In this document: positions 1-50,648 of the stretch, in pieces | How positions within the stretch are numbered: position 1 is the first letter of the stretch | How the letters are laid out: every line of letters begins with the position of its first letter | Source of the DNA: Candidatus Helarchaeota archaeon | GTDB taxonomy: Archaea > Asgardarchaeota > Lokiarchaeia > Helarchaeales > RDOG01 | Reading direction: 5' to 3' | Length of the DNA: 50,648 nt | NCBI GenBank assembly: GCA_029838215.1 | Contig: JALGVI010000007.1 | Coordinates: 1 to 50,648 of the forward strand | Notes under the pieces: generated by a model | The model's input: only the letters and a program-made list of their open reading frames with translations | The model's database searches: none | What the model was told of the DNA's origin: nothing | Translations under genes and position numbers: made by a program

Positions 1-4
1 AAAA

Positions 5-1249
5 TTGAAACTACTACATTGTGCACCCAAGCTTTCAATTTCGGGCGCGGAGTTTTACTTTCAAAGAATCTCTGAAGAGCTTTCAAAGAATAACGACACC
101 ACGATTATTGCCTCCAATTTAATTGACTTTTCCAGTCTTCGCACGGGATCAACAAAGACTGCTCCTCTTTCGGAAAAAGGGAAAAATGGGCTTAAAATTC
201 TGAGATTTCCCATTACGGAAGGATTTCCTCACGCTCTTGTTGAAAAATCATTGAATACGTTTATAGGAGATATCATTTCCAAAATTCGCATCTTTGGCTT
301 GAGTGCTACTGATTGTTATAAATTCCTGATAAATGGGCCATATTCTCTTCCTTTATTTGCGTCAATGTTGAAAAACCCTGCGGATGTCATTCACACAATT
401 GCCATTCCTTATGCAAGTGTTCTTTATGGACTGATATCGGCAAAGTTGAAGAAAGTTCCATCCGTTTGCACCCCGTTTTTTCACTTCGAAAACCCGCGAT
501 ATCACGATCCCGCATTTGGAAATATCCTGCAAAATTATGACGTTATTCTTTCAAATAGCCGGGCTGAAACACGCTATTTAATAGATCATGCCGGCATTCC
601 TTCGAAAAAAATCAAGCAAATTCACATGGCAGTAGACTTGAAGAAATATGAAAAAGCAAAAGAATCTTGGTTCTTGAATGTCTATCCAAAGCAAGGACCA
701 GACGTGCTTTTTGTAGGACATAAAAATTTTGAAAAGGGAGCCTTGAGCATTTTAGATGCCATCCCTCATGTTGTTAATGAAGTCCCCTCCGTGAGGTTCG
801 TGTTTATCGGACCGAGTACAAAAGCATTCAACATGCGAATGAAGTCGTTGAAAAAGAATTTTCGGAAAAATATCTTGAATATCGGTATTCTTCCTTTTTT
901 CAGCACGCTGAAGAGAGGTGCCTTTAAAGCAGCTGACATTTACGTGATGCCCTCGCGTAGTGAAGCATTCGGGATTTGTTTTCTTGAAGCTTGGGCATGT
1001 AAGAAACCCGTCATATCCTCTTCAATCCCTGCAATGGATGATGTCGTTCGAGCTGGCGTGGATGGACTTAAAGTGCCATTTAACTGTCCTCCTTCAACCT
1101 TGGGAGATGTCATCATTCGTTTATTAAAGGATGACTCCCTCCGTCAAGAATTGGGAGCAAGAGGACATCAAAAAATAAAAGAGAAAGGTCTCACGTACGA
1201 ACACTTGAGCAAAAAAATCGAAGAAATCCATGAGGAGCTATTGAGCTAA
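5..1249 (+). CDS. Glycosyltransferase family 4 (GT-B fold)
   Basis: N-terminal MKLLH..., C-terminal GT4 signature DIYVMPSRSEAFGICFLEAWACKKPVISS and DGLKV; TTG start at the window edge. Confidence 0.9.
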   Translation: MKLLHCAPKLSISGAEFYFQRISEELSKNNDTTIIASNLIDFSSLRTGSTKTAPLSEKGKNGLKILRFPITEGFPHALVEKSLNTFIGDIISKIRIFGLSATDCYKFLINGPYSLPLFASMLKNPADVIHTIAIPYASVLYGLISAKLKKVPSVCTPFFHFENPRYHDPAFGNILQNYDVILSNSRAETRYLIDHAGIPSKKIKQIHMAVDLKKYEKAKESWFLNVYPKQGPDVLFVGHKNFEKGALSILDAIPHVVNEVPSVRFVFIGPSTKAFNMRMKSLKKNFRKNILNIGILPFFSTLKRGAFKAADIYVMPSRSEAFGICFLEAWACKKPVISSSIPAMDDVVRAGVDGLKVPFNCPPSTLGDVIIRLLKDDSLRQELGARGHQKIKEKGLTYEHLSKKIEEIHEELLS

Positions 1250-1250
1250 A

Positions 1251-2471
1251 GTGAAGACTCAAATTGCAGGAAATCCATTTCTAACATTACGAAGCGATCG
1301 ACTGCATGCTGACGGAGTATCTATTGAAGAATTCATAAAGGAACACGGAACACCTTCATTGATTTACATGAAGCGGAGGATACATCAAACTTGTGAACAG
1401 TTCTTAAATATTCTTAAGAAAAACATTCAGAATCTTGACGTTTTTTATTCATACAAGACTAATTTTCAACCCGAAATTTGCAACATCATTCATTCTCATG
1501 GAATTCACGCCGAAGTAGTTTCACGTTTAGAATTAAAATTAGCACTTGACCAGTTAAACGAAGGTGCCAGGATCATTCTCGGAACGCCCTATTTAACGGA
1601 AGACCTGTTGAAAATGGCTATTGAGAACAAAGTCGCATTAATCGACGTGCTTTCCCAAGTTCAACTTACCAAGCTTGTAAAAATGATTAATGCATCCAAC
1701 TCCAAGCAGGAAATTAGCTTTAGAATTCGTCCTGATGTTCACGGTCGGAAATTGGGCATTCTCCCTGATGAAGGACATTTAGAGAAAATGCTCGACTTGC
1801 TGGGAAAAACATCGGGGTTGGAATTAAAGGCCATCCATTGCCATCATGGAACTCAATTGATGAACCCGCATCAATATGCACAGAACGTGTCTCACGTGAT
1901 GGATGCTGCAGAACTGATTGAACGGCTTCAAGGAATTCGCATCAAGAATTTTAATTTGGGTGGCGGATTCCCCGAAGCAGGAATAATGAAAGAGTCGCTA
2001 CTAGAAGAGATCAGTTTCCTAATTCATTCTTTATTACGCGAGCGCGGATGGGATTCGACCAAGATCATTTTCGAACCCGGTAGATATCTTGTTGCTGACG
2101 CAGGAATCATCTTAGCCACGATCTTGGAACATGAAACCACGCCCGACCAGCACTGGATTCGATTGGACGTGGGAAATCATAATTGCCCTACTACGTCAAA
2201 TGCAAATTATCGATTTTTTTCAGTTGAGAAAATACGACAAGGTCATGATAATCGTGTCGTGATGACTGGTTGCCTTCCGTCTGAACGGGACATTCTTGCG
2301 ATGCGTTGCCCCTTCCTCCCACAAGACCTGATCCGAGTAGGTGAGCACGTGATGATTGTCAATGCAGGTGCTTATACTCAAAGTTGGGGATTGCGATTTC
2401 CCTATCCCATGTTGCCACAATTTCTCGTGGAAGACGGTGAAATCACTCATCTTGAGAGAATCCCATCTTAA
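1251..2471 (+). CDS. PLP-dependent decarboxylase, diaminopimelate/ornithine decarboxylase (LysA-like) family, divergent
   Basis: YSYKTN (PLP lysine), HCHHGTQ, NLGGGFP, IIFEPGRYLV, NAGAY; 1 nt after the GT4 stop. Confidence 0.85.
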   Translation: MKTQIAGNPFLTLRSDRLHADGVSIEEFIKEHGTPSLIYMKRRIHQTCEQFLNILKKNIQNLDVFYSYKTNFQPEICNIIHSHGIHAEVVSRLELKLALDQLNEGARIILGTPYLTEDLLKMAIENKVALIDVLSQVQLTKLVKMINASNSKQEISFRIRPDVHGRKLGILPDEGHLEKMLDLLGKTSGLELKAIHCHHGTQLMNPHQYAQNVSHVMDAAELIERLQGIRIKNFNLGGGFPEAGIMKESLLEEISFLIHSLLRERGWDSTKIIFEPGRYLVADAGIILATILEHETTPDQHWIRLDVGNHNCPTTSNANYRFFSVEKIRQGHDNRVVMTGCLPSERDILAMRCPFLPQDLIRVGEHVMIVNAGAYTQSWGLRFPYPMLPQFLVEDGEITHLERIPS

Positions 2472-2535
2472 CTACTAGACAATCTAACTATTATTGTGAA
2501 TATTTATGAAAAAATTTTAAAAGTTTAATAAACCA

Positions 2536-2567
2536 ATGATTTCTTGAATCATGATACATCGATATCA
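2536..2567. promoter_or_regulatory. Two abutting TGAT...ATCA palindromes upstream of the metal ABC importer (possible metalloregulator site)
   Basis: ATGATT-n5-AATCAT (2536-2552) and TGATA-n6-TATCA (2552-2567), just 3' of an AT-rich TATA-like box (TTTAATAA, 2524-2531). Confidence 0.3.
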
Positions 2568-2608
2568 GGGAAACTTCCATTCAATTTTTTACCTAGCACG
2601 AATTTCTG

Positions 2609-3748
2609 GTGATTCAAATTAGATTAGGTAGAATCTTGAAGATATTTCTCCTAATATTTCTTGCATTTTTAGTGTTCAATGGATTCTTTTCTATTTCTCT
2701 TGCTAGAGATCACCTTCAGAAGATTGTTTCATCACACGAGCTTCCTCAAACAACAATCCGTGCCACGCCTAATATTCGAATTACGACATTCATGATGATC
2801 ACTGCTGATTGGGTAAATAACGTCTTAAATGATGGAACCGTGTCTTTAGGAACCTGTGAGGCTTTAGTTACAGGGACTTCTAACATCCACACGTATGAAT
2901 ATAGTCCAAGTGATATTTTGAAAGTACAACAATCTGACATTTTCGTCAAATTTGGAATCGGTGATCTAGAGCCGGATGTTGATCAATTAATTGCCGAGGC
3001 AATGTTCACTAACCCGAATCTAAAAATATTAACTTTAAAAAACGATAGCGATTCATTATTTCCAATTCCTCTCAAGATGGATCCGCTCTTAAACCAAATC
3101 AATCCTCATTTTTGGATGTCTCCAATCAATGCTCAAATCTGTGTAAACAAGACCGCATATTTCCTATCACAACTTTATCCTGATAATGCAAGTCATTTTG
3201 AGCACGCCCGCGATCTATATAATGCTAAATTGGATGCGCTTCTTGTTACAATAGATACGTATAAATCGATGTATCAGGGAACAAAGGTCATCATAAATCA
3301 TCCCGCCTTCATGTATTTCCTAGATTTAATAGGAGTCATTCGGATGGGGGTAATCGAGGAGACTGAAGAAGGTGAGCTCTCTGCCGCGCATCTCTTGGAT
3401 ATTATCAATACAATCTGGGCGACAAACACTCACCTATTAATCACGAGTCCTCAAGCTTCCCAAGATGCCGTAATTTCGCTCTCGCGGGATACATATTCCA
3501 ATATCGTGACGTTAACTCCTTTACTCCCGATATATGGTCTTTCAACTTACATTCAAATGATTGAGTTTGATCTCATTTCCTTTGGACGACCTGCTCTTCC
3601 CGCATTCAACTTAGTAACAATGGTGGTCATTTCAATATCCGGAACATTAACTATCGTGGGCGTAGCAGGTGCGCTTTTATATTTACGATATGGACCTAGC
3701 AAGATGGTCGAAATCGATGATGAAAGAGAAATAGAAAAAAATCAGTGA
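2609..3748 (+). CDS. znuA: Zn/Mn ABC transporter substrate-binding protein (ZnuA/cluster A-I), with N- and C-terminal TM helices
   Basis: HTYEYSPSD, NPHFWMSP, HPAFMYF and EEGELSA metal-ligand motifs; hydrophobic helices at both ends. Confidence 0.88.
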   Translation: MIQIRLGRILKIFLLIFLAFLVFNGFFSISLARDHLQKIVSSHELPQTTIRATPNIRITTFMMITADWVNNVLNDGTVSLGTCEALVTGTSNIHTYEYSPSDILKVQQSDIFVKFGIGDLEPDVDQLIAEAMFTNPNLKILTLKNDSDSLFPIPLKMDPLLNQINPHFWMSPINAQICVNKTAYFLSQLYPDNASHFEHARDLYNAKLDALLVTIDTYKSMYQGTKVIINHPAFMYFLDLIGVIRMGVIEETEEGELSAAHLLDIINTIWATNTHLLITSPQASQDAVISLSRDTYSNIVTLTPLLPIYGLSTYIQMIEFDLISFGRPALPAFNLVTMVVISISGTLTIVGVAGALLYLRYGPSKMVEIDDEREIEKNQ

Positions 3749-3757
3749 GATGGTAAC

Positions 3758-4813
3758 ATGTGGTGGATAATTCTCATTAACAATTTTTACTTGATGTTGT
3801 CGCAACCTTTCTTTTGGAAGGCTTTACTTTCTTCAATTCTAATAGGGATTATAGGTGCCATTATTGGTGTTTTCATAATCTTGCGGGGTCTCGTTTTTTT
3901 CGGGGAAGCCGTTGCACATTCTGCCTTTGCAGGGGCAGGATTGGCATTATTGCTTGGATTGGATCCATTCATTCCTGTAGTGATCTTCGGAGTTTCTTCC
4001 GCTATTGGGATTCAATACATTAACGAACGCAAGATGATGAGAGATGAAATCATATTGGGTATTTTTTTTACTGCCATGCTTGCGCTTGGGCTTTTTTTCA
4101 TCGGCTTGATTAATTATTATAACACGAACGTTCAAGCCATTCTTTTTGGAGATCTTCTATTCATCACGAATGAAAATTTTCTTATCTTGATTTTCACCGC
4201 CATCGTCGTAATAATGATAATTTTGGCTTTTAAGAAAGAACTTCATTACATAACACTTGATGCCGAAATGGCTGCGATATCGGGTATACCCGTCCGCACG
4301 ATAAATTACATCTTCATCATATTAACGGCTTTTGTAATATCCGTTTCACTTAGGGCCATAGGTGCAATATTAGTTTTTGCCATGATCATAACGCCCGCAG
4401 CCGCCGCTTTACAGTGGACGTTTAAATTGAATAAATTAATGATCATTTCCGCGTTTTTTTCCGTGCTTTCAAGTTTCTTTGGTTTGATGATTTCATTTCT
4501 TTTCGATTTTCCCTCTGGGGCAAGTATTGTCATCATCGCCACCATAATATTCGTGATTTCATTTGGTGTTTCACCGAAAAGACGCAAATCTTCTGAAATT
4601 CCTTTAGAATGTGAATATTGCAAGGAATCGTTCGAAAGTGAAAAAACCGTTTGTCAAGAATGCGTGGGAACCATTGATACAAAACACATTCATTCCGATG
4701 ATAGGATTTTATTAATAGATAAAAATAATGCAAAACACGAACACGATCATGCTAAGAAGAACAATGCCGTTCAAGGTCACCGAAGCAAAGATGATCCTGA
4801 AGGAGTGACTTGA
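3758..4813 (+). CDS. znuB: Zn/Mn ABC transporter permease (ZnuB/ABC-3) with Cys/His-rich C-terminal tail
   Basis: GEAVAHSAFAG, ILFGDLL, GAILVFAMIITPAAAA motifs; tail with CEYC-x10-CQEC and HIH/HEHDH. Confidence 0.9.
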   Translation: MWWIILINNFYLMLSQPFFWKALLSSILIGIIGAIIGVFIILRGLVFFGEAVAHSAFAGAGLALLLGLDPFIPVVIFGVSSAIGIQYINERKMMRDEIILGIFFTAMLALGLFFIGLINYYNTNVQAILFGDLLFITNENFLILIFTAIVVIMIILAFKKELHYITLDAEMAAISGIPVRTINYIFIILTAFVISVSLRAIGAILVFAMIITPAAAALQWTFKLNKLMIISAFFSVLSSFFGLMISFLFDFPSGASIVIIATIIFVISFGVSPKRRKSSEIPLECEYCKESFESEKTVCQECVGTIDTKHIHSDDRILLIDKNNAKHEHDHAKKNNAVQGHRSKDDPEGVT

Positions 4814-4814
4814 G

Positions 4815-5591
4815 ATGGTAGCAGGAATTAACTCGGATAGTAAAAATTTAAAGAAAATGGCATCAATCATCAAATTGAAGAACGTGACTTACTCATACCA
4901 CCGAATTTTAGCAATTTTTAACATTTCATTGCAACTATTTAAAGGAGAATATGTTGGATTGTGTGGTCCAAATGCCTCCGGAAAGACCACTCTTTTAAAG
5001 GTTATTCTCGGTGCCGTAAAGCCCCGGATGGGAGAAGTTATTTTATTCGGTCGAAAAATTCATAAAGGTCGAATTCCCGCAGCCATTCGTAGAAGAATTG
5101 CATACGTTCCTCAGATGGTGTCCGTGGACCGAAATTTTCCCGCATCCGTAAAAGATGTCGTGCGAATGGGTCGGTATGCTCAAGTGGGTATTTTTAAACC
5201 ATTCAAGAAAGAAGATGAGACCGCAATAGAAAAAGCCATTAAATTCATGGAACTGGAAGAACACGTAGAACGCCCGATCGGACATCTCTCTGGTGGTCAA
5301 CAGCAAAAAGTCCTAATTGCCAGAGCATTAGCTCAAGAACCCGAAGTCTTGCTTCTTGACGAGCCAACAAGCGCCCTGGATTTTAAAATGATGGAAACTC
5401 TTTCAACACACATCAAAGCTCTTCATGATGAATTAGGGCTTACAATTCTCGAAGTGAACCACAACCTAGAAGTACTTCAAAAAAATGCTGACCGACTCAT
5501 CGTGATAAATAAAGCAATCATGTGGGAAGGTGCTGCAGATGATCCTGAATTCGAAAACGTCATAAAACGCGTTTTCTTCACGCAAGGATAA
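4815..5591 (+). CDS. znuC: Zn/Mn ABC transporter ATP-binding protein
   Basis: Walker A GPNASGKTT, YVPQ, LSGGQQQ, LLLDEPT; adjacent to znuAB. Confidence 0.92.
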   Translation: MVAGINSDSKNLKKMASIIKLKNVTYSYHRILAIFNISLQLFKGEYVGLCGPNASGKTTLLKVILGAVKPRMGEVILFGRKIHKGRIPAAIRRRIAYVPQMVSVDRNFPASVKDVVRMGRYAQVGIFKPFKKEDETAIEKAIKFMELEEHVERPIGHLSGGQQQKVLIARALAQEPEVLLLDEPTSALDFKMMETLSTHIKALHDELGLTILEVNHNLEVLQKNADRLIVINKAIMWEGAADDPEFENVIKRVFFTQG

Positions 5592-5699
5592 CTCATTTAT
5601 CTCAAGATCTCATTATATTTTGACTGAAAAACTCACGACATGCTTAAAAGGCATTGCATGTATTTAAAATAATAAATTCCTAATGAAGGTGTTTAAAAC

Positions 5700-6359
5700 T
5701 TGTCAAGTTGGGAGAATGAGAAAGCTTATTTTCATGCTTATTTGGATGAGTTAAAAAATTGGATCAAGGAAGAAACCGAAACCTGTAATCTGATGGAAAA
5801 ATTGGCAAAACAAGAAAATAAAGCCCTTGAAGCATTTCTAAAATGGGCATTAAACGAAAAATCGGACGAATTAAAACTTGGAGCCGAACGATTTTCTGAG
5901 AAGAAAAAGGAAATTATTGGTGCACTTAATTCTATGACCGAAAATATTCGTGGCGACTATCTTTCTGCTTTGGAAAAAATTGCCCAAAAAGTAGAACTTC
6001 TACGAGATTCGCTGGACGATTTGGTCAAAGTCGAGAAAAAACTTGAAAAAGCGAGACAAAAAGAAGAAAAGAAGGGATATGAATTAGAGGGTGCTCAAGC
6101 AAGTGGCAAGAGCAAAAAAATTCAGAAAAAAGACTTGGAATTGACCAAAATTAGGACGGAAATTACTGGAATCGAAAAGGATTTAGATGCCCTTACAAAG
6201 AAAGTGAATGAACTCACGTTGGACACGGATAAATTCAAATTCCAGACATTGAAGGAATCACTGAAAAAATTATCCGAACATAAAGAAAAATATGCCGAGA
6301 TTGCCAAAGGAGAACCCGAAGCTCGTCAGAAATTCATCGATATCTTACCTAACGAATGA
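5700..6359 (+). CDS. All-helical protein, BAR-domain-like (resembles SNX/Vps5 BAR)
   Basis: 219-aa three-helix coiled-coil pattern with a basic tip (KKLEKARQKEEKK...GKSKKIQKK); by-eye similarity to SNX-BAR C-terminal halves; TTG start after AAGGTG. Confidence 0.6.
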   Translation: MSSWENEKAYFHAYLDELKNWIKEETETCNLMEKLAKQENKALEAFLKWALNEKSDELKLGAERFSEKKKEIIGALNSMTENIRGDYLSALEKIAQKVELLRDSLDDLVKVEKKLEKARQKEEKKGYELEGAQASGKSKKIQKKDLELTKIRTEITGIEKDLDALTKKVNELTLDTDKFKFQTLKESLKKLSEHKEKYAEIAKGEPEARQKFIDILPNE

Positions 6360-6382
6360 AACCCAAGCCGTTCCAACTTCTT

Positions 6383-7078
6383 TTATTTATTCATGTTGTC
6401 AAACGTGTTAGAAATCTTGCCATCTTTGATTTGGTATATCTTGCTTGTTTTTCTTGCAATGTTCATGTCATGCGTGACGATGATGAAAGTTTGTTTTTCC
6501 AACTTGTTTAAAGAGATGAGATAGGACATGATCTCTTCTCCGGTCTTGGAGTCTAAATCTCCCGTCAATTCGTCTGCTAATACGATGCTCGGTCGGTTTA
6601 CAAGTGCCCTTGCAATTGCTACTCGCTGTTGCTGTCCTCCTGAGAGTTCTTCAGGCTTGTGTTTAAGTCGGTCAGCCAACTTGACTTTGGTTAATAAGTC
6701 AAGGACGCGTTGCTTTCGTTCTTTTTTCTTGATACCTGCGGCAATTAACGGTAACTCGACGTTTTCATAAGCCGTGAGAACTGGGATCAAGTTATAAAAC
6801 TGGAAAATGAAGCCGATTTCGTGGCGACGCAATCGGGTAAGTGCCCGATCATTCATCTTGCTAATGTCTTTTTCATTAATGAAAATCTTGCCCTTAGTAG
6901 GGGAATCTAATGCACCAATGAGATTGAGAAGGGTGGTTTTTCCGGATCCCGAAGGACCCATGATGGACACCAATTCACCCTTTTGAATGGTTAAAGATAT
7001 CCCGTTAAGGGCATTCACTTCCGTTTTACCGAGCTTGTAAGTCTTATATACGTTTTCCAATCTTAATATCTCTTTCAT
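6383..7078 (-). CDS. ABC transporter ATP-binding protein, LolD/MacB/FtsE family
   Basis: GPSGSGKTT, IGFIFQFYNL, LSGGQQQRVAIARAL, VTHD; likely start MKEILRLE at 7078 with GAGGA upstream. Confidence 0.93.
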   Translation of the reverse strand: MKEILRLENVYKTYKLGKTEVNALNGISLTIQKGELVSIMGPSGSGKTTLLNLIGALDSPTKGKIFINEKDISKMNDRALTRLRRHEIGFIFQFYNLIPVLTAYENVELPLIAAGIKKKERKQRVLDLLTKVKLADRLKHKPEELSGGQQQRVAIARALVNRPSIVLADELTGDLDSKTGEEIMSYLISLNKLEKQTFIIVTHDMNIARKTSKIYQIKDGKISNTFDNMNK

Positions 7079-7079
7079 T

Positions 7080-9260
7080 TCATAATCCTCTTTTACGAAT
7101 GGCTTCAATAATATCTAAGTAAATGGCTTTGATTGCGGGAATGATCGAGGCAATGAAGCTCAAGAACGTCATGAATAAAGAAATATAGAATATGTCTTCC
7201 CATCGTACTGTATATATGACCGGAACGTAAGCCAAGAATGGTATGTTTGAAAGGAGATAGGCGGTTGTCAAACCACAAATGATTCCTGTTATCAATGAGG
7301 CAGTTCCAATTATGAGCGTTTCCCCCGCTACCATCTGTACGATTTGGCGTTTTGATATGCCTAATGCACGAAGCAATCCTATTTCCCCACTACGTTGATT
7401 AACGCTCATCATCATGGAGATTATCAAGCCCAACATTGCAATGACTAAAGCCATGTATAAAATGCTTATAAATACGATGAGGACTAAATTTAACACTTCT
7501 CGGATTTGTACCGTTTCGTCTAGAATAGTTCGGTATTGCCATTCACTTGAAAAGGTCACGGTGTCCCAAGGAGATCCCAAGGACTGATACAAATCTTTAA
7601 TATCTTCTAAAACCGTGTTAGCATTATTGTAATTGTCACAATCAACCCAAAAATATCCTGTCGTTGAGGTCATATTCGAACCCGTGATATTAAAATACGT
7701 ATTCCACGAAATGACTGCGGCATATGCCTCGTAATCGGGAGAAGGTTCGTCCCAAGAAAAGATGATTCCCGGTAAAACATCCATTATGCCAACAACCTTA
7801 TAATTATTGGTCGTTGCTGGAAAGAAACTATAATAGCTTGTCGTTGTAATATTCACGTACTGTCCCTTTGATTTGCCAATGGATTCGGCTAATTCCTGTT
7901 GAATTATCACGGTGCCATTTTCATCGAGTCTATGGATGAAGTCTTCAAATGCAGTTAATTCATAATATTTGTAAATCGACCTCCAAGAATGCATCCGTGC
8001 ATATGTCGTTGTGTTTATGACTAACAGAAGCATGCGCTCTCCCGTATTTTTTCCAAAATCATCACACGTCGTTATATTTTCCCGAGGATACGAATTTTTT
8101 ACCTCGCAAACATTGGTAACGTGTTCGAGCTGTAGAATGGATTGAGACGTGTTTAAAGGAATGATTCGTTGCTCACTACTATAAAAAAGACCTATTCTAA
8201 CATCGCCACCTATTCGCATCCTTGCTCCCGGTATGATGCCCGCTTCAATGGAGCTTAACGTGATGTTCATGGCAATTAAAAATGCCAATGCAATTGAAAT
8301 CATGAGAAACGTATTTTTTGTCCTTCGGGAATGCTTGACGATGTTACGATGGCATATTTTTTTCATTTTCTGAAGAATCGGCCAAAAAATGATCGAAAGA
8401 CCATGAGAGATGTAAGGTAAAAAAATGGCTCCTAAAAGAATGGATCCGGATATGAATACTATGCCCGCAATGAAAAGCGTGATGATTGCAAAGTTGGTTT
8501 CCATTGTAGGGTCCGTATTAAAGGAAAGAAGACCCGAAAAACCGACGTTTATTGCCGTGATTCCGAAAACGATTAAAACGATTGACGTTATTAATTGAAT
8601 GACAAGTATCGTCATTGATCGAAGCGGCGTCTTTCGGGGTCGCGAGCGCGGATTCAACGTTTGCAGGACGTTCACGCGTGATGCTGAAATTGCGGGAATC
8701 ATTCCGATTGTTAGTGGAATCCCCAATCCTGCTAGCATACCCGATACTATGGTTAGCGGAGACACCGTCAAATATACGTCGAATTCCGTTCCCAAGTACA
8801 AAAAATTGCTCAGGACTCCCTTCAAAGGACCAAAAAAGTAGCCCGCCATGAAATAACCCAAAAACAATCCGATTATCATGCCTATGACTGAAATTATTAA
8901 AATCTGATAGAAAAAAATGAGAAAAATGCTGAATTTTGACGTGCCAATAGCCCTTAAAACTCCGATTTCATGGAGTTGCTCTTCTTTTGCCATCTCCATG
9001 AGATTCTTGATAATTATGACGCATACGATGAGTGAAATTGCCGAAAAGACGACAAGAACTCCGCGGAATAAATATACCCATTCATCAACATCTCCATACG
9101 TGCTCGGGTCGAGCTGTTGGTAAAGGGAAACCGCCAAAGAATCCGCAGCGATGTTAACTGAAAAAAAGATGCTAACACCAAGAATTATTGATACGAGGGT
9201 TAAAACCGTCCGAACCGGTCTTCTTAAAAGGTTTCTGTAAGCAATTTTCAGTTCAAACAT
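7080..9260 (-). CDS. ABC transporter permease, duplicated FtsX/MacB-type
   Basis: AYRNLLRRPVRT start motif and two FtsX signatures (EIGVLRAIG, EIGLLRALG); start trimmed from 9371 to the ATG at 9260. Confidence 0.88.
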   Translation of the reverse strand: MFELKIAYRNLLRRPVRTVLTLVSIILGVSIFFSVNIAADSLAVSLYQQLDPSTYGDVDEWVYLFRGVLVVFSAISLIVCVIIIKNLMEMAKEEQLHEIGVLRAIGTSKFSIFLIFFYQILIISVIGMIIGLFLGYFMAGYFFGPLKGVLSNFLYLGTEFDVYLTVSPLTIVSGMLAGLGIPLTIGMIPAISASRVNVLQTLNPRSRPRKTPLRSMTILVIQLITSIVLIVFGITAINVGFSGLLSFNTDPTMETNFAIITLFIAGIVFISGSILLGAIFLPYISHGLSIIFWPILQKMKKICHRNIVKHSRRTKNTFLMISIALAFLIAMNITLSSIEAGIIPGARMRIGGDVRIGLFYSSEQRIIPLNTSQSILQLEHVTNVCEVKNSYPRENITTCDDFGKNTGERMLLLVINTTTYARMHSWRSIYKYYELTAFEDFIHRLDENGTVIIQQELAESIGKSKGQYVNITTTSYYSFFPATTNNYKVVGIMDVLPGIIFSWDEPSPDYEAYAAVISWNTYFNITGSNMTSTTGYFWVDCDNYNNANTVLEDIKDLYQSLGSPWDTVTFSSEWQYRTILDETVQIREVLNLVLIVFISILYMALVIAMLGLIISMMMSVNQRSGEIGLLRALGISKRQIVQMVAGETLIIGTASLITGIICGLTTAYLLSNIPFLAYVPVIYTVRWEDIFYISLFMTFLSFIASIIPAIKAIYLDIIEAIRKRGL

Positions 9261-9364
9261 GAAAACCCTCTGATAAATTATTTCCATTCGAAAAGGATCA
9301 TTTTCTAAAAAATATGAAAAACTGAAAGTATAAAAACAAAAGTCTTTACTGGTGAGTCTGGAAC

Positions 9365-9835
9365 TTACCACTCACTATCAATATCGTCATAATCATAATC
9401 TGAATATTCTTGGATGTCATCGTAGTCATCGAGTCCATTGTAGAACTCATCATTTTTCTTTGACGATTTGTTTCGTTCAGGGAATCCGGGTTTAAAATCA
9501 TCTAAATACTCGGACTCATCTTCAAACTTCTCCATCTCAGAGTACAACTCCTGTTTCTCCGAGCTTTCTGCGATCTCAAGCAAATCTCCTTCTTCAGGAT
9601 CGTCGAAGGATATGTTGACTTTAGATTTTCTAGAACCTTTGATCTGCTGTAATAGCTCTGCGTCTTTTTCATCCACGATTCCCACGACTTTCCTCTTACG
9701 TTTTCTTTTGCTTTTTGCAGTTTTTCGCACGACAGAAGTTGTCTTAGTGGTTTTCTTCTTAACTTTCTTCTTTTTCTTAGGCTTTTTGCTTGTTTTCTTC
9801 GCCTTTTTCTGCTTGACCTTTTTAGATTTTCCCAT
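9365..9835 (-). CDS. Charge-segregated disordered protein (Lys-rich N-terminus, Asp/Glu/Tyr-rich C-terminus ending DIDSEW)
   Basis: 156-aa ORF with GGTG 8 nt before the ATG; composition read directly from the translation. Confidence 0.7.
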   Translation of the reverse strand: MGKSKKVKQKKAKKTSKKPKKKKKVKKKTTKTTSVVRKTAKSKRKRKRKVVGIVDEKDAELLQQIKGSRKSKVNISFDDPEEGDLLEIAESSEKQELYSEMEKFEDESEYLDDFKPGFPERNKSSKKNDEFYNGLDDYDDIQEYSDYDYDDIDSEW

Positions 9836-9992
9836 GAACTTGACACCAAGAAATATTCAAATCAAATTTGCATTCTAATGCTTCGATTTTCGTTCTGATC
9901 TGTTTTCTTATTTTTCTCCATTATTTGAAGTTGATGTTTTTCTTTTATTATCCGAATTAAATCGAACTTCAGCAATTTATAAAGTTTTTTGG

Positions 9993-10325
9993 TCAAGAGA
10001 AATCCTTTCTCGTCCATCGATTCCCATCTCTAGAAGAATATTTTTCGAAGATTCTATCCAAAAAGGATTCCAAATTGACATCATAATGATTTGCAATGCA
10101 AACTAGGCTAAAAAGAGTGTCGGCTAATTCCAAGCCTAAAATATTTTTTGGTGTTTCGGGATCTGCTATTTTCTTTGGTTTATGACCTTCGAGACTATTG
10201 ATTTCTCGCCCCAATTCTCCAACTTCTTCAACTAATGCCGCAAACATGGAAAGCGGCGGCCAATATCCCACTTCAAATTGTTTTATCCATTTATCAACTC
10301 GTTTCTGAATATCGTTTAAATGCAT
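9993..10325 (-). CDS. MazG-like nucleotide pyrophosphohydrolase (YpjD type)
   Basis: ALVEEVGELGREIN and ELADTLFSLVCIAN motifs; true start likely MHLNDIQ at 10325. Confidence 0.88.
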   Translation of the reverse strand: MHLNDIQKRVDKWIKQFEVGYWPPLSMFAALVEEVGELGREINSLEGHKPKKIADPETPKNILGLELADTLFSLVCIANHYDVNLESFLDRIFEKYSSRDGNRWTRKDFS

Positions 10326-10446
10326 GGTATCTTCTCCGAATGACTTGATGTGATATTTATAGGCTTTGTTTACCTTTATTAAAAAAGAGTTTTTATTGAA
10401 AGCAACCGAATTATAATTAAGAAATATAAGAAGTGAATCGTGAAAG

Positions 10447-11826
10447 ATGTCGTTGAAAAAAAGAAAGCAAGTATTGATCAAAGAATTGATTCGTAAGAAT
10501 GTACTTCATGATCGTCGTTTAATTCGAGCCTTCGAAGAAATTCCAATGGAAAAATTCATTCCTGACCATCTTTTGGACTGGGATCGGATTTATCTCGACA
10601 TGCCACAACTATTTTACTTTAGAGATCCATTAAACCGCCGGACGATTAGTGCTCCTCACATGATATCGATCATGGTTGAAAGCCTGAACCTACAACCCGG
10701 CAATAATCTTCTCATACTGGGGTCAAAAAGCGGTTATATAAGTGCGATTTGCAGTCGACTCTGTCCTGAAGGGGAGATTTTCATCTTAGAAGCGATAAAA
10801 TCCATCAAGGAATCCACGGAGGCACTACTTCAAAAAATGGGATTGGATAAAAACATCACGATTATAGGTCCCATAAATCCTCTATTTGGCTTAAAGGAAC
10901 AAGCACCATGGCAGAAGATTTTAGTTACCGGACAAGTTGAAAAAGGTGATTTAGAATTCATTCTTTATCAATTGGATGAAAATGGCGGCGTTTTGTTTGC
11001 TCCCATTGGGAACATGTTCCAGCAAAAATTCACTCAAATAATTCGTGATGGAGACGAATTTTATTTTAATGAGATTGGTGATGTTGTCTTCGGTCCTTTA
11101 GATGTGGAACCGTCTTTTGATGATTCTGTTGATAATCTTGAAATGCCCGCTACAGAACCTCCAAGGTTCCAACCCATTGCGTTAAAAATTGATTTAGGAA
11201 TGGCAGAAGAGAAAATGCAGGAAATCATTCAGCGTTACTTTTATCAACAAAAGCAAAAGGTCGATGTCAGTGATGATGAGATTATTGAAACTGCAATGGA
11301 GCTTGCCGAAAAGCATGACGGGACGATCCACCTAATAACAATAGCTGATTACTTAAACGTAGATGAAAAACAGGTTGAAAAAGTCCTAAAGCAATCGAAG
11401 ATCGGTTCTATCCAAACGTTCACTTCCAGTTTAATAACTGATAAAATTTTCGTCTTGAACAAAGAAGATTATAAGAAAAAATTCCAATTACTATTAGACA
11501 CGTTAAAACCCGTCTTGGAAATTGTCTTGAACATGAAAAACGTCCATGATTCTGATAAACTCCTGAAATTCTTGAGTGAAATCGATGAAAAATTACAAAA
11601 CCTTAGGGAAATGACGATCGATGTCAAGATGAAAAAAATCAATCACTTGATAACTGAAATTAGAAGTAAGTGCTTGACAACAAAAAAATTGGAAGACCGG
11701 GTGGCATCAGATCCAAAAATTCTCAATGCCATCGATAAAGTGACCCTTCAATTGTTAGAAAAGATCGAATTATTACACGACACGCTTCTAGAACGGATTA
11801 ACAGTTTAGAAATTTTCCTATCTTAA
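10447..11826 (+). CDS. Protein-L-isoaspartate O-methyltransferase-like domain fused to a C-terminal winged-helix plus helical region
   Basis: AFEEIPMEKFIP, TISAPHM, LQPG..LILGSKSGY, GGVLFAPIG, VVFGPL; about 235 extra C-terminal residues. Confidence 0.8.
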   Translation: MSLKKRKQVLIKELIRKNVLHDRRLIRAFEEIPMEKFIPDHLLDWDRIYLDMPQLFYFRDPLNRRTISAPHMISIMVESLNLQPGNNLLILGSKSGYISAICSRLCPEGEIFILEAIKSIKESTEALLQKMGLDKNITIIGPINPLFGLKEQAPWQKILVTGQVEKGDLEFILYQLDENGGVLFAPIGNMFQQKFTQIIRDGDEFYFNEIGDVVFGPLDVEPSFDDSVDNLEMPATEPPRFQPIALKIDLGMAEEKMQEIIQRYFYQQKQKVDVSDDEIIETAMELAEKHDGTIHLITIADYLNVDEKQVEKVLKQSKIGSIQTFTSSLITDKIFVLNKEDYKKKFQLLLDTLKPVLEIVLNMKNVHDSDKLLKFLSEIDEKLQNLREMTIDVKMKKINHLITEIRSKCLTTKKLEDRVASDPKILNAIDKVTLQLLEKIELLHDTLLERINSLEIFLS

Positions 11827-14800
11827 TTTTTTTCTTTCATTTTTGTTTTAGTTTCATTTATTTTTTCTTTTATTTGTTGATATAGTTTTAAGGCTTCTTT
11901 TCCTTTTGATTGGAGATGATTTTTCTTGTCAATGAGACCGAAAGTATATAATGTCTTGAGGATCGAGCTCGTTTCTTTCTCTGAAATCTTTACTTCCTTT
12001 GAGATTTCCTTTATCGTGAAATATCCCCTGCCAATCGCTTCGAGCACTCTTGCCCCATGTAATCCATGAATCTCTTGAAGGTTATCAAGAGACCAGCGAG
12101 CGGTAATTTGAAGAGCCTTTGGAATTGTTTCTGCCAATGGGAAGTACTGAGATAGAATTTTTCCTGCGAGTTTGAACCGTTCTATGTCTCCATTCCAATC
12201 TTTTAAATCCTCGGTATAGCATAATTCAAACTCATTTACGTATCCATTCAATTGGTTGCGTATCACGTGCAAGTCTTCGTCAGCCATGATTGCTGCCGTA
12301 ACGTGATTTCCATGTGAAAAAATAATCTTGCTATCAAAATGGCTGATGCTTTTTAATGGCTTGTCGCTTTTTGTGATTTCACTAACGATTGAGCTTATAC
12401 CAAGCAAGGCACTCGTAACAAGAGACGAATCCACTTCTCTCTCACCACCAACACGCCGATCGAAAATCGCGGCACCTGTCTTCTTGTAAAACAAGTAAAT
12501 ATGCTTTATTTTCCGTTCCCAATGTCGTTCCCTTACTTTCTTGCGAATGCGATATGCGAAAAGTAGTCCAAGTAGAGTCACGCCAATTCCAACGAGCAAG
12601 AAAATGACCAAGAAAAGCGGACTTAACGGCGGCGTGTTGACAACGAGTGTTACCGTTTCCTGTGCTAGCAGATCCCCGTTTTGATTCCGCACGTAGACAT
12701 TTACTTCATATTGACCTGGAAGCATGCCAAACGTATTAATCGGTAAGATGAAATGACCATTGACGTATTGTAACGAACCGGAGCCATGAATCCATTCATA
12801 AGTCGCCAAATTATCTACACCTAACGACGTGCCGTGGTATCTATCGAAGAAATCAAACGTGAACTCCACCGTTTCACCGACAATGCCGACCTGAACATTA
12901 CCATCCGATATTGATGTATCAATGAAATCTGTCCACGGTAAAGTGCGGAGAATCACCTGCAAGCTACTATCCAAATAATGCTCTTTACTTGCCGTAATCA
13001 AAACATTATATGATTTCGTTTGACTGCTTGCTGTAAAATTAATGCGATACATGCCATTACTGATGTCAACATAATTAACTTGAGAATATCCTAAGAATGA
13101 AATTGTTGCATTGCTTAGCAGTTGATCAAATTCCGTATCGTTGAAAACGATGTAAAGATCCGCATCATTCTCGCCATAAGGGATTTCAATGATCGTGGTG
13201 TTTTGAGAACAAGCTTTCAATTCAGTAAAGGTATCACGTAGGGGAACCGGAACCAAGATTTGTTGGGTATCGAAGCGAAATCTGGAAGCGGTTATATTTA
13301 GTAAATCCGTGCTGGAAAGCCCGGTCGTGTTAACTATCAATTTATATTTATTGTTGTTTGATTCATTAAATGTCACGGCACCTATGATGGAAGCATTCAC
13401 ATCAATCGTTGCATCAGGAATTGGATCTCCAACTAATGTTTCATAATTTAATAAAATCGTTGCATTTCCACCATATGGGACGGAATTGATGGGATCGTGA
13501 GTTAGAATGGTCTCAAAGCGAAATATGATTATTAAATTTAAGGAACAATTCGAATAATATTGACTGGTAGAATTGATTTCTAACGTGTAGTTTTTGTCAT
13601 TCTGAAAGGTAAGTTCTGTTGTATCCAGAACTATGTCATATTCTCCAGTACCCTGGTCTGTAAGATTTAGAATACCCGTGCTCCAATTTAACTGAACATT
13701 TAAACCTGAAATGAGCTGATTTGTATTCGTATCATTTGCTCGCACGCGAATCAACAGCAAATCGCCATATTTCATTTCCGTGGTATCATCGATACGGGCA
13801 TCGAATGGCTCACGTAGGGAAATGCTGGATTGATGAACGATATTCATGACGGTAGAATTTTGACCTGATTCCGTTCCATTCGTCCACTGAACCATCACCT
13901 GATATGAACCACCAGTCGTATTTGTGCTTCCGATCGTGATATTTGGAAAAATTACCCATCCATTACTAGAACCTATTGATTGTCCGCTCCACCAAGTGGT
14001 ACCATTTGGTGCTTGAATCGTTAGATTTGCCATACTTCCCGCGAGATCAGTTTTCGTCTGAGTCTTCGTCCCTATTCTGGCGATCACTCTTGATTTATTG
14101 GTAACAAAGAATTCCGTGCTATTTGACCACGTGCTTCCCGTAAAAACTTGGGTTTGGATTTCTTGAACATAATTGTTGGAATCTGCCCTGATGATCCAAT
14201 ATCCATCAGGATATTCTGTCATGTTCGTTGTTGGGATGGAAGCATATCCGTCAAAATGCCCTCCTTGTATGTCACTAATACGATTGATTAAAGGATATAT
14301 TGGTTCAGCAACATACGTGAGGTTCCAATCTCTTGGCGTGGAAAAATTGAACGTGTGATTTCCAAAATGGCTCGGCACGCCAACATAATAATAAAATTCC
14401 CAACACGTCGAATTATCCTGAACCTCATAGTTCATTCCTATTTTTGAAGGGTCCATTGCATGAAGGCTTGAACCAGTCGTGTTCGCAAATAGATTCATGT
14501 CTACTTTAAAAGTCAGGTCAATTGGGAGAACAGGATCTGTTGATGAAATGGTTGGCGTGAAGCTGAAGTTTCCTTCGACTCTTTGATTAATTGAGTCATA
14601 TTCTATTGATCCAAGCTGAGTAACAGAACCTGAATTTTCCCCTATATCATCAACTAGAATGTCATTCATGGTTAGAGAAACATTAGATGGTTTTACCTTG
14701 CTTTTAAGATAGAGCTGAAAATTGTCGATCCAGATTTCTGGATTTGGTTCTGAACCATAGCTGATATCTGCAGAATGAGTCAATCCAATTTTGAGATTTA

Positions 14801-16286
14801 AATTCACGTGCGTTCCGTTATTTGGAAGATTGGCTGTTGAAATGGGAACAATTCCCGTATTATACCACGTATCTTTCTGTTCAATCTCGTGAAAACTTAT
14901 TAGATGGACTTTCTTCCATGCATCTTCAAGTCCGATATCTTCAAAACTTGACGTGATAAAATCGCCATAAACATCTCTCGTGTCATCAATGAAAAGAACG
15001 GATTGATATGACGAGTTCAGCCAATTTAGAGTTCTATTAATGAGATCCGTGCGCTCCTGATCCGCCAAGACATCACTAATGTCAAATCCGAAGAACATTG
15101 TTGCATTTTCATGGGTACTTGAAGACCAATTTATGGTAGAACGTTGTCGACTCGATTGAACCACGTCATATTTGAGAGGCACGTCTGCATCGGGGCTGGG
15201 ATCGTCAAAGTAACACGGCGATGCTAATGAGTATAAAGCATAATCATTAATTCCATCAAAAATTCCACCGGCAATACCATCAAGGTTTTGACCACTTGAC
15301 AATTGTCCGCTATGGTTTGCATGAAGGTACCTATAAAGCCAAGTACTCTCGGGAGGATTTTGGAACTCATAGGAAATTCCCTGTCCCGTCAAAAGCAATT
15401 TACCCTTGTCATTCAGGTAATTTGTTATGAGCATTCTGTCACTTGAGGTGAGTGTGTTTGTAGTTGTCCAACCTGTTGCCCAAACGACAATATCATATTT
15501 TTGCAGGTATGAAAGGTCGGGAACACCTCTATCCGTGTAATTATAGTAAAAATAGATTTTATTACTCGGACTTTGAAGGTCCGTTTGATCTACGGCGACA
15601 CTAATCTTGAATGCGCCTGCCCCTTCCAAGGACCAACTTGAATTAACCTTGTAATCAAATTGCAATCCCGCCCAATTTACTGATCCCCTCTCGATGGAAA
15701 TGTTTTGCTCGAATGAAGCATCTGTCGTCGTATAATAAACAGATCGCGAATTTCCCTGATCCCAATTGTTTAGTTTGATGTGGATACCTCTTGAATTATT
15801 CACGCCTTCCCCATCCTCAATGGCATAATTCCATCCCGGATGAGATATAGAGGAAAAGTCTGAAGCGTGAGCCGTCCAATTCCCCGTGGACTCGAAATCA
15901 ACATCCTTTATCCAACAGCGATTTTCATATATGTCATTCAAGTACATTTCGATCCTGTTTCCATCCCAGGTTGAAGGTAAAGAAACGTAAGCCGACATGT
16001 TTTGAATTTCGCCGGATGTTTCATTATAGTAAAGCATGATTTCTTGATCTGAATTCGTTCGATTTGCATGTTCATAAATCGTGAGAGGAGGTGCAATATT
16101 GTTGCTTTCTTTTAATAGCAAAGGGAAAGGGTCTGCACCTATCGTGGAAGGATTATACGTTGTCGCTAAAAAGAAGGGAATCATTGGCATGAATGATAAA
16201 AATAATGAAAATAAAATTAAAGAACCCAGAAATAAACTTTTTATTCTAAAATCATCTTTTCGGAAATTTGTCATAAATCTCGACAC
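11823..16286 (-). CDS. Giant single-pass surface protein: glycosylated beta-rich ectodomain, TM, cytoplasmic longin-like domain, winged helix
   Basis: N-terminal hydrophobic helix, many N-x-S/T sequons, Ig-like repeats, TM LFLVIFLLVGIGVTLLGLLFAY, longin-like IYLFYKKTGAAIF...DSSLVTSALLGI...FELCY, wHTH TIKEISKEVKISEKETSSILKTLYTFGLID. Alternative ATG start at 16274 with AGGTG. Confidence 0.8.
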   Translation of the reverse strand: MSRFMTNFRKDDFRIKSLFLGSLILFSLFLSFMPMIPFFLATTYNPSTIGADPFPLLLKESNNIAPPLTIYEHANRTNSDQEIMLYYNETSGEIQNMSAYVSLPSTWDGNRIEMYLNDIYENRCWIKDVDFESTGNWTAHASDFSSISHPGWNYAIEDGEGVNNSRGIHIKLNNWDQGNSRSVYYTTTDASFEQNISIERGSVNWAGLQFDYKVNSSWSLEGAGAFKISVAVDQTDLQSPSNKIYFYYNYTDRGVPDLSYLQKYDIVVWATGWTTTNTLTSSDRMLITNYLNDKGKLLLTGQGISYEFQNPPESTWLYRYLHANHSGQLSSGQNLDGIAGGIFDGINDYALYSLASPCYFDDPSPDADVPLKYDVVQSSRQRSTINWSSSTHENATMFFGFDISDVLADQERTDLINRTLNWLNSSYQSVLFIDDTRDVYGDFITSSFEDIGLEDAWKKVHLISFHEIEQKDTWYNTGIVPISTANLPNNGTHVNLNLKIGLTHSADISYGSEPNPEIWIDNFQLYLKSKVKPSNVSLTMNDILVDDIGENSGSVTQLGSIEYDSINQRVEGNFSFTPTISSTDPVLPIDLTFKVDMNLFANTTGSSLHAMDPSKIGMNYEVQDNSTCWEFYYYVGVPSHFGNHTFNFSTPRDWNLTYVAEPIYPLINRISDIQGGHFDGYASIPTTNMTEYPDGYWIIRADSNNYVQEIQTQVFTGSTWSNSTEFFVTNKSRVIARIGTKTQTKTDLAGSMANLTIQAPNGTTWWSGQSIGSSNGWVIFPNITIGSTNTTGGSYQVMVQWTNGTESGQNSTVMNIVHQSSISLREPFDARIDDTTEMKYGDLLLIRVRANDTNTNQLISGLNVQLNWSTGILNLTDQGTGEYDIVLDTTELTFQNDKNYTLEINSTSQYYSNCSLNLIIIFRFETILTHDPINSVPYGGNATILLNYETLVGDPIPDATIDVNASIIGAVTFNESNNNKYKLIVNTTGLSSTDLLNITASRFRFDTQQILVPVPLRDTFTELKACSQNTTIIEIPYGENDADLYIVFNDTEFDQLLSNATISFLGYSQVNYVDISNGMYRINFTASSQTKSYNVLITASKEHYLDSSLQVILRTLPWTDFIDTSISDGNVQVGIVGETVEFTFDFFDRYHGTSLGVDNLATYEWIHGSGSLQYVNGHFILPINTFGMLPGQYEVNVYVRNQNGDLLAQETVTLVVNTPPLSPLFLVIFLLVGIGVTLLGLLFAYRIRKKVRERHWERKIKHIYLFYKKTGAAIFDRRVGGEREVDSSLVTSALLGISSIVSEITKSDKPLKSISHFDSKIIFSHGNHVTAAIMADEDLHVIRNQLNGYVNEFELCYTEDLKDWNGDIERFKLAGKILSQYFPLAETIPKALQITARWSLDNLQEIHGLHGARVLEAIGRGYFTIKEISKEVKISEKETSSILKTLYTFGLIDKKNHLQSKGKEALKLYQQIKEKINETKTKMKEKN

Positions 16287-16757
16287 CTATTGTTGTGTAT
16301 TTCGTTTTAATAAATGAAGCATTTCGAATTCCATGACGATTTCTTTTTCTTCAGGAGAAATGACTTTAAATACGGTGAATTTCATGGTAAGAATTCCACG
16401 ATCGGGACGAGTTCGAGATTGTCTTGTTTCTAAAACTTCAACCCCTGCTTGCATCGTGTCATTTATGCGAAGCGGAGCCTTAAATCTCATGTTTTGAATG
16501 CTTAAAAGAGCAATAATCGTTTTTTTATAAATTCCGAGTTGCAAAAACAGACCAACTGCTAGCGGAATTATGAATGGCCCCGGAAAGACTCGAGAACCGT
16601 AGGGCATTTCTTCTCTCGCATATATTTCATCAAAAAACATGGGATCATGAAACCAAACTAAATTGCAAAACGCCGTTAAATCGTTCTCCGTGAGCGTGCG
16701 CCGCTCTGTCATGAATTTTTCTCCTTTTGTAAATTCATTAAAGTATCGCCCTGCCAT
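16287..16757 (-). CDS. MaoC-like (hot-dog fold) dehydratase
   Basis: GRYFNEF..GE...TERRTLTE.D...F......HDPMFFD, RVFPG, RFKAPL.INDT motifs. Confidence 0.88.
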   Translation of the reverse strand: MAGRYFNEFTKGEKFMTERRTLTENDLTAFCNLVWFHDPMFFDEIYAREEMPYGSRVFPGPFIIPLAVGLFLQLGIYKKTIIALLSIQNMRFKAPLRINDTMQAGVEVLETRQSRTRPDRGILTMKFTVFKVISPEEKEIVMEFEMLHLLKRNTQQ

Positions 16758-16853
16758 TAGAAATACATCTCATTTCGCCAGTATTACTTACAACGTTAGC
16801 TACAAAAATAAACTATTGCTTTTTAAATTTAGTAACGAAAATCTAAATCTATT

Positions 16854-17252
16854 GTGATGGAAATGTATCAACGAGTTTATTACTTAAGTGCGACATATTT
16901 GGAAATCGAAGAGCTTTTAAAAGCTTACTTGAGGGAGAACGAATGGACTTATACCATTGAATTCCAGACTTTCAAGGCTTTTCGTGATAATTTGAAGATT
17001 TCCATCAAAATCGAAGAACAAATAAACATGACGACCGTCCAAATTTCCGGCGGAAGTTCCGACTACACTATTGAACAAGAGCAAGAGATTATTGAAATTA
17101 TTGCTGATATTGGAGATTATTTAGAAGGATTCTTCATCTCGGATACCAGTTCACCGCAAACTCAAGCGGTGAAAAATGGCTGTCCGATATGCGGAAAGGC
17201 ACTTCGTCGGGGAGTTATTTATTGTCCTAATTGTGGGGCTTTAGTCAAGTAG
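16854..17252 (+). CDS. Hypothetical protein with C-terminal zinc ribbon
   Basis: CPICGK-x7-YCPNCG at the C-terminus; 12-nt convergent overlap with the next gene. Confidence 0.75.
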   Translation: MMEMYQRVYYLSATYLEIEELLKAYLRENEWTYTIEFQTFKAFRDNLKISIKIEEQINMTTVQISGGSSDYTIEQEQEIIEIIADIGDYLEGFFISDTSSPQTQAVKNGCPICGKALRRGVIYCPNCGALVK

Positions 17253-20200
17253 CTCGAATGGTTTTTTCTTTTTCTTGATTTTTTTGGGGTATATCCAATA
17301 ATAGAAGAAAATAGCGAATATTACAATTCCCACGATAACGGGATAACCGATCCAAAGGATTGAAAAGAAAAGAAAATTTCCCGTTGCGTTGTAAAGAATG
17401 GAACTAACGCCGTGAAGTGCAGTAATAAGGGAGATGAAAACTGAAACAAAACCGACTACTGACTTTAATCGGTTATAAATCACTTGGAGAAGGGATTTTT
17501 CGGCATCACCCAACTCACCGCCATCGATCATTTCAAGGTCATCTTTATTCAGGACTTTTCTCATTTCTTGATATGATATTCGACCCATGCCAAAGACAAT
17601 CTCGTTTGTATTGCTGTCAATCTTGATATTGTCCATGTTTGAAGTGCCTAAAATCCTGAAAAGACGGGATTTGAGGGTGGAACGCTTCATTCCCATGCGA
17701 TTTGCCAGTTGTTGAATTGGAATACGTGGTGTTTCGTATACTTTTTCCATGTAGATGAGATTCTTCTTAATGATTTCGTCTTCGAGAAGGATCTTCGTCC
17801 GTTTCAGCACGTCTTCTAATTCATTTATGTTCCATTCTCTCAAAATAACAATGCAGGAGTCCCGAAAGTTGGGAATCTTCAGGTTCTTTTCTGCATTTGA
17901 TATGTGAGACTTAATATCACCGTCCATGTTTTTTAGAACATTCAGCAAGTTTTTATACGTGGCCTTTAGCGTGGCTTGAGCCTCGTCAAGATTACCATTC
18001 TCCAGGAGGTTCGCCTGTTCGAGTTCTATTTCATTGATTAGATTATAAAAATCGTCTTTATGGCGTTCTATTTTCTTTTTTAACTCGATTTTTAACTCTT
18101 CTTCGAGTATGCCTACAAATTTTTGCTCAAACCGTTCTCGCTGTTGTTTTATGTCATATTTTATCGTTGCGATTTCTTCGTTAAATTTACCTTGTAAGTC
18201 TGCGATTATTCTTAAAAATTTCTTAATATTAAGGTCATCTTCCGCTTCTTGAATGAAATTTCGAAGTTTTTCTTCGTGCATGTTGATTTTTTCATCATGT
18301 GAGCCATAAATTTCTTGAAGATAAGAGCGAACCTCATCGAGGTTATGAAAAGAATCAATTTGTTTTAAGATTTTCTCATTAATGTCTTCGAGTTGTGCGT
18401 TAATCTCCAGTAATGCTCCCTTAATGAGATTATCAAATTTCCTTCTATAATCCAGAATTTTTGTAATCAAGGCGACTTCATTCTTTATTTGTGATTTTCG
18501 TTGAGTCCATTTTTGGATTAAGCCTGAATTATACGGGTTCTTTAGTTGTTTTGGGTAATTTCGCTTCAAGAACCCATCGTTTTCTTCGATATTCGCCAAA
18601 ATTTCTTTAGTTTTCGTTTTAATTTCTTCTTTATTGTCATCAAGAAGGTAACTTTCACAGTAATTCAAAAATAAGTTTTTTAAACGTTCAAATTCCTGTT
18701 CTTTCAAGTATTTTTCAATGGTCTTTTCAAACTCTAACTGTTTCAAATTGGGCACGGTAAGAGGGATGATCTCGTCAGCATTTACAAATTCCGCTGATAT
18801 CCTTGCAGACAAAATCATTTGCTCGAGCCGTTTTTTAACGGAGCTCCGACTCAGACCGATCAGTGTTGCTAATTCTTGTATCTTAATTCGTCCGCCCCGT
18901 GCTTCATTTGATTTCTCTAAAATTAATTTTTGTAAGACTGTATCAATGAGATGGTCTTTTTTATTTCGGAGAGAACTCTCCATGAATTTTTCATAGGTCT
19001 TCCATCGGTTCACGGGAACCATCGTGATTTCTGTAAAGTTCTTGAACTCTTGAGATTCTTGGTTCAAGAAGTCGAAAATTGCTCTATTTTCTTTTTTCAT
19101 TTCGGATTTTAGGTATGAATATCGTTCCTTTAGAAGGTGGCAAAGGTTTTTTTCTGGAGTTATCACTTCGAGACGGGAAAGATCTTCCAATTGATCTAAA
19201 GCACGATTCAATTTCTTGATTTTTGAATCGACGAGAGCATCAAATTCTGATTTTTTGGACTTTTCTTTAAGAGTCATTATTTTTTCTTCAGTTTCTTTCT
19301 TGACATCTTCCAGTTCTATTCTCATTTGGTCCATCAAATCTGTCCAAAGAAATGGGATGTCTCCTGCAACGATTTCAAAATCATCCAATATTTTCCCCGT
19401 GTCGTGTATGTATTCGTCAAGAAAGAGGTTGGTTTCCGTGATGAAATCCAGGGCTCGCAGGATTGCCAGATTCAATTCTTCGTTGTCTTCGATTTTTTTG
19501 ATATTTTCCAATCGGTCATGAAAACTTGCTTTTCGTTGGTCCATCAATTTCAGGATTTCATCACGTTTATATATTTTAGATCGCATGTCCTCCAGACGTC
19601 TGGCTGCTGTTGACTGTTTTTGTCTCCATTGCGTCGCCAGAAATTCATCAAATGCACGACTCTTATCTTCCAAATCTTGGTTTAAAGTGATGATTCCTTT
19701 TGCTAACGATGAATCATCCGTGAGGATGACATTCTTCAATAAAGAGCCTTTATTTGTTATTTTATACAATTCGGTGATTTTATTATTGATTTCCTGTGCC
19801 ACTTTTCGAACATTTTCCTCAATTTCGTTAGATCTTCCCAAAAAAATATCTCTTTTCGTGCCGAGTTCGTGTTTTGCACAGGATCTTTGAAAATCTGATA
19901 GCAATGTTTCAATTTGATTATTGAATCTATCCGTATTGTCATTTATGAACTCAACAAGTTTTTCTAATTCATTGTATGCCTTGATGATCTTCTCCCGATC
20001 CTTAATGAGACCATCCAAGTCATTTCTGACGTTTTGAAGTTCTTTTTTCGATTCCGAAAAATTCTTTTTCCATTCTTTTAATGATTCAAGTGATCTCTTG
20101 ATATCAATCAGAAAAAAGCGTTCTTTGAATGAATTGATTGTTTTTTCCTGTTCGGCAAGTTTCACGAGTGCTTGGTCATAATGCTTATCAAGATTACCAC

Positions 20201-21722
20201 GCGCCAATTCGACTTCATCGGCTTCCAATAGAATTTTGATTGATTCTTGAAATTCTTGGATTATCATGGGTAAAAGCGTGATATATTGGTCAATTAATGC
20301 CTCGAACCTGACCAAATCTTGCTTTTCTTCAACGATAGTATTATATGGAAATTCCTTTTTGCGCACTATGATGTTATCGGGTAAGATATAAACTCGGAGA
20401 ACCTGTGTCTTCCTCAGGCGTTTTTTTGATTCTTCAATGCTGCCAATTATGAAGTGTTGCTCGATTAATTTTGAAATGACTTTTTTAACCCTGACTTGCT
20501 TATCTGGAATTCTCCGAAACGTTTTGGCAAAATCAGTCAAGTCAATTTTCATCATTCTTTTATTCAATATATAATCCAGCGTTTTTTTAGCAATTCGCTG
20601 ATCATCGCTGGGAAGGTGACTGAGGTAAGTGTTAAATAGCTCTTTATATTTCACTATATCAACGGAAAACCACTTATACTTGGCTTGCATTTCTCTAACA
20701 AGCCTGAGAACCAACTTTTCGGTCACAAAAAATTCATCACAAAGCGTCCTCACGTACACTTCTTTTTGAACGTGAACGTGTTGGAGAAGACCATCTTCAA
20801 CTTCATCTATGAGTGATGGGAGAAGGAGAAACATTATGGCATCTGCTTGGGCGGTTTGTATTAAATCCGAACGAGCCTCTGTCGGATTTTGATTAAATCC
20901 TCCGTCAGGCTTGAATTTTTCTGATAAAAATTTTATGACTTTTCCTTTATTCAACTTGCGAATTAATTGATAGCCACTAAAAACTGATGTCACAAAAAAT
21001 GTATCCGTAATGTTGCTTTCGTCTGCTTTCTTTCCGAAACCTCCATCCGATCCTTGAAATGATGATATGAATGAAAGAACTAACTCGTCATCGATTACTT
21101 CATGGGGATTTAAAAGCCTGTACGTCAAAAGCAAGTAATACCTATCAATACTGCTTTTTTCCATCCTTTTCAAGAGTATCCTTGACATTCTTTTAGTATC
21201 GAGTAAATCCATTTGATCAAGAAGATAGAGGCTTGCCACGGCAAAGAATGTTGATTTGTACGAAGAATGAGCACCGCAAAGACAATCCTTATTGTTACAG
21301 TGTGAAAAAAGACCATCTGCTTTCTGGTTTTCCATTATGAATCGTAAAGTTTGCTTGCACTCGTCTTCATTAAGCTGATGCCCTAAAAGTTTCAGTCCTG
21401 CAATTGCAAAAAAAGTACTCCACGTGTCAGGATTCCAATTATGTAATGACGAAAATCCTCCTATCGGTGCGCGAAATCGGAAAATAAATTCGCTAATCTT
21501 CTTTTTCAATATCCTGCCAAAAGAATTCATCTCTCCAAGGAAACTCAGTCCCAAGAGAGCGTAAAACGTGCGCTCCAAATCACCAAACCCGTGATTCGAT
21601 TCTAGTTGACCTCGAATATATTTAGTGATCTTAACCCTGAAAGATTTTCCAAGCATGGTATTGAATATTTTTTGATCCTGTTTACTGACACGCCAGCAAG
21701 GAAGCACGAGTTCCGCGCACAT
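17241..21722 (-). CDS. 1493-aa protein: prenyltransferase-beta-like (alpha/alpha)6 repeats, PCI-like winged helices, long coiled coils, two C-terminal TM helices
   Basis: Repeats of F+..Q..DGGF...D...TFFA+..L.LL; PCI-like segments GGRIKIQELATLIGLSRSSVKKRLEQMILSARISAEF and YETPRIPIQQLANRMGM...IKIDSNTNEIVF; hydrophobic hairpin then KKIKKKKK. Start may be 21656. Confidence 0.75.
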   Translation of the reverse strand: MCAELVLPCWRVSKQDQKIFNTMLGKSFRVKITKYIRGQLESNHGFGDLERTFYALLGLSFLGEMNSFGRILKKKISEFIFRFRAPIGGFSSLHNWNPDTWSTFFAIAGLKLLGHQLNEDECKQTLRFIMENQKADGLFSHCNNKDCLCGAHSSYKSTFFAVASLYLLDQMDLLDTKRMSRILLKRMEKSSIDRYYLLLTYRLLNPHEVIDDELVLSFISSFQGSDGGFGKKADESNITDTFFVTSVFSGYQLIRKLNKGKVIKFLSEKFKPDGGFNQNPTEARSDLIQTAQADAIMFLLLPSLIDEVEDGLLQHVHVQKEVYVRTLCDEFFVTEKLVLRLVREMQAKYKWFSVDIVKYKELFNTYLSHLPSDDQRIAKKTLDYILNKRMMKIDLTDFAKTFRRIPDKQVRVKKVISKLIEQHFIIGSIEESKKRLRKTQVLRVYILPDNIIVRKKEFPYNTIVEEKQDLVRFEALIDQYITLLPMIIQEFQESIKILLEADEVELARGNLDKHYDQALVKLAEQEKTINSFKERFFLIDIKRSLESLKEWKKNFSESKKELQNVRNDLDGLIKDREKIIKAYNELEKLVEFINDNTDRFNNQIETLLSDFQRSCAKHELGTKRDIFLGRSNEIEENVRKVAQEINNKITELYKITNKGSLLKNVILTDDSSLAKGIITLNQDLEDKSRAFDEFLATQWRQKQSTAARRLEDMRSKIYKRDEILKLMDQRKASFHDRLENIKKIEDNEELNLAILRALDFITETNLFLDEYIHDTGKILDDFEIVAGDIPFLWTDLMDQMRIELEDVKKETEEKIMTLKEKSKKSEFDALVDSKIKKLNRALDQLEDLSRLEVITPEKNLCHLLKERYSYLKSEMKKENRAIFDFLNQESQEFKNFTEITMVPVNRWKTYEKFMESSLRNKKDHLIDTVLQKLILEKSNEARGGRIKIQELATLIGLSRSSVKKRLEQMILSARISAEFVNADEIIPLTVPNLKQLEFEKTIEKYLKEQEFERLKNLFLNYCESYLLDDNKEEIKTKTKEILANIEENDGFLKRNYPKQLKNPYNSGLIQKWTQRKSQIKNEVALITKILDYRRKFDNLIKGALLEINAQLEDINEKILKQIDSFHNLDEVRSYLQEIYGSHDEKINMHEEKLRNFIQEAEDDLNIKKFLRIIADLQGKFNEEIATIKYDIKQQRERFEQKFVGILEEELKIELKKKIERHKDDFYNLINEIELEQANLLENGNLDEAQATLKATYKNLLNVLKNMDGDIKSHISNAEKNLKIPNFRDSCIVILREWNINELEDVLKRTKILLEDEIIKKNLIYMEKVYETPRIPIQQLANRMGMKRSTLKSRLFRILGTSNMDNIKIDSNTNEIVFGMGRISYQEMRKVLNKDDLEMIDGGELGDAEKSLLQVIYNRLKSVVGFVSVFISLITALHGVSSILYNATGNFLFFSILWIGYPVIVGIVIFAIFFYYWIYPKKIKKKKKPFELLD

Positions 21723-22003
21723 TTAACATCACGATCTTTTTTTTGTTTTATTTTTCTCCAAGAACCGAGCAGGACTCATTCCGGTTCAAGGAGCTTTGAA
21801 ATCATCATTATTATCTCATTAGTGGCAAATATAAAAACATTTGGACATGGCAAGCAATATTTTTTGACCTGCATGAAGCTCGTTTCATGCATTTCCAAAT
21901 GAACCGATCTTCAAATAATCTTCTCAAGTAAAATATATTTTTCTTGTCTAAGAAATAGTTGATTTTTATTATATATTTCAAGCTTGACCCGATTTTGCGA
22001 TAA

Positions 22004-22207
22004 TCACTTCTCCAATTCGCTTTCTAATACCAATTTCCCATCTTTAACGACGTAATTGATCGTATTTCCCCAAAAATTGGTTACTACAACGCGATGTGAT
22101 ATGCCTTTTTCATTGGATTTCGTTACGGATTGAATTTTTAAAGGATACGGTAAATTTCTCTGCTTGTTAATCCATTCTTCTGTAATTTCGAGGTCTTTTT
22201 CACTCAT
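22004..22207 (-). CDS. Small hypothetical protein (67 aa)
   Basis: Protein-like alpha/beta composition, fills an otherwise empty gap; ATG at 22207 (GTG at 22222 possible). Confidence 0.55.
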   Translation of the reverse strand: MSEKDLEITEEWINKQRNLPYPLKIQSVTKSNEKGISHRVVVTNFWGNTINYVVKDGKLVLESELEK

Positions 22208-22463
22208 TTTTTCACTCAACACGCAATATTTTTTTCAATCATAAAAAAATGACGTTTATTTTCAATGTTCCGTGAATACATGGTCTGAGCAATAAATTCG
22301 AGTCCTGAACGGTAACTTTGATAAATTGATTGACAATTGTATTAATAATTATAACTCATTCTGATCAGATTTCGAGGAAGGATGTAAAGCATTCTCACAA
22401 GGATTTTCAGTCGTTCCCGAAGCACTACGGAATGAACCATGATTTATAGACAGGAGAAATCGA

Positions 22464-23636
22464 ATGACTACTGAATTTCAAAAATTTTCTCTAAGACCAG
22501 AGATAATACAAGCACTGGATGAACTTAAATTCCAGAAACCCACGCCAATCCAAGACCGAACAATTCCGATAATAATGGAAGGAAATGATGTCTTGGGACA
22601 GGCAATAACAGGAAGCGGCAAAACTCTCGCATTTGGATTGCCAATCCTTCAAAAAATAAATGACAAGATTAACAAGACACAAGCCGTGATAATCTCCCCC
22701 ACGCGTGAACTTGCCATTCAAATCGCAAACGAGTTGAAGGCTGTTGCAAAGCACACGAAAACTCGCGTGTTATTGATATATGGAGGAGTATCTTACCGTC
22801 CGCAAGAAGAAGGCTTGAAAAAAGGATTTCACATAATTGTAGCCACTCCAGGAAGAATGCTGGATCATCTAAGGAGAGGTGCAAGGAACTTCTTGCGACC
22901 TAAGATCGTCGTGCTAGATGAAGCCGATAAAATGCTCGAAATGGGATTTATTGAAGATATCGATAAAATTCTATACCAAATGAGACAACCGAAACAACAA
23001 AAACTCTTTTTCGGGGCTACAATGCCCGAGCGAGTTTATAAATTGACAAAAAAATACATGAAAAATCCGAAGTTCGTTTCATTAATAAGAGAACAACAAC
23101 GCAAATCTCGCGTTCCGAAAGAGATTCAACAATATTATTATAACGTTTCAGATGATACGGACAAGCTAAATGCCATTTGCAAGACCCTGGATCTAATTGC
23201 TGATGAGCACGAAAATGGCAATTATAAGATCTTGGTCTTCGTGCGAACTCGTAAATCCGCTGATAAATTAAGTCGATTCTTAAAGGAGATGGGCTATGAA
23301 ACATTGGCCATTCACTCCGATAAGTCTCAATTTCAACGAGAGAAAATAATGAACGCATTCCGAAACCATGCTCAATTACTCATCGCTACGGACGTGGCAA
23401 GTCGTGGATTGGATATTGACGGAATCACGCACGTCATAAATTATAACATGCCTCAAATTCACGAAGATTACATCCATCGAATCGGTCGCTGTGGTCGCAT
23501 GGGCAAAAAAGGCGTGGCAATTACCTTTATATCTCCCGATGAACATCGAATGTTAACTGAAATCGAACAGCAGTTAAAAACAAAGATCAACCGGCTTCAA
23601 TTAAATCAGTATTCAAGCCGTGGCGGCATTTATTAG
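22464..23636 (+). CDS. DEAD-box RNA helicase
   Basis: Q motif PTPIQ, TGSGKT, PTRELA, TPGR, LDEAD, GAT (motif III variant), TDVASRGLD, HRIGRCGR; GGAG upstream. Confidence 0.95.
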   Translation: MTTEFQKFSLRPEIIQALDELKFQKPTPIQDRTIPIIMEGNDVLGQAITGSGKTLAFGLPILQKINDKINKTQAVIISPTRELAIQIANELKAVAKHTKTRVLLIYGGVSYRPQEEGLKKGFHIIVATPGRMLDHLRRGARNFLRPKIVVLDEADKMLEMGFIEDIDKILYQMRQPKQQKLFFGATMPERVYKLTKKYMKNPKFVSLIREQQRKSRVPKEIQQYYYNVSDDTDKLNAICKTLDLIADEHENGNYKILVFVRTRKSADKLSRFLKEMGYETLAIHSDKSQFQREKIMNAFRNHAQLLIATDVASRGLDIDGITHVINYNMPQIHEDYIHRIGRCGRMGKKGVAITFISPDEHRMLTEIEQQLKTKINRLQLNQYSSRGGIY

Positions 23637-23747
23637 AAAACATTCGATGTAATCATTTTCTTTTATTTGGACAATCCTCATCCTAAAAATCCGTCTTGAG
23701 TAATTTAAAAAAATAAGGATGATGATGAACAGCATGAAATCGGAATT

Positions 23748-25724
23748 TTATTGATGTTTTCTTTTTCTATAATGCCAAACAAAGCCCGTGATCACCACTA
23801 ATCCCAGGATCAGGTAAAGTACTTCAAAACCCGGAACTGGTGGAGAAGTGGGATCTGCCTGTATTGTAACGATTATATCATCAGAAGTTCCTTGCTGCCC
23901 AGCACTATCATTGAATTCGATTCGATAATGGAATGTCCCAGCGGTTTCCGTGTTCACGGATATTTGAATGGTTGAGCCATTAGACCATTGATTCCAGTCT
24001 GTGATGGGTTGAAGAGTTCCTGAAGTATCTGCCCAGATTCGATAGAATCCTTCACCGTAATCATCGTATAGAACCCACGAAATCGAAACTTCCGCACCTA
24101 CACGTATTGAAATGTCGGACGATTCATCACAGGTCGGTATAGCATCAATTATTGTTATAAATACCGTGTTGGGAATGCCCAATTGCCCTGTGCTGTCATT
24201 ATATTCAATTGTATAATTAAAGATCCCTGGAGCAGTCCTATTTATCTGCACCAATAAATTCGTATTATTCTGCCATGGTTGCCAGTCCCACAATACGTAT
24301 GGATTTCCGCTCGTGTCGTTTGCCCAAACTCGATAGTGGCTCGAACCGAAGTCGTCAAGGAGTGTCCAATTTATGGTTTCTTGTCCATATTTTGATGTTA
24401 CTATGGGTGCTGGCGAATTTGACGTGGGAACATGGTCCACTGTGAACATTCTGAAGAAGATATCGGAACCATCTTCAACCTGCCCGTAACTATCCCACGT
24501 TACAACGAAAGTGTCATTTAAAATCACGGCTACTGAAGGACTGCCTTGCGAAGACGGTGTATGAATATTAACTTGAACCTCATTCGTCAGATTTTGTCCC
24601 GCAGCATTGAAGTATCTCATGAAAACGCCACTATCTCCTCCGTCCTGTCCGTTGCTTTCCCACGTAGCAATGAATGTGTCATCAGAGAATGAATCGAGGA
24701 CGACGATCGCCTGGTAACTTGTCGTGTAGGAGTTTATTTGGATTTCATCAGTCTGGTTCTGTCCTGAGTAGTCAAAAATCTTGAGATACACTCCAGTAAG
24801 ATCTCCATCTTGTCCCATGCTATCCCATGCTACTACAAAAGACTCATTACTTGATAGACAAGTAATCGAAGGTCTCATTTGATTATTGTCCGTATAACCA
24901 TTCACTTGAATATCATTAGTCTGGTTCTGCAATGTCGAATTAAAAATCCTCAGGAAAACTCCATCCCCACTGCCATCTTCCAACCAACTTTCCCACGTCA
25001 CGACAAAATTTCCGTTTGATAATACAGCGATATCGGGTTGTTCCTGAGAACCACCTGCATAGCTACTTACTTGAATATCATCTGTTTGGTTATGTCCCGT
25101 GTAGTTAAATTGTTTCACGAAAACTTTGCTTTGCGTATTGCATGTCCATGCAACTAAAAATGTTTCATTTTGATATTTGCAAACAGTAGGTTGTACCTGA
25201 TTTCCTGTGGTATAGGAGTTCACTTGAATATCGTCGGTCTGATTGTGTCCTGTGGAGTTGAAGATCTTGAGAAAAATGCCGGCACCATCTCCGTCCTGTC
25301 CCCCGCTACACCATGTAACCACAAAGGAACCATTATCGAGACCATATAGATCCGGATCACTTTGAGCGTCGGTGATGTTAGAATTCGCGCGGATATCGTC
25401 CGTCTGATCGTGTCCCGTGGAATTAAAGATCTTGATATTAATCCCCTGGGCATCTCCATCGGTCGTATTCTGCCAGGCTATTACAAACGAGCCATTTTCA
25501 ATACTACAAATTTCTGGAGTTTGTTGACTGCTATAGGTAATCGTATTTACCAAAGCTTCGTTTCCAGACTGAAATCCAACTGCCTTCAAGGGAAGAGTGG
25601 GTTTCTGCCTGTTCTGACCAAACTCGGTTCCGTACGGAAGAATTGTACTTGTCGAGACTGCCACGCCAAAAGTCATCAATAAAATCAAAGGCATAACCGC
25701 TAGAAAAAAATATCTTTTTCTCAA
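23748..25724 (-). CDS. Cell-surface glycoprotein: 7-repeat beta-propeller, two Ig-like domains, PGF-CTERM anchor
   Basis: Signal peptide RKRYFFLAV, seven ~55-aa repeats, two homologous beta-sandwich repeats, C-terminal PGF-TM-RKRK; TTG start. Confidence 0.85.
   Translation of the reverse strand: MRKRYFFLAVMPLILLMTFGVAVSTSTILPYGTEFGQNRQKPTLPLKAVGFQSGNEALVNTITYSSQQTPEICSIENGSFVIAWQNTTDGDAQGINIKIFNSTGHDQTDDIRANSNITDAQSDPDLYGLDNGSFVVTWCSGGQDGDGAGIFLKIFNSTGHNQTDDIQVNSYTTGNQVQPTVCKYQNETFLVAWTCNTQSKVFVKQFNYTGHNQTDDIQVSSYAGGSQEQPDIAVLSNGNFVVTWESWLEDGSGDGVFLRIFNSTLQNQTNDIQVNGYTDNNQMRPSITCLSSNESFVVAWDSMGQDGDLTGVYLKIFDYSGQNQTDEIQINSYTTSYQAIVVLDSFSDDTFIATWESNGQDGGDSGVFMRYFNAAGQNLTNEVQVNIHTPSSQGSPSVAVILNDTFVVTWDSYGQVEDGSDIFFRMFTVDHVPTSNSPAPIVTSKYGQETINWTLLDDFGSSHYRVWANDTSGNPYVLWDWQPWQNNTNLLVQINRTAPGIFNYTIEYNDSTGQLGIPNTVFITIIDAIPTCDESSDISIRVGAEVSISWVLYDDYGEGFYRIWADTSGTLQPITDWNQWSNGSTIQISVNTETAGTFHYRIEFNDSAGQQGTSDDIIVTIQADPTSPPVPGFEVLYLILGLVVITGFVWHYRKRKHQ
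24435..25562 (-). repeat. Seven tandem ~165-nt coding repeats (propeller blades)
   Basis: Consensus D+QVNSYT..Q..P.+..L.N.SFVV.W.S..QDG...G+FL+IFN.TG.NQT; partial nucleotide identity, e.g. ttcacttgaatatc recurs. Confidence 0.85.
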
Positions 25725-25901
25725 ATCGCATCAACTTCAATCGTTTTCGTAAGAAAAATACTTGAAACAAGGCAAGTATTATAAGAAGACAGAGAATTTC
25801 ATCAAATAAAAATATTTTCGACTTTAATAGAGAAAATATTGAAGAAGAACGACCTTGCTCCTAAAAAGGATTAGGGAAACGGCAAATTTTAAGGACTTTT
25901 G

Positions 25902-26330
25902 TTACTTAAATGGAAATAAATAATCGGGATTTTCTATTTTTTTTATTGCCAATTCTATGTAGTATTTAAATCTATTTTCAATGTGCTGAACAATTTCATC
26001 ATCGGCTGTATATGGACCGAACCAAATATTTGAAAGTGTTCCCGTGCTAGGGTCTTCTTTTGTCAATTGTGGGTCGTGTTTATCTTCGATTTCAAGTTCG
26101 GTTTCGAAGAATGGAGGTTCTTCATCGATGACCTGTTCTTGTTTTGGAACGATCGAGATAGGACGCCAGTGATCAGCCATGTAGCACATGACGTAAAATC
26201 CTGCTTGATCCATGAGTGCAGTGGCAAAGCCAACAATGTCTCCCAAGTATTTTTTAAGATGCTCGACCCATCGGACTCGAGTTTTTTTCACCAAGTCTAG
26301 CGGATCGCGTTCAACCATCCGAATAATCAT
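25902..26330 (-). CDS. Hypothetical protein
   Basis: 142-aa ORF with GAGGAG ribosome-binding motif; no family recognised. Confidence 0.75.
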   Translation of the reverse strand: MIIRMVERDPLDLVKKTRVRWVEHLKKYLGDIVGFATALMDQAGFYVMCYMADHWRPISIVPKQEQVIDEEPPFFETELEIEDKHDPQLTKEDPSTGTLSNIWFGPYTADDEIVQHIENRFKYYIELAIKKIENPDYLFPFK

Positions 26331-26429
26331 GTTATCAGCTCCTCATGATGAAATGATTCGTAATTAGAATGATTCTTGAGTTTAAAAAATTAAAAAAAAG
26401 TGTTATTTTAATGTATCTGCTCGGACTTC

Positions 26430-27320
26430 TCATTCTTTTTTTGCCTTGCGATTCATGTAAATGTAGTAGATTCCAAACCCGATCACGACGATTACCAAAG
26501 TTATGGTTAAGACAACATTAAATGGTAACGATAACACGTCAATTTGATCCAAGAATAACTGGGGATTATTTATCATTGCAATCAGCATTTGGATTGGAGT
26601 AAGACCTGCAAGTGCAATCATTAACCATCCAAGAATGGAATAGAAGAATGCTCTCGGAATGACTCCTATAACGGTACCTATGAGATAATCACGCCATTTT
26701 ATGTCGACCACACCTGATACAACTGAAATCAGATCTAATGGTATAAAAGGAACCATTCGTCCAATAATGACTGCCCAAATCCCATACTGATGTATCCAAT
26801 CATCAATAATCTTGAAATTTTTTTCTCCAACTGTTTTGACGGCGAAGGGTTTTCCTCCTCGAAGAGCAAGCCAGAACAAGAGAACCGCAGCAATCATGCC
26901 TCCTGCAATGTTAATAAGTCCACCACCGATCCAATTCCAAAGCATTCCTGCGGTCAACATGACCATCTCCGAAGGTATTGCCAGTAGTATTGCCTGCACG
27001 GCCATGAATACAAAATATAACAGGACACCAAATACGCCGAGGAAGGTCATGGGCATGAGAAAACAGATCACAACTATGGTCGTCAGGAATTCCGTATCTC
27101 CAATCGGAATGAAAGACACGTAACCCAGTAAGGTATAGAGATACATCGCACCCATGATAAGGACAAGTACCATGAATACCAACATGAAAACGTAATCCCA
27201 CCAGTGTTCATAACCGCGTGGATCAAGGATTCCTTTAATCCAACTAACAAATCTCTTGAAGATTCCTTCGTCTTTCGCAGAGCTCTTTTCATCTGTCGAT
27301 ACATCTTCATTTTCTGTCAT
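26430..27320 (-). CDS. DedA/TVP38/TMEM64 (VTT-domain) membrane protein
   Basis: VQAILLAIPSEMVMLTAG, GRMVPFIPLDLISVVSG, YLIGTVIGVIPRAFFY; start trimmed to MTENED (GGTGG upstream). Confidence 0.88.
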   Translation of the reverse strand: MTENEDVSTDEKSSAKDEGIFKRFVSWIKGILDPRGYEHWWDYVFMLVFMVLVLIMGAMYLYTLLGYVSFIPIGDTEFLTTIVVICFLMPMTFLGVFGVLLYFVFMAVQAILLAIPSEMVMLTAGMLWNWIGGGLINIAGGMIAAVLLFWLALRGGKPFAVKTVGEKNFKIIDDWIHQYGIWAVIIGRMVPFIPLDLISVVSGVVDIKWRDYLIGTVIGVIPRAFFYSILGWLMIALAGLTPIQMLIAMINNPQLFLDQIDVLSLPFNVVLTITLVIVVIGFGIYYIYMNRKAKKE

Positions 27321-27509
27321 TGAACCACCATGAAAGAAATCTTGCATTATAATTTTCGATATCAAATAATGAGAATGAAACGAGTTCCTAAACTTCAATT
27401 AAAAGTTTGCCATTTGATGAATATATCTTATGGGAATAAAATAAGGGCAAATTTGAGTTTCGTTTTACCAGTCGAATTTTTTATTAGTAACCACGTCGAC
27501 AATAAATAC

Positions 27510-28358
27510 ATGTCTCGCTTTTCCAAGCTTGATCCGTTTGACAAGCGATTTCTTCTTGTCATTTTTATTTGCTTAGGCATAGTAATTACAATCACGACCA
27601 TCATTCATCATTTTTTTCCTTTCATCGTTCAAGTTCCTCCGGTGATGCCGCCGTTTACATCGCCTCCGCAGTTTTGGGCATTCGAACTCCTATTCTGGGA
27701 TATGAGTGCAATACTATTAAGTGCTTTGCTATTTTATCACGTGGTGAAGAAACACGGCATCTGGCTAGCCACGCTTTTCCTGACGGGATCAATCATTTTC
27801 ACGGGACTTGAGGAATGCATGTGGATTTTTGGTGGAAGATTCGGCTTGACTTTTCCTACTTACTTCTTTACTAAAGGCGGTCTTTGGTTCTTTGAAATCC
27901 CTCTATATACCTGTCTCGGCTGGTTCATTTTGGCTTATAGTTGCGTGTTCATTGCCGAAAACTTGTTTGATGATGGTAAGGTTTTTTGGAGTGCCTTTTT
28001 AGGTGGCGTTTTTGCAGTGATGCTTGATTTGTGGATAGACCCCATCAACGTGAATCTCGGTGCTCTCTCGCCTTACACGTCTGCAGGTTTTTGGGTTTGG
28101 AACATGCAAGACACGCTTCGCATTTTCGGGATTCCGCTCATGAACTTTATAGGATGGTTTCTCGTGGTTTTTCTCTTCGCATATCTTTGGGGACAAATTC
28201 GTGAGGCTCAGACTAAAAAACACTGGTCAAAACTGAAATGCACTATCATATTCTACGCGTGCATCCCTGCTTTACTCCTTATATGCTTGGTCGCACTTGG
28301 TTTCATAGAAATATATGTTCTACAAATCTGGTTTCGAAATGTCTACATTCCGTTTTGA
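27510..28358 (+). CDS. CruF-like (carotenoid biosynthesis/DUF422) membrane protein
   Basis: GLEE..W, FFEIPLYTCLGWF, AVMLDLWIDP, GFWVW, GIPLMNFIGWF; start trimmed from 27330 to MSRFSK. Confidence 0.75.
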   Translation: MSRFSKLDPFDKRFLLVIFICLGIVITITTIIHHFFPFIVQVPPVMPPFTSPPQFWAFELLFWDMSAILLSALLFYHVVKKHGIWLATLFLTGSIIFTGLEECMWIFGGRFGLTFPTYFFTKGGLWFFEIPLYTCLGWFILAYSCVFIAENLFDDGKVFWSAFLGGVFAVMLDLWIDPINVNLGALSPYTSAGFWVWNMQDTLRIFGIPLMNFIGWFLVVFLFAYLWGQIREAQTKKHWSKLKCTIIFYACIPALLLICLVALGFIEIYVLQIWFRNVYIPF

Positions 28359-28367
28359 GGTGTTATT

Positions 28368-28571
28368 ATGAAATTCAATACTGATTACATACCGATCATT
28401 ATCTTGGCTCTTTTCGTGCTGGCAATGTTGGGCGAGTGCATGCAACTGGTGCAAGCAACTGGCAACATCATTTTTCTCCTGATAATCGTGATTCCAATTC
28501 CTGTCTTTGTCATTACGGGATATGTTGCGATAATCAGACTTCGCAAGAAGAACAAAGAAGACACGAAGTAA
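28368..28571 (+). CDS. Small two-TM membrane protein
   Basis: GAGGTG before ATG, two hydrophobic helices, basic tail RLRKKNK. Confidence 0.7.
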   Translation: MKFNTDYIPIIILALFVLAMLGECMQLVQATGNIIFLLIIVIPIPVFVITGYVAIIRLRKKNKEDTK

Positions 28572-28606
28572 TTGGATTAAAACGGCTCTACCGGAGGTTT
28601 TTTTGA

Positions 28607-29119
28607 ATCTCGTTAGCAATACTGTTAAGTGCAGCAATCATTGGTCTGGGTATTGCAGTTGGAATATTGTCGCTGCATTGGTATCGGCACGCTGAAAAAT
28701 TTCGATTATATGGGTTATTAGTTGGAGTCATTTTGGGTTGTTTAGACAAGTTATTAATGATAATTCTCTGGCAAGACATTTTCTTCCTGAAAGGCACGCT
28801 CATTATAGATGACTTCATTATAATTACTTATGATATGCTTGCATATTCCACGTATTTCCTTGTTTTTAAATTTGAGAAATTCGATGCTAACCAAGCGATT
28901 TTCTTCATAATGCTTTCTTCCATGCTTGGTACTCTGCTCGAACAATTTGGACTGGTTTCAAATCCCGCTTTCACGTATCCGTATGTTTTTGGCTTGATTC
29001 AATGGAATCCGCTCATTACACTCGGATATTTTGCTTGCATGTTTGGTCTTGGCTTCATCTTGATCATGTTTTTTATTGATAAAGAACGATTGAAAGCATT
29101 GCTTCGAAATGAATCATGA
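28607..29119 (+). CDS. Multi-pass membrane protein with an anomalous start
   Basis: ORF track starts at 28667, but an in-frame TM helix ISLAILLSAAIIGLGIAVGIL extends back to 28607, downstream of GGAGG (28593-28597). Confidence 0.6.
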   Translation: MSLAILLSAAIIGLGIAVGILSLHWYRHAEKFRLYGLLVGVILGCLDKLLMIILWQDIFFLKGTLIIDDFIIITYDMLAYSTYFLVFKFEKFDANQAIFFIMLSSMLGTLLEQFGLVSNPAFTYPYVFGLIQWNPLITLGYFACMFGLGFILIMFFIDKERLKALLRNES

Positions 29120-29223
29120 CGAAATTCCGTGCTTGGAAGAAAAAATTTAGAACGAAAAGTTTTTCATTTTAAACAAATCCAAGTATTCTTAATTGTCGGA
29201 TTCAATCGTGTGAAACAGGAGTT

Positions 29224-30225
29224 GTGTTTGAAATGGCACCCGATGATGATAACGTGGACGATTTGCTTGACTCTCTACTAGAATCTGTATCGGATGGTGA
29301 GAAGAAAACTGCAAAAAAAAGTACCAAACCTGTCATAGTGCGTCCACCAAAACCCGTTGTAAAAAGACCGCAGAAAGTCATTCAACCCATGGCTTCGCCT
29401 TCCATTCAACCGAAACCCATCCTTAAGCCTGTTCGAGGACCTGAAAAACCCGTATTGAAAAACCTCGAGCGATTAAAACAACAAAGCGCGATGAAAAGGA
29501 CGGGTGTATCTCCTGGACCTGCACCAACTCCAATTAAAAGAGAACCCCTGACAAAACCCAAGCCCATTCAGGGACCCTCACCAATATTACCGAAAAAAAT
29601 TCCAAAGAGTTCACCTTCTGTCACGTTAGAACCCATCAAGATCACGGGTATTTCGAAAAAATCTTCACCGACCCCCTCTCCTGCGGTGCCTGCACCGGTT
29701 AAACCAATATCTCCTAGCTCAAAATATGCTAAAGAACCTGAAACCGTGAGAATTAAAATCGGACCGTCATTGAAGGATCTCATTGCAAAGAAGGAAGGAA
29801 AGACTGTTTCGACTAAACCTGCCGATTCATCCATCTTCGATGATGAATACAAATCCGTCCAGAAAATAAAGGAAGAAATTCTACAAAAGCCAAAGCCAAT
29901 AACAAAACGACCTGCCGATAAATTAGAAACATTCAAAGAACTAATGCAGGAAGTTGAATCTACTGAATCCATCACGCCTGGTATGAATCAAGATGTTGAT
30001 TTATTCGTGGAAACAGCCCAAAGGGTCGAAGAAGTTCCAATTTTTGCAGAAGAAATTGCATCAGAAGCAGTTACTGAACTTGTATATGATAAAAATGGAT
30101 ATCTCATTCCTAAAACAGCGCCGAGACCAATTGGTGTCAAGTGTCCAAATTGCGGAAAACGGTTTGAACCCCTCGAACCTGAAAGATGTGAATGTCCGTT
30201 TTGCATGTATGTTTGGTATATTTAA
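29224..30225 (+). CDS. Pro/Lys-rich disordered protein with C-terminal zinc ribbon
   Basis: Acidic N-terminal helix DDLLDSLLESV, long P/K-rich region, CPNCGK...CECPFCMYVW. Confidence 0.8.
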   Translation: MFEMAPDDDNVDDLLDSLLESVSDGEKKTAKKSTKPVIVRPPKPVVKRPQKVIQPMASPSIQPKPILKPVRGPEKPVLKNLERLKQQSAMKRTGVSPGPAPTPIKREPLTKPKPIQGPSPILPKKIPKSSPSVTLEPIKITGISKKSSPTPSPAVPAPVKPISPSSKYAKEPETVRIKIGPSLKDLIAKKEGKTVSTKPADSSIFDDEYKSVQKIKEEILQKPKPITKRPADKLETFKELMQEVESTESITPGMNQDVDLFVETAQRVEEVPIFAEEIASEAVTELVYDKNGYLIPKTAPRPIGVKCPNCGKRFEPLEPERCECPFCMYVWYI

Positions 30226-30295
30226 CAGGACAGAAAAATTAATTATTTCTTTTTTCCTAACGCGTTATATCTGGCTATCTGCCCGTTTTCTAAAG

Positions 30296-31078
30296 TCAAT
30301 CTGGAAGAATTGCCACGGGTCTTGTCCATCCTGCACTGGCGCCTTGTATCTTTATTGGAAATACTGCAATTTTAAATCCAAATGGTGGTAACTGATCCAA
30401 ATTTGCTAATTTTTCAATGTGACAATATTCCTTTTTTCGTCCTGCAAAATGAGCGGGCCATAATGCTTGATTATTACCGGTCTCTTTATATTCCTTGAAC
30501 ATCAACGCAAAAGGTCTGTCGAAACCATAACCATCTGTACCTATCACTTTTATTCCGTGTTCCAAGATCCATGTTGTTGCTTCTCCTGTCATGCCCGGGT
30601 GCAACTCCGTGTATTTTCGAGAGCCAAATTTCTTGTCTCTATCAGTTCGGATGAGCACGATATCTCCCGCTTTTAGTTCGTACTCGATGCGTTGTAATTC
30701 TTTTTTTACATCATCAACCGAGATTTTTTCACCATCTGCTTTCCAAGAAAAATCCAACACGACACCATCACCATAGCACCACTCAAGCGGTACTTCATCA
30801 ATCGTTTTTGCCGGCTTGCCCTCAACAACATCACCAAAATGCCATGGTGCATCAAGATGCGTTCCCGTGTGCGTCTCAATCTCAAGCTTTTCCCATGCAA
30901 GTCCCTTTCCATCGGGGAACTCTTCGCCCTTTACATTATAGAGCATGCCGAGTCGTCTGGCTCCTTCACGGTGATCCCATCTGGTAATGCGTGCGGGTAT
31001 TGGCTCAGATCTTGCTCTATGTATTATCGGGACTGATAGATCGATTAAACGGACCAATTTTCCAACCTCAAATATCAA
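30296..31078 (-). CDS. Cyclase family metal-dependent hydrolase (kynurenine formamidase-like)
   Basis: HTGTHLDAPWHF, GDIVLIRT, HPG, IGTD, HIEKLANL, GASAGWTR. Confidence 0.9.
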   Translation of the reverse strand: MIFEVGKLVRLIDLSVPIIHRARSEPIPARITRWDHREGARRLGMLYNVKGEEFPDGKGLAWEKLEIETHTGTHLDAPWHFGDVVEGKPAKTIDEVPLEWCYGDGVVLDFSWKADGEKISVDDVKKELQRIEYELKAGDIVLIRTDRDKKFGSRKYTELHPGMTGEATTWILEHGIKVIGTDGYGFDRPFALMFKEYKETGNNQALWPAHFAGRKKEYCHIEKLANLDQLPPFGFKIAVFPIKIQGASAGWTRPVAILPD

Positions 31079-32475
31079 ATCATCTTTTTTGGATCGAGTA
31101 AATCATCTAAATTTCCTTCTATTTTTAGATCTTGTTCAATGATAACTTCTTTTATTGTTTTTCCCGTCTCATGTGCAATGCGAGCAATCTCACCTGCTTT
31201 ATCGTAACCTATTATTGGTGTCAGATTTGTTACCGTCATTAACATTCGGTCCAAGTGGGATTGAATTTGCCGCAGGTTTGGTTTCAAATCCAATAAGCAA
31301 TGGGTAATGAAGGAAATGATTCCATTTGAAAGAATTTTAATGGATTCTAATAAATTTACAATCATCATGGGTTTAGTTACGTTCAAATCCAAGATGCTAC
31401 CAAAACTTTCTCCTTGTGAGATGACAGCATCATTTCCAATTACTTGCAGGCAGACCTGTATCAATGCTTCTGATTGCGTGGGGTTAATTTTCCCAGGCAT
31501 TATGGAAGAGCCTGGCTCATTGGCAGGAAGTATCAACTCACCGAGTCCTGCTCGAGGCCCACTTCCCATCCATCGTATGTCATTCGCCATTTTGATGAGT
31601 GACAATGCCAAAAGCCGCAATACACCACTGGCTTTAACGATCGTGTTATGAGACGCGATTCCCTCTGCTTTAACGGGATTCTCTTTGAAATCAATTCCCG
31701 TCATTTCTTTCAATTTCGAAACAACAATAGCACCAAACTTTTCATCCGTGTTGATTCCCGTCCCGCAAGCCGTGCCACCAATAGGTAAGAAACAAAGTTC
31801 ATCACACGCACTCACCAATCGAGATTTATTTATGGTTACTTGTCGTCTATATACTTCAAATTCCATGGAAAGAGGAATTGGAACCGCATCTTGAAGATGA
31901 GTCCGACCAATTTTTATCACGTTTCTGAACTCGTCAATTTTTTTTTCAAGGGCGTTTTCAAGTTTTTCAACGGCGGGAATTAAAAGAGAGTTTATTCGTT
32001 CAATCGTTGCTAGGTGCATTGCTGTAGGAATGACATCATTGGAGGATTGACCTTTATTAACGTGGTCATTTGGGTGAACTGGATATTTCTTGCCCATGGG
32101 ATGACCTAAAATTTCATTTGCCCTGTTGGCCAATACTTCATTCATGTTCATGTTGATCTGTGTTCCCGAGCCCGTTTGAAACACGTCGATGGGAAATTGT
32201 TCTAAATGCTTTTTTTTGTCTAAAATCTCCTCAAGTGCTTGAAATAAGGCATTTGACTTCTCCTCTTCTATATTTCCCATGCTCACGTTTGCTTGGAGAC
32301 AGGCTTTTTTAATTAGAGCCAGTGCATTTAGAAAGGACTCTGGAAATTTTTTATCACTAATTTGAAAATTTAAGAGAGCACGTTGAGTGTTAATCCCCCA
32401 ATAAACGTTTTTCGGGACTTCTAATTCACCTAACACGTCTTTTTCAATTCTCATCTCATTTTTCATTAGCATCAC
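31075..32475 (-). CDS. fumC: Fumarate hydratase class II
   Basis: FQTGSGTQINMNMNEV, HPNDHVN, KIGRTHLQDA, GSSIMPGKINPTQSE (fumarase-type PTQ, not aspartase-type PVIPE). Confidence 0.92.
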   Translation of the reverse strand: MMLMKNEMRIEKDVLGELEVPKNVYWGINTQRALLNFQISDKKFPESFLNALALIKKACLQANVSMGNIEEEKSNALFQALEEILDKKKHLEQFPIDVFQTGSGTQINMNMNEVLANRANEILGHPMGKKYPVHPNDHVNKGQSSNDVIPTAMHLATIERINSLLIPAVEKLENALEKKIDEFRNVIKIGRTHLQDAVPIPLSMEFEVYRRQVTINKSRLVSACDELCFLPIGGTACGTGINTDEKFGAIVVSKLKEMTGIDFKENPVKAEGIASHNTIVKASGVLRLLALSLIKMANDIRWMGSGPRAGLGELILPANEPGSSIMPGKINPTQSEALIQVCLQVIGNDAVISQGESFGSILDLNVTKPMMIVNLLESIKILSNGIISFITHCLLDLKPNLRQIQSHLDRMLMTVTNLTPIIGYDKAGEIARIAHETGKTIKEVIIEQDLKIEGNLDDLLDPKKMI

Positions 32476-32602
32476 GTTGTAATTTCTTTTCTTTGTTTAT
32501 AAGTTTAGAATTGATGATTTCAAGCAAGAAATAGGTAAAAATATGATTCATTCTCTAAATTTAAAAAATTGTTGAAACAAGAAATTATCGAAGAAAACTA
32601 CT

Positions 32603-32713
32603 TTATTCATCTTCTCCTGTAATCGGTTGCTTATCTCTGATTTCTGATAATTTTTGTTCTACTTCTTTTTTTATCAACTCACGAATATATTTTTCGTCAA
32701 GTATATTACTCAT
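32603..32713 (-). CDS. Candidate 36-aa microprotein MSNILDEKYIRELIKKEVEQKLSEIRDKQPITGEDE
   Basis: Read by hand; ATG at 32713 with AAGGA upstream, TAA at 32603; amphipathic helix; below the ORF-track cutoff. Confidence 0.5.
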   Translation of the reverse strand: MSNILDEKYIRELIKKEVEQKLSEIRDKQPITGEDE

Positions 32714-32769
32714 CGTTCAAAAATCCTTCAATGCAATTTGAATTTTAACTCATTTTCACATGTTCTGAG

Positions 32770-32815
32770 CTAATATTTGTTTAAACTAATATTTAAATTC
32801 AATACTGTATTGAAT
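32770..32815. promoter_or_regulatory. Perfect 9-1-9 palindrome plus direct repeats next to a TATA-like box
   Basis: ATTCAATAC-T-GTATTGAAT (32797-32815); CTAATATTT at 32770 and 32786. Confidence 0.5.
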
Positions 32816-32839
32816 CCGAGCTGTATCGTTCGAAAGAGT

Positions 32840-33943
32840 TCAAATTCTTTTAGGGATGTTGCGATAGTATTTCTCTACCAATTCGGTGGCAGATTTAAAC
32901 ATATTTTCCGAAATGGATTTTGCTTGTAATTCTTTTTCAAATATCATTTCAAAATCTCGTGTAAACAATTCTAAGTTCTCACGGAGATATCGTGATGATT
33001 TTGAAGATAATAATCCAACCATGATGTGCTCTCCTTTGGAAAAAAGCAGGATTCCTTTTTCAAATTTGATCTCTTCGATTAGTCCAACTTGTAGAACCTT
33101 CTCACTCATTGCCCGTAGTGCCGAGAACAAACCTGCAAGTAGATCATCAACAACGAGACTTCTCGATTCAGTCCAAATATAATTGAAAATTGAATATCCG
33201 CCTTTCAGCAGTATTACCGTCAAACGAAAAGCCGTGAAAGGCAAGATAAACATGATTTCGGGATTGAAGAGTAAAATCAGTAGAAAGACGAACGGTACCG
33301 TTGCAATACTTATCTCCCCTATAAGAGCAAGTATCCAGATAATAACATCGGGGATAAGTCCAATAAGAAGCTCGGGAAGAAAACTAATTAATATATTTAT
33401 GCCAATATAGACAGAGATCACAACTGCAATTGTAAAAGTCTGTTTTTTGAGATTTTGTGGTGCGTTCCTCGAAGCCCTTGCGAAGAATTCAATGATATAT
33501 AGCATTAAGAGTGCCTCAAATGCCAGACCAAAGATCATCCATAGACCTGAATAATTGAAATATGGAAATCCAAACATGTAATTTATTGTTGAAGTTCCGG
33601 GAAGCCATGCAAAAGCCGCCGCCATTGAACCAACTACGGCAATTGAAAGCAATTTTACTATATTTGGTTGTTCATTAGTTATGTTATTCAGTCCACGAAC
33701 TAAAACAATCATGCCCACTACAAAGAAAATATAACCGATCTTATGTAAAAACTCATTCATGAAAAGAAGCGCAAATACTCTAATGAAAGGATAAACGAGA
33801 TAAATGACTAATGCAATTAGAAATGGTTTGAAATGCTTATTTTTGTTATACTTAATTTCACGTATCATTAGATAAGAAGAAATTATTCCGAAAATAACAA
33901 TGATAAAATCTCGATAAACTAGAGGTACAAAATTTAAAACCAT
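32840..33943 (-). CDS. Seven-TM membrane protein with C-terminal longin-like domain
   Basis: Seven hydrophobic segments in residues ~10-225, then RLTVILLKGGYSIF...DDLLAGLFSALRAM..K...IEEIKF...FTRDFEMIF. Confidence 0.8.
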   Translation of the reverse strand: MVLNFVPLVYRDFIIVIFGIISSYLMIREIKYNKNKHFKPFLIALVIYLVYPFIRVFALLFMNEFLHKIGYIFFVVGMIVLVRGLNNITNEQPNIVKLLSIAVVGSMAAAFAWLPGTSTINYMFGFPYFNYSGLWMIFGLAFEALLMLYIIEFFARASRNAPQNLKKQTFTIAVVISVYIGINILISFLPELLIGLIPDVIIWILALIGEISIATVPFVFLLILLFNPEIMFILPFTAFRLTVILLKGGYSIFNYIWTESRSLVVDDLLAGLFSALRAMSEKVLQVGLIEEIKFEKGILLFSKGEHIMVGLLSSKSSRYLRENLELFTRDFEMIFEKELQAKSISENMFKSATELVEKYYRNIPKRI

Positions 33944-34101
33944 AGAATCTCTCTGCCCAACCGATTTTTTCTCTTGAAGTGAAATTATATTAATTCTACA
34001 TCTAATTGTTATAATACTTGCATCTATATTTTATTTTTGCCAATTCATGAGTATTTTTTCGAAGAATTTAAACTACTTCAAAGTTTTTGATTTCCAATTA
34101 A

Positions 34102-34632
34102 TCAAATGCTTAAATACGTGTCAATGTGCATCAGGATTCGCCGCATGATTTTTTCATTGTCCTGAAACTTTTCCCGTATTGCTTTTTTTAATAGATTTAC
34201 TTGCTCTTTCAAGATATTTAATCGTTCTTCCAAATATTGATTTCTATCAATGAGCGAGTATGTTCCAGGACCGCCGTCTTCGTCAATTGTAATTTCAGTA
34301 ATTGTTCCGACTTGAAATGACACGCCGCCTTCTTCTCTTTTTACCAAATCATCTTTTTCAAGGTTAAATGTCAGTAATTCAATTCCCGAAGGTGTAATGG
34401 AATATTTCGGTCGATGCTTTTTCCCCGAAACCATTATTACTGTTCGGTTGACAAGCCTGTTGTCGATCAATTCCTTTAAAGTTCGGTCTAGGAGAAAGTC
34501 ATTAATTTTTAATGCATTCTTGAGTGTTGAAAATGAGGATTGTGAATTCTGGTTACTTGTGAGAGAGAGATGTCTCAAGACACTTCTCACGTGCTTTTTT
34601 TCTAGGAGTTTTAATTGCTGAAAAGAAACCAT
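34102..34632 (-). CDS. Winged-helix transcriptional regulator with C-terminal coiled coil
   Basis: SFSTLKNAL...LDRTLKELIDNRLVNR...YSITPSG; zipper-like LEERLNILKEQVNLLK. Confidence 0.75.
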   Translation of the reverse strand: MVSFQQLKLLEKKHVRSVLRHLSLTSNQNSQSSFSTLKNALKINDFLLDRTLKELIDNRLVNRTVIMVSGKKHRPKYSITPSGIELLTFNLEKDDLVKREEGGVSFQVGTITEITIDEDGGPGTYSLIDRNQYLEERLNILKEQVNLLKKAIREKFQDNEKIMRRILMHIDTYLSI

Positions 34633-34742
34633 TTATTAACAACACCGAATTGGATTTTTGTATCCGACCACTTACATCTGATATAAGCACTTATAACCCG
34701 TATAAGAAAACGTATTATAAATCCTTTCGATTCGTGTTTCAC

Positions 34743-34759
34743 AAAACAAGTATTGTTTT
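34743..34759. promoter_or_regulatory. 7-3-7 palindrome in the divergent wHTH/cdhC promoter
   Basis: AAAACAA-GTA-TTGTTTT; TATAA direct repeats at 34682, 34692, 34701 and 34716 nearby. Confidence 0.4.
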
Positions 34760-34884
34760 ATTTATTTTACAAGAATCTTGGACTTAACTCATGATGGGGA
34801 TTTTCTTTTCTCCAAACATGAACGTTCAGGATTGAAGATAAACTGTATTATTTTATCAAAACAAAAAAAACAGAGTGAAAGAAA

Positions 34885-36324
34885 ATGACTGAAGAAGGCA
34901 TGTGGTCGGATCTTCCTTTTAACGTTGGTCTTGTCTACGAAGGCGAACGAATTCGTGGTAAACAGACTTATGTTGAATTGGGTGGTCCAAAACAACCTGC
35001 AAAATTCGAATTAGTCCAGGTCAAAGATGTCAAGGATATCAAGGACATGGACGTAGAAATCATTGGTCCTGACATTCCGGACATGAAAGAAGGCGGAAAT
35101 TATCCGATCGGAGTGTTAGTTGAAGTCGGTGGTAAACAAGCTGAAAAAGACCTTGAAGCCGTGCTCGAAAGACGCATTCACGAATTTTCCAACTTCATTG
35201 AAGGATTAATGCATTTAAACCAGCGTTATGACATCTGGATGCGAATTTCAAAGGCCGCCGTAAAGAAAGGCTTCAATTCATTGAAGATGTACGGCACTGT
35301 TCTTGCACGTCTATACAAGTCTGAATTCGGAAAAATTCTTGAAAAGATTCAAGTGAAACTCTATACTGATCCCGATAAAATTAAACCCATTTATGATAAT
35401 GCAATGGGAATTTGGGAAGCCAGAGATGCACGAGCAAGAGACCTCTCCGATGATGAAGTAGACATGTTCTATGGTTGTACTCTATGTTCCAGCTTTGCAC
35501 CATCCCACGTTTGCACCGTTACGCCTGGGCGAATTGCCTTGTGTGGTGCTATAAACTGGTTTGATGCACGTGCCGCAGCAAAAATTGACCCTGAAGGCCC
35601 TAATTTTGCCATTCCAAAAGGCGAGTGTCTTGATGAATTAGCTGGTGAATATTCTGGAATTAACGAAATCACGAAGAAAAAATCACTTGGAGAAATCGAA
35701 CGGGTAACTTTACACACGATATTAAGTCCTTATAACCATACATCTTGTGGATGTTTTGAAGCCATCGCATTTTTCGTGCCTGAAGTTGATGGTGTGGGAA
35801 TTGTTGACCGAAATTACAAGGGCACTACCGTAAACGGATTACCCTTCAGTACAATGGCAAATTCCACAGGTGGCGGAAAACAAGTCGAAGGGTTCGTCGG
35901 AATGGCTATCGAGTACATGCGTTCCAAGAAATTCCTTCAAGCCGATGGTGGATGGAATAGAATAGTTTGGATGCCTGCAGGAATAAAAAACCGCATTATT
36001 GATGCAATTCCTAAAGACATCGTAGACAAGATTGCGACCGAAGAAGTTGCTACCGACCTAGATTCTTTAAAATCATTCCTCAAGGAGAAGAATCACCCTG
36101 TCGTTAAGAATTGGGTGGAAGAAGCCGAAGAGGAAGAAGAAGAAGAAGCCGCACCCATGGTCCCAGCTGGGGGAATGCAGATGCCATCCATGGTTCCAAT
36201 GATGGGAGGCATTCAAGTAGCGAGTGGCGGTGCTAACTGGAAGATAATACTAAAAGGTGCCAAGATCTACGCCGACGAAATCCATATCAAGCGGATCCAG
36301 CCTAAAAAGAAGAAGAAGAAATGA
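34885..36324 (+). CDS. cdhC: Acetyl-CoA decarbonylase/synthase complex beta subunit (acetyl-CoA synthase)
   Basis: ELGGPK, HLNQRYDIW, CTLCSSFAPSHVC, LCGAINW, HTSCGCFE, DGGWNRIVWMP; poly-Glu and Met/Gly linker at the C-terminus. Confidence 0.96.
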   Translation: MTEEGMWSDLPFNVGLVYEGERIRGKQTYVELGGPKQPAKFELVQVKDVKDIKDMDVEIIGPDIPDMKEGGNYPIGVLVEVGGKQAEKDLEAVLERRIHEFSNFIEGLMHLNQRYDIWMRISKAAVKKGFNSLKMYGTVLARLYKSEFGKILEKIQVKLYTDPDKIKPIYDNAMGIWEARDARARDLSDDEVDMFYGCTLCSSFAPSHVCTVTPGRIALCGAINWFDARAAAKIDPEGPNFAIPKGECLDELAGEYSGINEITKKKSLGEIERVTLHTILSPYNHTSCGCFEAIAFFVPEVDGVGIVDRNYKGTTVNGLPFSTMANSTGGGKQVEGFVGMAIEYMRSKKFLQADGGWNRIVWMPAGIKNRIIDAIPKDIVDKIATEEVATDLDSLKSFLKEKNHPVVKNWVEEAEEEEEEEAAPMVPAGGMQMPSMVPMMGGIQVASGGANWKIILKGAKIYADEIHIKRIQPKKKKKK

Positions 36325-36364
36325 TTTTATTTCTTCTGAACCGAACTCTAGGAGTTGAAATAGT

Positions 36365-36499
36365 ATGGCCGAAGATTTTACCGAACGTCTCAATCGCCTT
36401 TTAAAGGATATCGATGAGGTTGTCATCAAGAATGCACGAATTGAAGCAGACGAGATCGAGCTCGGTCAATCAGAACCTACGAAGAGGAAGAAAAAATGA
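36365..36499 (+). CDS. 44-aa microprotein MAEDFTERLNRLLKDIDEVVIKNARIEADEIELGQSEPTKRKKK (stand-alone CdhC/CdhD terminal motif)
   Basis: Read by hand; GGAG at 36351-36354, TGA overlaps the cdhD ATG (ATGA); motif shared with both neighbours. Confidence 0.75.
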   Translation: MAEDFTERLNRLLKDIDEVVIKNARIEADEIELGQSEPTKRKKK

Positions 36500-37806
36500 G
36501 CGAAGAAATTAAAAAAATCATCGATGGTATTTCCAAGGATGCCGAAGAAATCGTCTTAAAGAATGTTGCTATCGTGGCAGACCAATTGGGTTTCGAACTT
36601 CAAGGCGGTGGCGGTGCCGATCCGCGAGTTCCTTACATGCAGGCAGGGATAATGCAAGCAATGCAAATCTTGCAAGGTGCTGTAGGAGGGCAAGTGATGA
36701 TGCCATCTGGTGCTGGTCTTGCACCTGGAATTGCTGCAGTGTTAAAGTGGAAAGCGCAGACTTTTAATTCGCCCGTTGAAACATATCCGGGTGAAATTGT
36801 TGTCGTGGAATTTTGCCGTTCTGGAAAAGGTGGAGAGGTCGTTAAAGCTGGTGGACAAAAAGCCATGAATTTCTACAATTTTGATTCTTTGATGCCACAT
36901 ACTCCAATCGTAACAGGAGATGTATTTGATATTCCCATTCACAAGAAAGGACGTGAATCTTTTCTCAGACTTTCAAAACCTGTCAAGGATCACTTCCTAA
37001 ATGGTCCCATAGGCGATGTCTCAACAGATGTCGGTGAATGGGCAAAGGCAAACGTGAAATATGGAGCTCAAATGGTCACGATGCATAATATCGGAACTGA
37101 TCCTACAATTCCGAAAAAGCTTGGTGGTCAAAAGTCTCCAAGAGAAGCTGCAAAGAATCTAGAAGAAGTTCTACAGGCTGTAAAATGTCCTGTCGTAATT
37201 GGTGGCTCTGGCAATCCAACAGAAGACATCAAGGTATTCGAAGCCTGTGCTGCAGTATCTGAATCAGAACGACTGCTAATCAGCTCAACTAACCTTGATG
37301 ATTATACAAAAATCGTCCCAATTGCTAAGAAATATGATCATAACATCTTGGGATTCACCCAACTCGACCTAAATAACGCCAAAAAATTGAATGCAGAAAT
37401 GCTTAAGCTAGGAATGCCTAAGGACCACATCGTGATGGACCCAACTTGTGCACCCCTTGGTTACGGAATTCAATATTCATTTTCCATCTATCAACGAATA
37501 CGACTTGCTGCCCTCAAAGGTGAAACGGACATTCAATGTCCGATGAGTGGTGGAACAACAAATGCATGGGGCGCGCGCGAGGCATTTTTGGCAAATAAAG
37601 TCAAGCCAGAATGGGGTGAGCGTAATTATCGAGGTCCACTTTGGGAGATCTTGACTGCATTCATGTTATCCATCGCGGGTCTTGACATAGCAATGATGTT
37701 ACATCCGCTTGCAATCCAATCTTTCCGACAAATAGTTACTGAATTGACCGCACGCGAAAAAGCCGCCAAGATAAATCACTTGGATTGGCTTACGATGGAG
37801 GTATGA
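36496..37806 (+). CDS. cdhD: ACDS delta subunit (corrinoid Fe-S protein small subunit)
   Basis: GGQKAMNFYNF, VVIGGSGNP..D..VFE..A, VMDPT..PLGYG..YS, AWGARE, GPLWE. Confidence 0.95.
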   Translation: MSEEIKKIIDGISKDAEEIVLKNVAIVADQLGFELQGGGGADPRVPYMQAGIMQAMQILQGAVGGQVMMPSGAGLAPGIAAVLKWKAQTFNSPVETYPGEIVVVEFCRSGKGGEVVKAGGQKAMNFYNFDSLMPHTPIVTGDVFDIPIHKKGRESFLRLSKPVKDHFLNGPIGDVSTDVGEWAKANVKYGAQMVTMHNIGTDPTIPKKLGGQKSPREAAKNLEEVLQAVKCPVVIGGSGNPTEDIKVFEACAAVSESERLLISSTNLDDYTKIVPIAKKYDHNILGFTQLDLNNAKKLNAEMLKLGMPKDHIVMDPTCAPLGYGIQYSFSIYQRIRLAALKGETDIQCPMSGGTTNAWGAREAFLANKVKPEWGERNYRGPLWEILTAFMLSIAGLDIAMMLHPLAIQSFRQIVTELTAREKAAKINHLDWLTMEV

Positions 37807-37816
37807 GGTGAGTTAA

Positions 37817-39262
37817 ATGGCAAAACTGTCTCCAATTAAAGTTGTATCGGCTTTACCCGGCACGAATTGTAGAGAATGCGGCGAAGAAACTTGCATGGCA
37901 TTTGCAGTCAAGCTCATTGACCATCAAGTCGATATAAACGATTGTAAGCCCCTCGTATCCGAGAAAAAATATGCGAAGAAATTGAAGGCTCTTAAGGAAA
38001 TTGCAACACCACCCATCCGTAAGGTCGTTATTGGTACGGGTGATCGTAAAATGATTGTTGGCGATGAAGAAGTCATGTATCGTCATGAATTGACGTACTA
38101 TAACCCTTCACCAATCTGTATCGAAGTTGCCGATGATGATTTAGACGAAGTTGCAAAAGTCACAAAATATGTCAACGACTATGAACTTTACCGCATTGGT
38201 GCCAACTATTATTTGGACGGCGTTGCAATCCGCTGCCGATCAAATGATGCAAAAACGTTTGCCGCTGCAGTCAAAAAAGCCAAAGAAATAACTGACATGC
38301 CTTTAATTCTTTGTTCCACCAACCCCGAAATTTTACGTGCTGGAGCAATGGTTGTAAAGGACAAAAATCCACTTCTTTATGCTGCAACCAGAGATAATTG
38401 GGAAAAAGTCGGAAAATTAGCACTGGAATTAAATTGTCCCGTTGCTGTATATTCTTCTGACCTATCCGAACTCAAGTCGCTTGCCACAAGCTTGCATGAA
38501 GCAGGAGTTGAGCAAATCGTACTTGATCCCGGATGTTATTATGGTTCTGGAAACGTCGCGGATACCATTGGTGCACATCTTCAACTCAAGCGTGCTGCAA
38601 TTGAGAAAGATGACAAATTGGTTGGTTTTCCCACAATGGGTGTAACCGCTACTGCGTTTATCGGCAAGGATAAGAATATGTCCGAAGGAGAACGAATCGC
38701 AGCCGCATACGAAGAAGGAAAGATGGCTTGTCTCCTAATGTGTAACGCCTGTAACCTCTTGATCATGCATACAATGGATAACTGGTTTCAACTGGCAATG
38801 GTCGTCGTGCGCGAAAACGTGTATTCCGATCCACGCGTGAATCCTTCAGTAGATGCAAAACTTTACGAAGTTGGCTCTCCGGATCAAGATAGTCCTGTAT
38901 TTATTACGACAAATTATACAATGACCTACTTTACGGTTCGATCGGATCTCCAAGATTTGCGTCTGAATGCTTGGCTTTTGGTCATTGACACGGAAGGAAT
39001 CTCCGTAGAATCTGCCGTAGCTGGCGGTCAAATGGTTGCCTCGAAAGTGGCTGAAGCCATTAAGGAGACTGGAGTTCTTGACAAAGTCAATCATAGGATT
39101 GTAATTATCCCTGGCCTTGCCGCGCGAATCTCCGGAGAATTAGAAGAACTTGCCGATCTCAAGGTTGTCGTTGGTCCAAGAGACTCAAGTGGTATCGAAA
39201 AACTGATGAAAGGATACGATAAGGATAGCTTAATGAAAGATTACCAAGCCATGAAGGCATAA
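37817..39262 (+). CDS. cdhE: ACDS gamma subunit (corrinoid Fe-S protein large subunit)
   Basis: LPGTNCRECGEETCMAFA...C [4Fe-4S] motif, YRHEL, TTNYTMTYF, IIPGLAARISG, VGPRDS. Confidence 0.95.
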   Translation: MAKLSPIKVVSALPGTNCRECGEETCMAFAVKLIDHQVDINDCKPLVSEKKYAKKLKALKEIATPPIRKVVIGTGDRKMIVGDEEVMYRHELTYYNPSPICIEVADDDLDEVAKVTKYVNDYELYRIGANYYLDGVAIRCRSNDAKTFAAAVKKAKEITDMPLILCSTNPEILRAGAMVVKDKNPLLYAATRDNWEKVGKLALELNCPVAVYSSDLSELKSLATSLHEAGVEQIVLDPGCYYGSGNVADTIGAHLQLKRAAIEKDDKLVGFPTMGVTATAFIGKDKNMSEGERIAAAYEEGKMACLLMCNACNLLIMHTMDNWFQLAMVVVRENVYSDPRVNPSVDAKLYEVGSPDQDSPVFITTNYTMTYFTVRSDLQDLRLNAWLLVIDTEGISVESAVAGGQMVASKVAEAIKETGVLDKVNHRIVIIPGLAARISGELEELADLKVVVGPRDSSGIEKLMKGYDKDSLMKDYQAMKA

Positions 39263-39270
39263 AACCCCTA

Positions 39271-39283
39271 TTTTTTTTCTTTT
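39271..39283 (+). terminator. Oligo-T archaeal terminator after cdhE
   Basis: TTTTTTTTCTTTT begins 9 nt after the cdhE stop. Confidence 0.5.
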
Positions 39284-39536
39284 CACGGGTTAATCATCAG
39301 TCTCTCATTAAATTCCAAACAAAAAGTGACGTTTTTTTTCGTAAATTTGATCGTCAAAAAATTTTATAATTTACATGAAAATATGAAAATTCGTGCAATA
39401 AGATAAGAAAATTCACGTAAAAATCAGCTTTACTTTTTTATACCAAATTTCTCATGGAATAGCACTCATATATAACTTTGAAATAGTATTTAAAGCTTAA
39501 AAGAACTATACATCTAAAGAATTGAGGTATCCCTTA

Positions 39537-39908
39537 ATGGAATTCACATTCACTGACAAGGCACGAGAGCACATTGAAAAGAAATTGAGCGACCGACAAG
39601 AGCAAGGTATGTTCATTTTTACGATGTTACATCGCGGATGATCAGGAGCGTATAAAGAAATCATGATAGAAGTTGCACCGAAATCGCACGTCAGAAACAT
39701 CCAACTATTCCAAGAAGTTGGAGTTTTTAAGAGCGGAAACGGCGGTGGAGAACTTCCCATTTATATCGATCCTGAATCACGAAGGCATCTAGAAAGTCGA
39801 AAGGAAATCAAGATTGATGCTTATGGATGGTCGTTCATGAAGTATCTAACGATTCCTGATGCATACTTGCCTTATTACGGTTCAAGCGGCTCTTGTTCAA
39901 TGTGCTAA
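39537..39908 (+). CDS. HesB/IscA-like selenoprotein (Sec at codon 35, TGA 39639-39641)
   Basis: GAGGT then ATG 39537; MEFTFTDKAREHIEKKL...HRG-TGA-SGAY continues in frame into the 39663-39908 ORF; the motif matches HesB-family G-C-S-G..Y; SECIS-like hairpin 17 nt after the stop. Confidence 0.82.
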
Positions 39909-39917
39909 TCTTTCCAA

Positions 39918-39996
39918 AAGGAATGGTTTATGACCCCGATTCAAAAAGTTTGAGGAATCCGGGCGAAACCCAGGACATGCACCTGGCTCATTCCTT
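39918..39996 (+). promoter_or_regulatory. Eukaryote-like SECIS element (cis-acting mRNA kink-turn hairpin)
   Basis: GGUU/AACC stem, UAU bulge, tandem G.A/A.G (AUGA 39930-39933; GA 39965-39966), CCCGAUUC/GAAUCCGGG upper stem, apical loop starting AAAAA; outer AAGGAAU/AUUCCUU helix. Confidence 0.75.
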
Positions 39997-40030
39997 CCTT
40001 CCCTTTAAATTGAAGAAAAAGTGTTAAGAC

Positions 40031-40249
40031 ATGATCTCGGATTTGTACATCCCAAAAGTAACAGATCCAAAAAAGTGCGGCTATTGCGCGGCATGTGAGA
40101 AAACCTGCCCCGAAAAAGCCATCAAAATTGAAAATAATACATTTCATCTTGATGTTGAAAAGTGCTTGGGCAGGAAAAATGAATTTTGCGCTGCTTGTGT
40201 GGAAATTTGCCAACGCAAGATCCTCTCAATGGTTGAGGCACCCGTCTAA
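40031..40249 (+). CDS. 2x[4Fe-4S]-type ferredoxin
   Basis: CGYCAACEKTCP and CLG-x5-CAACVEICQ. Confidence 0.85.
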   Translation: MISDLYIPKVTDPKKCGYCAACEKTCPEKAIKIENNTFHLDVEKCLGRKNEFCAACVEICQRKILSMVEAPV

Positions 40250-40260
40250 AACATCTAAAT

Positions 40261-40632
40261 CTATTTTTCGATTATTTCGGGATAAATCAAAATATGTTTG
40301 TAATCTTCTGCCCACTGTTCTAGTGTCTTGAAAATCACGCTGAGAGCAGCTCCCTTGTCTGTTAATCGGTATTCCACGCGTGGAGGAATTTCATTGAATG
40401 CCTTGCGTTCAATAATACCCATTATGTCCAACTCCTTCAAGCGCTCTGAGAGCGTTTTGGGAGATATATCAAACCTTTTATAGATTTGATTATAGCGAAG
40501 TGGTTTATCTCGATTTTCGTAGAATAAGAAAATAATGGGCATCATGTGCTTTCGACCCAATAATTCAATCACGCAAGTCGCATCTCGGCATTGCTCTAAT
40601 TCTTCTTCCCTACTTAATTTTCTTGTCATCAT
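40261..40632 (-). CDS. HxlR-family transcriptional regulator
   Basis: LLGRKH, LRYNQI, ISPKTLSERLKEL, PPRVEYRLTDKG; start at 40632 with GGTGA. Confidence 0.9.
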   Translation of the reverse strand: MMTRKLSREEELEQCRDATCVIELLGRKHMMPIIFLFYENRDKPLRYNQIYKRFDISPKTLSERLKELDIMGIIERKAFNEIPPRVEYRLTDKGAALSVIFKTLEQWAEDYKHILIYPEIIEK

Positions 40633-40783
40633 CGTTTCACCTATATAAAATACATGCTTCAAATTTTGAAGTAACTTCAAACTTTTTAGCTTACTTCAGT
40701 TAATGAATAAGCTTTTATCAAATTTACTGATGTTATTTCAGTTCCAAGAATCATAATGAAGCGGTCGAAGAACCAAGCACGGA

Positions 40784-42082
40784 CTATTTCCATTCGATTT
40801 TGCGCTTGAAGAGTGACAATATAAAAATAACACATTGAAACATGAACCAAAATGGGAATGTGAGAACTGCGGCTTTCTTCGTTTTATAACCGCCGTAGAC
40901 ATTCGGCGAGATACATGAAAATATTGCCATTCCATAGAGACTACCCAGATATATTCCGATGTTAATAATTGCAAGGACAAGATCGCCTAAATCAAAAATA
41001 CCCATTAGAGCCAATTGAGCAAATGGGAAAATTCCGTATAAGCCCAAAATACATGCTACAATAATGAAGGTACTGATCTGACAGGAGATGAAAGGTAGCC
41101 CAACTACATTGAAGCTTGCCAAGTAAGATTGCCAAGACTTGTTTAAATAACGGGTACCCGCCTTATACCAGCGTAATCGTTGCTTGAACGGAGACGTGGT
41201 GTAGTGATTTTGAACCTTGGTACGATGATCGTAAGTATATAGAGCTTTATATCCGTGTTCCGTTACTCGCCAACCGAGAAATAAATCGTGAGCGTGTTCG
41301 GTTTCCAATCCTTTCCAGCCACCGATTTGATAGAAAAAAGACTTTCTGATGGAAAATGAACCACCCCAGCAAATTCCGGGAACTTTTATCTTTAGCTTCT
41401 TGATAAAGGGTTCAGCAATATCAAGTGAGGCCAACCCCAACCATAGAAGACCTGCCATGTCAAGTCGTTGTAGATGAGCTGAGACGGACGGTCCATTAAT
41501 CACGTACATGCTACTTACACACCCAATTGCATTGTCCAGAAGAGGTGCAATCATGAAATGAATGTATGTAGGCGGTAAGACACAGTCGGCTTCGGTGACA
41601 ACAATTACTTCTCCCTTTGCACGTTCGATCCCGAGCGTCAATCCGTATGATACAGAATTGTAACCCTTTGGGCGGGGTGGAAGTTCAAACCGGTTTAGTA
41701 ACGTGATATGCGGATGTTTTTTTGAATATTGCTTTACGATTTCGGGCGTGGCATCTTCATCTGATTCATCTATGATCATTACTTCGAGTTTTTCTTTGGG
41801 ATAGTCAAGCTCAAGAATGGAATCCAATAAGGTTTGAATTATTTTTTCTTCATTTTTTGTAGGTACAAGTAAGGAAACGGATGGTTCCCAAAAAACTCGG
41901 GCTGTTTTACGATGATTGGGATAAAATACCATGTCAACAAAATTAACAACATCATTCAACCTATCGTGAGGAGCAAAATCGCTTTTCCAATGCCGAAAAC
42001 TGGTCGCAATACATAAGAGTGTTATGGTATTTGAATAATGAAATGCGGCAAACAACAGAATTATCCACAGTACCACTATCAT
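40784..42082 (-). CDS. Membrane GT2 glycosyltransferase
   Basis: SLLVPTKNEE, IIDESDED, VTEAD, GGSFSIRK, QRLRW; N-terminal and C-terminal TM helices. Confidence 0.88.
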   Translation of the reverse strand: MIVVLWIILLFAAFHYSNTITLLCIATSFRHWKSDFAPHDRLNDVVNFVDMVFYPNHRKTARVFWEPSVSLLVPTKNEEKIIQTLLDSILELDYPKEKLEVMIIDESDEDATPEIVKQYSKKHPHITLLNRFELPPRPKGYNSVSYGLTLGIERAKGEVIVVTEADCVLPPTYIHFMIAPLLDNAIGCVSSMYVINGPSVSAHLQRLDMAGLLWLGLASLDIAEPFIKKLKIKVPGICWGGSFSIRKSFFYQIGGWKGLETEHAHDLFLGWRVTEHGYKALYTYDHRTKVQNHYTTSPFKQRLRWYKAGTRYLNKSWQSYLASFNVVGLPFISCQISTFIIVACILGLYGIFPFAQLALMGIFDLGDLVLAIINIGIYLGSLYGMAIFSCISPNVYGGYKTKKAAVLTFPFWFMFQCVIFILSLFKRKIEWK

Positions 42083-42113
42083 TCTGGCTCTTTCCTAAAG
42101 TGAAGTTTAATCG

Positions 42114-43397
42114 TTATAACTGTTCTAGATCTGACTTGAGCTCGGAAAGGATATTTTTAATGGCTGAATCGTCTCGCCCCAATTCGTATGAATTATCAAT
42201 CAGCCAAGAGAAGTATTCAATTTGTTGAAGGATTGCGTTTTTTATTTTGTTCGTTCGAAACGTGAATTTTTTATAGTATCGCTTGATTTCTTGGGCATTC
42301 CACAGTGTTAGCCAATACCACGGATTTTCCCGAATGATTTTTTCGATTATTTGATTTCCGATAAGGGCGTTTCTAAAGATTAAGTCCTTTTTAGTGAGAT
42401 TTGGGTTCTTTTCCAAAAACTCCTCTGTCAGAAACTTGTCACTCACGTCCTTTTTGATATATAAAGTATGTCGGATTTTTTTCTTATCGGGAATCATGTA
42501 AACGGGAATTATTGCGGGTTTAAATTTCCTGAACAAACTGCTAATTCCTAGTGGTGTATGGCAAAACTCGCCAAAGATATCAACGAGTGGTTGTCGCGAG
42601 AACCCCGCGTCATGATATAAAAACAAGAATTCACCACGCTTAAACACGTTATCGATGCCTTCTTTTGCTTTAACATCTTTCGAATTCTTCGGTAAATCAA
42701 TTAGATTTATGCATGCACCCATGAAGCGCTCAACTGCCGTGATCGTGCCTTCTTGAGCGAATGTCGAGCCTTTAAATCCTAAATGATCCTGAACTGCAAG
42801 AGAAATGGCGCTTGCCATGAGAATGTGATTTCCGTGATGCGCAGCTATCAGAATGGCTCCACCACTATTTCTCTTCTTTTTCAATACATCAATTAAATAA
42901 TCTAAATTCTCGATTTTGACGTACTTTTTATAGCTCCCTGGGTATAGAGAACAGGACGGAACCTTGAGAATATCTTCTAAAAATGCTCTGGTGATGTGTT
43001 TCGCATTTCGATACATCACGTAACGCTTAATTTTCTCGCGAACATCTGGAGAATACTTCTTCAATCGTTTCCTCCAAATAGAACCATTGAAAATCCAATT
43101 TATGTTGTCAAGCACGTAATAAGAAAAAATCCGTAATCGAATCAGAATGCTGGACATCAGGAAACTCACCCCGCGAAAGAAAATTGCCGGCAATTTTCTC
43201 GTGATCGCATACAAACGATGTTTTTCCAAGAATCGAGTCAAGACCTGCGTTAGAGGGCTTGCATATCCAGACATGGTATTATCTACTTCGAATTTTTTTA
43301 AGCCCTCCACTTCTGATTCAAGCATTATTTTATAAAGATAGTCTGAAACGAATCCTCTGGGCTTCCTAACGTCCGTGACTTCGATCGGTATCACCAT
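42114..43397 (-). CDS. LpxL/HtrB/PatA-family lipid acyltransferase-like protein
   Basis: GAILIAAHHGNH, FLFLYHD, VDIFGEFCHTPLG, PAIIPVY, IRENPWYWLTLW; start trimmed to MVIPIE. Confidence 0.7.
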   Translation of the reverse strand: MVIPIEVTDVRKPRGFVSDYLYKIMLESEVEGLKKFEVDNTMSGYASPLTQVLTRFLEKHRLYAITRKLPAIFFRGVSFLMSSILIRLRIFSYYVLDNINWIFNGSIWRKRLKKYSPDVREKIKRYVMYRNAKHITRAFLEDILKVPSCSLYPGSYKKYVKIENLDYLIDVLKKKRNSGGAILIAAHHGNHILMASAISLAVQDHLGFKGSTFAQEGTITAVERFMGACINLIDLPKNSKDVKAKEGIDNVFKRGEFLFLYHDAGFSRQPLVDIFGEFCHTPLGISSLFRKFKPAIIPVYMIPDKKKIRHTLYIKKDVSDKFLTEEFLEKNPNLTKKDLIFRNALIGNQIIEKIIRENPWYWLTLWNAQEIKRYYKKFTFRTNKIKNAILQQIEYFSWLIDNSYELGRDDSAIKNILSELKSDLEQL

Positions 43398-43653
43398 CTT
43401 TTCTCTAGTAATGAAAAACACGTGAGGATTTTCTTTAAATTACGATATTGACAAATCTAATCAAAATTTTTCCTTTAAAATTCTTTCCAAATTTGTTTCT
43501 AATCTTACTAATTCTTCGAGTACCAAATTTTCAAGCCGTTTATTAGAATCTTGTAGCATAGATTTTTTAGCAAGCATTTACATAAATATATCTCAATTGA
43601 AAGTTTTGTTACACGAAATTCATTAATAAACCAAATTTTCACGGGGAAAGGTC

Positions 43654-45129
43654 ATGAAAATTCCAGAAGGAATGAAAGAACTGTTCAAGATAAGTCCCTT
43701 ACTAAAATATGCTCATTGGGTTCGTCCTTATTTTGTTTCAGAGGAAGATGCTTCTACAGAAAAATCTAAAAAAAGGATTAGAGATTTTCAAGAAAAAATT
43801 ACAAAGATGATCGTGAAGAATTGTAAAAGAAGCCTTGAGAAACCCGGTGCAAAAAAAACCAGAAAGCTCCGGAAGGCAACAGAAAAGGAGGAACGCCGAT
43901 TCCACCGTTTTTTGGATAGTTTTTTTGGCGAACTCCGTCTCCGAGCGCGTATTTCCCTACTGTCGAATTTGACGCCGACTTTTAAAGCAAACTACCTTCG
44001 GGATCTCGGAGCAAACGTTGGAGAACGCGTGATGATCACGTTTGGCAACTTAATTGACGTGATTTTCGCCCGAGAAATTTCGATCGGCGACGATACGGTG
44101 CTTGGGATGGGCTCCATCCTTACCTGTTGCGAAGTCCATGATGATCAACTTTATATCGGATCCATCAGCATTGGCAAAAACACGTTAATAGGTGCGGGTG
44201 CGATAATCCTGCCCGGTGTGTCGATAGGTGATAATTGCATTATCACGCCAGGTGTCGTTGCATACGATGTCCCTGACAATACTTTATGTATTGGATTTCC
44301 TGAGGACATCCACGTTCCATTGGAAGGTGAAAAAATAAGTCTGACAAATGAGAAAAGACGTGTTGAAAAAACACCTTGGGATCTTCACGACTGGCGCTCA
44401 TTTCTTCCATCTTCAGCATCAATTCTTGCGAAAAACGCCCTATTAGAAATCCAAAAACTTCCCATTTCTCAAGAAATTCGCAAGACACTATTACGATTGG
44501 CTGGTGTTAAAATTGGCAAGGATGTCTTCATAGATGATGGTGTGGTTTTCGACCCGTGGTGGCCCGAAAAAATAACGATTGAAGATGGAGCGAAGATTCG
44601 AAAGTATGCCGTTATTGCAACACATGAAGGATTACCTCCTCCTTCAAAGTCTGAGATTCATAAGGGTTCATTACGTGTCGGAGAGGTGCGAATCGGGAAA
44701 AATGTTTTAGTCGAAGCTGGAACGGGCATTCTTCCGGGAGTGACCATCGGAGATGATGCAGAGGTACTTCCCTATACCTTCATTGCAACCGATGTTAAGG
44801 AAGGCATTCAGGTAGAAGGCATTCCCTCCCGAAAAGTCGGAGAAACCTTTGACATTGATAATTTCTTGGAACAACAATTTGGTTATACTTCATCAGTTTG
44901 GGACGAAATTCAGCAGTTTAGAGAAAAAGAAGCCGGCGAAGCCGCTCTTGCTGAAGAATCTGAACGACTCGCGGAAGAAGATGTTTCTGTAAAAATCCGA
45001 GAGCCGTCACAAGAACGTGTCAGCGAGCCCTCACGAGAAGCAGTCGAGATAACTCCAAAAGAGACCGAAAAACCTGACGACATTTCAAAAGAGTCAGAGA
45101 AACCAAAAAGCTGGCCGAAACCGATATGA
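43654..45129 (+). CDS. Tandem hexapeptide-repeat (left-handed beta-helix) acyltransferase with acidic tail
   Basis: Two domains LGANVG...ISIGDDT...IGKNTLIGAGAIILPGVSIGD and AGVKIG...PEKITIED...THE...IGKNV...ILPGVTIGD. Confidence 0.85.
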   Translation: MKIPEGMKELFKISPLLKYAHWVRPYFVSEEDASTEKSKKRIRDFQEKITKMIVKNCKRSLEKPGAKKTRKLRKATEKEERRFHRFLDSFFGELRLRARISLLSNLTPTFKANYLRDLGANVGERVMITFGNLIDVIFAREISIGDDTVLGMGSILTCCEVHDDQLYIGSISIGKNTLIGAGAIILPGVSIGDNCIITPGVVAYDVPDNTLCIGFPEDIHVPLEGEKISLTNEKRRVEKTPWDLHDWRSFLPSSASILAKNALLEIQKLPISQEIRKTLLRLAGVKIGKDVFIDDGVVFDPWWPEKITIEDGAKIRKYAVIATHEGLPPPSKSEIHKGSLRVGEVRIGKNVLVEAGTGILPGVTIGDDAEVLPYTFIATDVKEGIQVEGIPSRKVGETFDIDNFLEQQFGYTSSVWDEIQQFREKEAGEAALAEESERLAEEDVSVKIREPSQERVSEPSREAVEITPKETEKPDDISKESEKPKSWPKPI

Positions 45130-45248
45130 GCTTAAAAATATCCACAATTTTTCTTTAATTTTTTTTTAGGTTAAAACCGAATTAGCAAACTTTTTCGTAT
45201 AAATGAGAAAAATAGTCGTGTTTTTAAAAAATAAGTTTAGAATATATT

Positions 45249-45719
45249 TCAGCTACGGATCTCCATCACGCTATAAGCCGTTTTAAAACCAAATCTTCCA
45301 TAATATGGCATCTGTTTCTCGGTCGCATTTATTCGAATGACTTCTGCTCCCATTTCTTTCAAGTAATTAATTGACTGTTCAATAAGTTTGGTTCCAATCT
45401 TGCGACCACGCGCCTCCTTGTCTGTAATGACCTGGCGGATATACCCTTCCGCGGCACCCATCGGGTCGATAATAAGCTCGGCGAAGATCATGCCCAGAAT
45501 TTTCTTGTCGTTTTTATCTTCTGCCACGAGCAAACCGTGTTTTTGCAGGCGATCATACATTCTTCTTTTAATTCCCCACTCAAATCGTTTTTCATTGAAA
45601 GGCACTTTTCTTTCTTCACACAATTGTTCCATTAAACTCTTCAAATTATTCGAATCTTTTGGATTCGCCGTCCGCACGATAACATCATCACTCATGATAG
45701 ATTCAACCTCGATTTTCAT
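45249..45719 (-). CDS. GNAT family N-acetyltransferase
   Basis: GYIRQVITDKEARGRKIGTKLI, YYGRFGF. Confidence 0.9.
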   Translation of the reverse strand: MKIEVESIMSDDVIVRTANPKDSNNLKSLMEQLCEERKVPFNEKRFEWGIKRRMYDRLQKHGLLVAEDKNDKKILGMIFAELIIDPMGAAEGYIRQVITDKEARGRKIGTKLIEQSINYLKEMGAEVIRINATEKQMPYYGRFGFKTAYSVMEIRS

Positions 45720-45854
45720 GTTTGTTGAGTATTAGTTATTCTGATGAGATCGTTTAAAAATATCGGAAAATCCAAACTTTTTAATTGCTTTATTTCTTTC
45801 AATGCTTGATTTTCCTAAAACCTTTCAAGCAATTCAAGACAAAAAGTAATCACG

Positions 45855-46805
45855 ATGGAATTACGAGAGAAACAAAAAGGATATCTACTTTGCCTTTCTG
45901 GAGTCGTAACTTGGTCATTTGCTGAGATCATCGTGAAATTACTTCAAGGAACCGTGGGACCGGTATCTCTTTCCTTTTTGCGTTTTTTCCTTGCAGGTGT
46001 TTTTCTATTCTTGATTCTTGGAATTCAAAAGGAAACAAAAGATCTCTGGAAAATTTTCAAGAAAAATAAATGGACTTTCATCATTGCAGGAATTCTTGGT
46101 TTATCTCTTTCAAATGTCCTATTATTCACGGGTATTCAGCTGAGTCAAGCGAATATTGCAGCTGGTCTCTATGTCTCTTATACTTTATTCACGAGCATCT
46201 ATAGCATTTTTATCGTGAGAGAACGATCGAACATTTCGCTCAAGGTACTTGGCTACGTGGTTGGCTTTCTAGGTACCCTTATGCTGGTCTCGAACTTCCA
46301 ATTGGGACTTTTCATCGCACCTCAATTTCTGCTCGGAAATATCTTGATCGTGGTTGCTGCATCCTTCTACGGTACTCACGTCGTGGCAGGTAAGAGAATT
46401 CTTCTTCTTAATGAGGGCGTTTCAAACGTCGAGATCAAGTTCAACTTGCTGACATTTCTAATAGCCAGCATTCCCTGTTTCATTTTCGTGGCTTTTACGC
46501 CAGAATTACCCGTGCTTTTCCTACACGGTCCCATAGAATGGATGTTGATTTTATTTTTAAGTGTTGGAACGACTGCAGTTGGTTATTATCTCTTTTTTAA
46601 AGGTGTACAAAAGATAGACGTATCGCACGGCATCAGCTTGGCTTTATTAAAACCAATTCTGGTAACATTCCTTGCATTCTTCATCCTCGGAGAATTACCG
46701 ACCATGGCTTTGTTTATTGCTCTTCCTTTAATATCTATTGCAATTCTCCTGATTAATAAGCAAGACAAAGTCGCTTCGAGAAGAAATCACGGAAAAATAA
46801 GTTGA
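45855..46805 (+). CDS. EamA/DMT superfamily transporter
   Basis: About ten TM helices in two repeats; LSFLRF, FTGIQLS.A..A, GNILIVVAA..YG, LLKP. Confidence 0.9.
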   Translation: MELREKQKGYLLCLSGVVTWSFAEIIVKLLQGTVGPVSLSFLRFFLAGVFLFLILGIQKETKDLWKIFKKNKWTFIIAGILGLSLSNVLLFTGIQLSQANIAAGLYVSYTLFTSIYSIFIVRERSNISLKVLGYVVGFLGTLMLVSNFQLGLFIAPQFLLGNILIVVAASFYGTHVVAGKRILLLNEGVSNVEIKFNLLTFLIASIPCFIFVAFTPELPVLFLHGPIEWMLILFLSVGTTAVGYYLFFKGVQKIDVSHGISLALLKPILVTFLAFFILGELPTMALFIALPLISIAILLINKQDKVASRRNHGKIS

Positions 46806-46806
46806 T

Positions 46807-47979
46807 TTATTCAGGATCATAAGATTTTTTGATTATTTTAGAGCTTTTTAACATGTGTTTTTGTAATTCCTTGTTTTTAAATTCTCCTTCAATGTCAATG
46901 TCTTCTCCAATGGGTCGATCGATTCTTCTCGTTCGGAGAACATTGACATGCCACCGCATTTGATTCTTTAGAAGAGCTTCTTCCCACATGATGCTGACCT
47001 GCGGCCTGATGAGGTGCGTGATGCGATTGATAATGGGAATGATGGATATGTCTCGAATGGCATTACCAAGAACTGAAAACTTTTTCATTATATGATAGTT
47101 ATTAATGCGCCAAATTGACTCTCCGTGAAAAGGCATGAAGTACAAGTATTGTCTTGCGATGCCATTATTCTCATCACGAAATAGACGGGTAAATGAGCCC
47201 GGAACTAGCACATATTTCAGGATTTCTGCATCAAATTTTGAGAGATGCCAGTGTTTTGAGAAATAGTCGGAAGATCCCGTAATTTCTTCAAATAATCGTG
47301 TTGTTCTCGGGTTTCGCAAGACTCCCGCAATATTCTTGTCATTTTCAAAACAGACATTAACCATTGGAGATAGAAGTTTTTTTTGGTTAGTTTCCACGAT
47401 TTGAGTGATGTTGTTGTCAAATAGAACATTATCCGATGGATTTTCAATGACTAGATCTAAAGCGTGTCCTCGTGTGTCTTCGATCTTTAAACCATCATCT
47501 AGAACATCGACTCGCAAGTTATTCTTAAAAAACTCAACTGCAATGGCTTCGCATTCTTCTCGATATCTATGTTTCGTTTTAAATAGAAGAGTTCGCGTCA
47601 TCAAATCGGCAGGAAATTCTCCAAATTTTTTTACCATCAAGAAATTATAGATGTCACTGAAGTTTGTTACACGGGTTAAAGGCTCAATGCTTGAAGAAAG
47701 GAGTGAGTCGCATAATTGATCATATTCCTTTATGGTTATGAATTTTTCTTTAGTTTTTTTGGATTTTGACGTGATATCATGAAGATATTCAATGATCAAT
47801 CTAATATCGGAATTAAGTTCGGAACCGTACTGCTTGTCGAACACACCGAGGCTTTCATCTTCAACGATTCGGGTTGAAAGATAACCTAACACGCGGCTGA
47901 ACCGCTGATCACCTAGTATATGTCTCCATTTCTGAACTTCCGTTAGGCGGAGAACACCTAATAACCTCAATCCCGACAT
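46807..47979 (-). CDS. Hypothetical soluble protein (390 aa)
   Basis: Long ORF with GAGAGGA upstream; no family recognised. Confidence 0.75.
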   Translation of the reverse strand: MSGLRLLGVLRLTEVQKWRHILGDQRFSRVLGYLSTRIVEDESLGVFDKQYGSELNSDIRLIIEYLHDITSKSKKTKEKFITIKEYDQLCDSLLSSSIEPLTRVTNFSDIYNFLMVKKFGEFPADLMTRTLLFKTKHRYREECEAIAVEFFKNNLRVDVLDDGLKIEDTRGHALDLVIENPSDNVLFDNNITQIVETNQKKLLSPMVNVCFENDKNIAGVLRNPRTTRLFEEITGSSDYFSKHWHLSKFDAEILKYVLVPGSFTRLFRDENNGIARQYLYFMPFHGESIWRINNYHIMKKFSVLGNAIRDISIIPIINRITHLIRPQVSIMWEEALLKNQMRWHVNVLRTRRIDRPIGEDIDIEGEFKNKELQKHMLKSSKIIKKSYDPE

Positions 47980-48011
47980 CGCATTCCTCTCTTTAAATAG
48001 AATATACTAAT

Positions 48012-48722
48012 TTAGAAGTTCCCAGCATTCAAATCCGGTCTTATGGTGTACCGGAAGCTGCATTTTTCAGGTCCAACATCCTCGGAAATGACATTGAATT
48101 CGTAAGTAGGGAACAAGGATTTAATGATCTTTCGGCTTATTTGGTGGCAATAATTCTTGCAGAGCCTTTTTTGACATATTGCTTCTTTATAATTAGGACT
48201 CATGTTAACTCCAACCAAAATAAAACCGTGCCGTATTTTCTTCGTGAACACTTTCACGGGAACTGACACTCTTTTTCGAATTTCGATCTCAATAAACTCC
48301 GACACGGATAAATTCGTCTTGTTTTGAAGGCGGTCCAATACTTTTATAAATTCATTTATGATGGATTTTACTTCAGGGGATATCTTGTAATAGATATTAC
48401 GAGCATCAATGCCTGCATCCACTAATTCCGTGACCAATCCCGATTCCACGAGAGATTTCAAGCGCCTTCGAAGGCTTGAAGCTGAAACATCTGAAGATTT
48501 TTTTGAAATGATCTTAAGGAGCGTTTTTTGAGATAAAGGTGAATTAAAATCGTTATTTAAAGCCATTAAAATGCTGAATGCGTCAGTACGAATCTCTCCC
48601 GGCGATTGGGAGAAAAACGACCTGACGAATGCACTCAGTGCATCCTCCTTCGATTTAAATTTGTCTAAAGTAGCCGACAAGCCTTGATTTGGGGCACTCA
48701 TCATCTCACACCATTCTGCCAC
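48012..48722 (-). CDS. Winged-helix regulator with Cys-containing C-terminal domain (V4R-like)
   Basis: LSQKTLL...SASSLRRRLKSLVESGLV...YYKIS; C-terminal CQKRLCKNYC...CSF. Start may be 48704. Confidence 0.7.
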   Translation of the reverse strand: MAEWCEMMSAPNQGLSATLDKFKSKEDALSAFVRSFFSQSPGEIRTDAFSILMALNNDFNSPLSQKTLLKIISKKSSDVSASSLRRRLKSLVESGLVTELVDAGIDARNIYYKISPEVKSIINEFIKVLDRLQNKTNLSVSEFIEIEIRKRVSVPVKVFTKKIRHGFILVGVNMSPNYKEAICQKRLCKNYCHQISRKIIKSLFPTYEFNVISEDVGPEKCSFRYTIRPDLNAGNF

Positions 48723-49200
48723 ATTTTTTTGTTAAAATATTGGCGGAAAGAGCCAATCAACTAAGTAAATTGGTACATTCATAATTTCAAATATATATTT
48801 AGAAATTCCTTGTATTTAAGTTTGTGAATCATGCAAATGACTAGTAAAAGTCCTTTTTTTTGCGAAGATCTCATGTTAAAAAGGAAAACGGCATTTAATA
48901 AAATTTAAAAATTTCAACTATAATTTAAAAGAAATCGAAATCCTGAACGATAAAATCTCACTTGCTCCTATTTTTAGATAATTATTCATTATCGAAATCA
49001 GGTTGCCTTTAAAGAGCAAGTTATCATTTTCGTCGGCTCTAAAAAAACCTTAATTTTCATTAGAGAAAATTACGAATTTCGCAATATAAATCACAAATCT
49101 TTATACATCAATATGTCCTATTGATTTTAGAAATGTTTTTTCAACAAGTCATCAAAATGGTTTATTAACTATTTTTAATTAATTCTGGAGAAATGACCCA

Positions 49201-49737
49201 ATGGAACCCGAAGGTTTCAAGACCGAAGATTATGAAAGGATGTGGAAAAAACTCGCCAGCATGAAGGAACTTAAGCGAGCCGAAATTCCGACTCATGAGA
49301 AGATAATTAAAGATGCGATCGAGGAATTCCAAAAAGAACACGATATTATTGTTGTTGGGATTTATGATGACGATGGACTCGCACTTAGTTCTGGATTAAA
49401 AAAATTCTGGGTTGACGAAGAAGTACTCGGTCCATATTCCTCAAAGATGATGTATGAAATCCTTAGGAATATAGAACAAATGCTTGACATACCTCACACG
49501 CGTATATCAGGTTCCAAAGAAACAATAGAAAAATATAACCTTAGATTGGGTGTCGAGGTAAAAGACATCACGATTTCATTAAACATTGGAACTCTAATTC
49601 TTTCACCGTTTCCTGATATTCAGGGCTACATATTAATGATCGTTGAAAGTGTCTATGATGTCGCCTTAGCACGAAAAAATCTTCCAAAATTCAAAAAACG
49701 AATAATGCAAATCATCCGTGATAAAGAACCGCTATAA
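49201..49737 (+). CDS. Divergent roadblock/LC7-like protein with N-terminal helical extension
   Basis: IIVVGIYDDDGLALSS...DEEVLG..SS pattern, TLIL...GYILMI strands; GGAG upstream. Confidence 0.6.
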   Translation: MEPEGFKTEDYERMWKKLASMKELKRAEIPTHEKIIKDAIEEFQKEHDIIVVGIYDDDGLALSSGLKKFWVDEEVLGPYSSKMMYEILRNIEQMLDIPHTRISGSKETIEKYNLRLGVEVKDITISLNIGTLILSPFPDIQGYILMIVESVYDVALARKNLPKFKKRIMQIIRDKEPL

Positions 49738-49931
49738 AAACGCGTGATGCAATTCGATCAAAGATTTCGTGGGTGTTTTTCAATAATGATTCCTTGAATG
49801 ATTAATTTGAAATTAGTATATGATGATAAAACAAAAACACGGCAATTTTCTTTCCTTTTTTACTGAAGTTTTTGACGAATTTCTTATATAGTTAATTTCG
49901 AGAACTTCGGAATACTGGTAACTAAAAGGGT

Positions 49932-50408
49932 GTGATTAAAATCGACGTGAAGGCATTTGATAAAATATTAAGTCGTATTATTAAAAGTGAGCCGGGTATC
50001 AAAAAAGTTATCCTCGCAGATCGAACTGGTTTGACGATTGCTCACGTATCCAAATTCTCATATTATCCTGTTGATGTAGATGGTATTGGTGCCATTGCAA
50101 GTGCCGTGTTCTGTGCTAGCGAAGAGCAGGGAAAGAGCCTTGATATAGGAGCACTTAACATCGTTACTTCTGAATTTGATGACGGTAAGATCTTTGCATC
50201 ATCTTGCGGACAGGGCGTCCTCTGCATCATTACCGATAAGGATGTCAACATTGGCATGATTCGTCTTGTAATGAAAAGTGCTTCTAGTGAACTGGAAGGC
50301 GTGCTTGCAGAATTTCTGGGTGAAGCCCCAATGCTTACTGATGAAGATGACGTGCTTGGGGAAGACGACGAGCTTAAATCTGCACTTGGCGAATTAGACA
50401 AGATCTAA
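49932..50408 (+). CDS. Roadblock/LC7 (MglB/LAMTOR-like) protein with acidic tail
   Basis: VILADRTGLTIA, DGIGAIASA, EFDDGKIF, VLCIIT..VNIGMIRL; tail EDDELKSALGEL. Confidence 0.88.
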   Translation: MIKIDVKAFDKILSRIIKSEPGIKKVILADRTGLTIAHVSKFSYYPVDVDGIGAIASAVFCASEEQGKSLDIGALNIVTSEFDDGKIFASSCGQGVLCIITDKDVNIGMIRLVMKSASSELEGVLAEFLGEAPMLTDEDDVLGEDDELKSALGELDKI

Positions 50409-50429
50409 AAAATATTTTACAAATCTGAA

Positions 50430-50449
50430 TTTCTTTTTCCCTTTTTTTT
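50430..50449 (+). terminator. Oligo-T terminator after the roadblock gene
   Basis: TTTCTTTTTCCCTTTTTTTT about 20 nt after the stop. Confidence 0.45.
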
Positions 50450-50595
50450 CGATTTTCTGCTCAGTCTATATTCCGTTTGATGAAACAAAAAACACGTCAT
50501 TCATCGGTTAAAGTTAAAAAAAGAACCGCCATATTTACTTTGCAATAGATTATTTTGATGACTTAATATGTTGAAAGAAAGAGGATTTGATGTTT

Positions 50596-50648
50596 ATGGC
50601 AAAAATCACTGTAGATTTGGATAAGTGTAATGGCGATGGCATTTATGT
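50596..50648 (+). CDS. Truncated ORF, probable ferredoxin N-terminus (MAKITVDLDKCNGDGIYV...)
   Basis: GAGGA upstream; VD.DKC.GDG pattern typical of small ferredoxins; cut by the window end. Confidence 0.5.
   Translation, partial: MAKITVDLDKCNGDGIY

Follow-up and report, generated by a model that had tools for sequence, protein, structure and literature searches.

A membrane-anchored giant protein of one Asgard class joins a prenyltransferase-type toroid that has lost its catalytic residues to two PCI-like winged-helix modules

Introduction

RABGGTB, the beta subunit of RabGGTase/GGTase-III (PF00432), is an (alpha/alpha)6 toroid with three Zn ligands (Asp, Cys, and His), diphosphate-binding Arg, Lys, and His residues, and an alpha subunit. 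The PCI subunits (PF01399) Rpn6/PSMD11 of the proteasome lid, CSN2 of the COP9 signalosome, and eIF3e of eIF3 carry a winged helix behind two helices, with a TPR-like solenoid further upstream. DDRGK1 (UFBP1) and UFL1, the scaffold of the UFM1 ligase, form a membrane-anchored winged-helix array with long helices, and the anchor of DDRGK1 is N-terminal. Spectrin, plakins, and alpha-actinin have rods of spectrin repeats together with actin-binding CH domains. Tail-anchored golgins, for example giantin, are large cytoplasmic helical proteins with a C-terminal membrane anchor.

The search for cell-biological parts that Asgard archaea have in common with eukaryotes bears on eukaryogenesis. We analyzed a window of 50,648 nucleotides (contig JALGVI010000007.1 of a Candidatus Helarchaeota archaeon, taken over this whole length) and describe here a nearly universal, single-copy protein of ~1,480 residues from one Asgard class that combines three eukaryote-associated module types with a membrane anchor. 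We refer to it as the giant.

The giant resembles each of these systems in part only. Its toroid has all six repeats colinear with those of RABGGTB. Unlike RABGGTB, it lacks the Zn ligands, the diphosphate-binding residues, and the loop of repeat 4, and its repeat 3 has a new loop, H/C/C/(C,H,D). A search for an alpha subunit found none above the cut-off, and the toroid is fused to a further ~1,180 residues plus a membrane anchor. Like the PCI subunits, with which it has sequence signatures in common, the giant contains the last two helices and the winged helix (rmsd 2.1–2.4 Å, 88–90 aa, 18–22% identity). However, spectrin-like bundles stand in place of the upstream TPR-like solenoid, there are two modules per chain and a membrane anchor, and neither an MPN partner nor a complex of several PCI proteins is known for it. 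The giant is also, like DDRGK1/UFL1, a membrane-anchored winged-helix array with long helices, and this pair is the best profile match of one of its winged helices, WH3. Its anchor is C-terminal, though, neither UFL1 nor DDRGK1 contains a toroid, and UFM1 and UFC1 were not detected in its genome. Spectrin repeats align to residues 989–1329 with Z-scores in the range of generic helical matches, but neither sequence-level similarity to spectrin, plakins, or alpha-actinin nor actin-binding CH domains are present. Compared with the golgins, the anchor is a two-span hairpin instead of a single span, and the rods are bundles interrupted by globular winged-helix modules.

Results

The giant (P0001) is encoded on the minus strand by a single ORF of 1,493 codons plus a stop codon (Table 1). 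The database start is M23. Residues 1–22 align with the homologs P0004 and P0005, and P8 and W10 correspond to the family consensus. Because of this agreement, the alignment favors the ATG at 21722 as the start codon.

Table 1. Features of the giant in window coordinates, listed from the N terminus.
Feature	Residues	Position	Strand	Basis
Whole ORF (P0001)	1–1493	17241..21722	-	translation; full-length colinear homologs
Protein-prenyltransferase-beta-like (alpha/alpha)6 toroid, repeat 4 degenerate	23–310	20793..21656	-	Pfam, AF2, Foldseek/VIA, hhalign
H141-C142-x4-C147-x-C149 loop of repeat 3, putative zinc knuckle	141–149	21276..21302	-	conservation in 38 members
Neck: head-proximal helical/putative tandem winged-helix region WH1-WH2	313–460	20343..20786	-	family conservation
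Rod 1, all-helical	461–859	19146..20342	-	heptad/charge scores, hhalign to rod 2
PCI-like module 1, two long helices and winged helix WH3	860–989	18756..19145	-	profile, VIA, Pfam
Rod 2, spectrin-repeat-type helical bundles	990–1244	17991..18755	-	AF2, VIA
PCI-like module 2, helices and winged helix WH4	1245–1380	17583..17990	-	hhalign, Pfam, profile
Two-span hydrophobic hairpin, C-terminal	1418–1480	17283..17471	-	Kyte-Doolittle
Lys-rich C-terminal tail	1481–1493	17244..17282	-	translation

We compared the N-terminal region with known toroids. It is a genuine protein-prenyltransferase-beta toroid with six colinear repeats: it matches Pfam Prenyltrans (E 1.4e-21), its AF2 model contains 12 helices with a pLDDT of 80–96, and it superposes on RabGGTase beta (Foldseek, VIA) with a Z-score of 26.1 and an rmsd of 2.6–3.0 Å over 260–265 residues, at 19% identity. 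Global hhalign to RabGGTB-like sequences gave a Prob of 99.8% over 296 colinear columns. The six alpha/alpha repeats that the initial annotation had placed at ~21656–20825 (residues 23–300) were thus recovered by sequence and structure alike. Repeat-level Pfam matches to squalene cyclase and TED were judged spurious. When 54 toroids were placed in a tree, the family formed a group of its own (SH-aLRT 100); this quick tree, made from sequences without taxonomy, gave no support for or against a sister relation to the RabGGTB-like clade or to eukaryote-type beta subunits. The same genome encodes a paralog that is soluble.

The canonical catalytic residues of the toroid are lost. When the giant was aligned to RabGGTB-like sequences with hhalign, the canonical Zn ligands D/C/H fell on N237, T239, and Q289, and positions 239 and 289 are never Cys or His in 38 members of the family. 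In the same alignment, the diphosphate-binding Arg fell in a gap and the Lys on D234, which varies between family members; the loop of repeat 4 with the diphosphate-binding His was deleted. No PPTA alpha subunit scored above the cut-off in the giant's own genome (94% complete), where the one PF01239 match reached 24.3 bits against a cut-off of 29.5 bits; control archaea were similarly sub-threshold. Judged by its residues, the barrel is apparently non-catalytic, a pseudoenzyme. The protein should not be annotated as a prenyltransferase because the defining catalytic residues are missing.

No part of the protein is better conserved than a loop in repeat 3, with the family consensus H-C-x(3,4)-C-x(1,2)-[C/H/D]. 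H141, C142, and C147 are invariant (38/38 members), and the fourth position (149) is Cys in 32 members, His in 3, and Asp in 3. Cys, His, and Asp are all metal ligands. The pattern suggests that the loop is probably a zinc knuckle, that is, a structural Zn site. Alternatively, this cluster at the barrel rim could serve catalysis or redox chemistry instead of structure. In that case the giant would be an enzyme that is still active but whose metal site has moved, performing prenyl or alkyl transfer or cyclization through the cluster: the barrel would modify a thiol or an isoprenoid, and the rest of the protein would position the activity at the membrane. The exceptional conservation of the cluster and the restriction of its variable position to metal ligands would suit such an enzyme. 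So would the placement of the loop on the canonical active-site face (by homology to the repeat-5/6 Zn-ligand loops of RabGGTase beta), in a fold family that consists mostly of Zn-dependent thiol alkylators. However, with four protein ligands within 9–10 residues no coordination position stays free, as is usual for structural Zn. The loss of all three canonical Zn ligands and of the diphosphate-binding Arg, Lys, and His also argues against catalysis, as do the sub-threshold search for an alpha subunit and the soluble paralog, in which the metal-ligand cluster is lost altogether. We therefore consider an active enzyme unlikely.

The neck that follows the barrel is conserved across the family and was diagnostic of the family in our genome survey. 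Two wHTH segments had been proposed at ~313–460. Residues ~336–435 do resemble the WH3 module (hhalign Prob 80%, E 1.4e-5), which agrees with the proposal. Against it, the AF2 confidence in the neck was below 50 (8 sequences), and residues 300–470 had no significant PDB profile match and no Pfam family. We keep WH1 and WH2 as putative winged helices.

The two C-terminal winged helices are of the PCI type. PCI was the top Pfam family for WH3 in 12/19 members and for WH4 in 11/19 (best E ~4e-7); P0001 itself scored 19.8 bits for PCI, below the Pfam cut-off of 22, and its own WH3 scored higher for HTH_24 (29.7 bits, which passes Pfam). With family profiles, module 1 matched the PDB entries for a DDRGK1-UFL1 chimera (2.9e-8), PSMD11 (1.2e-5), DDRGK1 (3.9e-5), and CSN2 (1e-3), and module 2 matched eIF3e (0.008) and DDRGK1-UFL1 (0.024). 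The family profiles matched eIF3c as well. In the structural comparison (VIA), module 1 superposed on CSN2 with a Z-score of 11.3 and an rmsd of 2.1 Å over 90 aa, and on PSMD11 with a Z-score of 10.6. These superpositions (88–90 aa) include the two helices before the winged helix; further upstream, the model matched spectrin repeats, not a solenoid. Whole-chain TM-scores against PCI subunits were only 0.15–0.2. A DDRGK1-type winged helix superposed with a Z-score of 9.9 and an rmsd of 1.5 Å over 64 aa, and generic winged helices came close (Z 9.4–9.7). The PCI-like wHTHs of the initial annotation, at 18900–18780 (residues 941–981) and 17740–17570 (residues 1328–1385), are thereby confirmed as PCI-type winged helices. 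Modules 1 and 2 aligned to each other over 132 columns (hhalign Prob 99.3%, E 1.5e-20), and by this alignment they are duplicates of each other. Searches of the same genome for other PCI proteins returned sub-threshold matches only.

We asked whether the winged helices might serve another purpose. They could bind DNA, RNA, or ribosomes, like ER DDRGK1/UFL1 or AsnC/HTH_24-type regulators, and the giant would then be a membrane-tethered nucleic-acid or ribosome receptor that couples the membrane to the nucleoid or to translation. The match of WH3 to the DDRGK1-UFL1 array and its HTH_24 score point in this direction. A DEAD-box helicase gene is also the divergent neighbor of the giant in the window and on two related contigs, which come from close relatives. 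But DNA-binding Lrp/AsnC proteins matched the family profiles far less well (0.5–0.8) than PCI and DDRGK1 proteins. UFM1 (PF03671) and UFC1 (PF08694) had no match in the giant's genome, 94% complete, with controls that were weak (the UFC1 control matched nowhere). The DEAD-box neighbor was missing at 20/20 more distant orthologous loci. Such a receptor seems improbable to us.

We then considered the helical regions. Rod 1 has high heptad and charge scores, and heptad-like, charged helical sequence covers residues 520–760 and 1080–1230. Rods 1 and 2 align to each other over 247 columns (hhalign Prob 98%, E 1.5e-13). The AF2 model of residues 860–1395 (mean pLDDT 88.4) consists of helices of 30–68 aa joined by short loops; within rod 2, the pLDDT is ~90 and helices of 14–68 residues are separated by short loops. 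Residues 989–1329 matched 2–3 consecutive repeats of plectin SR7-9 or beta2-spectrin (VIA) with Z-scores of 11.5–11.7 over 210–300 aa, which falls below the Z of ~13 from which helical matches are specific. Trp551 is invariant, and Trp699 and Trp907 are present in 97% of the 38 members. According to the model, the rod between residues 860 and 1395 is made of hairpinned antiparallel bundles, closest to spectrin/plakin repeats, and contains no continuous coiled coil. Of the ~900 aa of coiled coil described earlier, what stands is the all-helical character of the region; its modeled part does not fit a long coil. A Ribophorin_II Pfam match in the rod (22.9 bits, below the cut-off) was judged spurious.

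The C terminus contains two Kyte-Doolittle hydrophobic segments (1418–1444 and 1448–1480) and, after the second of them, a basic tail. Both hairpin and tail are kept in 20/20 sampled orthologs, and the hairpin in 13/13 TM-type representatives, in agreement with the TM hairpin and poly-Lys tail noted at the outset. No N-terminal hydrophobic segment was found in the 1,493-aa protein. The bulk of the giant would lie in the cytoplasm, with the C-terminal hairpin in the membrane.

The combination of anchor and rods had suggested a golgin-type vesicle tether, in which a tail-anchored, parallel, dimeric coiled coil holds out a barrel that captures prenylated GTPases or isoprenoid lipids. The C-terminal anchor and the distal head are real, the heptad-like charged helices would accord with a coil, and small-GTPase genes lie a few genes away from some family members. 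The modeled rod, however, is folded into hairpinned helices with spectrin-repeat matches and not into a long coiled coil, and the highly conserved Trp residues of the rods are as in bundle cores. Moreover, the prenyl-binding residues of the barrel are lost, and a Ras-type GTPase gene was found near only 1/20 sampled orthologous loci. A tether of this kind is very unlikely, and the golgin analogy fails for the modeled rod.

Colinear orthologs of 1,465–1,501 aa are present as a single copy in 41/43 sampled genomes of the same class; in two families of this class, 39/40 and 2/3 genomes carry one copy each. The giant was not found in the 157 other genomes of the phylum in our survey, three of which contain only a ~460-aa HEAT-plus-neck relative. 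In this sample, the single-copy family is thus confined to one Asgard class, labeled Lokiarchaeota or Helarchaeales, and the protein studied here is a Helarchaeales-type member. No neighbor genes were conserved across 20 orthologous loci, and we therefore conclude that the giant acts as a stand-alone gene. A conserved neighborhood was rejected on the counts of the DEAD-box helicase (0/20 distant loci) and the Ras-type GTPase, and the contexts of the relatives P0017, P0025, and P0045 were unrelated.

An assembly chimera, which the initial annotation had raised against itself, or a mis-called ORF is hardly credible given full-length colinear homologs from independent assemblies (67%, 60%, and ~36% identity), more than 40 open frames of ortholog length in other genomes, and an Atlas cluster of 192 members of ~1,467 aa: by comparison with these homologs, the ORF is real. 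A search for sequencing runs that contain window 17000–22000 listed none, and no RNA data set was listed either.

Discussion

We give roughly even odds to the reading that the giant is a non-catalytic, membrane-anchored cytoplasmic scaffold with a distal pseudo-barrel, PCI-like docking modules, and bundle-rod spacers. Scaffold is the reading that one falls back on when a protein has many modules and shows no signature of catalysis. The giant would be held at the membrane by its C-terminal two-span hairpin with the basic tail. Outward from the membrane, two tandem units, each of a helical-bundle rod and a PCI-like module, would lead to the helical/winged-helix neck and then to the barrel. The barrel, which has lost the catalytic Zn and diphosphate sites and acquired at its rim an H/C/C/(C,H,D) loop with four ligands, may be a head that binds a protein or a lipid. 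Docking or oligomerization would take place on the PCI-like modules, as it does on PCI domains in the lid, CSN, and eIF3, and the rods would be spacers of a few tens of nanometers. The membrane-anchored scaffold with a distal barrel that was proposed at first agrees with this anatomy in its barrel, PCI winged helices, and hairpin anchor, but not in its golgin-type rod. Its further suggestion of a quality-control platform would be an analogy, with the resemblance to PCI proteins as its one source.

A bolder and rather doubtful reading sees in the family a membrane skeleton or a platform for docking that is present throughout Lokiarchaeia and built from eukaryote-typical blocks, namely a barrel of the RabGGTase-beta type, PCI modules, and spectrin-like rods. 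At the membrane, the relocated Zn site of the barrel would recognize or modify Cys- or lipid-bearing ligands, and the PCI modules would nucleate a lid-, CSN-, or eIF3-like assembly. If this were true, the giant would be a prokaryotic forerunner or analog of the eukaryotic lipid-anchor and PCI-scaffold machinery.

The partners of the giant, if found, could reveal how the cytoplasmic membrane face or the protrusions of these cells are organized. The 100%-conserved putative Zn cluster, the two PCI-like modules, and the hairpin anchor offer experimental handles. We found no description of the family in the literature on Asgard prenyltransferases, coiled coils, PCI domains, spectrin, and prenylation. 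An ESCRT survey mentions PCI-like wH domains in other archaeal proteins only (PMC10936438). Database entries for the giant carry just two labels, "hypothetical" or "prenyltransferase repeat protein."

Head of the giant

The giant (P0001, 1,493 aa) is best read as a non-catalytic, membrane-anchored scaffold, a reading to which we give about an even chance; a literature search found no publication that describes its family. The initial annotation had proposed an N-terminal prenyltransferase-like barrel, which was confirmed. The head (residues 23–310) matched Pfam Prenyltrans (E 1.4e-21), and its AF2 model (8 sequences) showed 12 helices with pLDDT 80–96. The best Foldseek matches of this model were RabGGTase/GGTase-III beta, and 50 of the 50 best VIA-align entries were protein prenyltransferase beta subunits (superposition Z 26.1, rmsd 2.6–3.0 Å over 260–265 residues, 19% identity). 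Global profile alignment with RabGGTB-like library sequences, which carry D-V-C-Y-S-W-W and D-x-F-H-T motifs, was colinear over 296 columns (Prob 99.8%). In it, the catalytic Zn ligands fell on N237, T239 and Q289 of the giant; of the diphosphate-binding residues, the Arg was opposite a gap, the Lys was aligned with D234, and the repeat-4 loop with the His was missing. Ligand positions 239 and 289 varied freely, with Cys or His in 0/38 family members. Because the fold matches are strong and the Zn-ligand and diphosphate-binding residues are absent, the head is a prenyltransferase beta fold that has lost the enzyme's defining site. No PPTA alpha subunit scored above the cut-off in the giant's own genome.

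The repeat-3 loop of the head bears H141-C142-x4-C147-x-C149. Its His and first two Cys do not vary across 38/38 members, and the fourth position is Cys (32), His (3) or Asp (3). Substitutions are thus confined to metal ligands, which argues for a putative metal site, most simply Zn. By homology to the Zn-ligand repeat-5/6 loops of RabGGTB, the cluster would lie on the barrel's open face. Such a cluster could make the giant an enzyme whose metal site has moved, a reading we consider unlikely; four ligands within 9–10 residues would speak more for a structural knuckle than for a catalytic site. Between repeats 2 and 3, the soluble paralogues P0009 and P0010 carry two extra ribbons of CxxC type, and the H/C/C/C cluster is lost from P0078, a paralogue in the giant's own genome.

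PCI-like modules and rods

The two C-terminal winged helices (WH3 and WH4) proved to be PCI-type, as first proposed. A WH3 profile (residues 860–1000) matched a DDRGK1-UFL1 chimera (2.9e-8), PSMD11/Rpn6 (1.2e-5), DDRGK1 (3.9e-5), CSN2 (1e-3) and eIF3e/c. The giant might accordingly be pictured as a nucleic-acid or ribosome receptor in the style of DDRGK1/UFL1, again an improbable reading; DNA-binding Lrp/AsnC proteins reached no better than 0.5–0.8 with the same profile. The WH4 profile (residues 1230–1395) matched eIF3e (0.008), DDRGK1-UFL1, CSN4, CSN7b and Rpn6. When members were scanned individually, PCI was the top Pfam family in 12/19 (WH3) and 11/19 (WH4), with a best E of about 4e-7, versus HTH_24 in 4/19; P0001 itself scored 19.8 bits for PCI (cut-off 22) and 29.7 bits for HTH_24. 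An AF2 model of residues 860–1395 (19 sequences, mean pLDDT 88.4) contained two helix-helix-hairpin winged helices, and its best 50 Foldseek matches were almost all PCI subunits of eIF3, lid and CSN, but with E of 1e-4 to 3e-2 and TM of 0.15–0.2. The PCI cores of CSN2 (Z 11.3, rmsd 2.1 Å, 90 aa) and PSMD11 (Z 10.6, 88 aa, 22% identity) superposed on residues 860–989 (VIA-align), exceeding generic winged helices by 1–1.5 Z. PCI-like modules 1 and 2 (about 80 helical residues and a winged helix each) are mutually homologous (Prob 99.3%, E 1.5e-20, 132 columns), and there is a weak resemblance to them in part of the neck (Prob 80%).

The initial annotation also saw ~900 aa of coiled coil and likened it to golgin-type tethers. 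A continuous coiled coil of that type found no support where tested (residues 860–1395), because the confident model shows helices of 30–68 residues joined by short loops, and two or three spectrin repeats of plectin, beta2-spectrin and alpha-actinin align to residues 989–1329 (VIA-align Z 11.5–11.7; helical matches can be generic when they score under about 13). Rod 1 (461–859) is similar to rod 2 (hhalign, Prob 98%), and Trp is strongly conserved (W551 invariant, W699 and W907 97%). Spectrin-like rods would comprise about seven repeats and measure an estimated ~35 nm, versus >100 nm for a 900-residue coiled coil. Long rods on a membrane anchor may recall a golgin-like tether, yet we hold that reading to be very unlikely.

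Integrity of the gene and membrane anchor

The gene is a single open frame of 1,493 codons from ATG. Its entry in the public protein collection begins at Met23 (1,471 aa); translation more probably starts at the upstream ATG, since residues 1–22 can be aligned to both of the closest homologues, and the family consensus includes Pro8 and Trp10. An assembly artefact can practically be dismissed: independent assemblies hold colinear full-length homologues, at 67% identity in a MAG labelled Helarchaeales, 60% in a Logan contig and about 36% in MAGs labelled Lokiarchaeota or Helarchaeales.

Two hydrophobic segments (1418–1444 and 1448–1480) lie a few residues apart near the C-terminus, directly followed by a Lys-rich tail; the N-terminus has no hydrophobic segment. 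The same hairpin and tail also end every orthologue checked (20/20 from other genomes, 13/13 TM-type representatives). By the positive-inside rule, the giant as a whole would face the cytoplasm.

Distribution and family variants

We surveyed 200 genomes of the phylum with the neck region as probe. In two families of the same class, 39/40 and 2/3 genomes carry the giant, each as a single copy, with orthologous open frames of 1,465–1,501 aa. The other 157 genomes gave no neck-probe match, except three genomes of one family in which a different, shorter protein matched. An exhaustive profile search with P0001 residues 1–470 found about 35 clusters (50% identity), with lengths of 1,230–1,490 aa, that match the whole head, and the ESM Atlas holds an unnamed cluster of 192 members (about 1,467 aa; Prenyltrans on 81%, PCI on 19%).

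Soluble relatives (P0009, P0010, P0014, P0015, P0022; about 1,230–1,355 aa) carry a different domain, of 130 aa, at the C-terminus, and P0016, P0024, P0042 and P0078 terminate ahead of WH4. In a tree of toroids, all these relatives cluster together, separate from the RabGGTB-like clade. P0078 (1,279 aa, soluble) has a degenerate toroid and retains neck, rod and PCI-like module 1, without WH4 or TM hairpin; two Ras-family GTPase genes lie 2–3 genes upstream, with an Eco57I-type methylase gene in between. P0160 (459 aa), from a different family of the phylum, has HEAT/adaptin-like repeats followed at the C-terminus by a copy of the giant's neck (WH1-WH2; E 1e-15 with neck profile A6). This makes the neck a mobile module behind different alpha-helical heads.

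Gene neighbourhood

Coordinates of the giant gene, its neighbours and related loci
Feature	Location	Strand	Remark
Giant gene (P0001)	window 17241–21722	−	
Spacer	window 21723–22463		740 bp, giant to helicase gene
DEAD-box helicase gene	window 22464–23636	+	divergent from giant gene
132-aa ORF	window 16854–17252	+	C-terminal zinc ribbon; converges on giant gene, overlapping last 12 bases
P0002	window 11823–16286	−	1,487-aa membrane protein
CdhC, CdhD	window 34885–39262	+	CODH/ACS beta and delta/gamma-type subunits
P0078	G000:C164, L017:7360–11199	+	paralogue
P0160	G041, L038:5719–7098	−	neck-bearing protein
Thiolase, DUF35/OB-fold and 351-aa genes	L002:158–2791; L005:2451–5085		precede giant, P0009/P0010 lineage
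JAB/MPN gene	L001:19319–20977; L004:9502–11157		Lokiarchaeota-type contigs

The genes around the giant are ordinary: DEAD-box helicase, MaoC, the zinc-ribbon ORF, PCMT, MazG, VTT/DedA, CODH/ACS, ABC transporters and glycosyltransferases. The helicase pairing is retained in two related contigs (L001, L003) and absent at 20/20 distant orthologous loci, where a small-GTPase gene is nearby at 1/20; the giant gene therefore stands alone. The 132-aa ORF is probably a real gene, as a 59%-identical homologue occupies the same place in L003.

P0002 has a hydrophobic segment at its N-terminus, followed by a large N-x-S/T-rich ectodomain and a single TM span; its cytoplasmic part is a 130-aa domain plus wHTH (PF24409-like). 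The cytoplasmic domain is a homologue of the one with which the soluble relatives end in place of WH4 and TM anchor (BLASTP 7e-18 to P0009; alignment A8). This domain has no Pfam or PDB family, and one member matches a longin domain at 0.033. P0002 does not adjoin the giant in L003, the closest syntenic contig.

In the P0009/P0010 lineage, the 351-aa gene has no Pfam record; the gene order before the giant may resemble that of the archaeal mevalonate-pathway operon for acetoacetyl-CoA thiolase/HMG-CoA synthase. Two to three genes downstream lies a gene for an Arf/Ras-type GTPase of 348 aa. PCI proteins usually have MPN proteins as partners; in L001 and L004, a JAB/MPN-domain protein of roughly 550 aa is encoded about 5 kb downstream of the giant, adjoining a small GTPase gene, a linkage not kept in the window. 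The CODH/ACS genes are consistent with a Wood-Ljungdahl-using Asgard archaeon, and L009, from a related genome, has an MCR alpha gene close to its own giant gene.

Follow-up and report, generated by a model that had tools for sequence, protein, structure and literature searches.

The window that we analyzed is a 50.6-kb contig (50,648 nucleotides) from Candidatus Helarchaeota archaeon. At 32840..33943 on its minus strand, an open reading frame with an ATG start encodes a protein of 367 residues (P0001), for which the translation, full-length relatives, and an AlphaFold2 (AF2) model together outline a seven-helix (7TM) domain followed by a cytoplasmic longin domain. Its nearest relative, P0002, likewise has 367 residues and shares 66% identity with it; since the two align from M1 through to the last residue, the start of P0001 is correctly placed. 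The translation contains no cysteine. Searches with the whole protein returned nothing significant from Pfam, NCBIfam, or the PDB sequences, and Pfam detected no histidine kinase core (HisKA, or DHp, plus HATPase_c) in P0001. Searches of four additional genomes from that order yielded no close orthologue; the best matches there were 27-29% identical.

Directly upstream lies an AT-rich spacer of 158 bp (33944..34101, minus strand) with TATA-like runs, which, read from its sequence, may hold the gene's own promoter. It is preceded on the same strand by a gene for a 176-residue HxlR-like winged-helix protein (34102..34632, minus strand; Pfam HxlR E 1.8e-5, HTH_34 E 1.2e-4), a candidate partner of P0001. 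Besides this gene, the neighbors at the locus are fumarase, a cyclase-family gene, and cdhC. An operon of the conservon type, comprising a sensor kinase, a roadblock protein, a DUF742 protein, and a Ras-like GTPase, is absent from the locus.

The AF2 model of P0001 was built from a 150-sequence alignment and reached a pLDDT of 94.7 and a pTM of 0.89 over the full length. It places helices at residues 7-33, 36-61, 64-90, 95-111, 133-160, 163-192, and 199-226, which delimit a membrane domain of residues 7-226 (33266..33925, minus strand). From hydropathy alone the segment count was ambiguous, at seven to nine. Eight or nine membrane helices were rejected, the final hydrophobic stretch (residues 230-246) being strand beta1 of the C-terminal domain, and the model agrees with the seven segments counted in a preliminary description of this DNA. 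Lysine and arginine residues number 11 in the predicted inner loops and 3 on the outer side, which gives an orientation with the N-terminus outside and the C-terminus in the cytoplasm.

The sole sizeable extracellular element is a beta-hairpin in the TM4-TM5 loop (residues 118-131; 33551..33592, minus strand), with AF2 strands at 118-123 and 126-131 and an N130-Y-S sequon. In the family alignment, its G125 is conserved at 80%, and the flanking P115 and G133 at 73% and 66%, respectively. On the cytoplasmic side, the basic TM5-TM6 loop that the preliminary description had singled out, RASRNAPQNLKKQ (residues 156-168; 33440..33478, minus strand), carries the family motif A-P-x-x-L-K, which is more strongly conserved than any other motif in the membrane domain (A161 63%, P162 93%, L165 63%, and K166 75% across 139-140 sequences). 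A second conserved inner loop of the family is marked by D/N86...E91. Only about 11 residues separate TM7 from beta1 in the model, and this tether (residues 227-237; 33233..33265, minus strand) bears the motif P-x-L-x-x-I-L-P-F, with P228 at 91%, L234 at 93%, P235 at 88%, and F236 at 87%. Conservation is thus concentrated in the longin domain, the tether, and the two inner loops, with the membrane core and the outer face varying freely; the family alignment revealed no conserved polar residue in the membrane core.

Structural comparison of the membrane part recovered a generic 7TM bundle, with matches to ACER3 (Z 14.5, rmsd 3.8, 204 residues), US28 (13.7), AdipoR2 (13.4), TMEM87A (13.2), and a channelrhodopsin (11.4); for helical proteins, all of these Z values fall within the stated noise band. 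Because these matches are only generic and fall within that band, we infer a sensor role from architecture and conservation instead. The ACER3, AdipoR2, and channelrhodopsin matches could be taken to mean that the membrane domain is a CREST/PAQR-type enzyme or channel, or a rhodopsin, to which the longin domain is an accessory, but scores at the noise level of helical bundles tell against this, and we regard it as most improbable. A CREST/PAQR hydrolase (alkaline ceramidase or AdipoR) was rejected on the lack of any conserved His, Asp, or Ser in the core and on the N-out topology; PAQR proteins and ceramidases are N-in. A microbial rhodopsin was likewise rejected: P0001 has no lysine in TM7 (199-226), in keeping with the earlier remark that no retinal lysine was evident, and lysine is common in the family only at the cytoplasmic boundary, position 226.

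The cytoplasmic domain comprises residues 238-367 (32843..33232, minus strand) and was defined from the AF2 model, VIA-align comparisons, and profile searches. Its elements are strands 238-245 and 251-256, helix 266-284, strands 291-293, 298-303, and 307-313, and helices 318-334 and 346-359. Residues 238-359 therefore follow the order b-b-a-b-b-b-a-a with no N-terminal helix, and a model of the domain by itself gave the identical order. With that domain-only model, all 50 of the top 50 VIA-align rows belonged to the longin/roadblock superfamily, with longins covering residues 10-138 of 140. Sec22 (3egd_C) aligned at Z 12.9 with an rmsd of 2.6 over 121 of 137 residues, and further solved longins included synbindin (Z 12.0), VAMP7 (11.9), CPLANE (11.3), AP-3 sigma (11.2), sedlin (11.1), and SRX (10.4). 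The roadblock/LC7 fold (a-b-b-a-b-b-b) was rejected, as its representatives scored Z 7.2-8.7 (MglC 8.7; MglB, LAMTOR, and the MK-D1 roadblock 7.4 each) and covered only residues ~7-113, and the C-terminal helices are of the longin type. According to the models, then, the C-terminal domain is a true longin in fold, a fold used by eukaryotes in the control of small GTPases. The element order and the whole-length match to solved longins bear out the longin-like cytoplasmic domain proposed earlier.

At the level of sequence, a profile of the longin domain returned only chance-level rows from the PDB sequences, and single family members gave weak Pfam matches to Fuz_longin_1 (E 0.014) and Intu_longin_1 (E 0.066). 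The same profile matched 41 open reading frames of the genome. Twenty of these paralogues were checked against Pfam, of which three matched Fuz_longin_1 (best E 1.1e-5) and one matched Longin PF13774 (E 4e-4). The sequence link from P0001 to curated longin families is transitive only, running through relatives and paralogues.

An exhaustive HMMER search gave 473 cluster representatives at a threshold of E<=1e-3, of which 251 also passed <=1e-10, and most of the matches were full-length. None of the representatives checked bore a functional name, and in none of them did Pfam match the 7TM-longin module itself. The family profile matched 285 of 301 sampled genomes of the phylum, including 90 of 90 high-quality ones, and full-length matches occur in several classes, often several per genome. 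Of the ~1,200 family matches in the phylum, the gene neighborhoods of 21 + 24 loci were read. ESM Atlas clusters retrieved with the relative P0031 are labeled 'hypothetical' and are 93-100% archaeal, mostly Promethearchaeota. P0001 is therefore one member of an extensive family of polytopic membrane proteins, which bears no functional name in the records examined and whose members known to date come almost exclusively from Asgard archaea.

In some relatives, the module is joined to further domains. P0067 and P0110 consist of the 7TM-longin module followed by HisKA (E 2.5e-16 and 3.9e-20) and HATPase_c (E 7e-29 and 7e-28). The preliminary description had given it as established that prokaryotic 7TM sensors usually feed kinases or cyclases, and the kinase part of that rule applies within this family as well, because the hard-wired outputs of relatives include HisKA plus HATPase_c. 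In P0031, the module is fused to a winged helix, and in a subfamily of ~435 residues, a winged-helix gene lies upstream (PF24266, E 9e-8). Only 3 of the 150 best hits exceed 460 residues, so kinase and winged-helix fusions are rare. In two loci, an Rce1-like protease is a neighbor.

The longin domain itself recurs in other membrane contexts. A homologous copy forms the cytoplasmic tail of a 1487-residue surface protein encoded in the same window (gene 11823-16286; longin domain at 12135..12512, minus strand), where the longin-domain profile matches residues 1259-1384 (E 1.9e-12) and BLASTP aligns P0001 residues 299-367 with residues 1321-1392 (E 9e-6). The core that the preliminary description had seen in both genes is thus confirmed. 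In the surface protein, the longin domain is followed by a winged helix (wHTH Pfam matches, residues 1414-1484). Across the genome, longins of this type follow one, two, or seven membrane helices as a tethered domain, often with a winged helix next, and the C60 longin proteins have C-terminal tails that, judged by eye from their sequences, resemble winged helices.

These arrangements bear on whether anything is sensed. The seven helices might merely place a longin platform on the membrane, as a passive anchor or trafficking-type adaptor comparable to LAMTOR1 for Ragulator or to the transmembrane anchor of longin SNAREs. Weak conservation in the membrane core and the very small size of the outer face would also fit this idea, as would the anchoring of the same longin type by one or two helices in other proteins of the genome. 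Seven helices, however, far exceed the requirements of an anchor, conservation of the inner loops and tether extends throughout the phylum, and in the kinase fusions the module stands where a sensor kinase has its input domain. We therefore consider a passive anchor quite improbable.

We next consider what the longin domain might act upon. One proposal is that P0001 is a 7TM receptor whose longin domain itself serves as a GEF/GAP platform, directly switching one of the ~75 small GTPases of the genome, in a one-polypeptide counterpart of GPCR-G protein or 7TM-RGS signaling. This proposal is consistent with a true longin fold whose nearest counterparts are GTPase-binding longins (Sec22, TRAPP, and the Fuzzy/Mon1 type), and with the Fuz_longin_1 and Intu_longin_1 matches of family members and paralogues. 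Genome-wide, a GTPase gene is directly adjacent to 6 of the 41 longin-type open reading frames, compared to 122 of 3467 other frames (Fisher p 0.003). In this genome, 45 bp separate a distantly related 7TM-longin gene (C52:226-1323) from a gene for an Arf-like GTPase, and in the subfamily of that 7TM-longin gene, 4 of about 22 loci have this adjacency. The actinobacterial conservons offer a precedent (PMC11343762, PMC13621833).

The evidence closest to P0001 points the other way. None of the 70-76 small GTPase genes of the genome is on the contig, and a GTPase gene is adjacent in only 1 of the 21 loci of the P0001 subfamily (p 0.53); one lies within 8 kb in 7 of the 21, approximately the chance rate. 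None of the 41 longin frames detected by the profile is fused to a GTPase. Where the module is known in fused form, it is joined to a kinase or to winged helices, and longins also have roles apart from GTPases, as in SNAREs (PMC10933270). Direct switching of a GTPase by the longin domain is therefore possible but doubtful. The preliminary description had read P0001 as a receptor wired directly to GTPase control: its layout of seven helices, an outer N-terminus, and a cytoplasmic longin domain stands, while the wiring to a GTPase is unsupported for this gene and its subfamily. The broader idea of an Asgard receptor class that follows GPCR-like logic with other parts, the built-in longin serving a specific GTPase of the Ras/Arf type as its exchange factor or GAP platform, seems to us rather unlikely.

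The upstream gene suggests a different output. The longin domain could hold and release the HxlR-like protein, so that the two genes would form a one-component-like system for membrane-tethered control of a transcription factor. The position of the HxlR-like gene on the same strand, 158 bp upstream, is compatible with this scheme, and independent links between longin domains and winged helices are found in the tail of the 11823 protein, in P0031, in the gene matching PF24266, and in the C60 proteins. However, the genome encodes no paralogue of the HxlR-like protein, and the HxlR-like gene was found beside none of the relatives sampled, whose identity is <=31% in every case. The AT-rich spacer may also separate two transcription units, and the HTH fold of the conservon DUF742 GEFs serves GTPase regulation rather than DNA binding (PMC11343762). 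We consider this kind of transcription-factor control unlikely.

In the reading that we prefer, P0001 works as a modular sensor in the membrane whose output platform is the longin domain; we assign this reading a probability of roughly 0.55. The seven-helix bundle would provide the sensing input, perceiving a membrane-borne or small ligand or a property of the membrane itself. Sensing would shift the inner loops of the bundle, and these would in turn move the docked longin domain to a new position. That domain, which probably forms a homodimeric or heterodimeric platform, would then bind or release a cytoplasmic partner. In relatives, the output is hard-wired, either as a histidine kinase connected through a helical linker or as a winged helix fused to the module or encoded next door, and the output of P0001 would act in trans. 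A small GTPase or its regulator is a tentative suggestion for this partner, and the adjacent HxlR-like winged-helix protein a fainter one. In our ranking of partners, the GTPase or regulator comes first, the HxlR-like protein second, and something else takes the remainder.

Compared to eukaryotic longins, namely Sec22/VAMP7/Ykt6, TRAPP Bet5/Trs23 (synbindin), sedlin, the sigma/mu/zeta subunits of AP/COPI, SRX of SR-alpha, Fuzzy/Inturned, and the first longins of Mon1/Ccz1, the P0001 domain shares both fold and element order (Z 9.6-12.9 over 112-126 aligned residues). Sequence support is weak, pointing towards Fuz_longin_1 and Intu_longin_1, with no significant direct match. The architectures differ. 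Longin SNAREs carry the longin domain first and one membrane helix last, whereas in P0001 this order is reversed, with the longin domain C-terminal to the 7TM bundle. The GEF/GAP longins of eukaryotes work in soluble multi-subunit complexes, while the longin domain of P0001 hangs on a 7TM bundle. The giant surface proteins, such as that encoded by 11823-16286, have the homologous longin directly behind the last membrane helix, as does P0001, but they combine one membrane helix with an ectodomain of ~1200 residues, compared to seven helices and almost no ectodomain.

Among other seven-helix inputs, 7TMR-DISM, 7TMR-HD, and HisKA_7TM also precede cytoplasmic signaling domains, including histidine kinases, as in the 7TM-longin family. 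P0001 matched none of these Pfam families at E<=10, and longins are not among their known outputs. With GPCRs and the plant 7TM-RGS protein AtRGS1, P0001 shares an N-out/C-in bundle, conserved inner loops, and a cytoplasmic domain with a GTPase-regulator-type fold, so the likeness drawn in the preliminary description is fair at the level of topology. Matches to GPCR bundles (Z 11.4-13.7, rmsd 3.7-4.8, 200-222 residues, Foldseek E 1e-3 to 2e-2) lie within the noise band of helical bundles. The class A/C GPCR motifs (D/ERY in TM3, CWxP in TM6, and NPxxY in TM7) and the TM3-ECL2 disulfide are not conserved in the family; DRY and CWxP are absent, and P0001 has no cysteine. N227-P228 is present in P0001, with only the proline conserved in the family. 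The outputs also differ, being RGS or a heterotrimeric G protein in those receptors and a longin in P0001.

Similar parts occur in the Asgard 'NPRL2-like longin' families with two-component domains (Liu et al., bioRxiv 10.1101/2020.10.19.343400; Nature 2021), which combine a longin with histidine-kinase parts in a manner resembling P0067 and P0110. The text consulted mentions no 7TM input for these families. Proteins of the NPRL2 type join winged-helix modules to a longin, as do 7TM-longin relatives, but the solved NPRL2 (8fw5_B) matches the P0001 longin at Z 7.7, more weakly than SNARE and TRAPP longins do. The conservons CvnA-D and MfpB-E bring together a membrane sensor kinase, a roadblock GAP, a GEF with an HTH fold, and a GTPase (PMC11343762, PMC13621833), and the P0001 system might operate in a similar manner. 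Components of each of these four kinds occur in linkage with 7TM-longin modules in one Asgard genome or another, although the conservon parts are separate proteins from one conserved operon, with a roadblock in place of a longin and a sensor that is not 7TM.

Small GTPases number in the dozens in Asgard genomes, and so do longin and roadblock proteins. In the literature consulted, these GTPases, longins, and roadblocks have been characterized in structure but not in their cellular inputs and pairings, and gene order seldom pairs them (PMC10933270). The phylum-wide, multi-copy family described here, with its longin domain tied rigidly to a seven-helix bundle, gives a tangible starting point: it locates at least some longin platforms at the inner face of the cell membrane and points to a membrane sensor as their possible driver. 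Its kinase-fused and winged-helix-fused relatives provide ready-made readouts for finding the signal. If the receptor-to-GTPase proposal were true, a small GTPase would be switched in direct response to ligands sensed at the membrane, and the family would represent a prokaryotic forerunner, or an independent invention, of receptor-to-GTPase signaling in the lineage that founded the eukaryotes. In the alternative case, the longin fold would have been a general signal-transducing module prior to its eukaryotic specialization.

The gene at window 32840-33943 (-) is a 367-codon ORF with an ATG start, and its product, P0001, combines a predicted membrane domain with a soluble C-terminal domain. Its closest relative, P0002, a hypothetical protein of 'Candidatus Helarchaeales archaeon' with 66% identity, is equal in length and aligns end to end, so we consider the gene model sound and assign the source organism to the Helarchaeales within the Asgard archaea. 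Searches of Pfam, NCBIfam and PDB sequences returned no meaningful match to P0001. Upstream of P0001, in the same orientation and across an AT-rich spacer of 158 bp with TATA-like runs, is a gene for a 176-aa HxlR-like winged-helix protein; it lacks a paralogue in the genome, and the pairing was seen at no other sampled locus. The P0001 gene also adjoins a cdhC-led acetyl-CoA decarbonylase/synthase cluster (window 34885-39262, +), with genes for a fumarase-class lyase and a cyclase-family protein coming after it; none of these showed a functional link to it. The 364-bp gap before the lyase gene contains a putative unannotated 36-codon ORF at window 32603-32713 (-) (MSNILDEKYIRELIKKEV...).

P0001 was modelled with AlphaFold2 on an alignment of 150 relatives (mean pLDDT 94.7, pTM 0.89). 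Hydropathy alone gave 7-9 segments; the model bore out the seven TM segments of the preliminary description as seven long helices (residues 7-33, 36-61, 64-90, 95-111, 133-160, 163-192 and 199-226), and the last hydrophobic stretch was rejected as an extra TM helix, being strand beta1 of the soluble domain in the model. Lysines and arginines number 11 on the predicted inward loops against 3 on the opposite side, which puts the C-terminal domain on the cytoplasmic side of the membrane and the N-terminus outside. Very little is exposed externally: 6 residues at the N-terminus, a pair of very short loops, and a beta-hairpin in the TM4-TM5 loop (residues 118-131, window 33551-33592, -). An N-Y-S sequon in this hairpin (N130) is retained in P0002. 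The best structural matches to the membrane domain were ACER3, an alkaline ceramidase (Z 14.5), GPCRs of viral and cellular origin (11.4-13.7), AdipoR2 (13.4) and TMEM87A (13.2), with Foldseek E-values of 1e-3 at best; since helical bundles commonly give values of this order, we drew no homology from them. The comparison with rhodopsin and GPCR folds that had been proposed thus returned scores in the usual range, and the defining residues are missing. TM7 contains no lysine on checking, as had been noted, which argues against a rhodopsin; the membrane core lacks the conserved His, Asp or Ser of an ACER3/AdipoR-type protein; and the DRY, CWxP and NPxxY motifs of GPCRs are unconserved in a protein without any cysteine. 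As modelled, this part of P0001 is a seven-helix bundle of generic type.

The C-terminal domain (residues 238-359) follows a short tether and is predicted to have the order b-b-a-b-b-b-a-a. A structure search of ~48,000 solved chains, independent of Foldseek, matched residues 236-365 of the full model to CPLANE (Z 13.3), Sec22 (12.8), Bet5 (12.4) and VAMP7 (12.1-12.3). With a domain-only model (pLDDT 82.6), all 50 matches listed belonged to the longin/roadblock superfamily. Longins spanning the entire domain headed this listing, led by Sec22 (Z 12.9, rmsd 2.6, 121 of 137 residues) and followed by synbindin (12.0), VAMP7 (11.9), CPLANE (11.3), AP-3 sigma (11.2), sedlin (11.1) and SRX (10.4); NPRL2 scored 7.7. 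A roadblock was rejected on its lower scores (Z 7.2-8.7) and partial coverage, limited to the first ~110 residues. The model therefore supports the longin-like fold that had been anticipated, and we assign the domain, as predicted, to the longins. Direct sequence matches were weak and came from single family members (Fuz_longin_1, E 0.014; Intu_longin_1, E 0.066). A profile of the domain matched 41 ORFs of the same genome at E<=1e-4, and the 20 of these that were scanned yielded Fuz_longin_1 three times (best E 1.1e-5), Longin (PF13774) once, Intu_longin_1 once and roadblock families twice, giving a weak, transitive sequence link to curated longin families. The domain is shared, as first suspected, with the tail of the 1487-aa surface protein encoded at window 11823-16286 (profile E 1.9e-12; BLASTP 9e-6).

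Conservation is concentrated on the inner side of the protein. Seven longin-domain positions are each more than 90% conserved (G249, W257, G287, L320, F327, F331 and F360). Conserved motifs also occur in the tether (P228-x-L-x-x-I-L-P-F236) and in two inner loops, the one following TM3 (D/N86...E91) and the TM5-TM6 loop (A161-P162-x-x-L165-K166), the latter motif lying in the basic loop already singled out from the sequence. In the membrane core, conservation is confined to two glycines; on the outer face, to P115, G125 and G133. Because TM7 and strand beta1 are only ~11 residues apart and the whole model has a pTM of 0.89, the longin domain is probably docked beneath the bundle against the conserved inner loops. 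A variable input, a conserved inner face and output, and paralogue expansion form the pattern expected of a receptor family.

An exhaustive HMMER search of 1.84 billion representatives recovered 473 proteins at E<=1e-3, of which 251 reach E<=1e-10; the majority match end to end. The best 150 of the 473 comprised 100 proteins of 300-400 aa, 23 with a ~75-aa C-terminal extension, 3 longer fusions and 24 fragments. A family profile had matches in 285 of the 301 genomes sampled from the phylum and in each of the 90 of high quality; those of full length span several classes, frequently in multiple copies per genome, and the genome studied here has three (P0001, C86:31583-32671 and C169:815-1822). 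Records were mostly Asgard, and no family member looked up had a functional name. One relative, P0017 (348 aa, 110-kb contig), carries the label of a bacterial MAG, 'Candidatus Deferrimicrobium sp.', for which mis-binning or gene transfer is possible. Apart from P0002, all sampled relatives share at most 31% identity with P0001, a fast-evolving, lineage-specific paralogue. The analysis confirms that P0001 belongs to a large Asgard family without a functional name, in which a seven-helix bundle is joined to a cytoplasmic longin domain.

Relatives differ in what is attached to this module. In the P0067 and P0110 clusters (about a dozen sequences together), a helical linker connects the longin domain to HisKA and HATPase_c downstream of it, and forms of 525-650 aa occur in genomes of the same class; in P0031, the module runs on into winged-helix domains. 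In a ~435-aa subfamily, the gene directly upstream, in the same orientation, encodes a winged-helix module of the P0031 type (PF24266, E 9e-8). Other neighbours vary by locus (AIM24, glycosyltransferase, nucleotidyltransferase). Genes for CPBP/Rce1-like membrane proteases (type II CAAX prenyl endopeptidase family) adjoin family members in two unrelated genomes (L033:9205-9978, -; L047:9242-10096, +). Within the genome studied here, the same longin type also stands behind a single TM helix preceded by a giant ectodomain, behind two TM helices, or without any, and several such proteins terminate in a winged helix or winged-helix-like tail. Tandem genes at C60:3071-3832 (-) and C60:3860-4552 (-) encode this longin type and then a winged-helix-like tail, the domain order of the 11823-16286 protein's tail; one of them adds two N-terminal TM helices. 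Same-strand tandem pairs of 7TM-longin genes, tens of bases apart, recur both in the P0001 subfamily and in the distant C52:226-1323 subfamily described below (for example G162:C167:19987-22147, G264:C126:36706-38866 and loci L054, L055, L065, L074 and L075) and, by analogy with eukaryotic longin complexes, may encode longin heterodimers. A split form at L044:6991-7797 (+), a 134-aa multi-TM ORF and then a 101-aa ORF matching the longin part of the profile, sits just upstream of a full-length member.

The output could alternatively be direct control of a small GTPase by the longin domain. The genome encodes 70-76 Ras/Arf-type GTPases, none of them on the contig of P0001. In the P0001 subfamily, a GTPase gene lies within 8 kb at 7 of 21 loci, roughly what gene density alone would predict, and is directly adjacent at one of 21 (p 0.53). 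Genome-wide, GTPase genes directly adjoin 6 of 41 longin ORFs versus 122 of the 3467 remaining ORFs (odds ratio 4.7, p 0.003), so that an adjacency signal exists at the superfamily level. Among the six is C52:226-1323 (-), which encodes a 365-aa protein with seven hydrophobic segments and a longin domain, distant from P0001; the gene for an Arf-like GTPase (C52:1368-1910, -) is 45 bp away. Its subfamily (loci L053-L076) is expanded in the order, with 16 matches including a tandem array in one relative, and has an adjacent GTPase at 4 of about 22 loci. These adjacency figures are indicative only, given that the loci cannot be treated as independent and that a single genome supplied the background rate. 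Tran et al. (PMC10933270), who solved Asgard roadblock and GTPase structures but obtained no longin structure, cite 41 predicted longin domains in Lokiarchaeum and find operons joining GTPase genes to longin/roadblock genes generally absent; membrane-spanning longin proteins are not mentioned there. The winged-helix link alone is no argument against GTPase regulation, since in the conservons of actinobacteria a small GTPase is combined with a membrane sensor kinase, a roadblock GAP and DUF742, a GEF with an HTH fold (PMC11343762, PMC13621833). We regard direct GTPase control by P0001 as a live minority reading, less likely than not.

The 7TM-longin protein is best explained as a modular sensor, in which the longin domain would serve as output platform, hard-wired to kinase or winged-helix modules in some relatives, and the output of P0001 would act in trans. 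The Asgard NPRL2-like longin families fused to two-component signalling domains (Liu et al., bioRxiv 10.1101/2020.10.19.343400; Nature 2021) may include the kinase-fused P0067 and P0110; a 7TM input goes unmentioned in the text of that study. Two structure-based Asgard surveys do not describe the 7TM-longin architecture. Rather than a new type of system, this architecture joins two known kinds of component, membrane sensors and longin platforms.

Follow-up and report, generated by a model that had tools for sequence, protein, structure and literature searches.

The gene lying between cdhC and cdhD of a Helarchaeota archaeon encodes a 44-residue free-standing paralogue of the N-terminal head of CdhD, which is conserved and kept under purifying selection. 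The explanation that best accounts for the observations, to which we assign roughly even odds (a probability of about 0.5), is that the head of CdhD has been duplicated, that the detached copy binds the partner of the head and that it tunes the tethering of ACS within the ACDS complex. The archaeal ACDS is an assembly of about 2 MDa, and how this complex holds together is only now emerging. To our knowledge, CdhA, CdhC and CdhD have terminal tails that are conserved and invisible in cryo-EM, and one coiled coil is the only part of them to which a function has been assigned. The window referred to throughout is the whole stretch of DNA that was analysed, 50,648 nucleotides of contig JALGVI010000007.1 (assembly GCA_029838215.1, Candidatus Helarchaeota archaeon).

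The cdh locus

The window sequence and the Pfam matches give the plus-strand order cdhC, small ORF, cdhD and cdhE (Table 1). Upstream, cdhC is preceded by the divergent gene of an HxlR-like regulator (34102-34632, minus strand), and the cluster of the window therefore begins at cdhC. The alignment of the CdhC protein (P0002) with M. thermophila CdhC (PDB 9c0s_E, E 3e-168) spans nearly the whole chain and takes in the C-terminal extension, and the 16 CdhC tails collected all have a basic C-terminal end. A poly-Glu run (36085-36140, CdhC residues ~401-419) precedes the Ala/Pro/Met-rich linker of the tail, an arrangement also seen in M. thermophila CdhC, and because of this run and of the poly-Lys end the extension is strongly dipolar. 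The window peptide is likewise dipolar, with an acidic head (net charge -5) followed by a basic tail (+4).

The first-pass annotation of this DNA had described a 44-residue ORF with a ribosome-binding site and ATGA-type coupling to cdhD, and both elements are borne out: a Shine-Dalgarno-like pentamer precedes the ATG of the micro-ORF, and its TGA (36497-36499) overlaps the ATG of cdhD (36496-36498), giving a 4-base stop/start overlap. The end of the peptide had also been likened to the poly-Lys end of CdhC, and its last five residues are indeed basic; their codons double as an SD-like purine run for cdhD. Directly 3' of the cdhC stop codon there is a T-rich tract (36325-36337). Oligo-T tracts can serve as terminators in archaea, and this T-rich to AT-rich stretch could be a terminator or a TATA-like element ~30 nt before the micro-ORF, in which case the peptide-cdhD-cdhE portion might be expressed differently from cdhC.

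Table 1. Position, strand and supporting evidence of the genes and protein segments of the cdh cluster in the window.
Feature	Position	Strand	Evidence
cdhC, ACS beta subunit, 479 aa (P0002)	34885..36324	+	PF03598 E 6.5e-61, PF19436 E 2.7e-84
CdhC C-tail motif, residues 453-469, basic, alternating hydrophobics	36241..36291	+	hhalign, charge count
CdhC poly-Lys end, residues 474-479	36304..36321	+	translation
Shine-Dalgarno-like pentamer, 10 nt 5' of micro-ORF ATG	36350..36354	+	sequence reading
Micro-ORF, 44 aa + stop (P0001), free-standing CdhD-head paralogue	36365..36499	+	homologues, pN/pS, profile match
Predicted amphipathic helix of peptide, residues 2-15	36368..36409	+	AF2
Acidic motif of peptide, residues 18-34, alternating hydrophobics, predicted extended	36416..36466	+	AF2, charge
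Basic (Lys/Arg-rich) tail of peptide, residues 40-44	36482..36496	+	translation
cdhD, CoFeSP small subunit, 436 aa (P0003)	36496..37806	+	PF03599 E 9.8e-55
CdhD head, residues 1-35, parent module of peptide	36496..36600	+	profile match, hhalign
CdhD predicted helix 48-64	36637..36687	+	AF2 secondary structure
cdhE, CoFeSP large subunit, 481 aa (P0004)	37817..39262	+	PF03599 E 3.7e-117, PF04060 E 3.2e-14

A conserved gene under purifying selection

A search of 40 related genomes with P0001 returned free-standing short frames directly 5' of cdhD in five of them (G001, G002, G004, G005 and G038), and the phylum-wide search added a further one in G243. The gene of G005 starts with TTG. In the relatives, spacers of 15-62 nt separate the peptide ORF from cdhD, with their own SD-like sites and with clean stops. 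On a larger scale, 30 clusters at 90% identity, all between 35 and 66 residues long, emerged when 5.8 billion proteins were searched with a profile; their members are unnamed or labelled 'hypothetical' and come from MAGs of Lokiarchaeota, Promethearchaeota and Helarchaeota. HMMER, run exhaustively on 1.84 billion representatives, found 14 clusters at 50% identity, again all short. No longer homologues of the peptide were retrieved at a database-wide E of 0.1, the module being very short for such a search. The exact P0001 sequence is on record on four contigs among the NCBI and JGI/IMG gene calls, and the designation of the ORF as a 'missed' microprotein therefore has to be given up: the gene callers did not overlook it, and it is merely nameless.

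Selection could be estimated from two short orthologous pairs whose synonymous sites are near saturation, giving pN/pS 0.29 for G004 versus G002 (pS 0.95; 16, 4 and 23 differences at codon positions 1, 2 and 3) and pN/pS 0.24 for G038 versus G243 (pS 0.85; 16, 7 and 30 differences). Differences in the peptide gene are thus commonest at the third codon position in both pairs, and its two alternative frames contain 3-8 stops per sequence. The conservation of the amino acids despite saturated synonymous sites excludes a decaying remnant, an outcome that had been considered at the outset together with absence from relatives, and disfavours a purely positional upstream ORF. On these comparisons the micro-ORF is a real, conserved gene under purifying selection, present with its homologues 5' of cdhD in the relatives. 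A functionless vestige of a 5' duplication, retained because as an upstream ORF it brings ribosomes to cdhD, would account for the 4-base stop/start overlap and for the SD-like run of cdhD inside the last codons of the ORF, but it is made very improbable by the pN/pS values of 0.24-0.29 at saturated synonymous sites, by the spacers and separate SD-like sites of the relatives and by the retention of the same module in independent lineages.

The junction itself has to be considered as well, since the frame of cdhD is +2 with respect to that of the ORF and the bases at 36490-36495 are six A, so that one extra A would fuse the two frames; the peptide and CdhD could then be one tandem-head protein, either split by a homopolymer error or joined by a frameshift. 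Against such an artefact or recoding stand the identical 44-residue protein on four contigs from two sources, the 44-residue orthologue P0041, which ends at the same place as P0001, and the count of tandem-head CdhD proteins, which is 0 of ~190 loci. Given the clean stops and the spacers in the relatives we read the six-A junction as genuine, and we regard a split or fused tandem protein as extremely improbable.

Homology to the CdhD head and likeness to the CdhC tail

P0001 is encoded by an ORF of its own, with a separate start, stop and SD-like site, and does not contain the PF03599 TIM-barrel body. Pfam recognizes no family in it and NCBIfam gives only chance-level matches; one relative, P0005, weakly matches positions 3-45 of an NCBIfam delta-subunit model. 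The relationship becomes clear with profiles. The profile built from the 30 free-standing homologues matches the CdhD head of the window at 36493-36600 with E 2.1e-5 in a genome-wide search and with E 2.4e-4 against 78,828 six-frame segments, and the alignment of the peptide family with 34 CdhD heads by hhalign reaches a probability of 98% and P 2.8e-13 over 51 columns. The proposed match of the core of the peptide with the N-terminus of CdhD is thereby firmly upheld.

The likeness to the C-terminus of CdhC, which had been proposed alongside it, also stands, at a lower level. As single sequences, P0001 and the CdhC tail (36241-36321) match at E 0.059. When 16 CdhC tails are compared with the peptide family or with the CdhD heads, hhalign gives scores of 25-27 (P 1e-5 to 3e-5), the match between peptide and CdhC tail being a profile-profile match of 13-26 columns; 200 column shuffles of the peptide alignment, used as the null, reached a maximum score of 13.4, and the CdhD shuffle set contained one outlier of 130, probably a parsing artefact. 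The profile of the micro-family does not retrieve the CdhC tail, either within its own genome or among the six-frame segments. The same CdhC motif occurs in M. thermophila CdhC. The likeness of the peptide to the CdhC tail is therefore weaker than that to the CdhD head but, lying above the shuffle null, it is real at the level of sequence profiles. The N-termini of CdhA from relatives, considered as a third copy of the motif, fall in the same register with hhalign P values of 0.006-0.13, which are not significant. The first ~45 residues of CdhA at the cdhA loci of the relatives (L066-L077) show two short Lys-rich stretches and alternating hydrophobics. A PDB profile search gave a best E of 0.09, and the ESM Atlas gave no usable match.

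The distinction between the two likenesses is sharpened by charge, compared over 17 columns placed in register by hhalign. The motif carries a mean net charge of -3.7 in the peptides (range -5 to -1, n = 30) and of -4.6 in the CdhD heads (range -7 to +1, n = 34), and in the CdhC tails the mean is +2.7 (range +2 to +4, n = 16). The hydrophobic positions coincide across CdhC tail, peptide and CdhD head, and the polar positions differ. The opposite charge within a shared hydrophobic register suggests a pairing of head with tail rather than one generic motif. The initial description of the peptide as a free copy of a motif common to the beta and delta subunits thus has to be narrowed, as the profiles identify it as a paralogue of the CdhD head specifically and the CdhC motif is oppositely charged; the peptide would mimic the CdhD head, with the CdhC tail as its apparent complementary partner.

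The basic tail of the window peptide is present in several, not all, subtypes of the family and is absent from the subtypes of 35-40 residues. A function apart from ACDS tethering, such as the binding of nucleic acid or membrane through this Lys/Arg-rich tail, would be compatible with the lack of a family assignment, but the tail is absent in several subtypes whereas the acidic head is invariant, the net charge of the family is negative and the synteny with cdhD is strict, and we hold such a function to be highly improbable.

Predicted architecture and the ACDS coiled coil

The AF2 model of the peptide, computed with the 30-sequence alignment, consists of a helix at residues 2-15 followed by an extended stretch (mean pLDDT 75, ~83 at residues 11-30). 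No strand or hairpin is assigned in this monomer, which was counted against the preferred explanation. The model of the window CdhD (mean pLDDT 78) has a helix at residues 3-14, a low-confidence stretch, a second helix at residues 48-64 and the TIM barrel from ~residue 100. The motif of CdhD thus lies outside the catalytic domain, as had been stated, within a low-confidence N-terminal region in front of the barrel. The predicted helix 2-15 of the peptide corresponds to helix 3-14 of CdhD, and helix 48-64 has no counterpart in the model of the 44-residue peptide.

In M. acetivorans, experiments with GFP fusions and with Leu mutants demonstrated a hexa- to octameric coiled coil, made by residues 45-68 of CdhD, in the centre of ACDS (Zimmer et al., bioRxiv July 2026; PMC13370988). 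The same study proposed that the disordered tails of CdhA (1-43) and CdhC (401-470) bind the disordered region of CdhD, and placed all disordered ACDS tails inside one interaction sphere (PMC13370988). The ~75-residue C-terminal extension of CdhC, 'of unknown function', is unresolved in 9c0s/9c0t, and a beta subunit that is truncated and separate from the complex can be obtained by limited proteolysis (Biester et al., 2024; PMC11474084). The terminal tails of ACDS are accordingly regarded as conserved, disordered and probable tethers (PMC13370988; PMC11474084). From its position, we infer that helix 48-64 of the window CdhD is the equivalent of the M. acetivorans coiled coil; the window peptide corresponds to the part of CdhD before it.

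These predictions bear on the idea, put forward with the first reading of the sequence, that the peptide is a cargo-less subunit of the oligomerisation hub. A true stoichiometric hub subunit would mean that the modules of CdhD, peptide and CdhC, and possibly of CdhA, form one core in which the peptides are cargo-less protomers. Short alternating-hydrophobic motifs in all three tails, the register common to CdhC, peptide and CdhD and the single interaction sphere described above (PMC13370988) are in line with such a core, and the subtypes of 52-66 residues, together with one Bathyarchaeia copy, continue into residues that correspond in the alignment to the beginning of the CdhD coiled coil. On the other side, the window peptide is devoid of the coiled-coil helix, the one ACDS element whose oligomerisation has been demonstrated by experiment, and this makes a hub subunit in the strict sense unlikely for the 44-residue version, and the likeness of the CdhA N-terminus to the motif does not reach significance; overall we consider a stoichiometric hub role unlikely.

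Distribution and origin of the peptide gene

Five of the seven genomes of the window's order carry the gene (families f1-f3). In G006, of the same order and 88% complete, there is no peptide gene and cdhD lies directly 3' of cdhC, and G003 (82% complete) gave no cdh matches. Family f4 yielded no free copy in 68 genomes, though their CdhD heads are matched, and a Loki-type genus (g14, family f5) yielded one in each of its two genomes. Among 80 named cdhD loci, found via an alignment of the CdhD body and spanning Asgard lineages, Methanocellales, Archaeoglobi, Bathyarchaeota and others, the peptide accompanies cdhD in four, those of Helarchaeota LW55_61, Hel_GB_A, Hel_GB_B and the MAG binchicken_co19_528. 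As the peptide is missing from most of the ACDS-bearing Asgard genomes searched, ACDS works without it. Many cdhD frames of family f4 (L038-L046 and similar) begin the conserved head only a few codons after an upstream stop, with no Met visible in the stop-to-stop translations, which leave GTG and TTG starts unmarked; the start codon of these genes may be non-canonical or TTG.

Two free copies were found among 251 Bathyarchaeia genomes. In one of them (G337) the copy lies between cdhC and cdhD. The other (G311; L182, reverse strand 1417-1671) is an ORF of at most 85 codons that overlaps the end of cdhC and is not followed by cdhD; with its helix, acidic motif, coil-like hydrophobic segment and basic end it resembles an entire N-region of CdhD from which the body is missing. 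In G038 (C17:140000-150000, L188 4378-7522, minus strand) and G243 (L036) the cluster is broken up, and the peptide gene stands with cdhD as a pair of their own behind the gene of an AMP-binding (acyl-CoA synthetase-like) ligase, with no cdhC, cdhE or other cdh gene adjacent. This isolated pair indicates that the peptide is tied to cdhD rather than to cdhC. Next to this pair, which belongs to a Loki-type genus, an MFS transporter gene converges on the end of cdhD.

The Helarchaeal peptides are 42-61% identical among themselves and 21-35% identical to their own CdhD, and those of G038 and G243 share 44-52% identity with theirs. In a tree of 34 columns the G005-type peptide groups with the CdhD heads of G005 and G006, and an AU test on the same columns rejects the grouping of all peptides in one clade (p 0.014). 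Several origins of the peptide gene are thus suggested rather than firmly established, because so few columns are available.

The archaeal-type cdhA (TIGR00314) was not found in the 94%-complete assembly of the window (G000), which has instead a CooS-like, Prismane-family CODH in an open frame of ~636 residues on another contig (C114; L034:1348-3174), with an unrelated N-terminus and without the tail motif. In G001, G002, G004 and G005, cdhA lies on the same contig, 2-4 kb upstream of the peptide gene. The peptide was considered as a substitute for the missing N-tail of CdhA and this idea was rejected, as these four peptide-bearing genomes have cdhA.

Proposed role in ACDS tethering

As a body-less copy of the CdhD head, the peptide is probably a small accessory piece or a competitor in ACDS tethering. 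From the gene and its homology, selection, synteny and charge pattern, we infer what the peptide would bind and how it would affect the complex, as follows. The 5' end of cdhD would have been duplicated to give a separate protein of 44 residues that keeps only the head of CdhD, that is the amphipathic helix and the acidic extended motif, with the short basic tail of this lineage added. Made from the operon of cdhD and translationally coupled to it, the peptide would bind whatever the CdhD head binds, the best candidate being the basic C-terminal motif of CdhC (ACS), and would fill tethering sites of ACDS without bringing an enzyme. With its one acidic docking module it might act as a cap or competitor that sets the number of ACS tails held on the CoFeSP scaffold. 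Alternatively, it might be a small adaptor that bridges sites via the basic tail, a variant that cannot be general as the tail is missing in several subtypes. Location in the operon of cdhD, translational coupling and position beside cdhD were counted in favour of a stoichiometric role; the single docking module, the lack of a coil and dispensability in most lineages were counted in favour of a modulatory one.

It is also conceivable that the peptide acts before the complex is complete, pairing transiently with the nascent CdhD head or with CdhE, preventing premature self-association and not remaining in the mature complex. The gene is the direct 5' neighbour of cdhD, in the window the two are translationally coupled, it stays with cdhD where the cluster is broken up, and the peptide shares its helix-plus-motif design with the head that it would shield. 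The oligomeriser that has been tested is, however, the later coiled coil and not CdhD residues 1-35, and since both of these partners, peptide and CdhD head, are strongly acidic, a pairing of like with like would be electrostatically unfavourable; we judge such an assembly helper to be quite unlikely.

Extending the preferred reading, a detached CdhD head that tunes ACS tethering, to the family as a whole, we tentatively suggest that tethering in ACDS may be modular and open to genetic tuning. On this view, the acidic head and the basic CdhC tail would form an autonomous docking pair, and the head would have budded off independently in Helarchaeales, in a Loki-type genus and in some Bathyarchaeia as a sixth, cargo-less ACDS component that sets the number of ACS. 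This wider proposal is possible rather than probable.

Comparison with known systems and significance

The closest known counterpart of the peptide is the N-terminal region of archaeal CdhD, the scaffold element of the M. acetivorans ACDS. The peptide is homologous to its first ~35 residues, is encoded in the same operon and shares with it a predicted helix followed by an extended acidic motif, but is free-standing, without TIM barrel and without coiled-coil helix. Archaeal CdhD, conversely, does not have the basic tail of the window peptide, and a separate peptide is not mentioned in PMC13370988. The C-terminal extension of archaeal CdhC contains a motif of 13-17 residues with the hydrophobic register of the peptide and a Lys-rich end. 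Unlike the acidic motif of the peptide, that of CdhC is basic, has no N-terminal helix before it and stands behind a poly-Glu and Ala-Pro-rich linker, which the peptide does not have. Considering both the likeness and the differences, the CdhC extension and the peptide are likely to be partners rather than equivalents.

A conceptual parallel is offered by the microProteins of plants and animals, such as LITTLE ZIPPER and the Id proteins, which consist of a single interaction module of a larger protein and engage the partner of the parent (PMC9638782). The peptide is likewise small, consists of a single module, is paralogous to part of a larger protein and is without a functional domain. The known microProteins are eukaryotic and mostly target transcription factors, whereas here the parent is a subunit of an archaeal metabolic enzyme encoded in the same operon. 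No family, structure or paper was found in which such a peptide appears as a separate entity. Both the module of the parent and the idea of tethering were known from work of 2024-2026; what is new is that this known interaction module occurs on its own, under selection and, apparently, repeatedly.

The existence of a natural and selected free copy of the CdhD head implies that this module of ~35 residues is an evolutionary unit able to work detached. A peptide of 35-65 residues can be synthesised, which makes it a minimal reagent for finding the partner of the head and for the titration of ACS tethering, and the opposite charges within one register provide a concrete, falsifiable hypothesis for the pairing of the CdhD head with the CdhC tail. 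If it is true that the peptide modulates ACDS, it would represent a rare prokaryotic case of a microProtein, acting on a central enzyme of carbon fixation.

Follow-up and report, generated by a model that had tools for sequence, protein, structure and literature searches.

The window, by which we mean the whole 50,648-nt stretch of DNA analyzed here, belongs to contig JALGVI010000007.1 of a Candidatus Helarchaeota archaeon. Toward its 3′ end lies a short gene that is followed by a ferredoxin gene and a gene for an HxlR-family transcription regulator (Table 1). Read through its internal TGA, the short gene consists of 123 codons, closed by a TAA stop (39906-39908). Codon 35 is TGA, with 34 codons on its 5′ side and 88 sense codons on its 3′ side, all in one frame. 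ORF calling under table 11 yields two pieces from this region, one of 39 codons (39522-39641) and one of 81 codons (39663-39908). An initial annotation, made from the letters of the DNA, had described a ribosome-binding site, the ATG start, the 34 codons, the TGA and the 88 further codons, and all of these are present in the sequence. The H-R-G-[TGA]-S-G-A-Y context and the SGSCSMC C-terminus that it reported are likewise found in the read-through translation.

Given the GC content of the window (0.387), we calculate a probability of about 0.003 that 88 codons would stay open. A read error at the TGA had been named in the initial annotation as an outcome that would overturn its reading. Contigs from two public runs belonging to two studies, one a sediment metagenome and the other a hydrothermal-vent metagenome, cover the TGA and agree on it, with no letter differing, although one of the runs may be the source sample.

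Table 1. Features at the selenoprotein locus of the window, with the evidence for each.
Feature	Position	Strand	Evidence
Shine-Dalgarno-like GAGGT, 8 nt 5′ of the ATG	39524..39528	+	Read from the sequence; function inferred
Predicted selenoprotein CDS, 123 codons + TAA, distant IscA/HesB fold	39537..39908	+	Translation, 41 homologous genes, AF2 model, fold matches, hhalign
UGA codon 35, almost certainly selenocysteine	39639..39641	+	TGA column in 35 homologous genes, Cys in 6; contig agreement between two runs
Cys120 codon, other conserved reactive residue of the close subfamily, in the low-confidence C-terminal tail	39894..39896	+	Invariant in alignment A1
Y-shaped 3′-UTR structure, outer stem GGAAUG.../...CAUUCC around the SECIS hairpin and a second hairpin	39918..39996	+	Folding
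Type I eukaryote-like (Loki-type) SECIS	39930..39966	+	Scanner, covariation, covariance model R1; features match PMC4989117
72-aa 2x[4Fe-4S] ferredoxin, conserved downstream neighbor	40031..40249	+	Pfam Fer4 families; kept in L017, L019 and L021
HxlR-family transcription regulator, convergent with the ferredoxin gene	40261..40680	-	Pfam HxlR, 71.8 bits; kept in L017, L019 and L021

Decoding of the in-frame UGA

When the single protein was used as the query in a word-based search, only the window's own 81-residue fragment was recovered. A HMMER search of 1.8 billion representatives led to seven relatives. Database entries for the family are fragments, translations with TGA read as W, or proteins named “hypothetical protein”. 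P0004 and P0007 are full length with W at the critical column, and their DNA yields the database protein only if TGA is translated as W. P0003 and P0008 together make up one gene that has been split at the equivalent place, and P0006 is a C-terminal fragment whose frame extends upstream through a TGA in the matching column. A six-sequence profile was run against 400 genomes of the phylum with stop codons read through, and it matched in 32 of them, representing 18 of the 85 genera. Nearly all of the matches had one in-frame TGA, and five had no stop. When the genes from Asgard genomes and metagenomes were re-aligned, a single column contained TGA in 35 genes and Cys in 6, the two states that the initial annotation had listed as support for selenocysteine (Sec). 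Within a 38-sequence alignment of the family (A2), no reactive position other than the Sec/Cys column is near-invariant. The window's own genome contains a Cys-form paralog, located on contig C82 (L052:1714-2100, minus strand).

The simplest alternative is that the TGA is a true stop, in which case the locus would encode two separate products, of 34 and 81 residues, or would be a pseudogene or the product of an assembly error. Public gene callers do split the gene in this way (P0001, P0003 and P0008), and TGA is a common stop codon in the genome. This explanation is nevertheless very improbable. TGA occupies the same column in genes from 18 genera, and the column holds Cys in the remaining genes. 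The internal ATG at 39663 is preceded by nothing that resembles a ribosome-binding site. Comparison of the window gene with its closest relative, L019, revealed 9 synonymous and 15 non-synonymous differences before the TGA, and 25 synonymous and 34 non-synonymous differences after it. Synonymous differences are therefore frequent on both sides of the TGA, indicating that both parts evolve as coding sequence. The agreement of the two runs on the TGA and the presence of a SECIS element after the Sec forms only, described below, also argue against a true stop.

The SECIS element of the window gene begins 21 nt past the UAA stop. It consists, in order, of AUGA (39930-39933), a stem formed by CCCCGAUUC and GAAUCCGGG, a 12-nt loop (AAAAAGUUUGAG), a bulged C, and GA (39965-39966). 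The loop is A-rich and ends in AG. The stem has 9 positions that form 8 pairs and one C-C mismatch; in an alternative register, the C-C mismatch adjoins the core, in place of the bulged C before the GA. In the SECIS described for Lokiarchaeota, AUGA and GA flank a 9-bp stem that is capped by an 11-nt loop with adenines at its start and AG at its end (Mariotti 2016, PMC4989117), a form that Huang et al. (PMC11227280) named a type I eSECIS-like structure. The window element fits this description except for the C-C mismatch, the bulged C and the 12-nt loop. As a positive control, the gene for VhuU (D-C-U-L-S-C), a known selenoprotein in the same genome, was found to have AUGA, a 9-bp stem, a 12-nt loop and GA. 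These data agree with the initial annotation, which had noted that Lokiarchaeia encode Sec with 3′ SECIS elements.

Evidence that the element belongs to the family as a whole came from a scanner and from a covariance model (R1). An element with AUGA, a stem, an A-rich loop and GA lies directly 3′ of the stop codon in 33 of the 35 Sec forms, whereas neither the scanner nor R1 found one 3′ of the stop in any of the 6 Cys forms. R1 likewise had no match at 5 control loci with canonical IscA. When run over the entire genome of the window, the scanner placed an element of such quality in a fraction of 0.006 of 60-nt segments. In an alignment of 26 elements, the AUGA and the AAA of the loop are invariant, and compensatory changes occur at all 8 stem pairs. 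Paired cells make up 94.7% of this alignment, compared with 60% after shuffling and 42-57% when the partner is slid, but the percentage is partly built in, since the scanner that selected the elements requires a stem. The independent evidence for the SECIS is its position, its absence after Cys forms, and the diversity of the stem sequences.

The window element is slightly imperfect, given its C-C mismatch and the bulged C before the GA, and many of its relatives score higher; with R1, it is the top match in its genome (32.1 bits). The SECIS element reached no curated family threshold, and a search of the window with Rfam at gathering thresholds returned nothing. The two Sec forms that lack the canonical AUGA/GA core, L024 and L031, have a similar Y-shaped hairpin in their 3′ regions, with an A-rich loop that ends in AG (L024) or UAG (L031). 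At the window locus, folding places the SECIS hairpin within a larger Y-shaped structure, in which a second small hairpin (CCAGG/CCUGG, 39970-39986) also lies inside the outer stem. The minimum free energy and centroid structures agree on this fold (z = -2.1). The Y-shaped architecture recurs, formed from different sequences, in L019, L017 and L021, as judged from single-sequence folds, while MAFFT with RNAalifold misaligned the region past the SECIS in the four long 3′ UTRs.

The genome encodes the components expected for decoding UGA as Sec. Genes for EFSec (282 bits), SepSecS (425 bits) and tRNA-Sec (52.9 bits) adjoin one another on contig C165. The tRNA-Sec has a 9-bp acceptor stem, and its UCA anticodon is followed by a 25-nt intron. 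It scored above the Rfam cutoff and was missed by ARAGORN because of its intron. A PSTK-like gene scored 160 bits against a curated cutoff of 290.5 bits, such that the PSTK component is only probable. The gene for SelD has an in-frame TGA within the motif F-H-G-U-A-C-K, and the gene for VhuD carries two Sec codons. A search of the genome for the Sec machinery, as suggested by the initial annotation, thus recovered tRNA-Sec, SepSecS, EFSec and a Sec-containing SelD, together with the probable PSTK.

The presence of this pathway also bears on the possibility that a standard amino acid (Trp, Cys or Gly) is inserted at the UGA, whether through near-cognate decoding or through a local change in the code. 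Some pipelines do give the homologs a translation with TGA as W (P0002, P0004 and P0007). Nonetheless, TGA terminates 17 of the 39 long ORFs in the window, which excludes a global reassignment of TGA, and the genome combines the Sec pathway with other Sec genes (SelD, VhuD and VhuU). Moreover, the residue that alternates with TGA in the family alignment is always Cys, and never Trp or Gly, and a covarying SECIS accompanies the TGA forms only. There is accordingly very little room for decoding as a standard amino acid.

Comparative evidence shows that UGA35 is decoded with a type I SECIS, and the codon almost certainly specifies Sec. The proposal of the initial annotation, that a selenoprotein gene had been split by the ORF caller at an in-frame UGA, is supported by the homolog column, the 3′ SECIS and the Sec pathway of the genome. 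In the proposed mechanism, UGA35 would be read as Sec by an archaeal/eukaryotic-type pathway that comprises the intron-containing tRNA-Sec(UCA), the PSTK-like kinase, SepSecS, EFSec and the Sec-containing SelD, with recoding directed by the Loki-type SECIS downstream of the UAA. Taken as a whole, the reading of the locus as one gene for a 123-residue selenoprotein, with Sec at UGA35 and a remote IscA/HesB fold, is very probably correct.

Relationship to A-type carriers and known selenoprotein families

PF01521 (Fe-S_biosyn) is the sole Pfam family matched by the window protein, with 22 bits and an E-value of 1.9e-4 against a cutoff of 26.3; in a scan of the genome, the window gene scored 18.6 bits. 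Ten of the 38 family members match PF01521 at E < 0.01, and no other family recurs. Searches of PDB sequences with profiles from A2 and from an alignment of close homologs (A1) gave no meaningful match. An AF2 model built on A2 has a pLDDT of 87.9, falling to 64 and then to 49 over the last 20 residues. In this model, Sec35 sits in the turn between two long strands, at the tip of a β-hairpin. The top 10 PDB matches from Foldseek are all of the IscA/SufA/HesB fold, with no thioredoxin-like fold among them. VIA-align matched nine IscA/SufA/HesB-fold chains over 90-97 residues with Z-scores of 5.5-7.9, and the next chain had a Z-score of 2.3. TM-scores were 0.45-0.59. Profile alignment using hhalign against four canonical Asgard IscA proteins gave an E-value of 8.1e-5 and a probability of 61%, and it placed the Sec column on the Cys of GGC(A/S)G. 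In canonical IscA, this Cys is the first cluster ligand. The fold matches and the profile alignment together indicate that the window protein, as modeled, is distantly related to A-type carriers and has its Sec at the ligand position.

A-type carriers have three invariant Cys residues, one in G-C-x-G and two in a C-terminal C-x-C. The initial annotation had proposed a Sec/Cys/Cys set for the window protein, and this was not upheld by alignment A1. Only Sec35 and Cys120 recur in close homologs, while Cys123, the second Cys of the C-terminal CxxC, is unique to the window sequence. The same annotation had correctly noted that the CxxC tail differs from the CxC of IscA: the window protein ends in C-S-M-C and has no C-x-C pair, and the first Cys alone is conserved. 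The protein shares the fold of the A-type carriers with PDB entries 1x0g, 1s98, 1r94 and 2d2a (Z 7.4-7.9), and, like these carriers, it has a flexible tail with a Cys and a ferredoxin gene alongside. The first ligand position differs in that it would be occupied by selenium in the window protein and is occupied by sulfur in A-type carriers.

Two known selenoprotein families were considered as a home for the gene, and membership in each was rejected. The HesB-like selenoprotein family (TIGR01911) occurs in Methanococcales and some bacteria, and its product has been labeled with 75Se in Methanococcus maripaludis (PMC11097638). Both this family and the window family consist of small proteins that occur in archaea, are distant relatives of IscA/HesB and carry a single Sec in their N-terminal half. 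However, TIGR01911 did not match any of six close members at E ≤ 1 (cutoff 66.35 bits), and it matched just one of the 38 family members (E = 0.054). In a genome scan, it did not match the window gene, although the model exceeded its cutoff in one control genome. The U-x-G-P motif given for this family (PMC13188914) is absent from the window gene, which has U-S-G-A; the motif of its close homologs is U-[SG]-G-[AGTV]. The two families also differ in decoding, with a methanogen GAA_A type of SECIS in the TIGR01911 family and a eukaryote-like AUGA/GA element in the window family, and only the latter has the extra C-terminal tail with a conserved Cys. The label “HesB-like” in the initial annotation is therefore apt in one respect, since Sec occupies the position of the Cys in the G-C-x-G of IscA/HesB, but the link is remote, with a Pfam score below the cutoff and no match to the HesB-like selenoprotein model.

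The second family, NF041239 (CC/Se motif), was predicted in Moorella thermoacetica and is listed in Table 1 of PMC13188914. The window gene scored 12.3 bits against a cutoff of 40 bits, with no match in the genome. This is nonetheless the best curated selenoprotein model for the wider family, matching 18 of the 38 members, none of them at 40 bits. Against the U-C-G subfamily (see below), the match spans the full model length with 25-37.5 bits, L031 being the best (37.5 bits). Known members of NF041239 are bacterial, whereas the window family is found in Asgard archaea. The motif for the CC/Se family is given as CxxU in PMC13188914, so the position of Sec in NF041239 may differ from that in the window family.

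The window gene shares its decoding system and SECIS design, with the element just past the stop, with the published Asgard selenoprotein genes that have type I eSECIS-like structures, namely VhuU/FrhA, HdrA-VhuD, Prx-like, SelD, AhpF-N and DsbA-like (PMC4989117, PMC11227280). The protein family itself lies outside the seven families of the published Asgard surveys. Huang et al., whose survey is the most complete, searched >400 Asgard genomes with previously known selenoprotein families only (PMC11227280). A 2026 review lists eleven archaeal families, including HesB-like, but the Asgard families it reports exclude HesB-like (PMC13188914). Full-text literature searches found no report of the window family. 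We therefore regard it as a new family of Asgard selenoproteins, with an IscA-like fold and a decoding mechanism already known, and it is widespread in Asgard archaea, as judged from its occurrence in the 400 genomes searched.

Subfamilies, gene neighbors and distribution

The Asgard family comprises five subfamilies in alignment A2. The window type is defined by G-U-[SG]-G with a C-terminal Cys. A second subfamily, of ~100 residues, has U-C-G, with U-U in one gene; two others have U-S-G-x-[FY]-C and U-T-M-x-x-C; and the last, with A-C-A-G-S-Y, is Cys-only. Across the wider family, the second Cys shifts between U-C, U-x4-C and C-terminal positions or is missing, and many subfamilies lack any C-terminal Cys. 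Several loci contain tandem arrays of Sec and Cys forms, in which every Sec gene has its own SECIS.

At the four closest loci (the window, L019, L017 and L021), a gene for a ferredoxin of 72-74 residues lies directly downstream, together with the convergent HxlR gene. The neighbors of more distant homologs vary, and include a PP-loop ATPase, a ferritin, a thioredoxin, a B12-binding protein and a pyruvate:ferredoxin oxidoreductase subunit. The cdh (CODH/ACS) genes that lie upstream in the window were considered as linked partners and rejected, as neither L017 nor L021 shows this adjacency. Co-regulation with the HxlR gene as a divergent partner was rejected as well, because this gene converges on the ferredoxin gene and shares no promoter with it.

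In the genome of the window (94% complete), no gene besides the window gene gave a PF01521-like match. When 201 genomes from the phylum were sampled, canonical PF01521 proteins turned up in 10, and all 10 belong to three families in which the selenoprotein was not found. While the selenoprotein and canonical IscA have a complementary distribution, this may only track which lineages use Sec, and related genomes are not independent of one another.

Candidate functions

One possible function is that of a homodimeric carrier resembling the A-type carriers, a tentative assignment that we rate somewhat below an even chance. In this model, Sec35, at the tip of the β-hairpin, would take the place of the first cluster-ligand Cys of IscA, while the only further reactive residue that is conserved, Cys120, lies in the flexible C-terminal tail. 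Within a homodimer, each chain would contribute its Sec35 and Cys120 to holding an Fe-S cluster or iron and passing it on, with the neighboring ferredoxin as a likely client or electron partner. The protein would then be a selenium-containing stand-in for the A-type carriers that the lineage appears to lack. This function is favored by the fold, the Sec at the ligand position, the flexible tail with a Cys, the pairing with a ferredoxin gene, and the apparent lack of a canonical carrier. A point against it is that there are two conserved reactive residues here, compared with the three invariant Cys of A-type carriers.

Nearly as likely is a role as a selenol/thiol oxidoreductase. Sec35 would be the attacking residue and would then pair with a Cys as a selenenyl-sulfide. 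The partner would be Cys120 in the window protein and, in other subfamilies, the adjacent Cys or the one at +5; the enzyme would be recycled by ferredoxin or thioredoxin, and the IscA-like fold would serve merely as a scaffold. The HxlR neighbor belongs to a regulator family that includes thiol-based redox sensors, and at one locus, L038, a thioredoxin gene follows the homolog. An adjacent U-C is present in the subfamily that comes nearest to NF041239 (“CC/Se motif”). The second Cys moves between subfamilies or is missing, which suggests that it suits the resolving cysteine of a redox protein better than a fixed cluster site. In addition, redox proteins with U/C pairs account for the majority of prokaryotic selenoproteins (PMC13188914). 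On the other hand, the fold matches are to Fe-S assembly proteins only, with no thioredoxin-like fold, and Sec aligns with the cluster-ligand Cys. Some Cys-form paralogs have a single Cys and thus no possible resolving partner, and the thioredoxin neighbor occurs at that one locus only.

A broader extension of the carrier model is that Asgard archaea of the Lokiarchaeia type replaced the canonical A-type carrier with an expanded family of IscA-fold selenoproteins, with several subfamilies and tandem Sec-Cys-Sec arrays, in which Sec would directly ligate or transfer an Fe-S or Fe-Se cluster. This is a speculative scenario that we consider unlikely.

The family adds one member to the Asgard selenoproteome beyond the seven found by homology to known families. 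Models of how Sec decoding passed from its archaeal to its eukaryotic form can also draw on the ~30 independent type I SECIS elements of this family, which covary. With Sec predicted at a cluster-ligand position of a fold used in Fe-S assembly, and with no canonical IscA found in the lineage, the protein is a testable candidate for a role of selenium in Fe-S or redox handling. This bears on the HesB-like selenoprotein of methanogens, which is equally enigmatic. Pipelines that annotate these genomes should merge the two fragments of each split gene. Three features place the organism among the Asgard archaea. The SECIS is of the Loki type, and those database homologs that carry an organism name come from “Promethearchaeota archaeon”. 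The genome of the window also encodes an actin (441 bits).

A Y-shaped structure around the SECIS

In the window gene and its closest homologues (loci L019, L017 and L021), single-sequence folds place the SECIS hairpin within a Y-shaped structure, in which an outer stem of 5-8 bp surrounds the SECIS and a small second hairpin, with z-scores of -1.8 to -2.5 across these four loci. The sequence of the outer stem varies among them (GGAAUG/CAUUCC, CUGGAC/GUCCAG and CUGGAU/AUCCAG). The AUGA/GA core is missing in two Sec-form homologues, at L024:1690-1770 (+) and L031:1800-1880 (+). There, a Y-shaped structure directly 3' of the stop codon holds a long hairpin, with an A-rich loop that ends in AG in L024 and UAG in L031; these hairpins may represent variant SECIS cores.

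Features in the window, in the same assembly ("own genome", contigs C) and at loci of homologues or Sec genes (L)
Feature	Location	Strand	Remark
Y-shaped structure holding the SECIS hairpin	window 39918-39996; L019:646-726; L017:1034-1108; L021:3223-3294		single-sequence folds
Cys-form paralogue of the window gene	L052:1714-2100 = own genome C82:13213-13599	-	
Homologue with adjacent in-frame TGA pair	L035:1495-1806	-	K-G-U-U-G; pair aligns with U-C of others
tRNA-Sec	L001:1501-1612 = own genome C165:48883-48994; with L003 and L013		
vhuU	own genome C49:~15700-15865	+	D-C-U-L-S-C-A-A-H
Candidate selenoprotein ORF	own genome C111:41,34x-41,896	+	outside the window
Very long ORFs (1487 and 1493 aa)	window 11823-16286 and 17241-21722	-	

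Paralogues of the window gene

The genome also encodes a Cys-form paralogue, with the motif G-S-C-G-P-M-T-K-G-G-W and a C-terminal L-G-A-C, from which a SECIS is absent; the genes on either side of it encode a RimK-like ATP-grasp protein and glutamate dehydrogenase. Tandem paralogues, two or three per locus, occur in six loci of relatives (L025, L034, L039, L045, L048 and L050), for example in the order U-T-M type, Cys-only type, U-S-G-x-F-C type. At these loci, a separate SECIS lies 3' of every Sec gene; the Cys gene lacks one. The homologue with the TGA pair carries a perfect SECIS (AUGA, 9-bp stem, GA) 31 nt past its stop codon.

Sec genes and other known or candidate selenoproteins in the genome

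The gene for tRNA-Sec lies 39 nt downstream of SepSecS, in the order EFSec, SepSecS, tRNA-Sec, and this adjacency defines one compact Sec gene cluster. The tRNA is missed by ARAGORN because of a 25-nt intron located immediately 3' of the UCA anticodon.

The TGA stop codon of vhuU doubles as the UGA of its SECIS AUGA core, such that a single mRNA contains a recoded UGA and, ~80 nt further 3', a second UGA that acts as the stop and is itself part of the recoding element. The second-ranked match in the genome to R1, the covariance model of the type I eukaryote-like (Loki-type) SECIS, scores 31.1 bits (C111 41845-41896) and lies 3' of an ORF reading ...P-D-A-G-C-U-U-D-P-F-E..., in which two back-to-back in-frame TGAs precede ~34 further sense codons. 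The AUGA of this SECIS includes the final TGA stop of the ORF, which is a candidate for a further, so far unreported, selenoprotein.

Very long ORFs in the window

Each of the two very long minus-strand ORFs is preceded by a 156-aa ORF, in what looks like a duplicated gene pair.

What the first reader, a model, noticed from the sequence alone, without database searches (positions are those of the whole stretch)
39918..39996. Eukaryote-type SECIS kink-turn embedded in a three-way junction
Seen: 17 nt after the stop, GGUU/AACC, a 3-nt UAU bulge, G.A/A.G, C.C, an 8-bp upper stem with one bulge and a loop starting AAAAA. It is enclosed by AAGGAAU/AUUCCUU with a side hairpin CAGG/CCUG. Established: AUGA...AA...GA is the eukaryotic SECIS core bound by L7Ae-family SBP2, unlike the methanogen SECIS. 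Inference: a functional SECIS with a shorter upper stem than the eukaryotic 11-12 bp and an extra domain, informative for SECIS evolution.
Basis: partly seen in the sequence, partly recalled or inferred. Interest (0 to 1): 0.82.

Follow-up and report, generated by a model that had tools for sequence, protein, structure and literature searches.

The report
Three-armed Asgard SECIS behind HesB-like gene
This 79-base RNA structure is a genuine selenocysteine-insertion signal of the eukaryote-like type already known from Asgard archaea. It serves a small IscA/HesB-like selenoprotein gene, and its extra closing helix and side hairpin are conserved parts of such signals that the papers I could read do not describe.

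Summary
The region holds a closing helix P1, a kink-turn (P2 GGUU/AACC, bulge UAU, tandem G.A/A.G, C.C), a 9-position upper stem P3, the loop AAAAAGUUUGAG, and a side hairpin P4 (CAGG-ACAUGCA-CCUG).

It lies 9 nt after the TAA stop of a 123-codon gene with an in-frame UGA at 39639. That gene has an IscA/HesB-like fold. Every relative whose codon I could read has TGA at the same site.

The genome is a Loki-class Asgard MAG with SelB, SepSecS, tRNA-Sec and Sec-SelD. A covariance model built only from elements of other genomes hits this interval at 52 bits (E 4e-12); the next hit in the window scores 17 bits.

P1, P3 and P4 covary in two sets chosen by protein similarity alone. One is the 3'UTRs of HesB-like homologs. 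The other is selD 3'UTRs, where 19/26 show the layout against 24% of shuffles. The P4 loop ends in GCN in 37/40 distinct elements.

The kind of element has been published since 2016 (lokiSECIS). The three-way junction and the HesB-like family are absent from the papers I could read. This scan has already reported the junction on other genomes. Function is inferred and has not been assayed.

The parts
39537..39908 (+). IscA/HesB-like selenoprotein gene (123 codons, stop TAA 39906-08)
   Evidence: Translation with TGA=U. Sub-threshold PF01521 matches over nearly the full length in 4 of 6 family members tested. The AlphaFold model (pLDDT 83) has IscA/SufA as its best PDB folds (1r94, 2d2a, 1x0g; prob 1.0, TM 0.5-0.6).
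39639..39641 (+). In-frame UGA read as selenocysteine (U35, motif HRG-U-SGAY)
   Evidence: TGA sits at the aligned site in G006, L098, L099, L100, L101 and L103. Database gene calls show it as W, marked 'with_TGA=W'. No Cys form appeared among the 15 hits in 1.84 billion representatives.
39918..39924 (+). P1 5' arm (AAGGAAU), closing helix of the junction
   Evidence: Pairs with 39990-96. In the HesB set, 6 of 7 pairs show changes on both sides. In 30 elements from other genomes P1 is 92.5% paired.
39925..39928 (+). P2 5' arm (GGUU), C helix of the kink-turn
   Evidence: Pairs with AACC 39967-70. It equals the published 'lower stem'. It is only 2-4 bp in relatives.
39929..39934 (+). Kink-turn 5' strand: bulge UAU, sheared G39932 and A39933 (AUGA 39930-33), 3b C39934
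   Evidence: Sequence. UGA is invariant across all alignments, preceded by A or G.
39935..39963 (+). P3 upper stem (39935-42 with 39955-63, C39960 bulged) and apical loop AAAAAGUUUGAG (39943-54)
   Evidence: P3 is 98.7-100% paired, and most pairs show compensatory changes: 8 of 8 in A6 and 6 of 8 in the HesB set. The apical loop starts A-rich and ends in AG in 32 of 40 distinct elements.
39964..39970 (+). Kink-turn 3' strand: 3n C39964, G39965 A39966, then P2 3' arm AACC
   Evidence: Sequence. GA or AA occupies this place in all aligned elements.
39971..39985 (+). P4 side hairpin CAGG-ACAUGCA-CCUG
   Evidence: 98-100% paired, and all 4 pairs show changes on both sides. The loop ends in GCN in 37 of 40 and in GCA in 29 of 40 distinct elements.
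39986..39996 (+). Junction strand GCUC and P1 3' arm AUUCCUU
   Evidence: RNAalifold predicts P1 on its own.
40031..40249 (+). Downstream 2x[4Fe-4S] ferredoxin gene, 35 nt after the element; probable same operon
   Evidence: Pfam Fer4 families. A gene of the same kind follows the homolog in L098 and L103.
40261..40680 (-). Convergent HxlR-family regulator gene, conserved neighbour
   Evidence: PF01638. The same neighbour occurs in L098, L100 and L103.

Best explanation
The 79 nt are the SECIS element of the HesB/IscA-like selenoprotein mRNA. They belong to the Asgard 'lokiSECIS / eSECIS-like type I' class. The core is a kink-turn (C helix P2, 3-nt bulge, tandem sheared G.A/A.G from AUGA...GA). 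It presents a 9-position helix capped by an A-rich loop ending in AG. Shown here: the element exists, it belongs to a family found behind selenoprotein genes across this archaeal class, and four helices (P1-P4) forming a three-way junction are kept by compensatory changes. Inferred: the folded element, 9 nt after the stop and 289 nt after the UGA, recruits the archaeal SelB-GTP-Sec-tRNASec complex to ribosomes, so that UGA 39639 is read as Sec instead of stop. Recruitment would be direct or through an unidentified adaptor, since no SBP2 is known in Asgard archaea. Also inferred: P1 and P4 are working parts of the signal. They could hold the short C helix and the kink in place, or the conserved GCA loop could offer a second contact. 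The element sits between the Sec gene and a ferredoxin gene, so it probably acts from inside a polycistronic transcript.
For: The anatomy is as described. The upstream gene keeps TGA at the aligned site in all six relatives whose DNA I read, with protein conservation continuing past it. The gene has an IscA-like fold. The Sec machinery is in the genome: tRNA-Sec, SelB and SepSecS are clustered on C165, and SelD has a UGA. The same layout lies behind hdrA (C12) and selD (C55) in this genome. I found those two by folding the regions downstream of known Sec genes. Model R2 finds full-length matches in 50 of 61 sampled genomes of the class. The 30 best from other genomes show P1 92.5%, P3 98.7% and P4 98.2% paired, against 30-42% when partners are slid. 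R3, built only from those 30, hits 39918-39996 at 52.2 bits, E 4e-12. Sets chosen by protein alone agree. Five HesB-like homolog loci have a full element right after their stop, and a sixth (L099) has the core before its contig ends. With the own element, six full-length elements are 92.6% paired, and 19 of 23 pairs change on both sides. RNAalifold predicts P1, P3 and P4 unaided. In selD 3'UTRs 19 of 26 have the P1+P4 layout, against 24% of dinucleotide shuffles. The core features match the published lokiSECIS description: AUGA, 9-bp stem, about 11-nt loop with 5 leading A's and a final G, then GA (PMC4989117).
Against: There is no experimental evidence of Sec insertion, folding or binding for this or any Asgard SECIS in what I read. 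No RNA run was available. The fold energy is only modestly better than shuffles (z -2.1, and -0.4 with flanks). R2 and R3 include P1 and P4, so hits found with them lean towards that layout. Related genomes are not independent. P2 is weakly paired in relatives (63-74%). One Sec operon in this genome (hdrA-mvhD on C110) has a deviant version with about 1 bp of P2, which R2 did not report. Family f5 genomes gave 0 of 4 R2 hits although they have Sec-SelD. The upper stem has a bulge and a 12-nt loop where the canonical lokiSECIS has 9 bp and 11 nt.
Confidence: 0.85

Rival explanations
1. Only the kink-turn hairpin (P2-core-P3) is the SECIS. P1 and P4 would be a separate conserved structure with another job, such as transcript stabilisation, a processing site or insulation between cistrons, that merely travels with it.
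For: Published models need only the lower stem, core, upper stem and loop (PMC4989117, PMC11227280). Eukaryotic SECIS elements work without such arms. The element here lies between two co-oriented genes. The L099 hit scores 26 bits on the core alone.
Against: P1 encloses the core and P4 is inserted between P2 and P1, so these are one fold and not neighbouring structures. The arrangement is kept behind unrelated gene families (HesB-like, hdrA, selD, others) and in many genera, with covariation and a conserved GCA loop. It occurs both at operon ends and inside operons.
Confidence: 0.1
2. The element is a generic L7Ae-binding kink-turn RNA, such as a regulatory or sRNA-like element, and is unrelated to selenocysteine. 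The UGA in the upstream gene would be an ordinary stop or a disruption.
For: Kink-turns are common L7Ae sites in archaea (established knowledge). No Rfam SECIS model matches, even at E<=10.
Against: There are no C/D box motifs (RUGAUGA...CUGA) in the element. Within this genome the model hits only behind UGA-containing genes. The reading frame after the UGA is conserved at the protein level in at least 6 relatives that all keep TGA. The Sec machinery is present.
Confidence: 0.03
3. It is a chance fold in an AT-rich intergenic spacer, or an intrinsic-terminator-like hairpin.
For: The energy z-score is weak with flanks (-0.4). My loose structural descriptors found many chance hits: 846, and 5 real against 3 in reversed sequence.
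Against: A model built from other genomes gives E 4e-12 at exactly these coordinates. Orthologous 3'UTRs show compensatory changes. No T-tract follows the element.
Confidence: 0.02

Closest known systems
lokiSECIS (Mariotti et al. 2016, PMC4989117) = Asgard 'eSECIS-like type I' (Huang, Xiao & Zhang 2024, PMC11227280)
   Same: It lies in the 3'UTR just after the stop. AUGA comes before the stem and GA after it. The stem has 9 positions, and the loop opens with five A's and ends in AG. A short lower stem (P2) is present. The host is a Loki-class genome with archaeal Sec machinery and no SBP2.
   Different: The upper stem carries a 1-nt bulge and a C.C at its base, and the loop is 12 nt, not 11. 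It serves a HesB/IscA-like gene, a family absent from the five (2016) and seven (2024, and the 2026 review PMC13188914) Asgard selenoprotein families listed. The closing helix P1 and the side hairpin P4 with its GCA loop are not mentioned in the text of these papers. I could not see their figures or supplements.
Eukaryotic SECIS, form 1 (Rfam RF00031 SECIS_1)
   Same: Both share the AUGA/GA non-Watson-Crick quartet read as a kink-turn, unpaired A's in the apical loop at a fixed distance above the core, a 3'UTR location and action at a distance on UGA.
   Different: Helix II is shorter. There is no match to the Rfam model, even at E<=10. No SBP2 exists in the host lineage (literature). A three-way junction replaces a simple helix I. 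The element lies 9 nt after the stop in a probable polycistronic mRNA.
Euryarchaeal SECIS of Methanococcales/Methanopyrus (GAA_A bulge type), including that of their HesB-like selenoprotein
   Same: It is an archaeal 3'UTR SECIS. The same biosynthetic machinery is used (PSTK/SepSecS pathway, aSelB). HesB-like selenoproteins are known there (PMC2933860 and PMC5054222, listed).
   Different: The core is different: there is no GAA_A bulge and no run of three G-C pairs. The AUGA/GA kink-turn is present in its place.
k-junction (Wang, Daldrop, Huang & Lilley 2014, NAR, PMC4005666; cited by PMC11227280)
   Same: A kink-turn is combined with a three-way helical junction on its C-helix side.
   Different: Here a short C helix (P2, 2-4 bp) still separates the kink from the junction. 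Only the C110 variant comes close to having no C helix. I recall the k-junction definition from memory and did not test it.

Membership tests
lokiSECIS / Asgard eSECIS-like type I | AUGA immediately 5' of the upper stem and GA (or AA) immediately 3' of it | tested here: met
   AUGA is at 39930-33 and GA at 39965-66, flanking the stem with one C.C position.
lokiSECIS / Asgard eSECIS-like type I | Upper stem of 9 bp and apical loop of about 11 nt, with the first five nucleotides A-rich and the last a G preceded by A | tested here: met
   There are 9 positions (C.C plus 8 bp, with one bulged C). The loop is AAAAAGUUUGAG, 12 nt, ending in AG. This fits Huang's looser limits of 7-15 bp and 8-20 nt.
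lokiSECIS / Asgard eSECIS-like type I | Lies just downstream of a gene with an in-frame UGA at a conserved Cys/Sec site, in a genome with Sec machinery | tested here: met
   It lies 9 nt after the stop. The UGA at 39639 is conserved as TGA in homologs. tRNA-Sec, SelB, SepSecS and Sec-SelD are present.
lokiSECIS / Asgard eSECIS-like type I | Scores with a covariance model built from other members | tested here: met
   R3, built from 30 elements of other genomes, gives 52.2 bits and E 4e-12. The authors' own lokiSECISearch model was not available.
lokiSECIS / Asgard eSECIS-like type I | Supports Sec insertion at UGA | not testable with these tools
   There is no assay, and no RNA or proteome data.
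Eukaryotic SECIS (Rfam RF00031) | Match to the family covariance model | tested here: not met
   No Rfam hit at gathering score or at E<=10 on 39860-40040. Mariotti et al. report the same for Loki elements.
Eukaryotic SECIS (Rfam RF00031) | AUGA/GA quartet plus an unpaired AA(R) in the apical loop | tested here: met
   Sequence.
Eukaryotic SECIS (Rfam RF00031) | Bound by SBP2 (L7Ae-domain protein) | not testable with these tools
   SBP2 is reported absent from all Asgard genomes (PMC4989117; PMC11227280). I did not search for it here.
Kink-turn (k-turn) motif | C helix, 3-nt bulge, tandem trans sugar-Hoogsteen G.A/A.G pairs, then the NC helix | tested here: inconclusive
   The sequence pattern fits exactly: GGUU/AACC, UAU, GA/GA, C.C, P3. 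The kinked geometry cannot be shown by secondary-structure tools.
Three-way-junction form of the Asgard SECIS (this scan's working model) | Closing helix P1 and side hairpin P4 supported by compensatory changes | tested here: met
   The unbiased selD set gives 19 of 26 against 24% of shuffles.
Three-way-junction form of the Asgard SECIS (this scan's working model) | P4 loop ending in GCA/GCN | tested here: met
   The loop here is ACAUGCA. GCN ends 37 of 40 and GCA 29 of 40 distinct elements. Those elements were found with models that contain the motif.
HesB/IscA family (PF01521) for the upstream gene | Pfam gathering score | tested here: not met
   22 bits against a cut-off of 26.3. Relatives score 17.6-20 bits. 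The fold search nevertheless puts IscA/SufA first, so the gene is IscA-like by fold but not a Pfam member by score.

The most novel reading that the evidence does not exclude
The closing helix and the GCA-loop hairpin are required parts of the Asgard SECIS. They would either lock the kink-turn without SBP2 or form the docking site for the still unknown archaeal SECIS-binding factor (aSelB extension, L7Ae/L30e or the ribosome). On this reading the ancestor of the eukaryotic SECIS was a three-way junction that later lost an arm when SBP2 arose. Separately, the HesB/IscA-like family served here may be an obligate selenoprotein family (no Cys form found) that is new to the Asgard selenoproteome.
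Probability: 0.35. Interest if true: 0.75.

Novelty: new member of a known kind. Interest (0 to 1): 0.5.

Why it matters
[quoted passage not shown] Asgard elements are taken as the bridge to the eukaryotic SECIS. This element adds a sixth widespread-type case, and it lies behind a gene family not yet listed for Asgard archaea. Along with its relatives, it shows that the conserved unit is larger than the published hairpin: a three-way junction with an almost invariant GCA loop. That gives concrete mutations to test and a better search model for missed selenoprotein genes. The scan has already reported the junction on other genomes, so the added value here is confirmation on protein-selected sets and the new host gene family.

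Tried and rejected
- Rfam gave no family at gathering score over the whole window or at E<=10 over 39860-40040.
- Three hand-written descriptors were too loose to be evidence. They gave 233 hits, 33 hits and 846 hits. The strict three-way version gave 5 hits against 3 in reversed sequence. I used them only to pick seeds.
- The MAFFT alignment of five elements (A1) was structurally wrong and I discarded it.
- The single-sequence model R1 over the whole genome found only itself and one weak hit.
- ARAGORN found no tRNA-Sec. The Rfam tRNA-Sec model found it.
- The search for homologous proteins returned only the window's own C-terminal ORF fragment.
- The PDB sequence search gave nothing meaningful.
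- NCBIfam gave only a 15-bit TIGR00049 hint.
- No RNA holder was listed for the stretch.
- I found no complementary partner for the P4 GCA loop by eye in the apical loop or the junction strands, and I make no tertiary-contact claim.
- Complex prediction was not used, because no protein partner is known.
- I did not see the figures or supplements of the two key papers, so 'not described' rests on their text only.

Full report
THE OBSERVATION

- P1 is AAGGAAU (39918-24) paired with AUUCCUU (39990-96).
- P2 is GGUU (39925-28) paired with AACC (39967-70).
- The bulge is UAU. Tandem G.A/A.G pairs form from AUGA (39930-33) and GA (39965-66), followed by a C.C position.
- P3 is an 8-bp helix with one bulged C.
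- The apical loop is AAAAAGUUUGAG.
- P4 is CAGG-ACAUGCA-CCUG (39971-85).

The gene's TAA stop is at 39906-08. RNAfold recovers P1, P3 and P4 for the 79 nt (-24.9 kcal/mol, z -2.1). With flanks the energy is no better than shuffles (z -0.4). Folding energy alone would therefore not carry the claim. Rfam has no match at gathering score or at E<=10.

THE CONTEXT

The gene at 39537-39908 has an in-frame TGA at 39639-41. Read through, it gives a 123-residue protein with HRG-U-SGAY and a C-terminal GSC motif.
- It matches Pfam Fe-S_biosyn (HesB/IscA) below threshold: 22 bits against 26.3. Three relatives do the same.
- An AlphaFold model (pLDDT 83) has IscA and SufA structures as its best PDB folds.
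- A profile search of 1.84 billion representatives found only 15 hits. The full-length ones carry W at the Sec column, and the DNA shows these are TGA codons ('with_TGA=W'). Others are fragments that begin or end at the TGA.
- In G006, L100, L101 and L103 I read the TGA directly.
- No Cys form was seen. Protein conservation continues past the UGA.

The gene is rare. It was found in 2 of 160 other genomes of the class, one of them without TGA and weakly matched.

A 2x[4Fe-4S] ferredoxin gene follows in the window, L098 and L103. A convergent HxlR regulator gene is a neighbour in those three and in L100.

The genome is a 3.6-Mb MAG.
- tRNA-Sec, SelB and SepSecS lie side by side on contig C165.
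- SelD has a UGA.
- SelD with one TGA occurs in 144 of 161 genomes of the class.
- Earlier scan notes name the genome a Loki-type Asgard archaeon. The published Lokiarchaeota picture fits.

IS IT A SECIS OF THE KNOWN ASGARD KIND?

Mariotti et al. (PMC4989117) define the lokiSECIS by AUGA before a 9-bp stem, an 11-nt loop whose first five bases are mostly A and whose last is G (usually preceded by A), and GA or AA after the stem. It lies close to the stop.

The element meets these features with small deviations: one bulge, a C.C at the stem base and a 12-nt loop. These lie within the looser limits of Huang et al..

For an independent test I built model R3 from 30 elements of other genomes only (A6). 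It matches 39918-39996 end to end at 52.2 bits (E 4e-12). The next hit in the window has 16.8 bits.

THE THREE-WAY JUNCTION

I folded the regions downstream of other Sec genes of this genome without any prior expectation. This gave the same layout behind hdrA (C12) and selD (C55), and a deviant one behind mvhD (C110).

The G006 ortholog of the HesB-like gene was found by protein similarity. Its 3'UTR has the same four helices with entirely different sequences.

A strict descriptor then found five sites in the genome. The other two are C111, behind a small ORF with UGA-UGA, and C132. The reversed-sequence control gave three hits, so I used the descriptor only for seeds.

Model R2 (seven seeds) finds full-length matches in 50 of 61 sampled genomes of the class. 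The 30 best from other genomes (A6) gave these results:

| Helix | Cells paired |
|---|---|
| P1 | 92.5% |
| P3 | 98.7% |
| P4 | 98.2% |
| Same structure with partners slid | 30-42% |

Every pair showed changes on both sides. These hits were found with a model that contains P1 and P4, so I added two sets chosen by protein alone.
- **HesB-like homolog loci.** L098, L100, L101/102, L103 and G006 each have a full-length element directly after the stop. In L099 the contig ends after the core. With the own element, 92.6% of cells pair. Six of 7 P1 pairs and 4 of 4 P4 pairs change on both sides. RNAalifold predicts P1, P3 and P4 unaided.
- **selD 3'UTRs of 26 genomes.** Of these, 19 have a P1+P4 layout of at least 10 bp around a UGA core, against 24% of dinucleotide shuffles. 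Visual inspection of the folds agrees.

The P4 loop ends in GCN in 37 of 40 and in GCA in 29 of 40 distinct elements. The apical loop ends in AG in 32 of 40.

P2, the published 'lower stem', is short (2-4 bp) and less well paired (63-74%).

MECHANISM

Shown here: membership, conservation and covariation.

Inferred from established knowledge of Sec decoding: the folded 3'UTR element brings aSelB-GTP-Sec-tRNASec to ribosomes, so that the UGA 289 nt upstream is decoded as Sec. Action at this distance and a minimum spacing were proposed for lokiSECIS.

The partner is unknown.

I consider it likely, but unproven, that P1 and P4 belong to the working signal. They could brace a very short C helix, or the GCA loop could be a second contact. 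The main rival is that only the kink-turn hairpin is the signal and the arms serve another purpose (about 0.1).

WHAT IS KNOWN AND WHAT IS NEW

The eukaryote-like Asgard SECIS has been published since 2016 and was surveyed in more than 400 genomes in 2024.

The words junction (apart from one title in a reference list), hairpin (likewise only in one reference title), three-way and HesB do not occur in the text of those papers. The 2026 review lists seven Asgard selenoprotein families without HesB-like. A full-text search for SECIS with 'three-way junction' found nothing relevant. I could not see figures or supplements.

This scan has already reported the conserved side hairpin and closing helix on other genomes (e1-5415297, e1-5393722, e1-5392994, e1-5504992, e1-2678843). 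The junction is therefore a repeat finding within the scan.

New here are the protein-selected covariation sets and the host gene family.

VERDICT

This is a real SECIS and a new member of a known kind. It carries a conserved architecture that refines the published model. Function has not been assayed.

Noticed in passing
G000 contig C132:1-432 (locus L062): A SECIS of the same three-armed type lies at 356-432. It follows an ORF, cut by the contig start, that looks like a membrane protein and ends ...APGP-U-GT-U-KIKLRHE. The last stop is the UGA of the SECIS AUGA core. Several in-frame TGAs are present, and no family was assigned.
   Followed up: partly
G000 contig C165:46182-48994: SelB, SepSecS and tRNA-Sec lie next to each other on one strand. 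The tRNA-Sec match spans 112 nt, longer than the 91-position model, so it may carry an intron like the one described for Lokiarchaeum.
   Followed up: partly
window 39537-40680; L098; L103; L100: The neighbourhood is conserved. The HesB/IscA-like Sec gene is followed by a small 2x[4Fe-4S] ferredoxin gene and a convergent HxlR-family regulator gene. In the window it lies directly after the cdhD/cdhE genes of acetyl-CoA decarbonylase/synthase.
   Followed up: partly
G000 contig C110:16050-16114(-) (locus L015:151-215): The SECIS behind hdrA-mvhD has P1, P3 and a P4 hairpin (loop UGCAA) but almost no P2, so it is closer to a k-junction. Models R1 and R2 did not report it.
   Followed up: partly
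The genome search class sample, family f5 (genera g8, g11): None of 4 sampled genomes had an R2 match, although these genera have SelD with a UGA. Their selD 3'UTRs (L026, L028) look different or only partly similar. This may be a divergent SECIS subtype.
   Followed up: no
L033, L035, L036 (selD 3'UTRs of genus g26): The core reads UUGA where AUGA is expected, while P1, the type II upper part and P4 are kept. This is a core variant beyond the AUGA/GUGA variants listed in PMC11227280.
   Followed up: no
P0004, P0005, P0008, P0013, P0014: Public gene calls for this family read the Sec codon as Trp (code with TGA=W). These selenoproteins therefore sit in databases as apparently ordinary Trp-containing proteins.
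   Followed up: yes
G000 contig C111:41841-41916 (locus L061): A three-armed SECIS (70 bits with R2) follows a small ORF ending ...PDAGC-U-U-DPFED.... The core UGA is the likely stop, as an earlier first-reader note said.
   Followed up: partly
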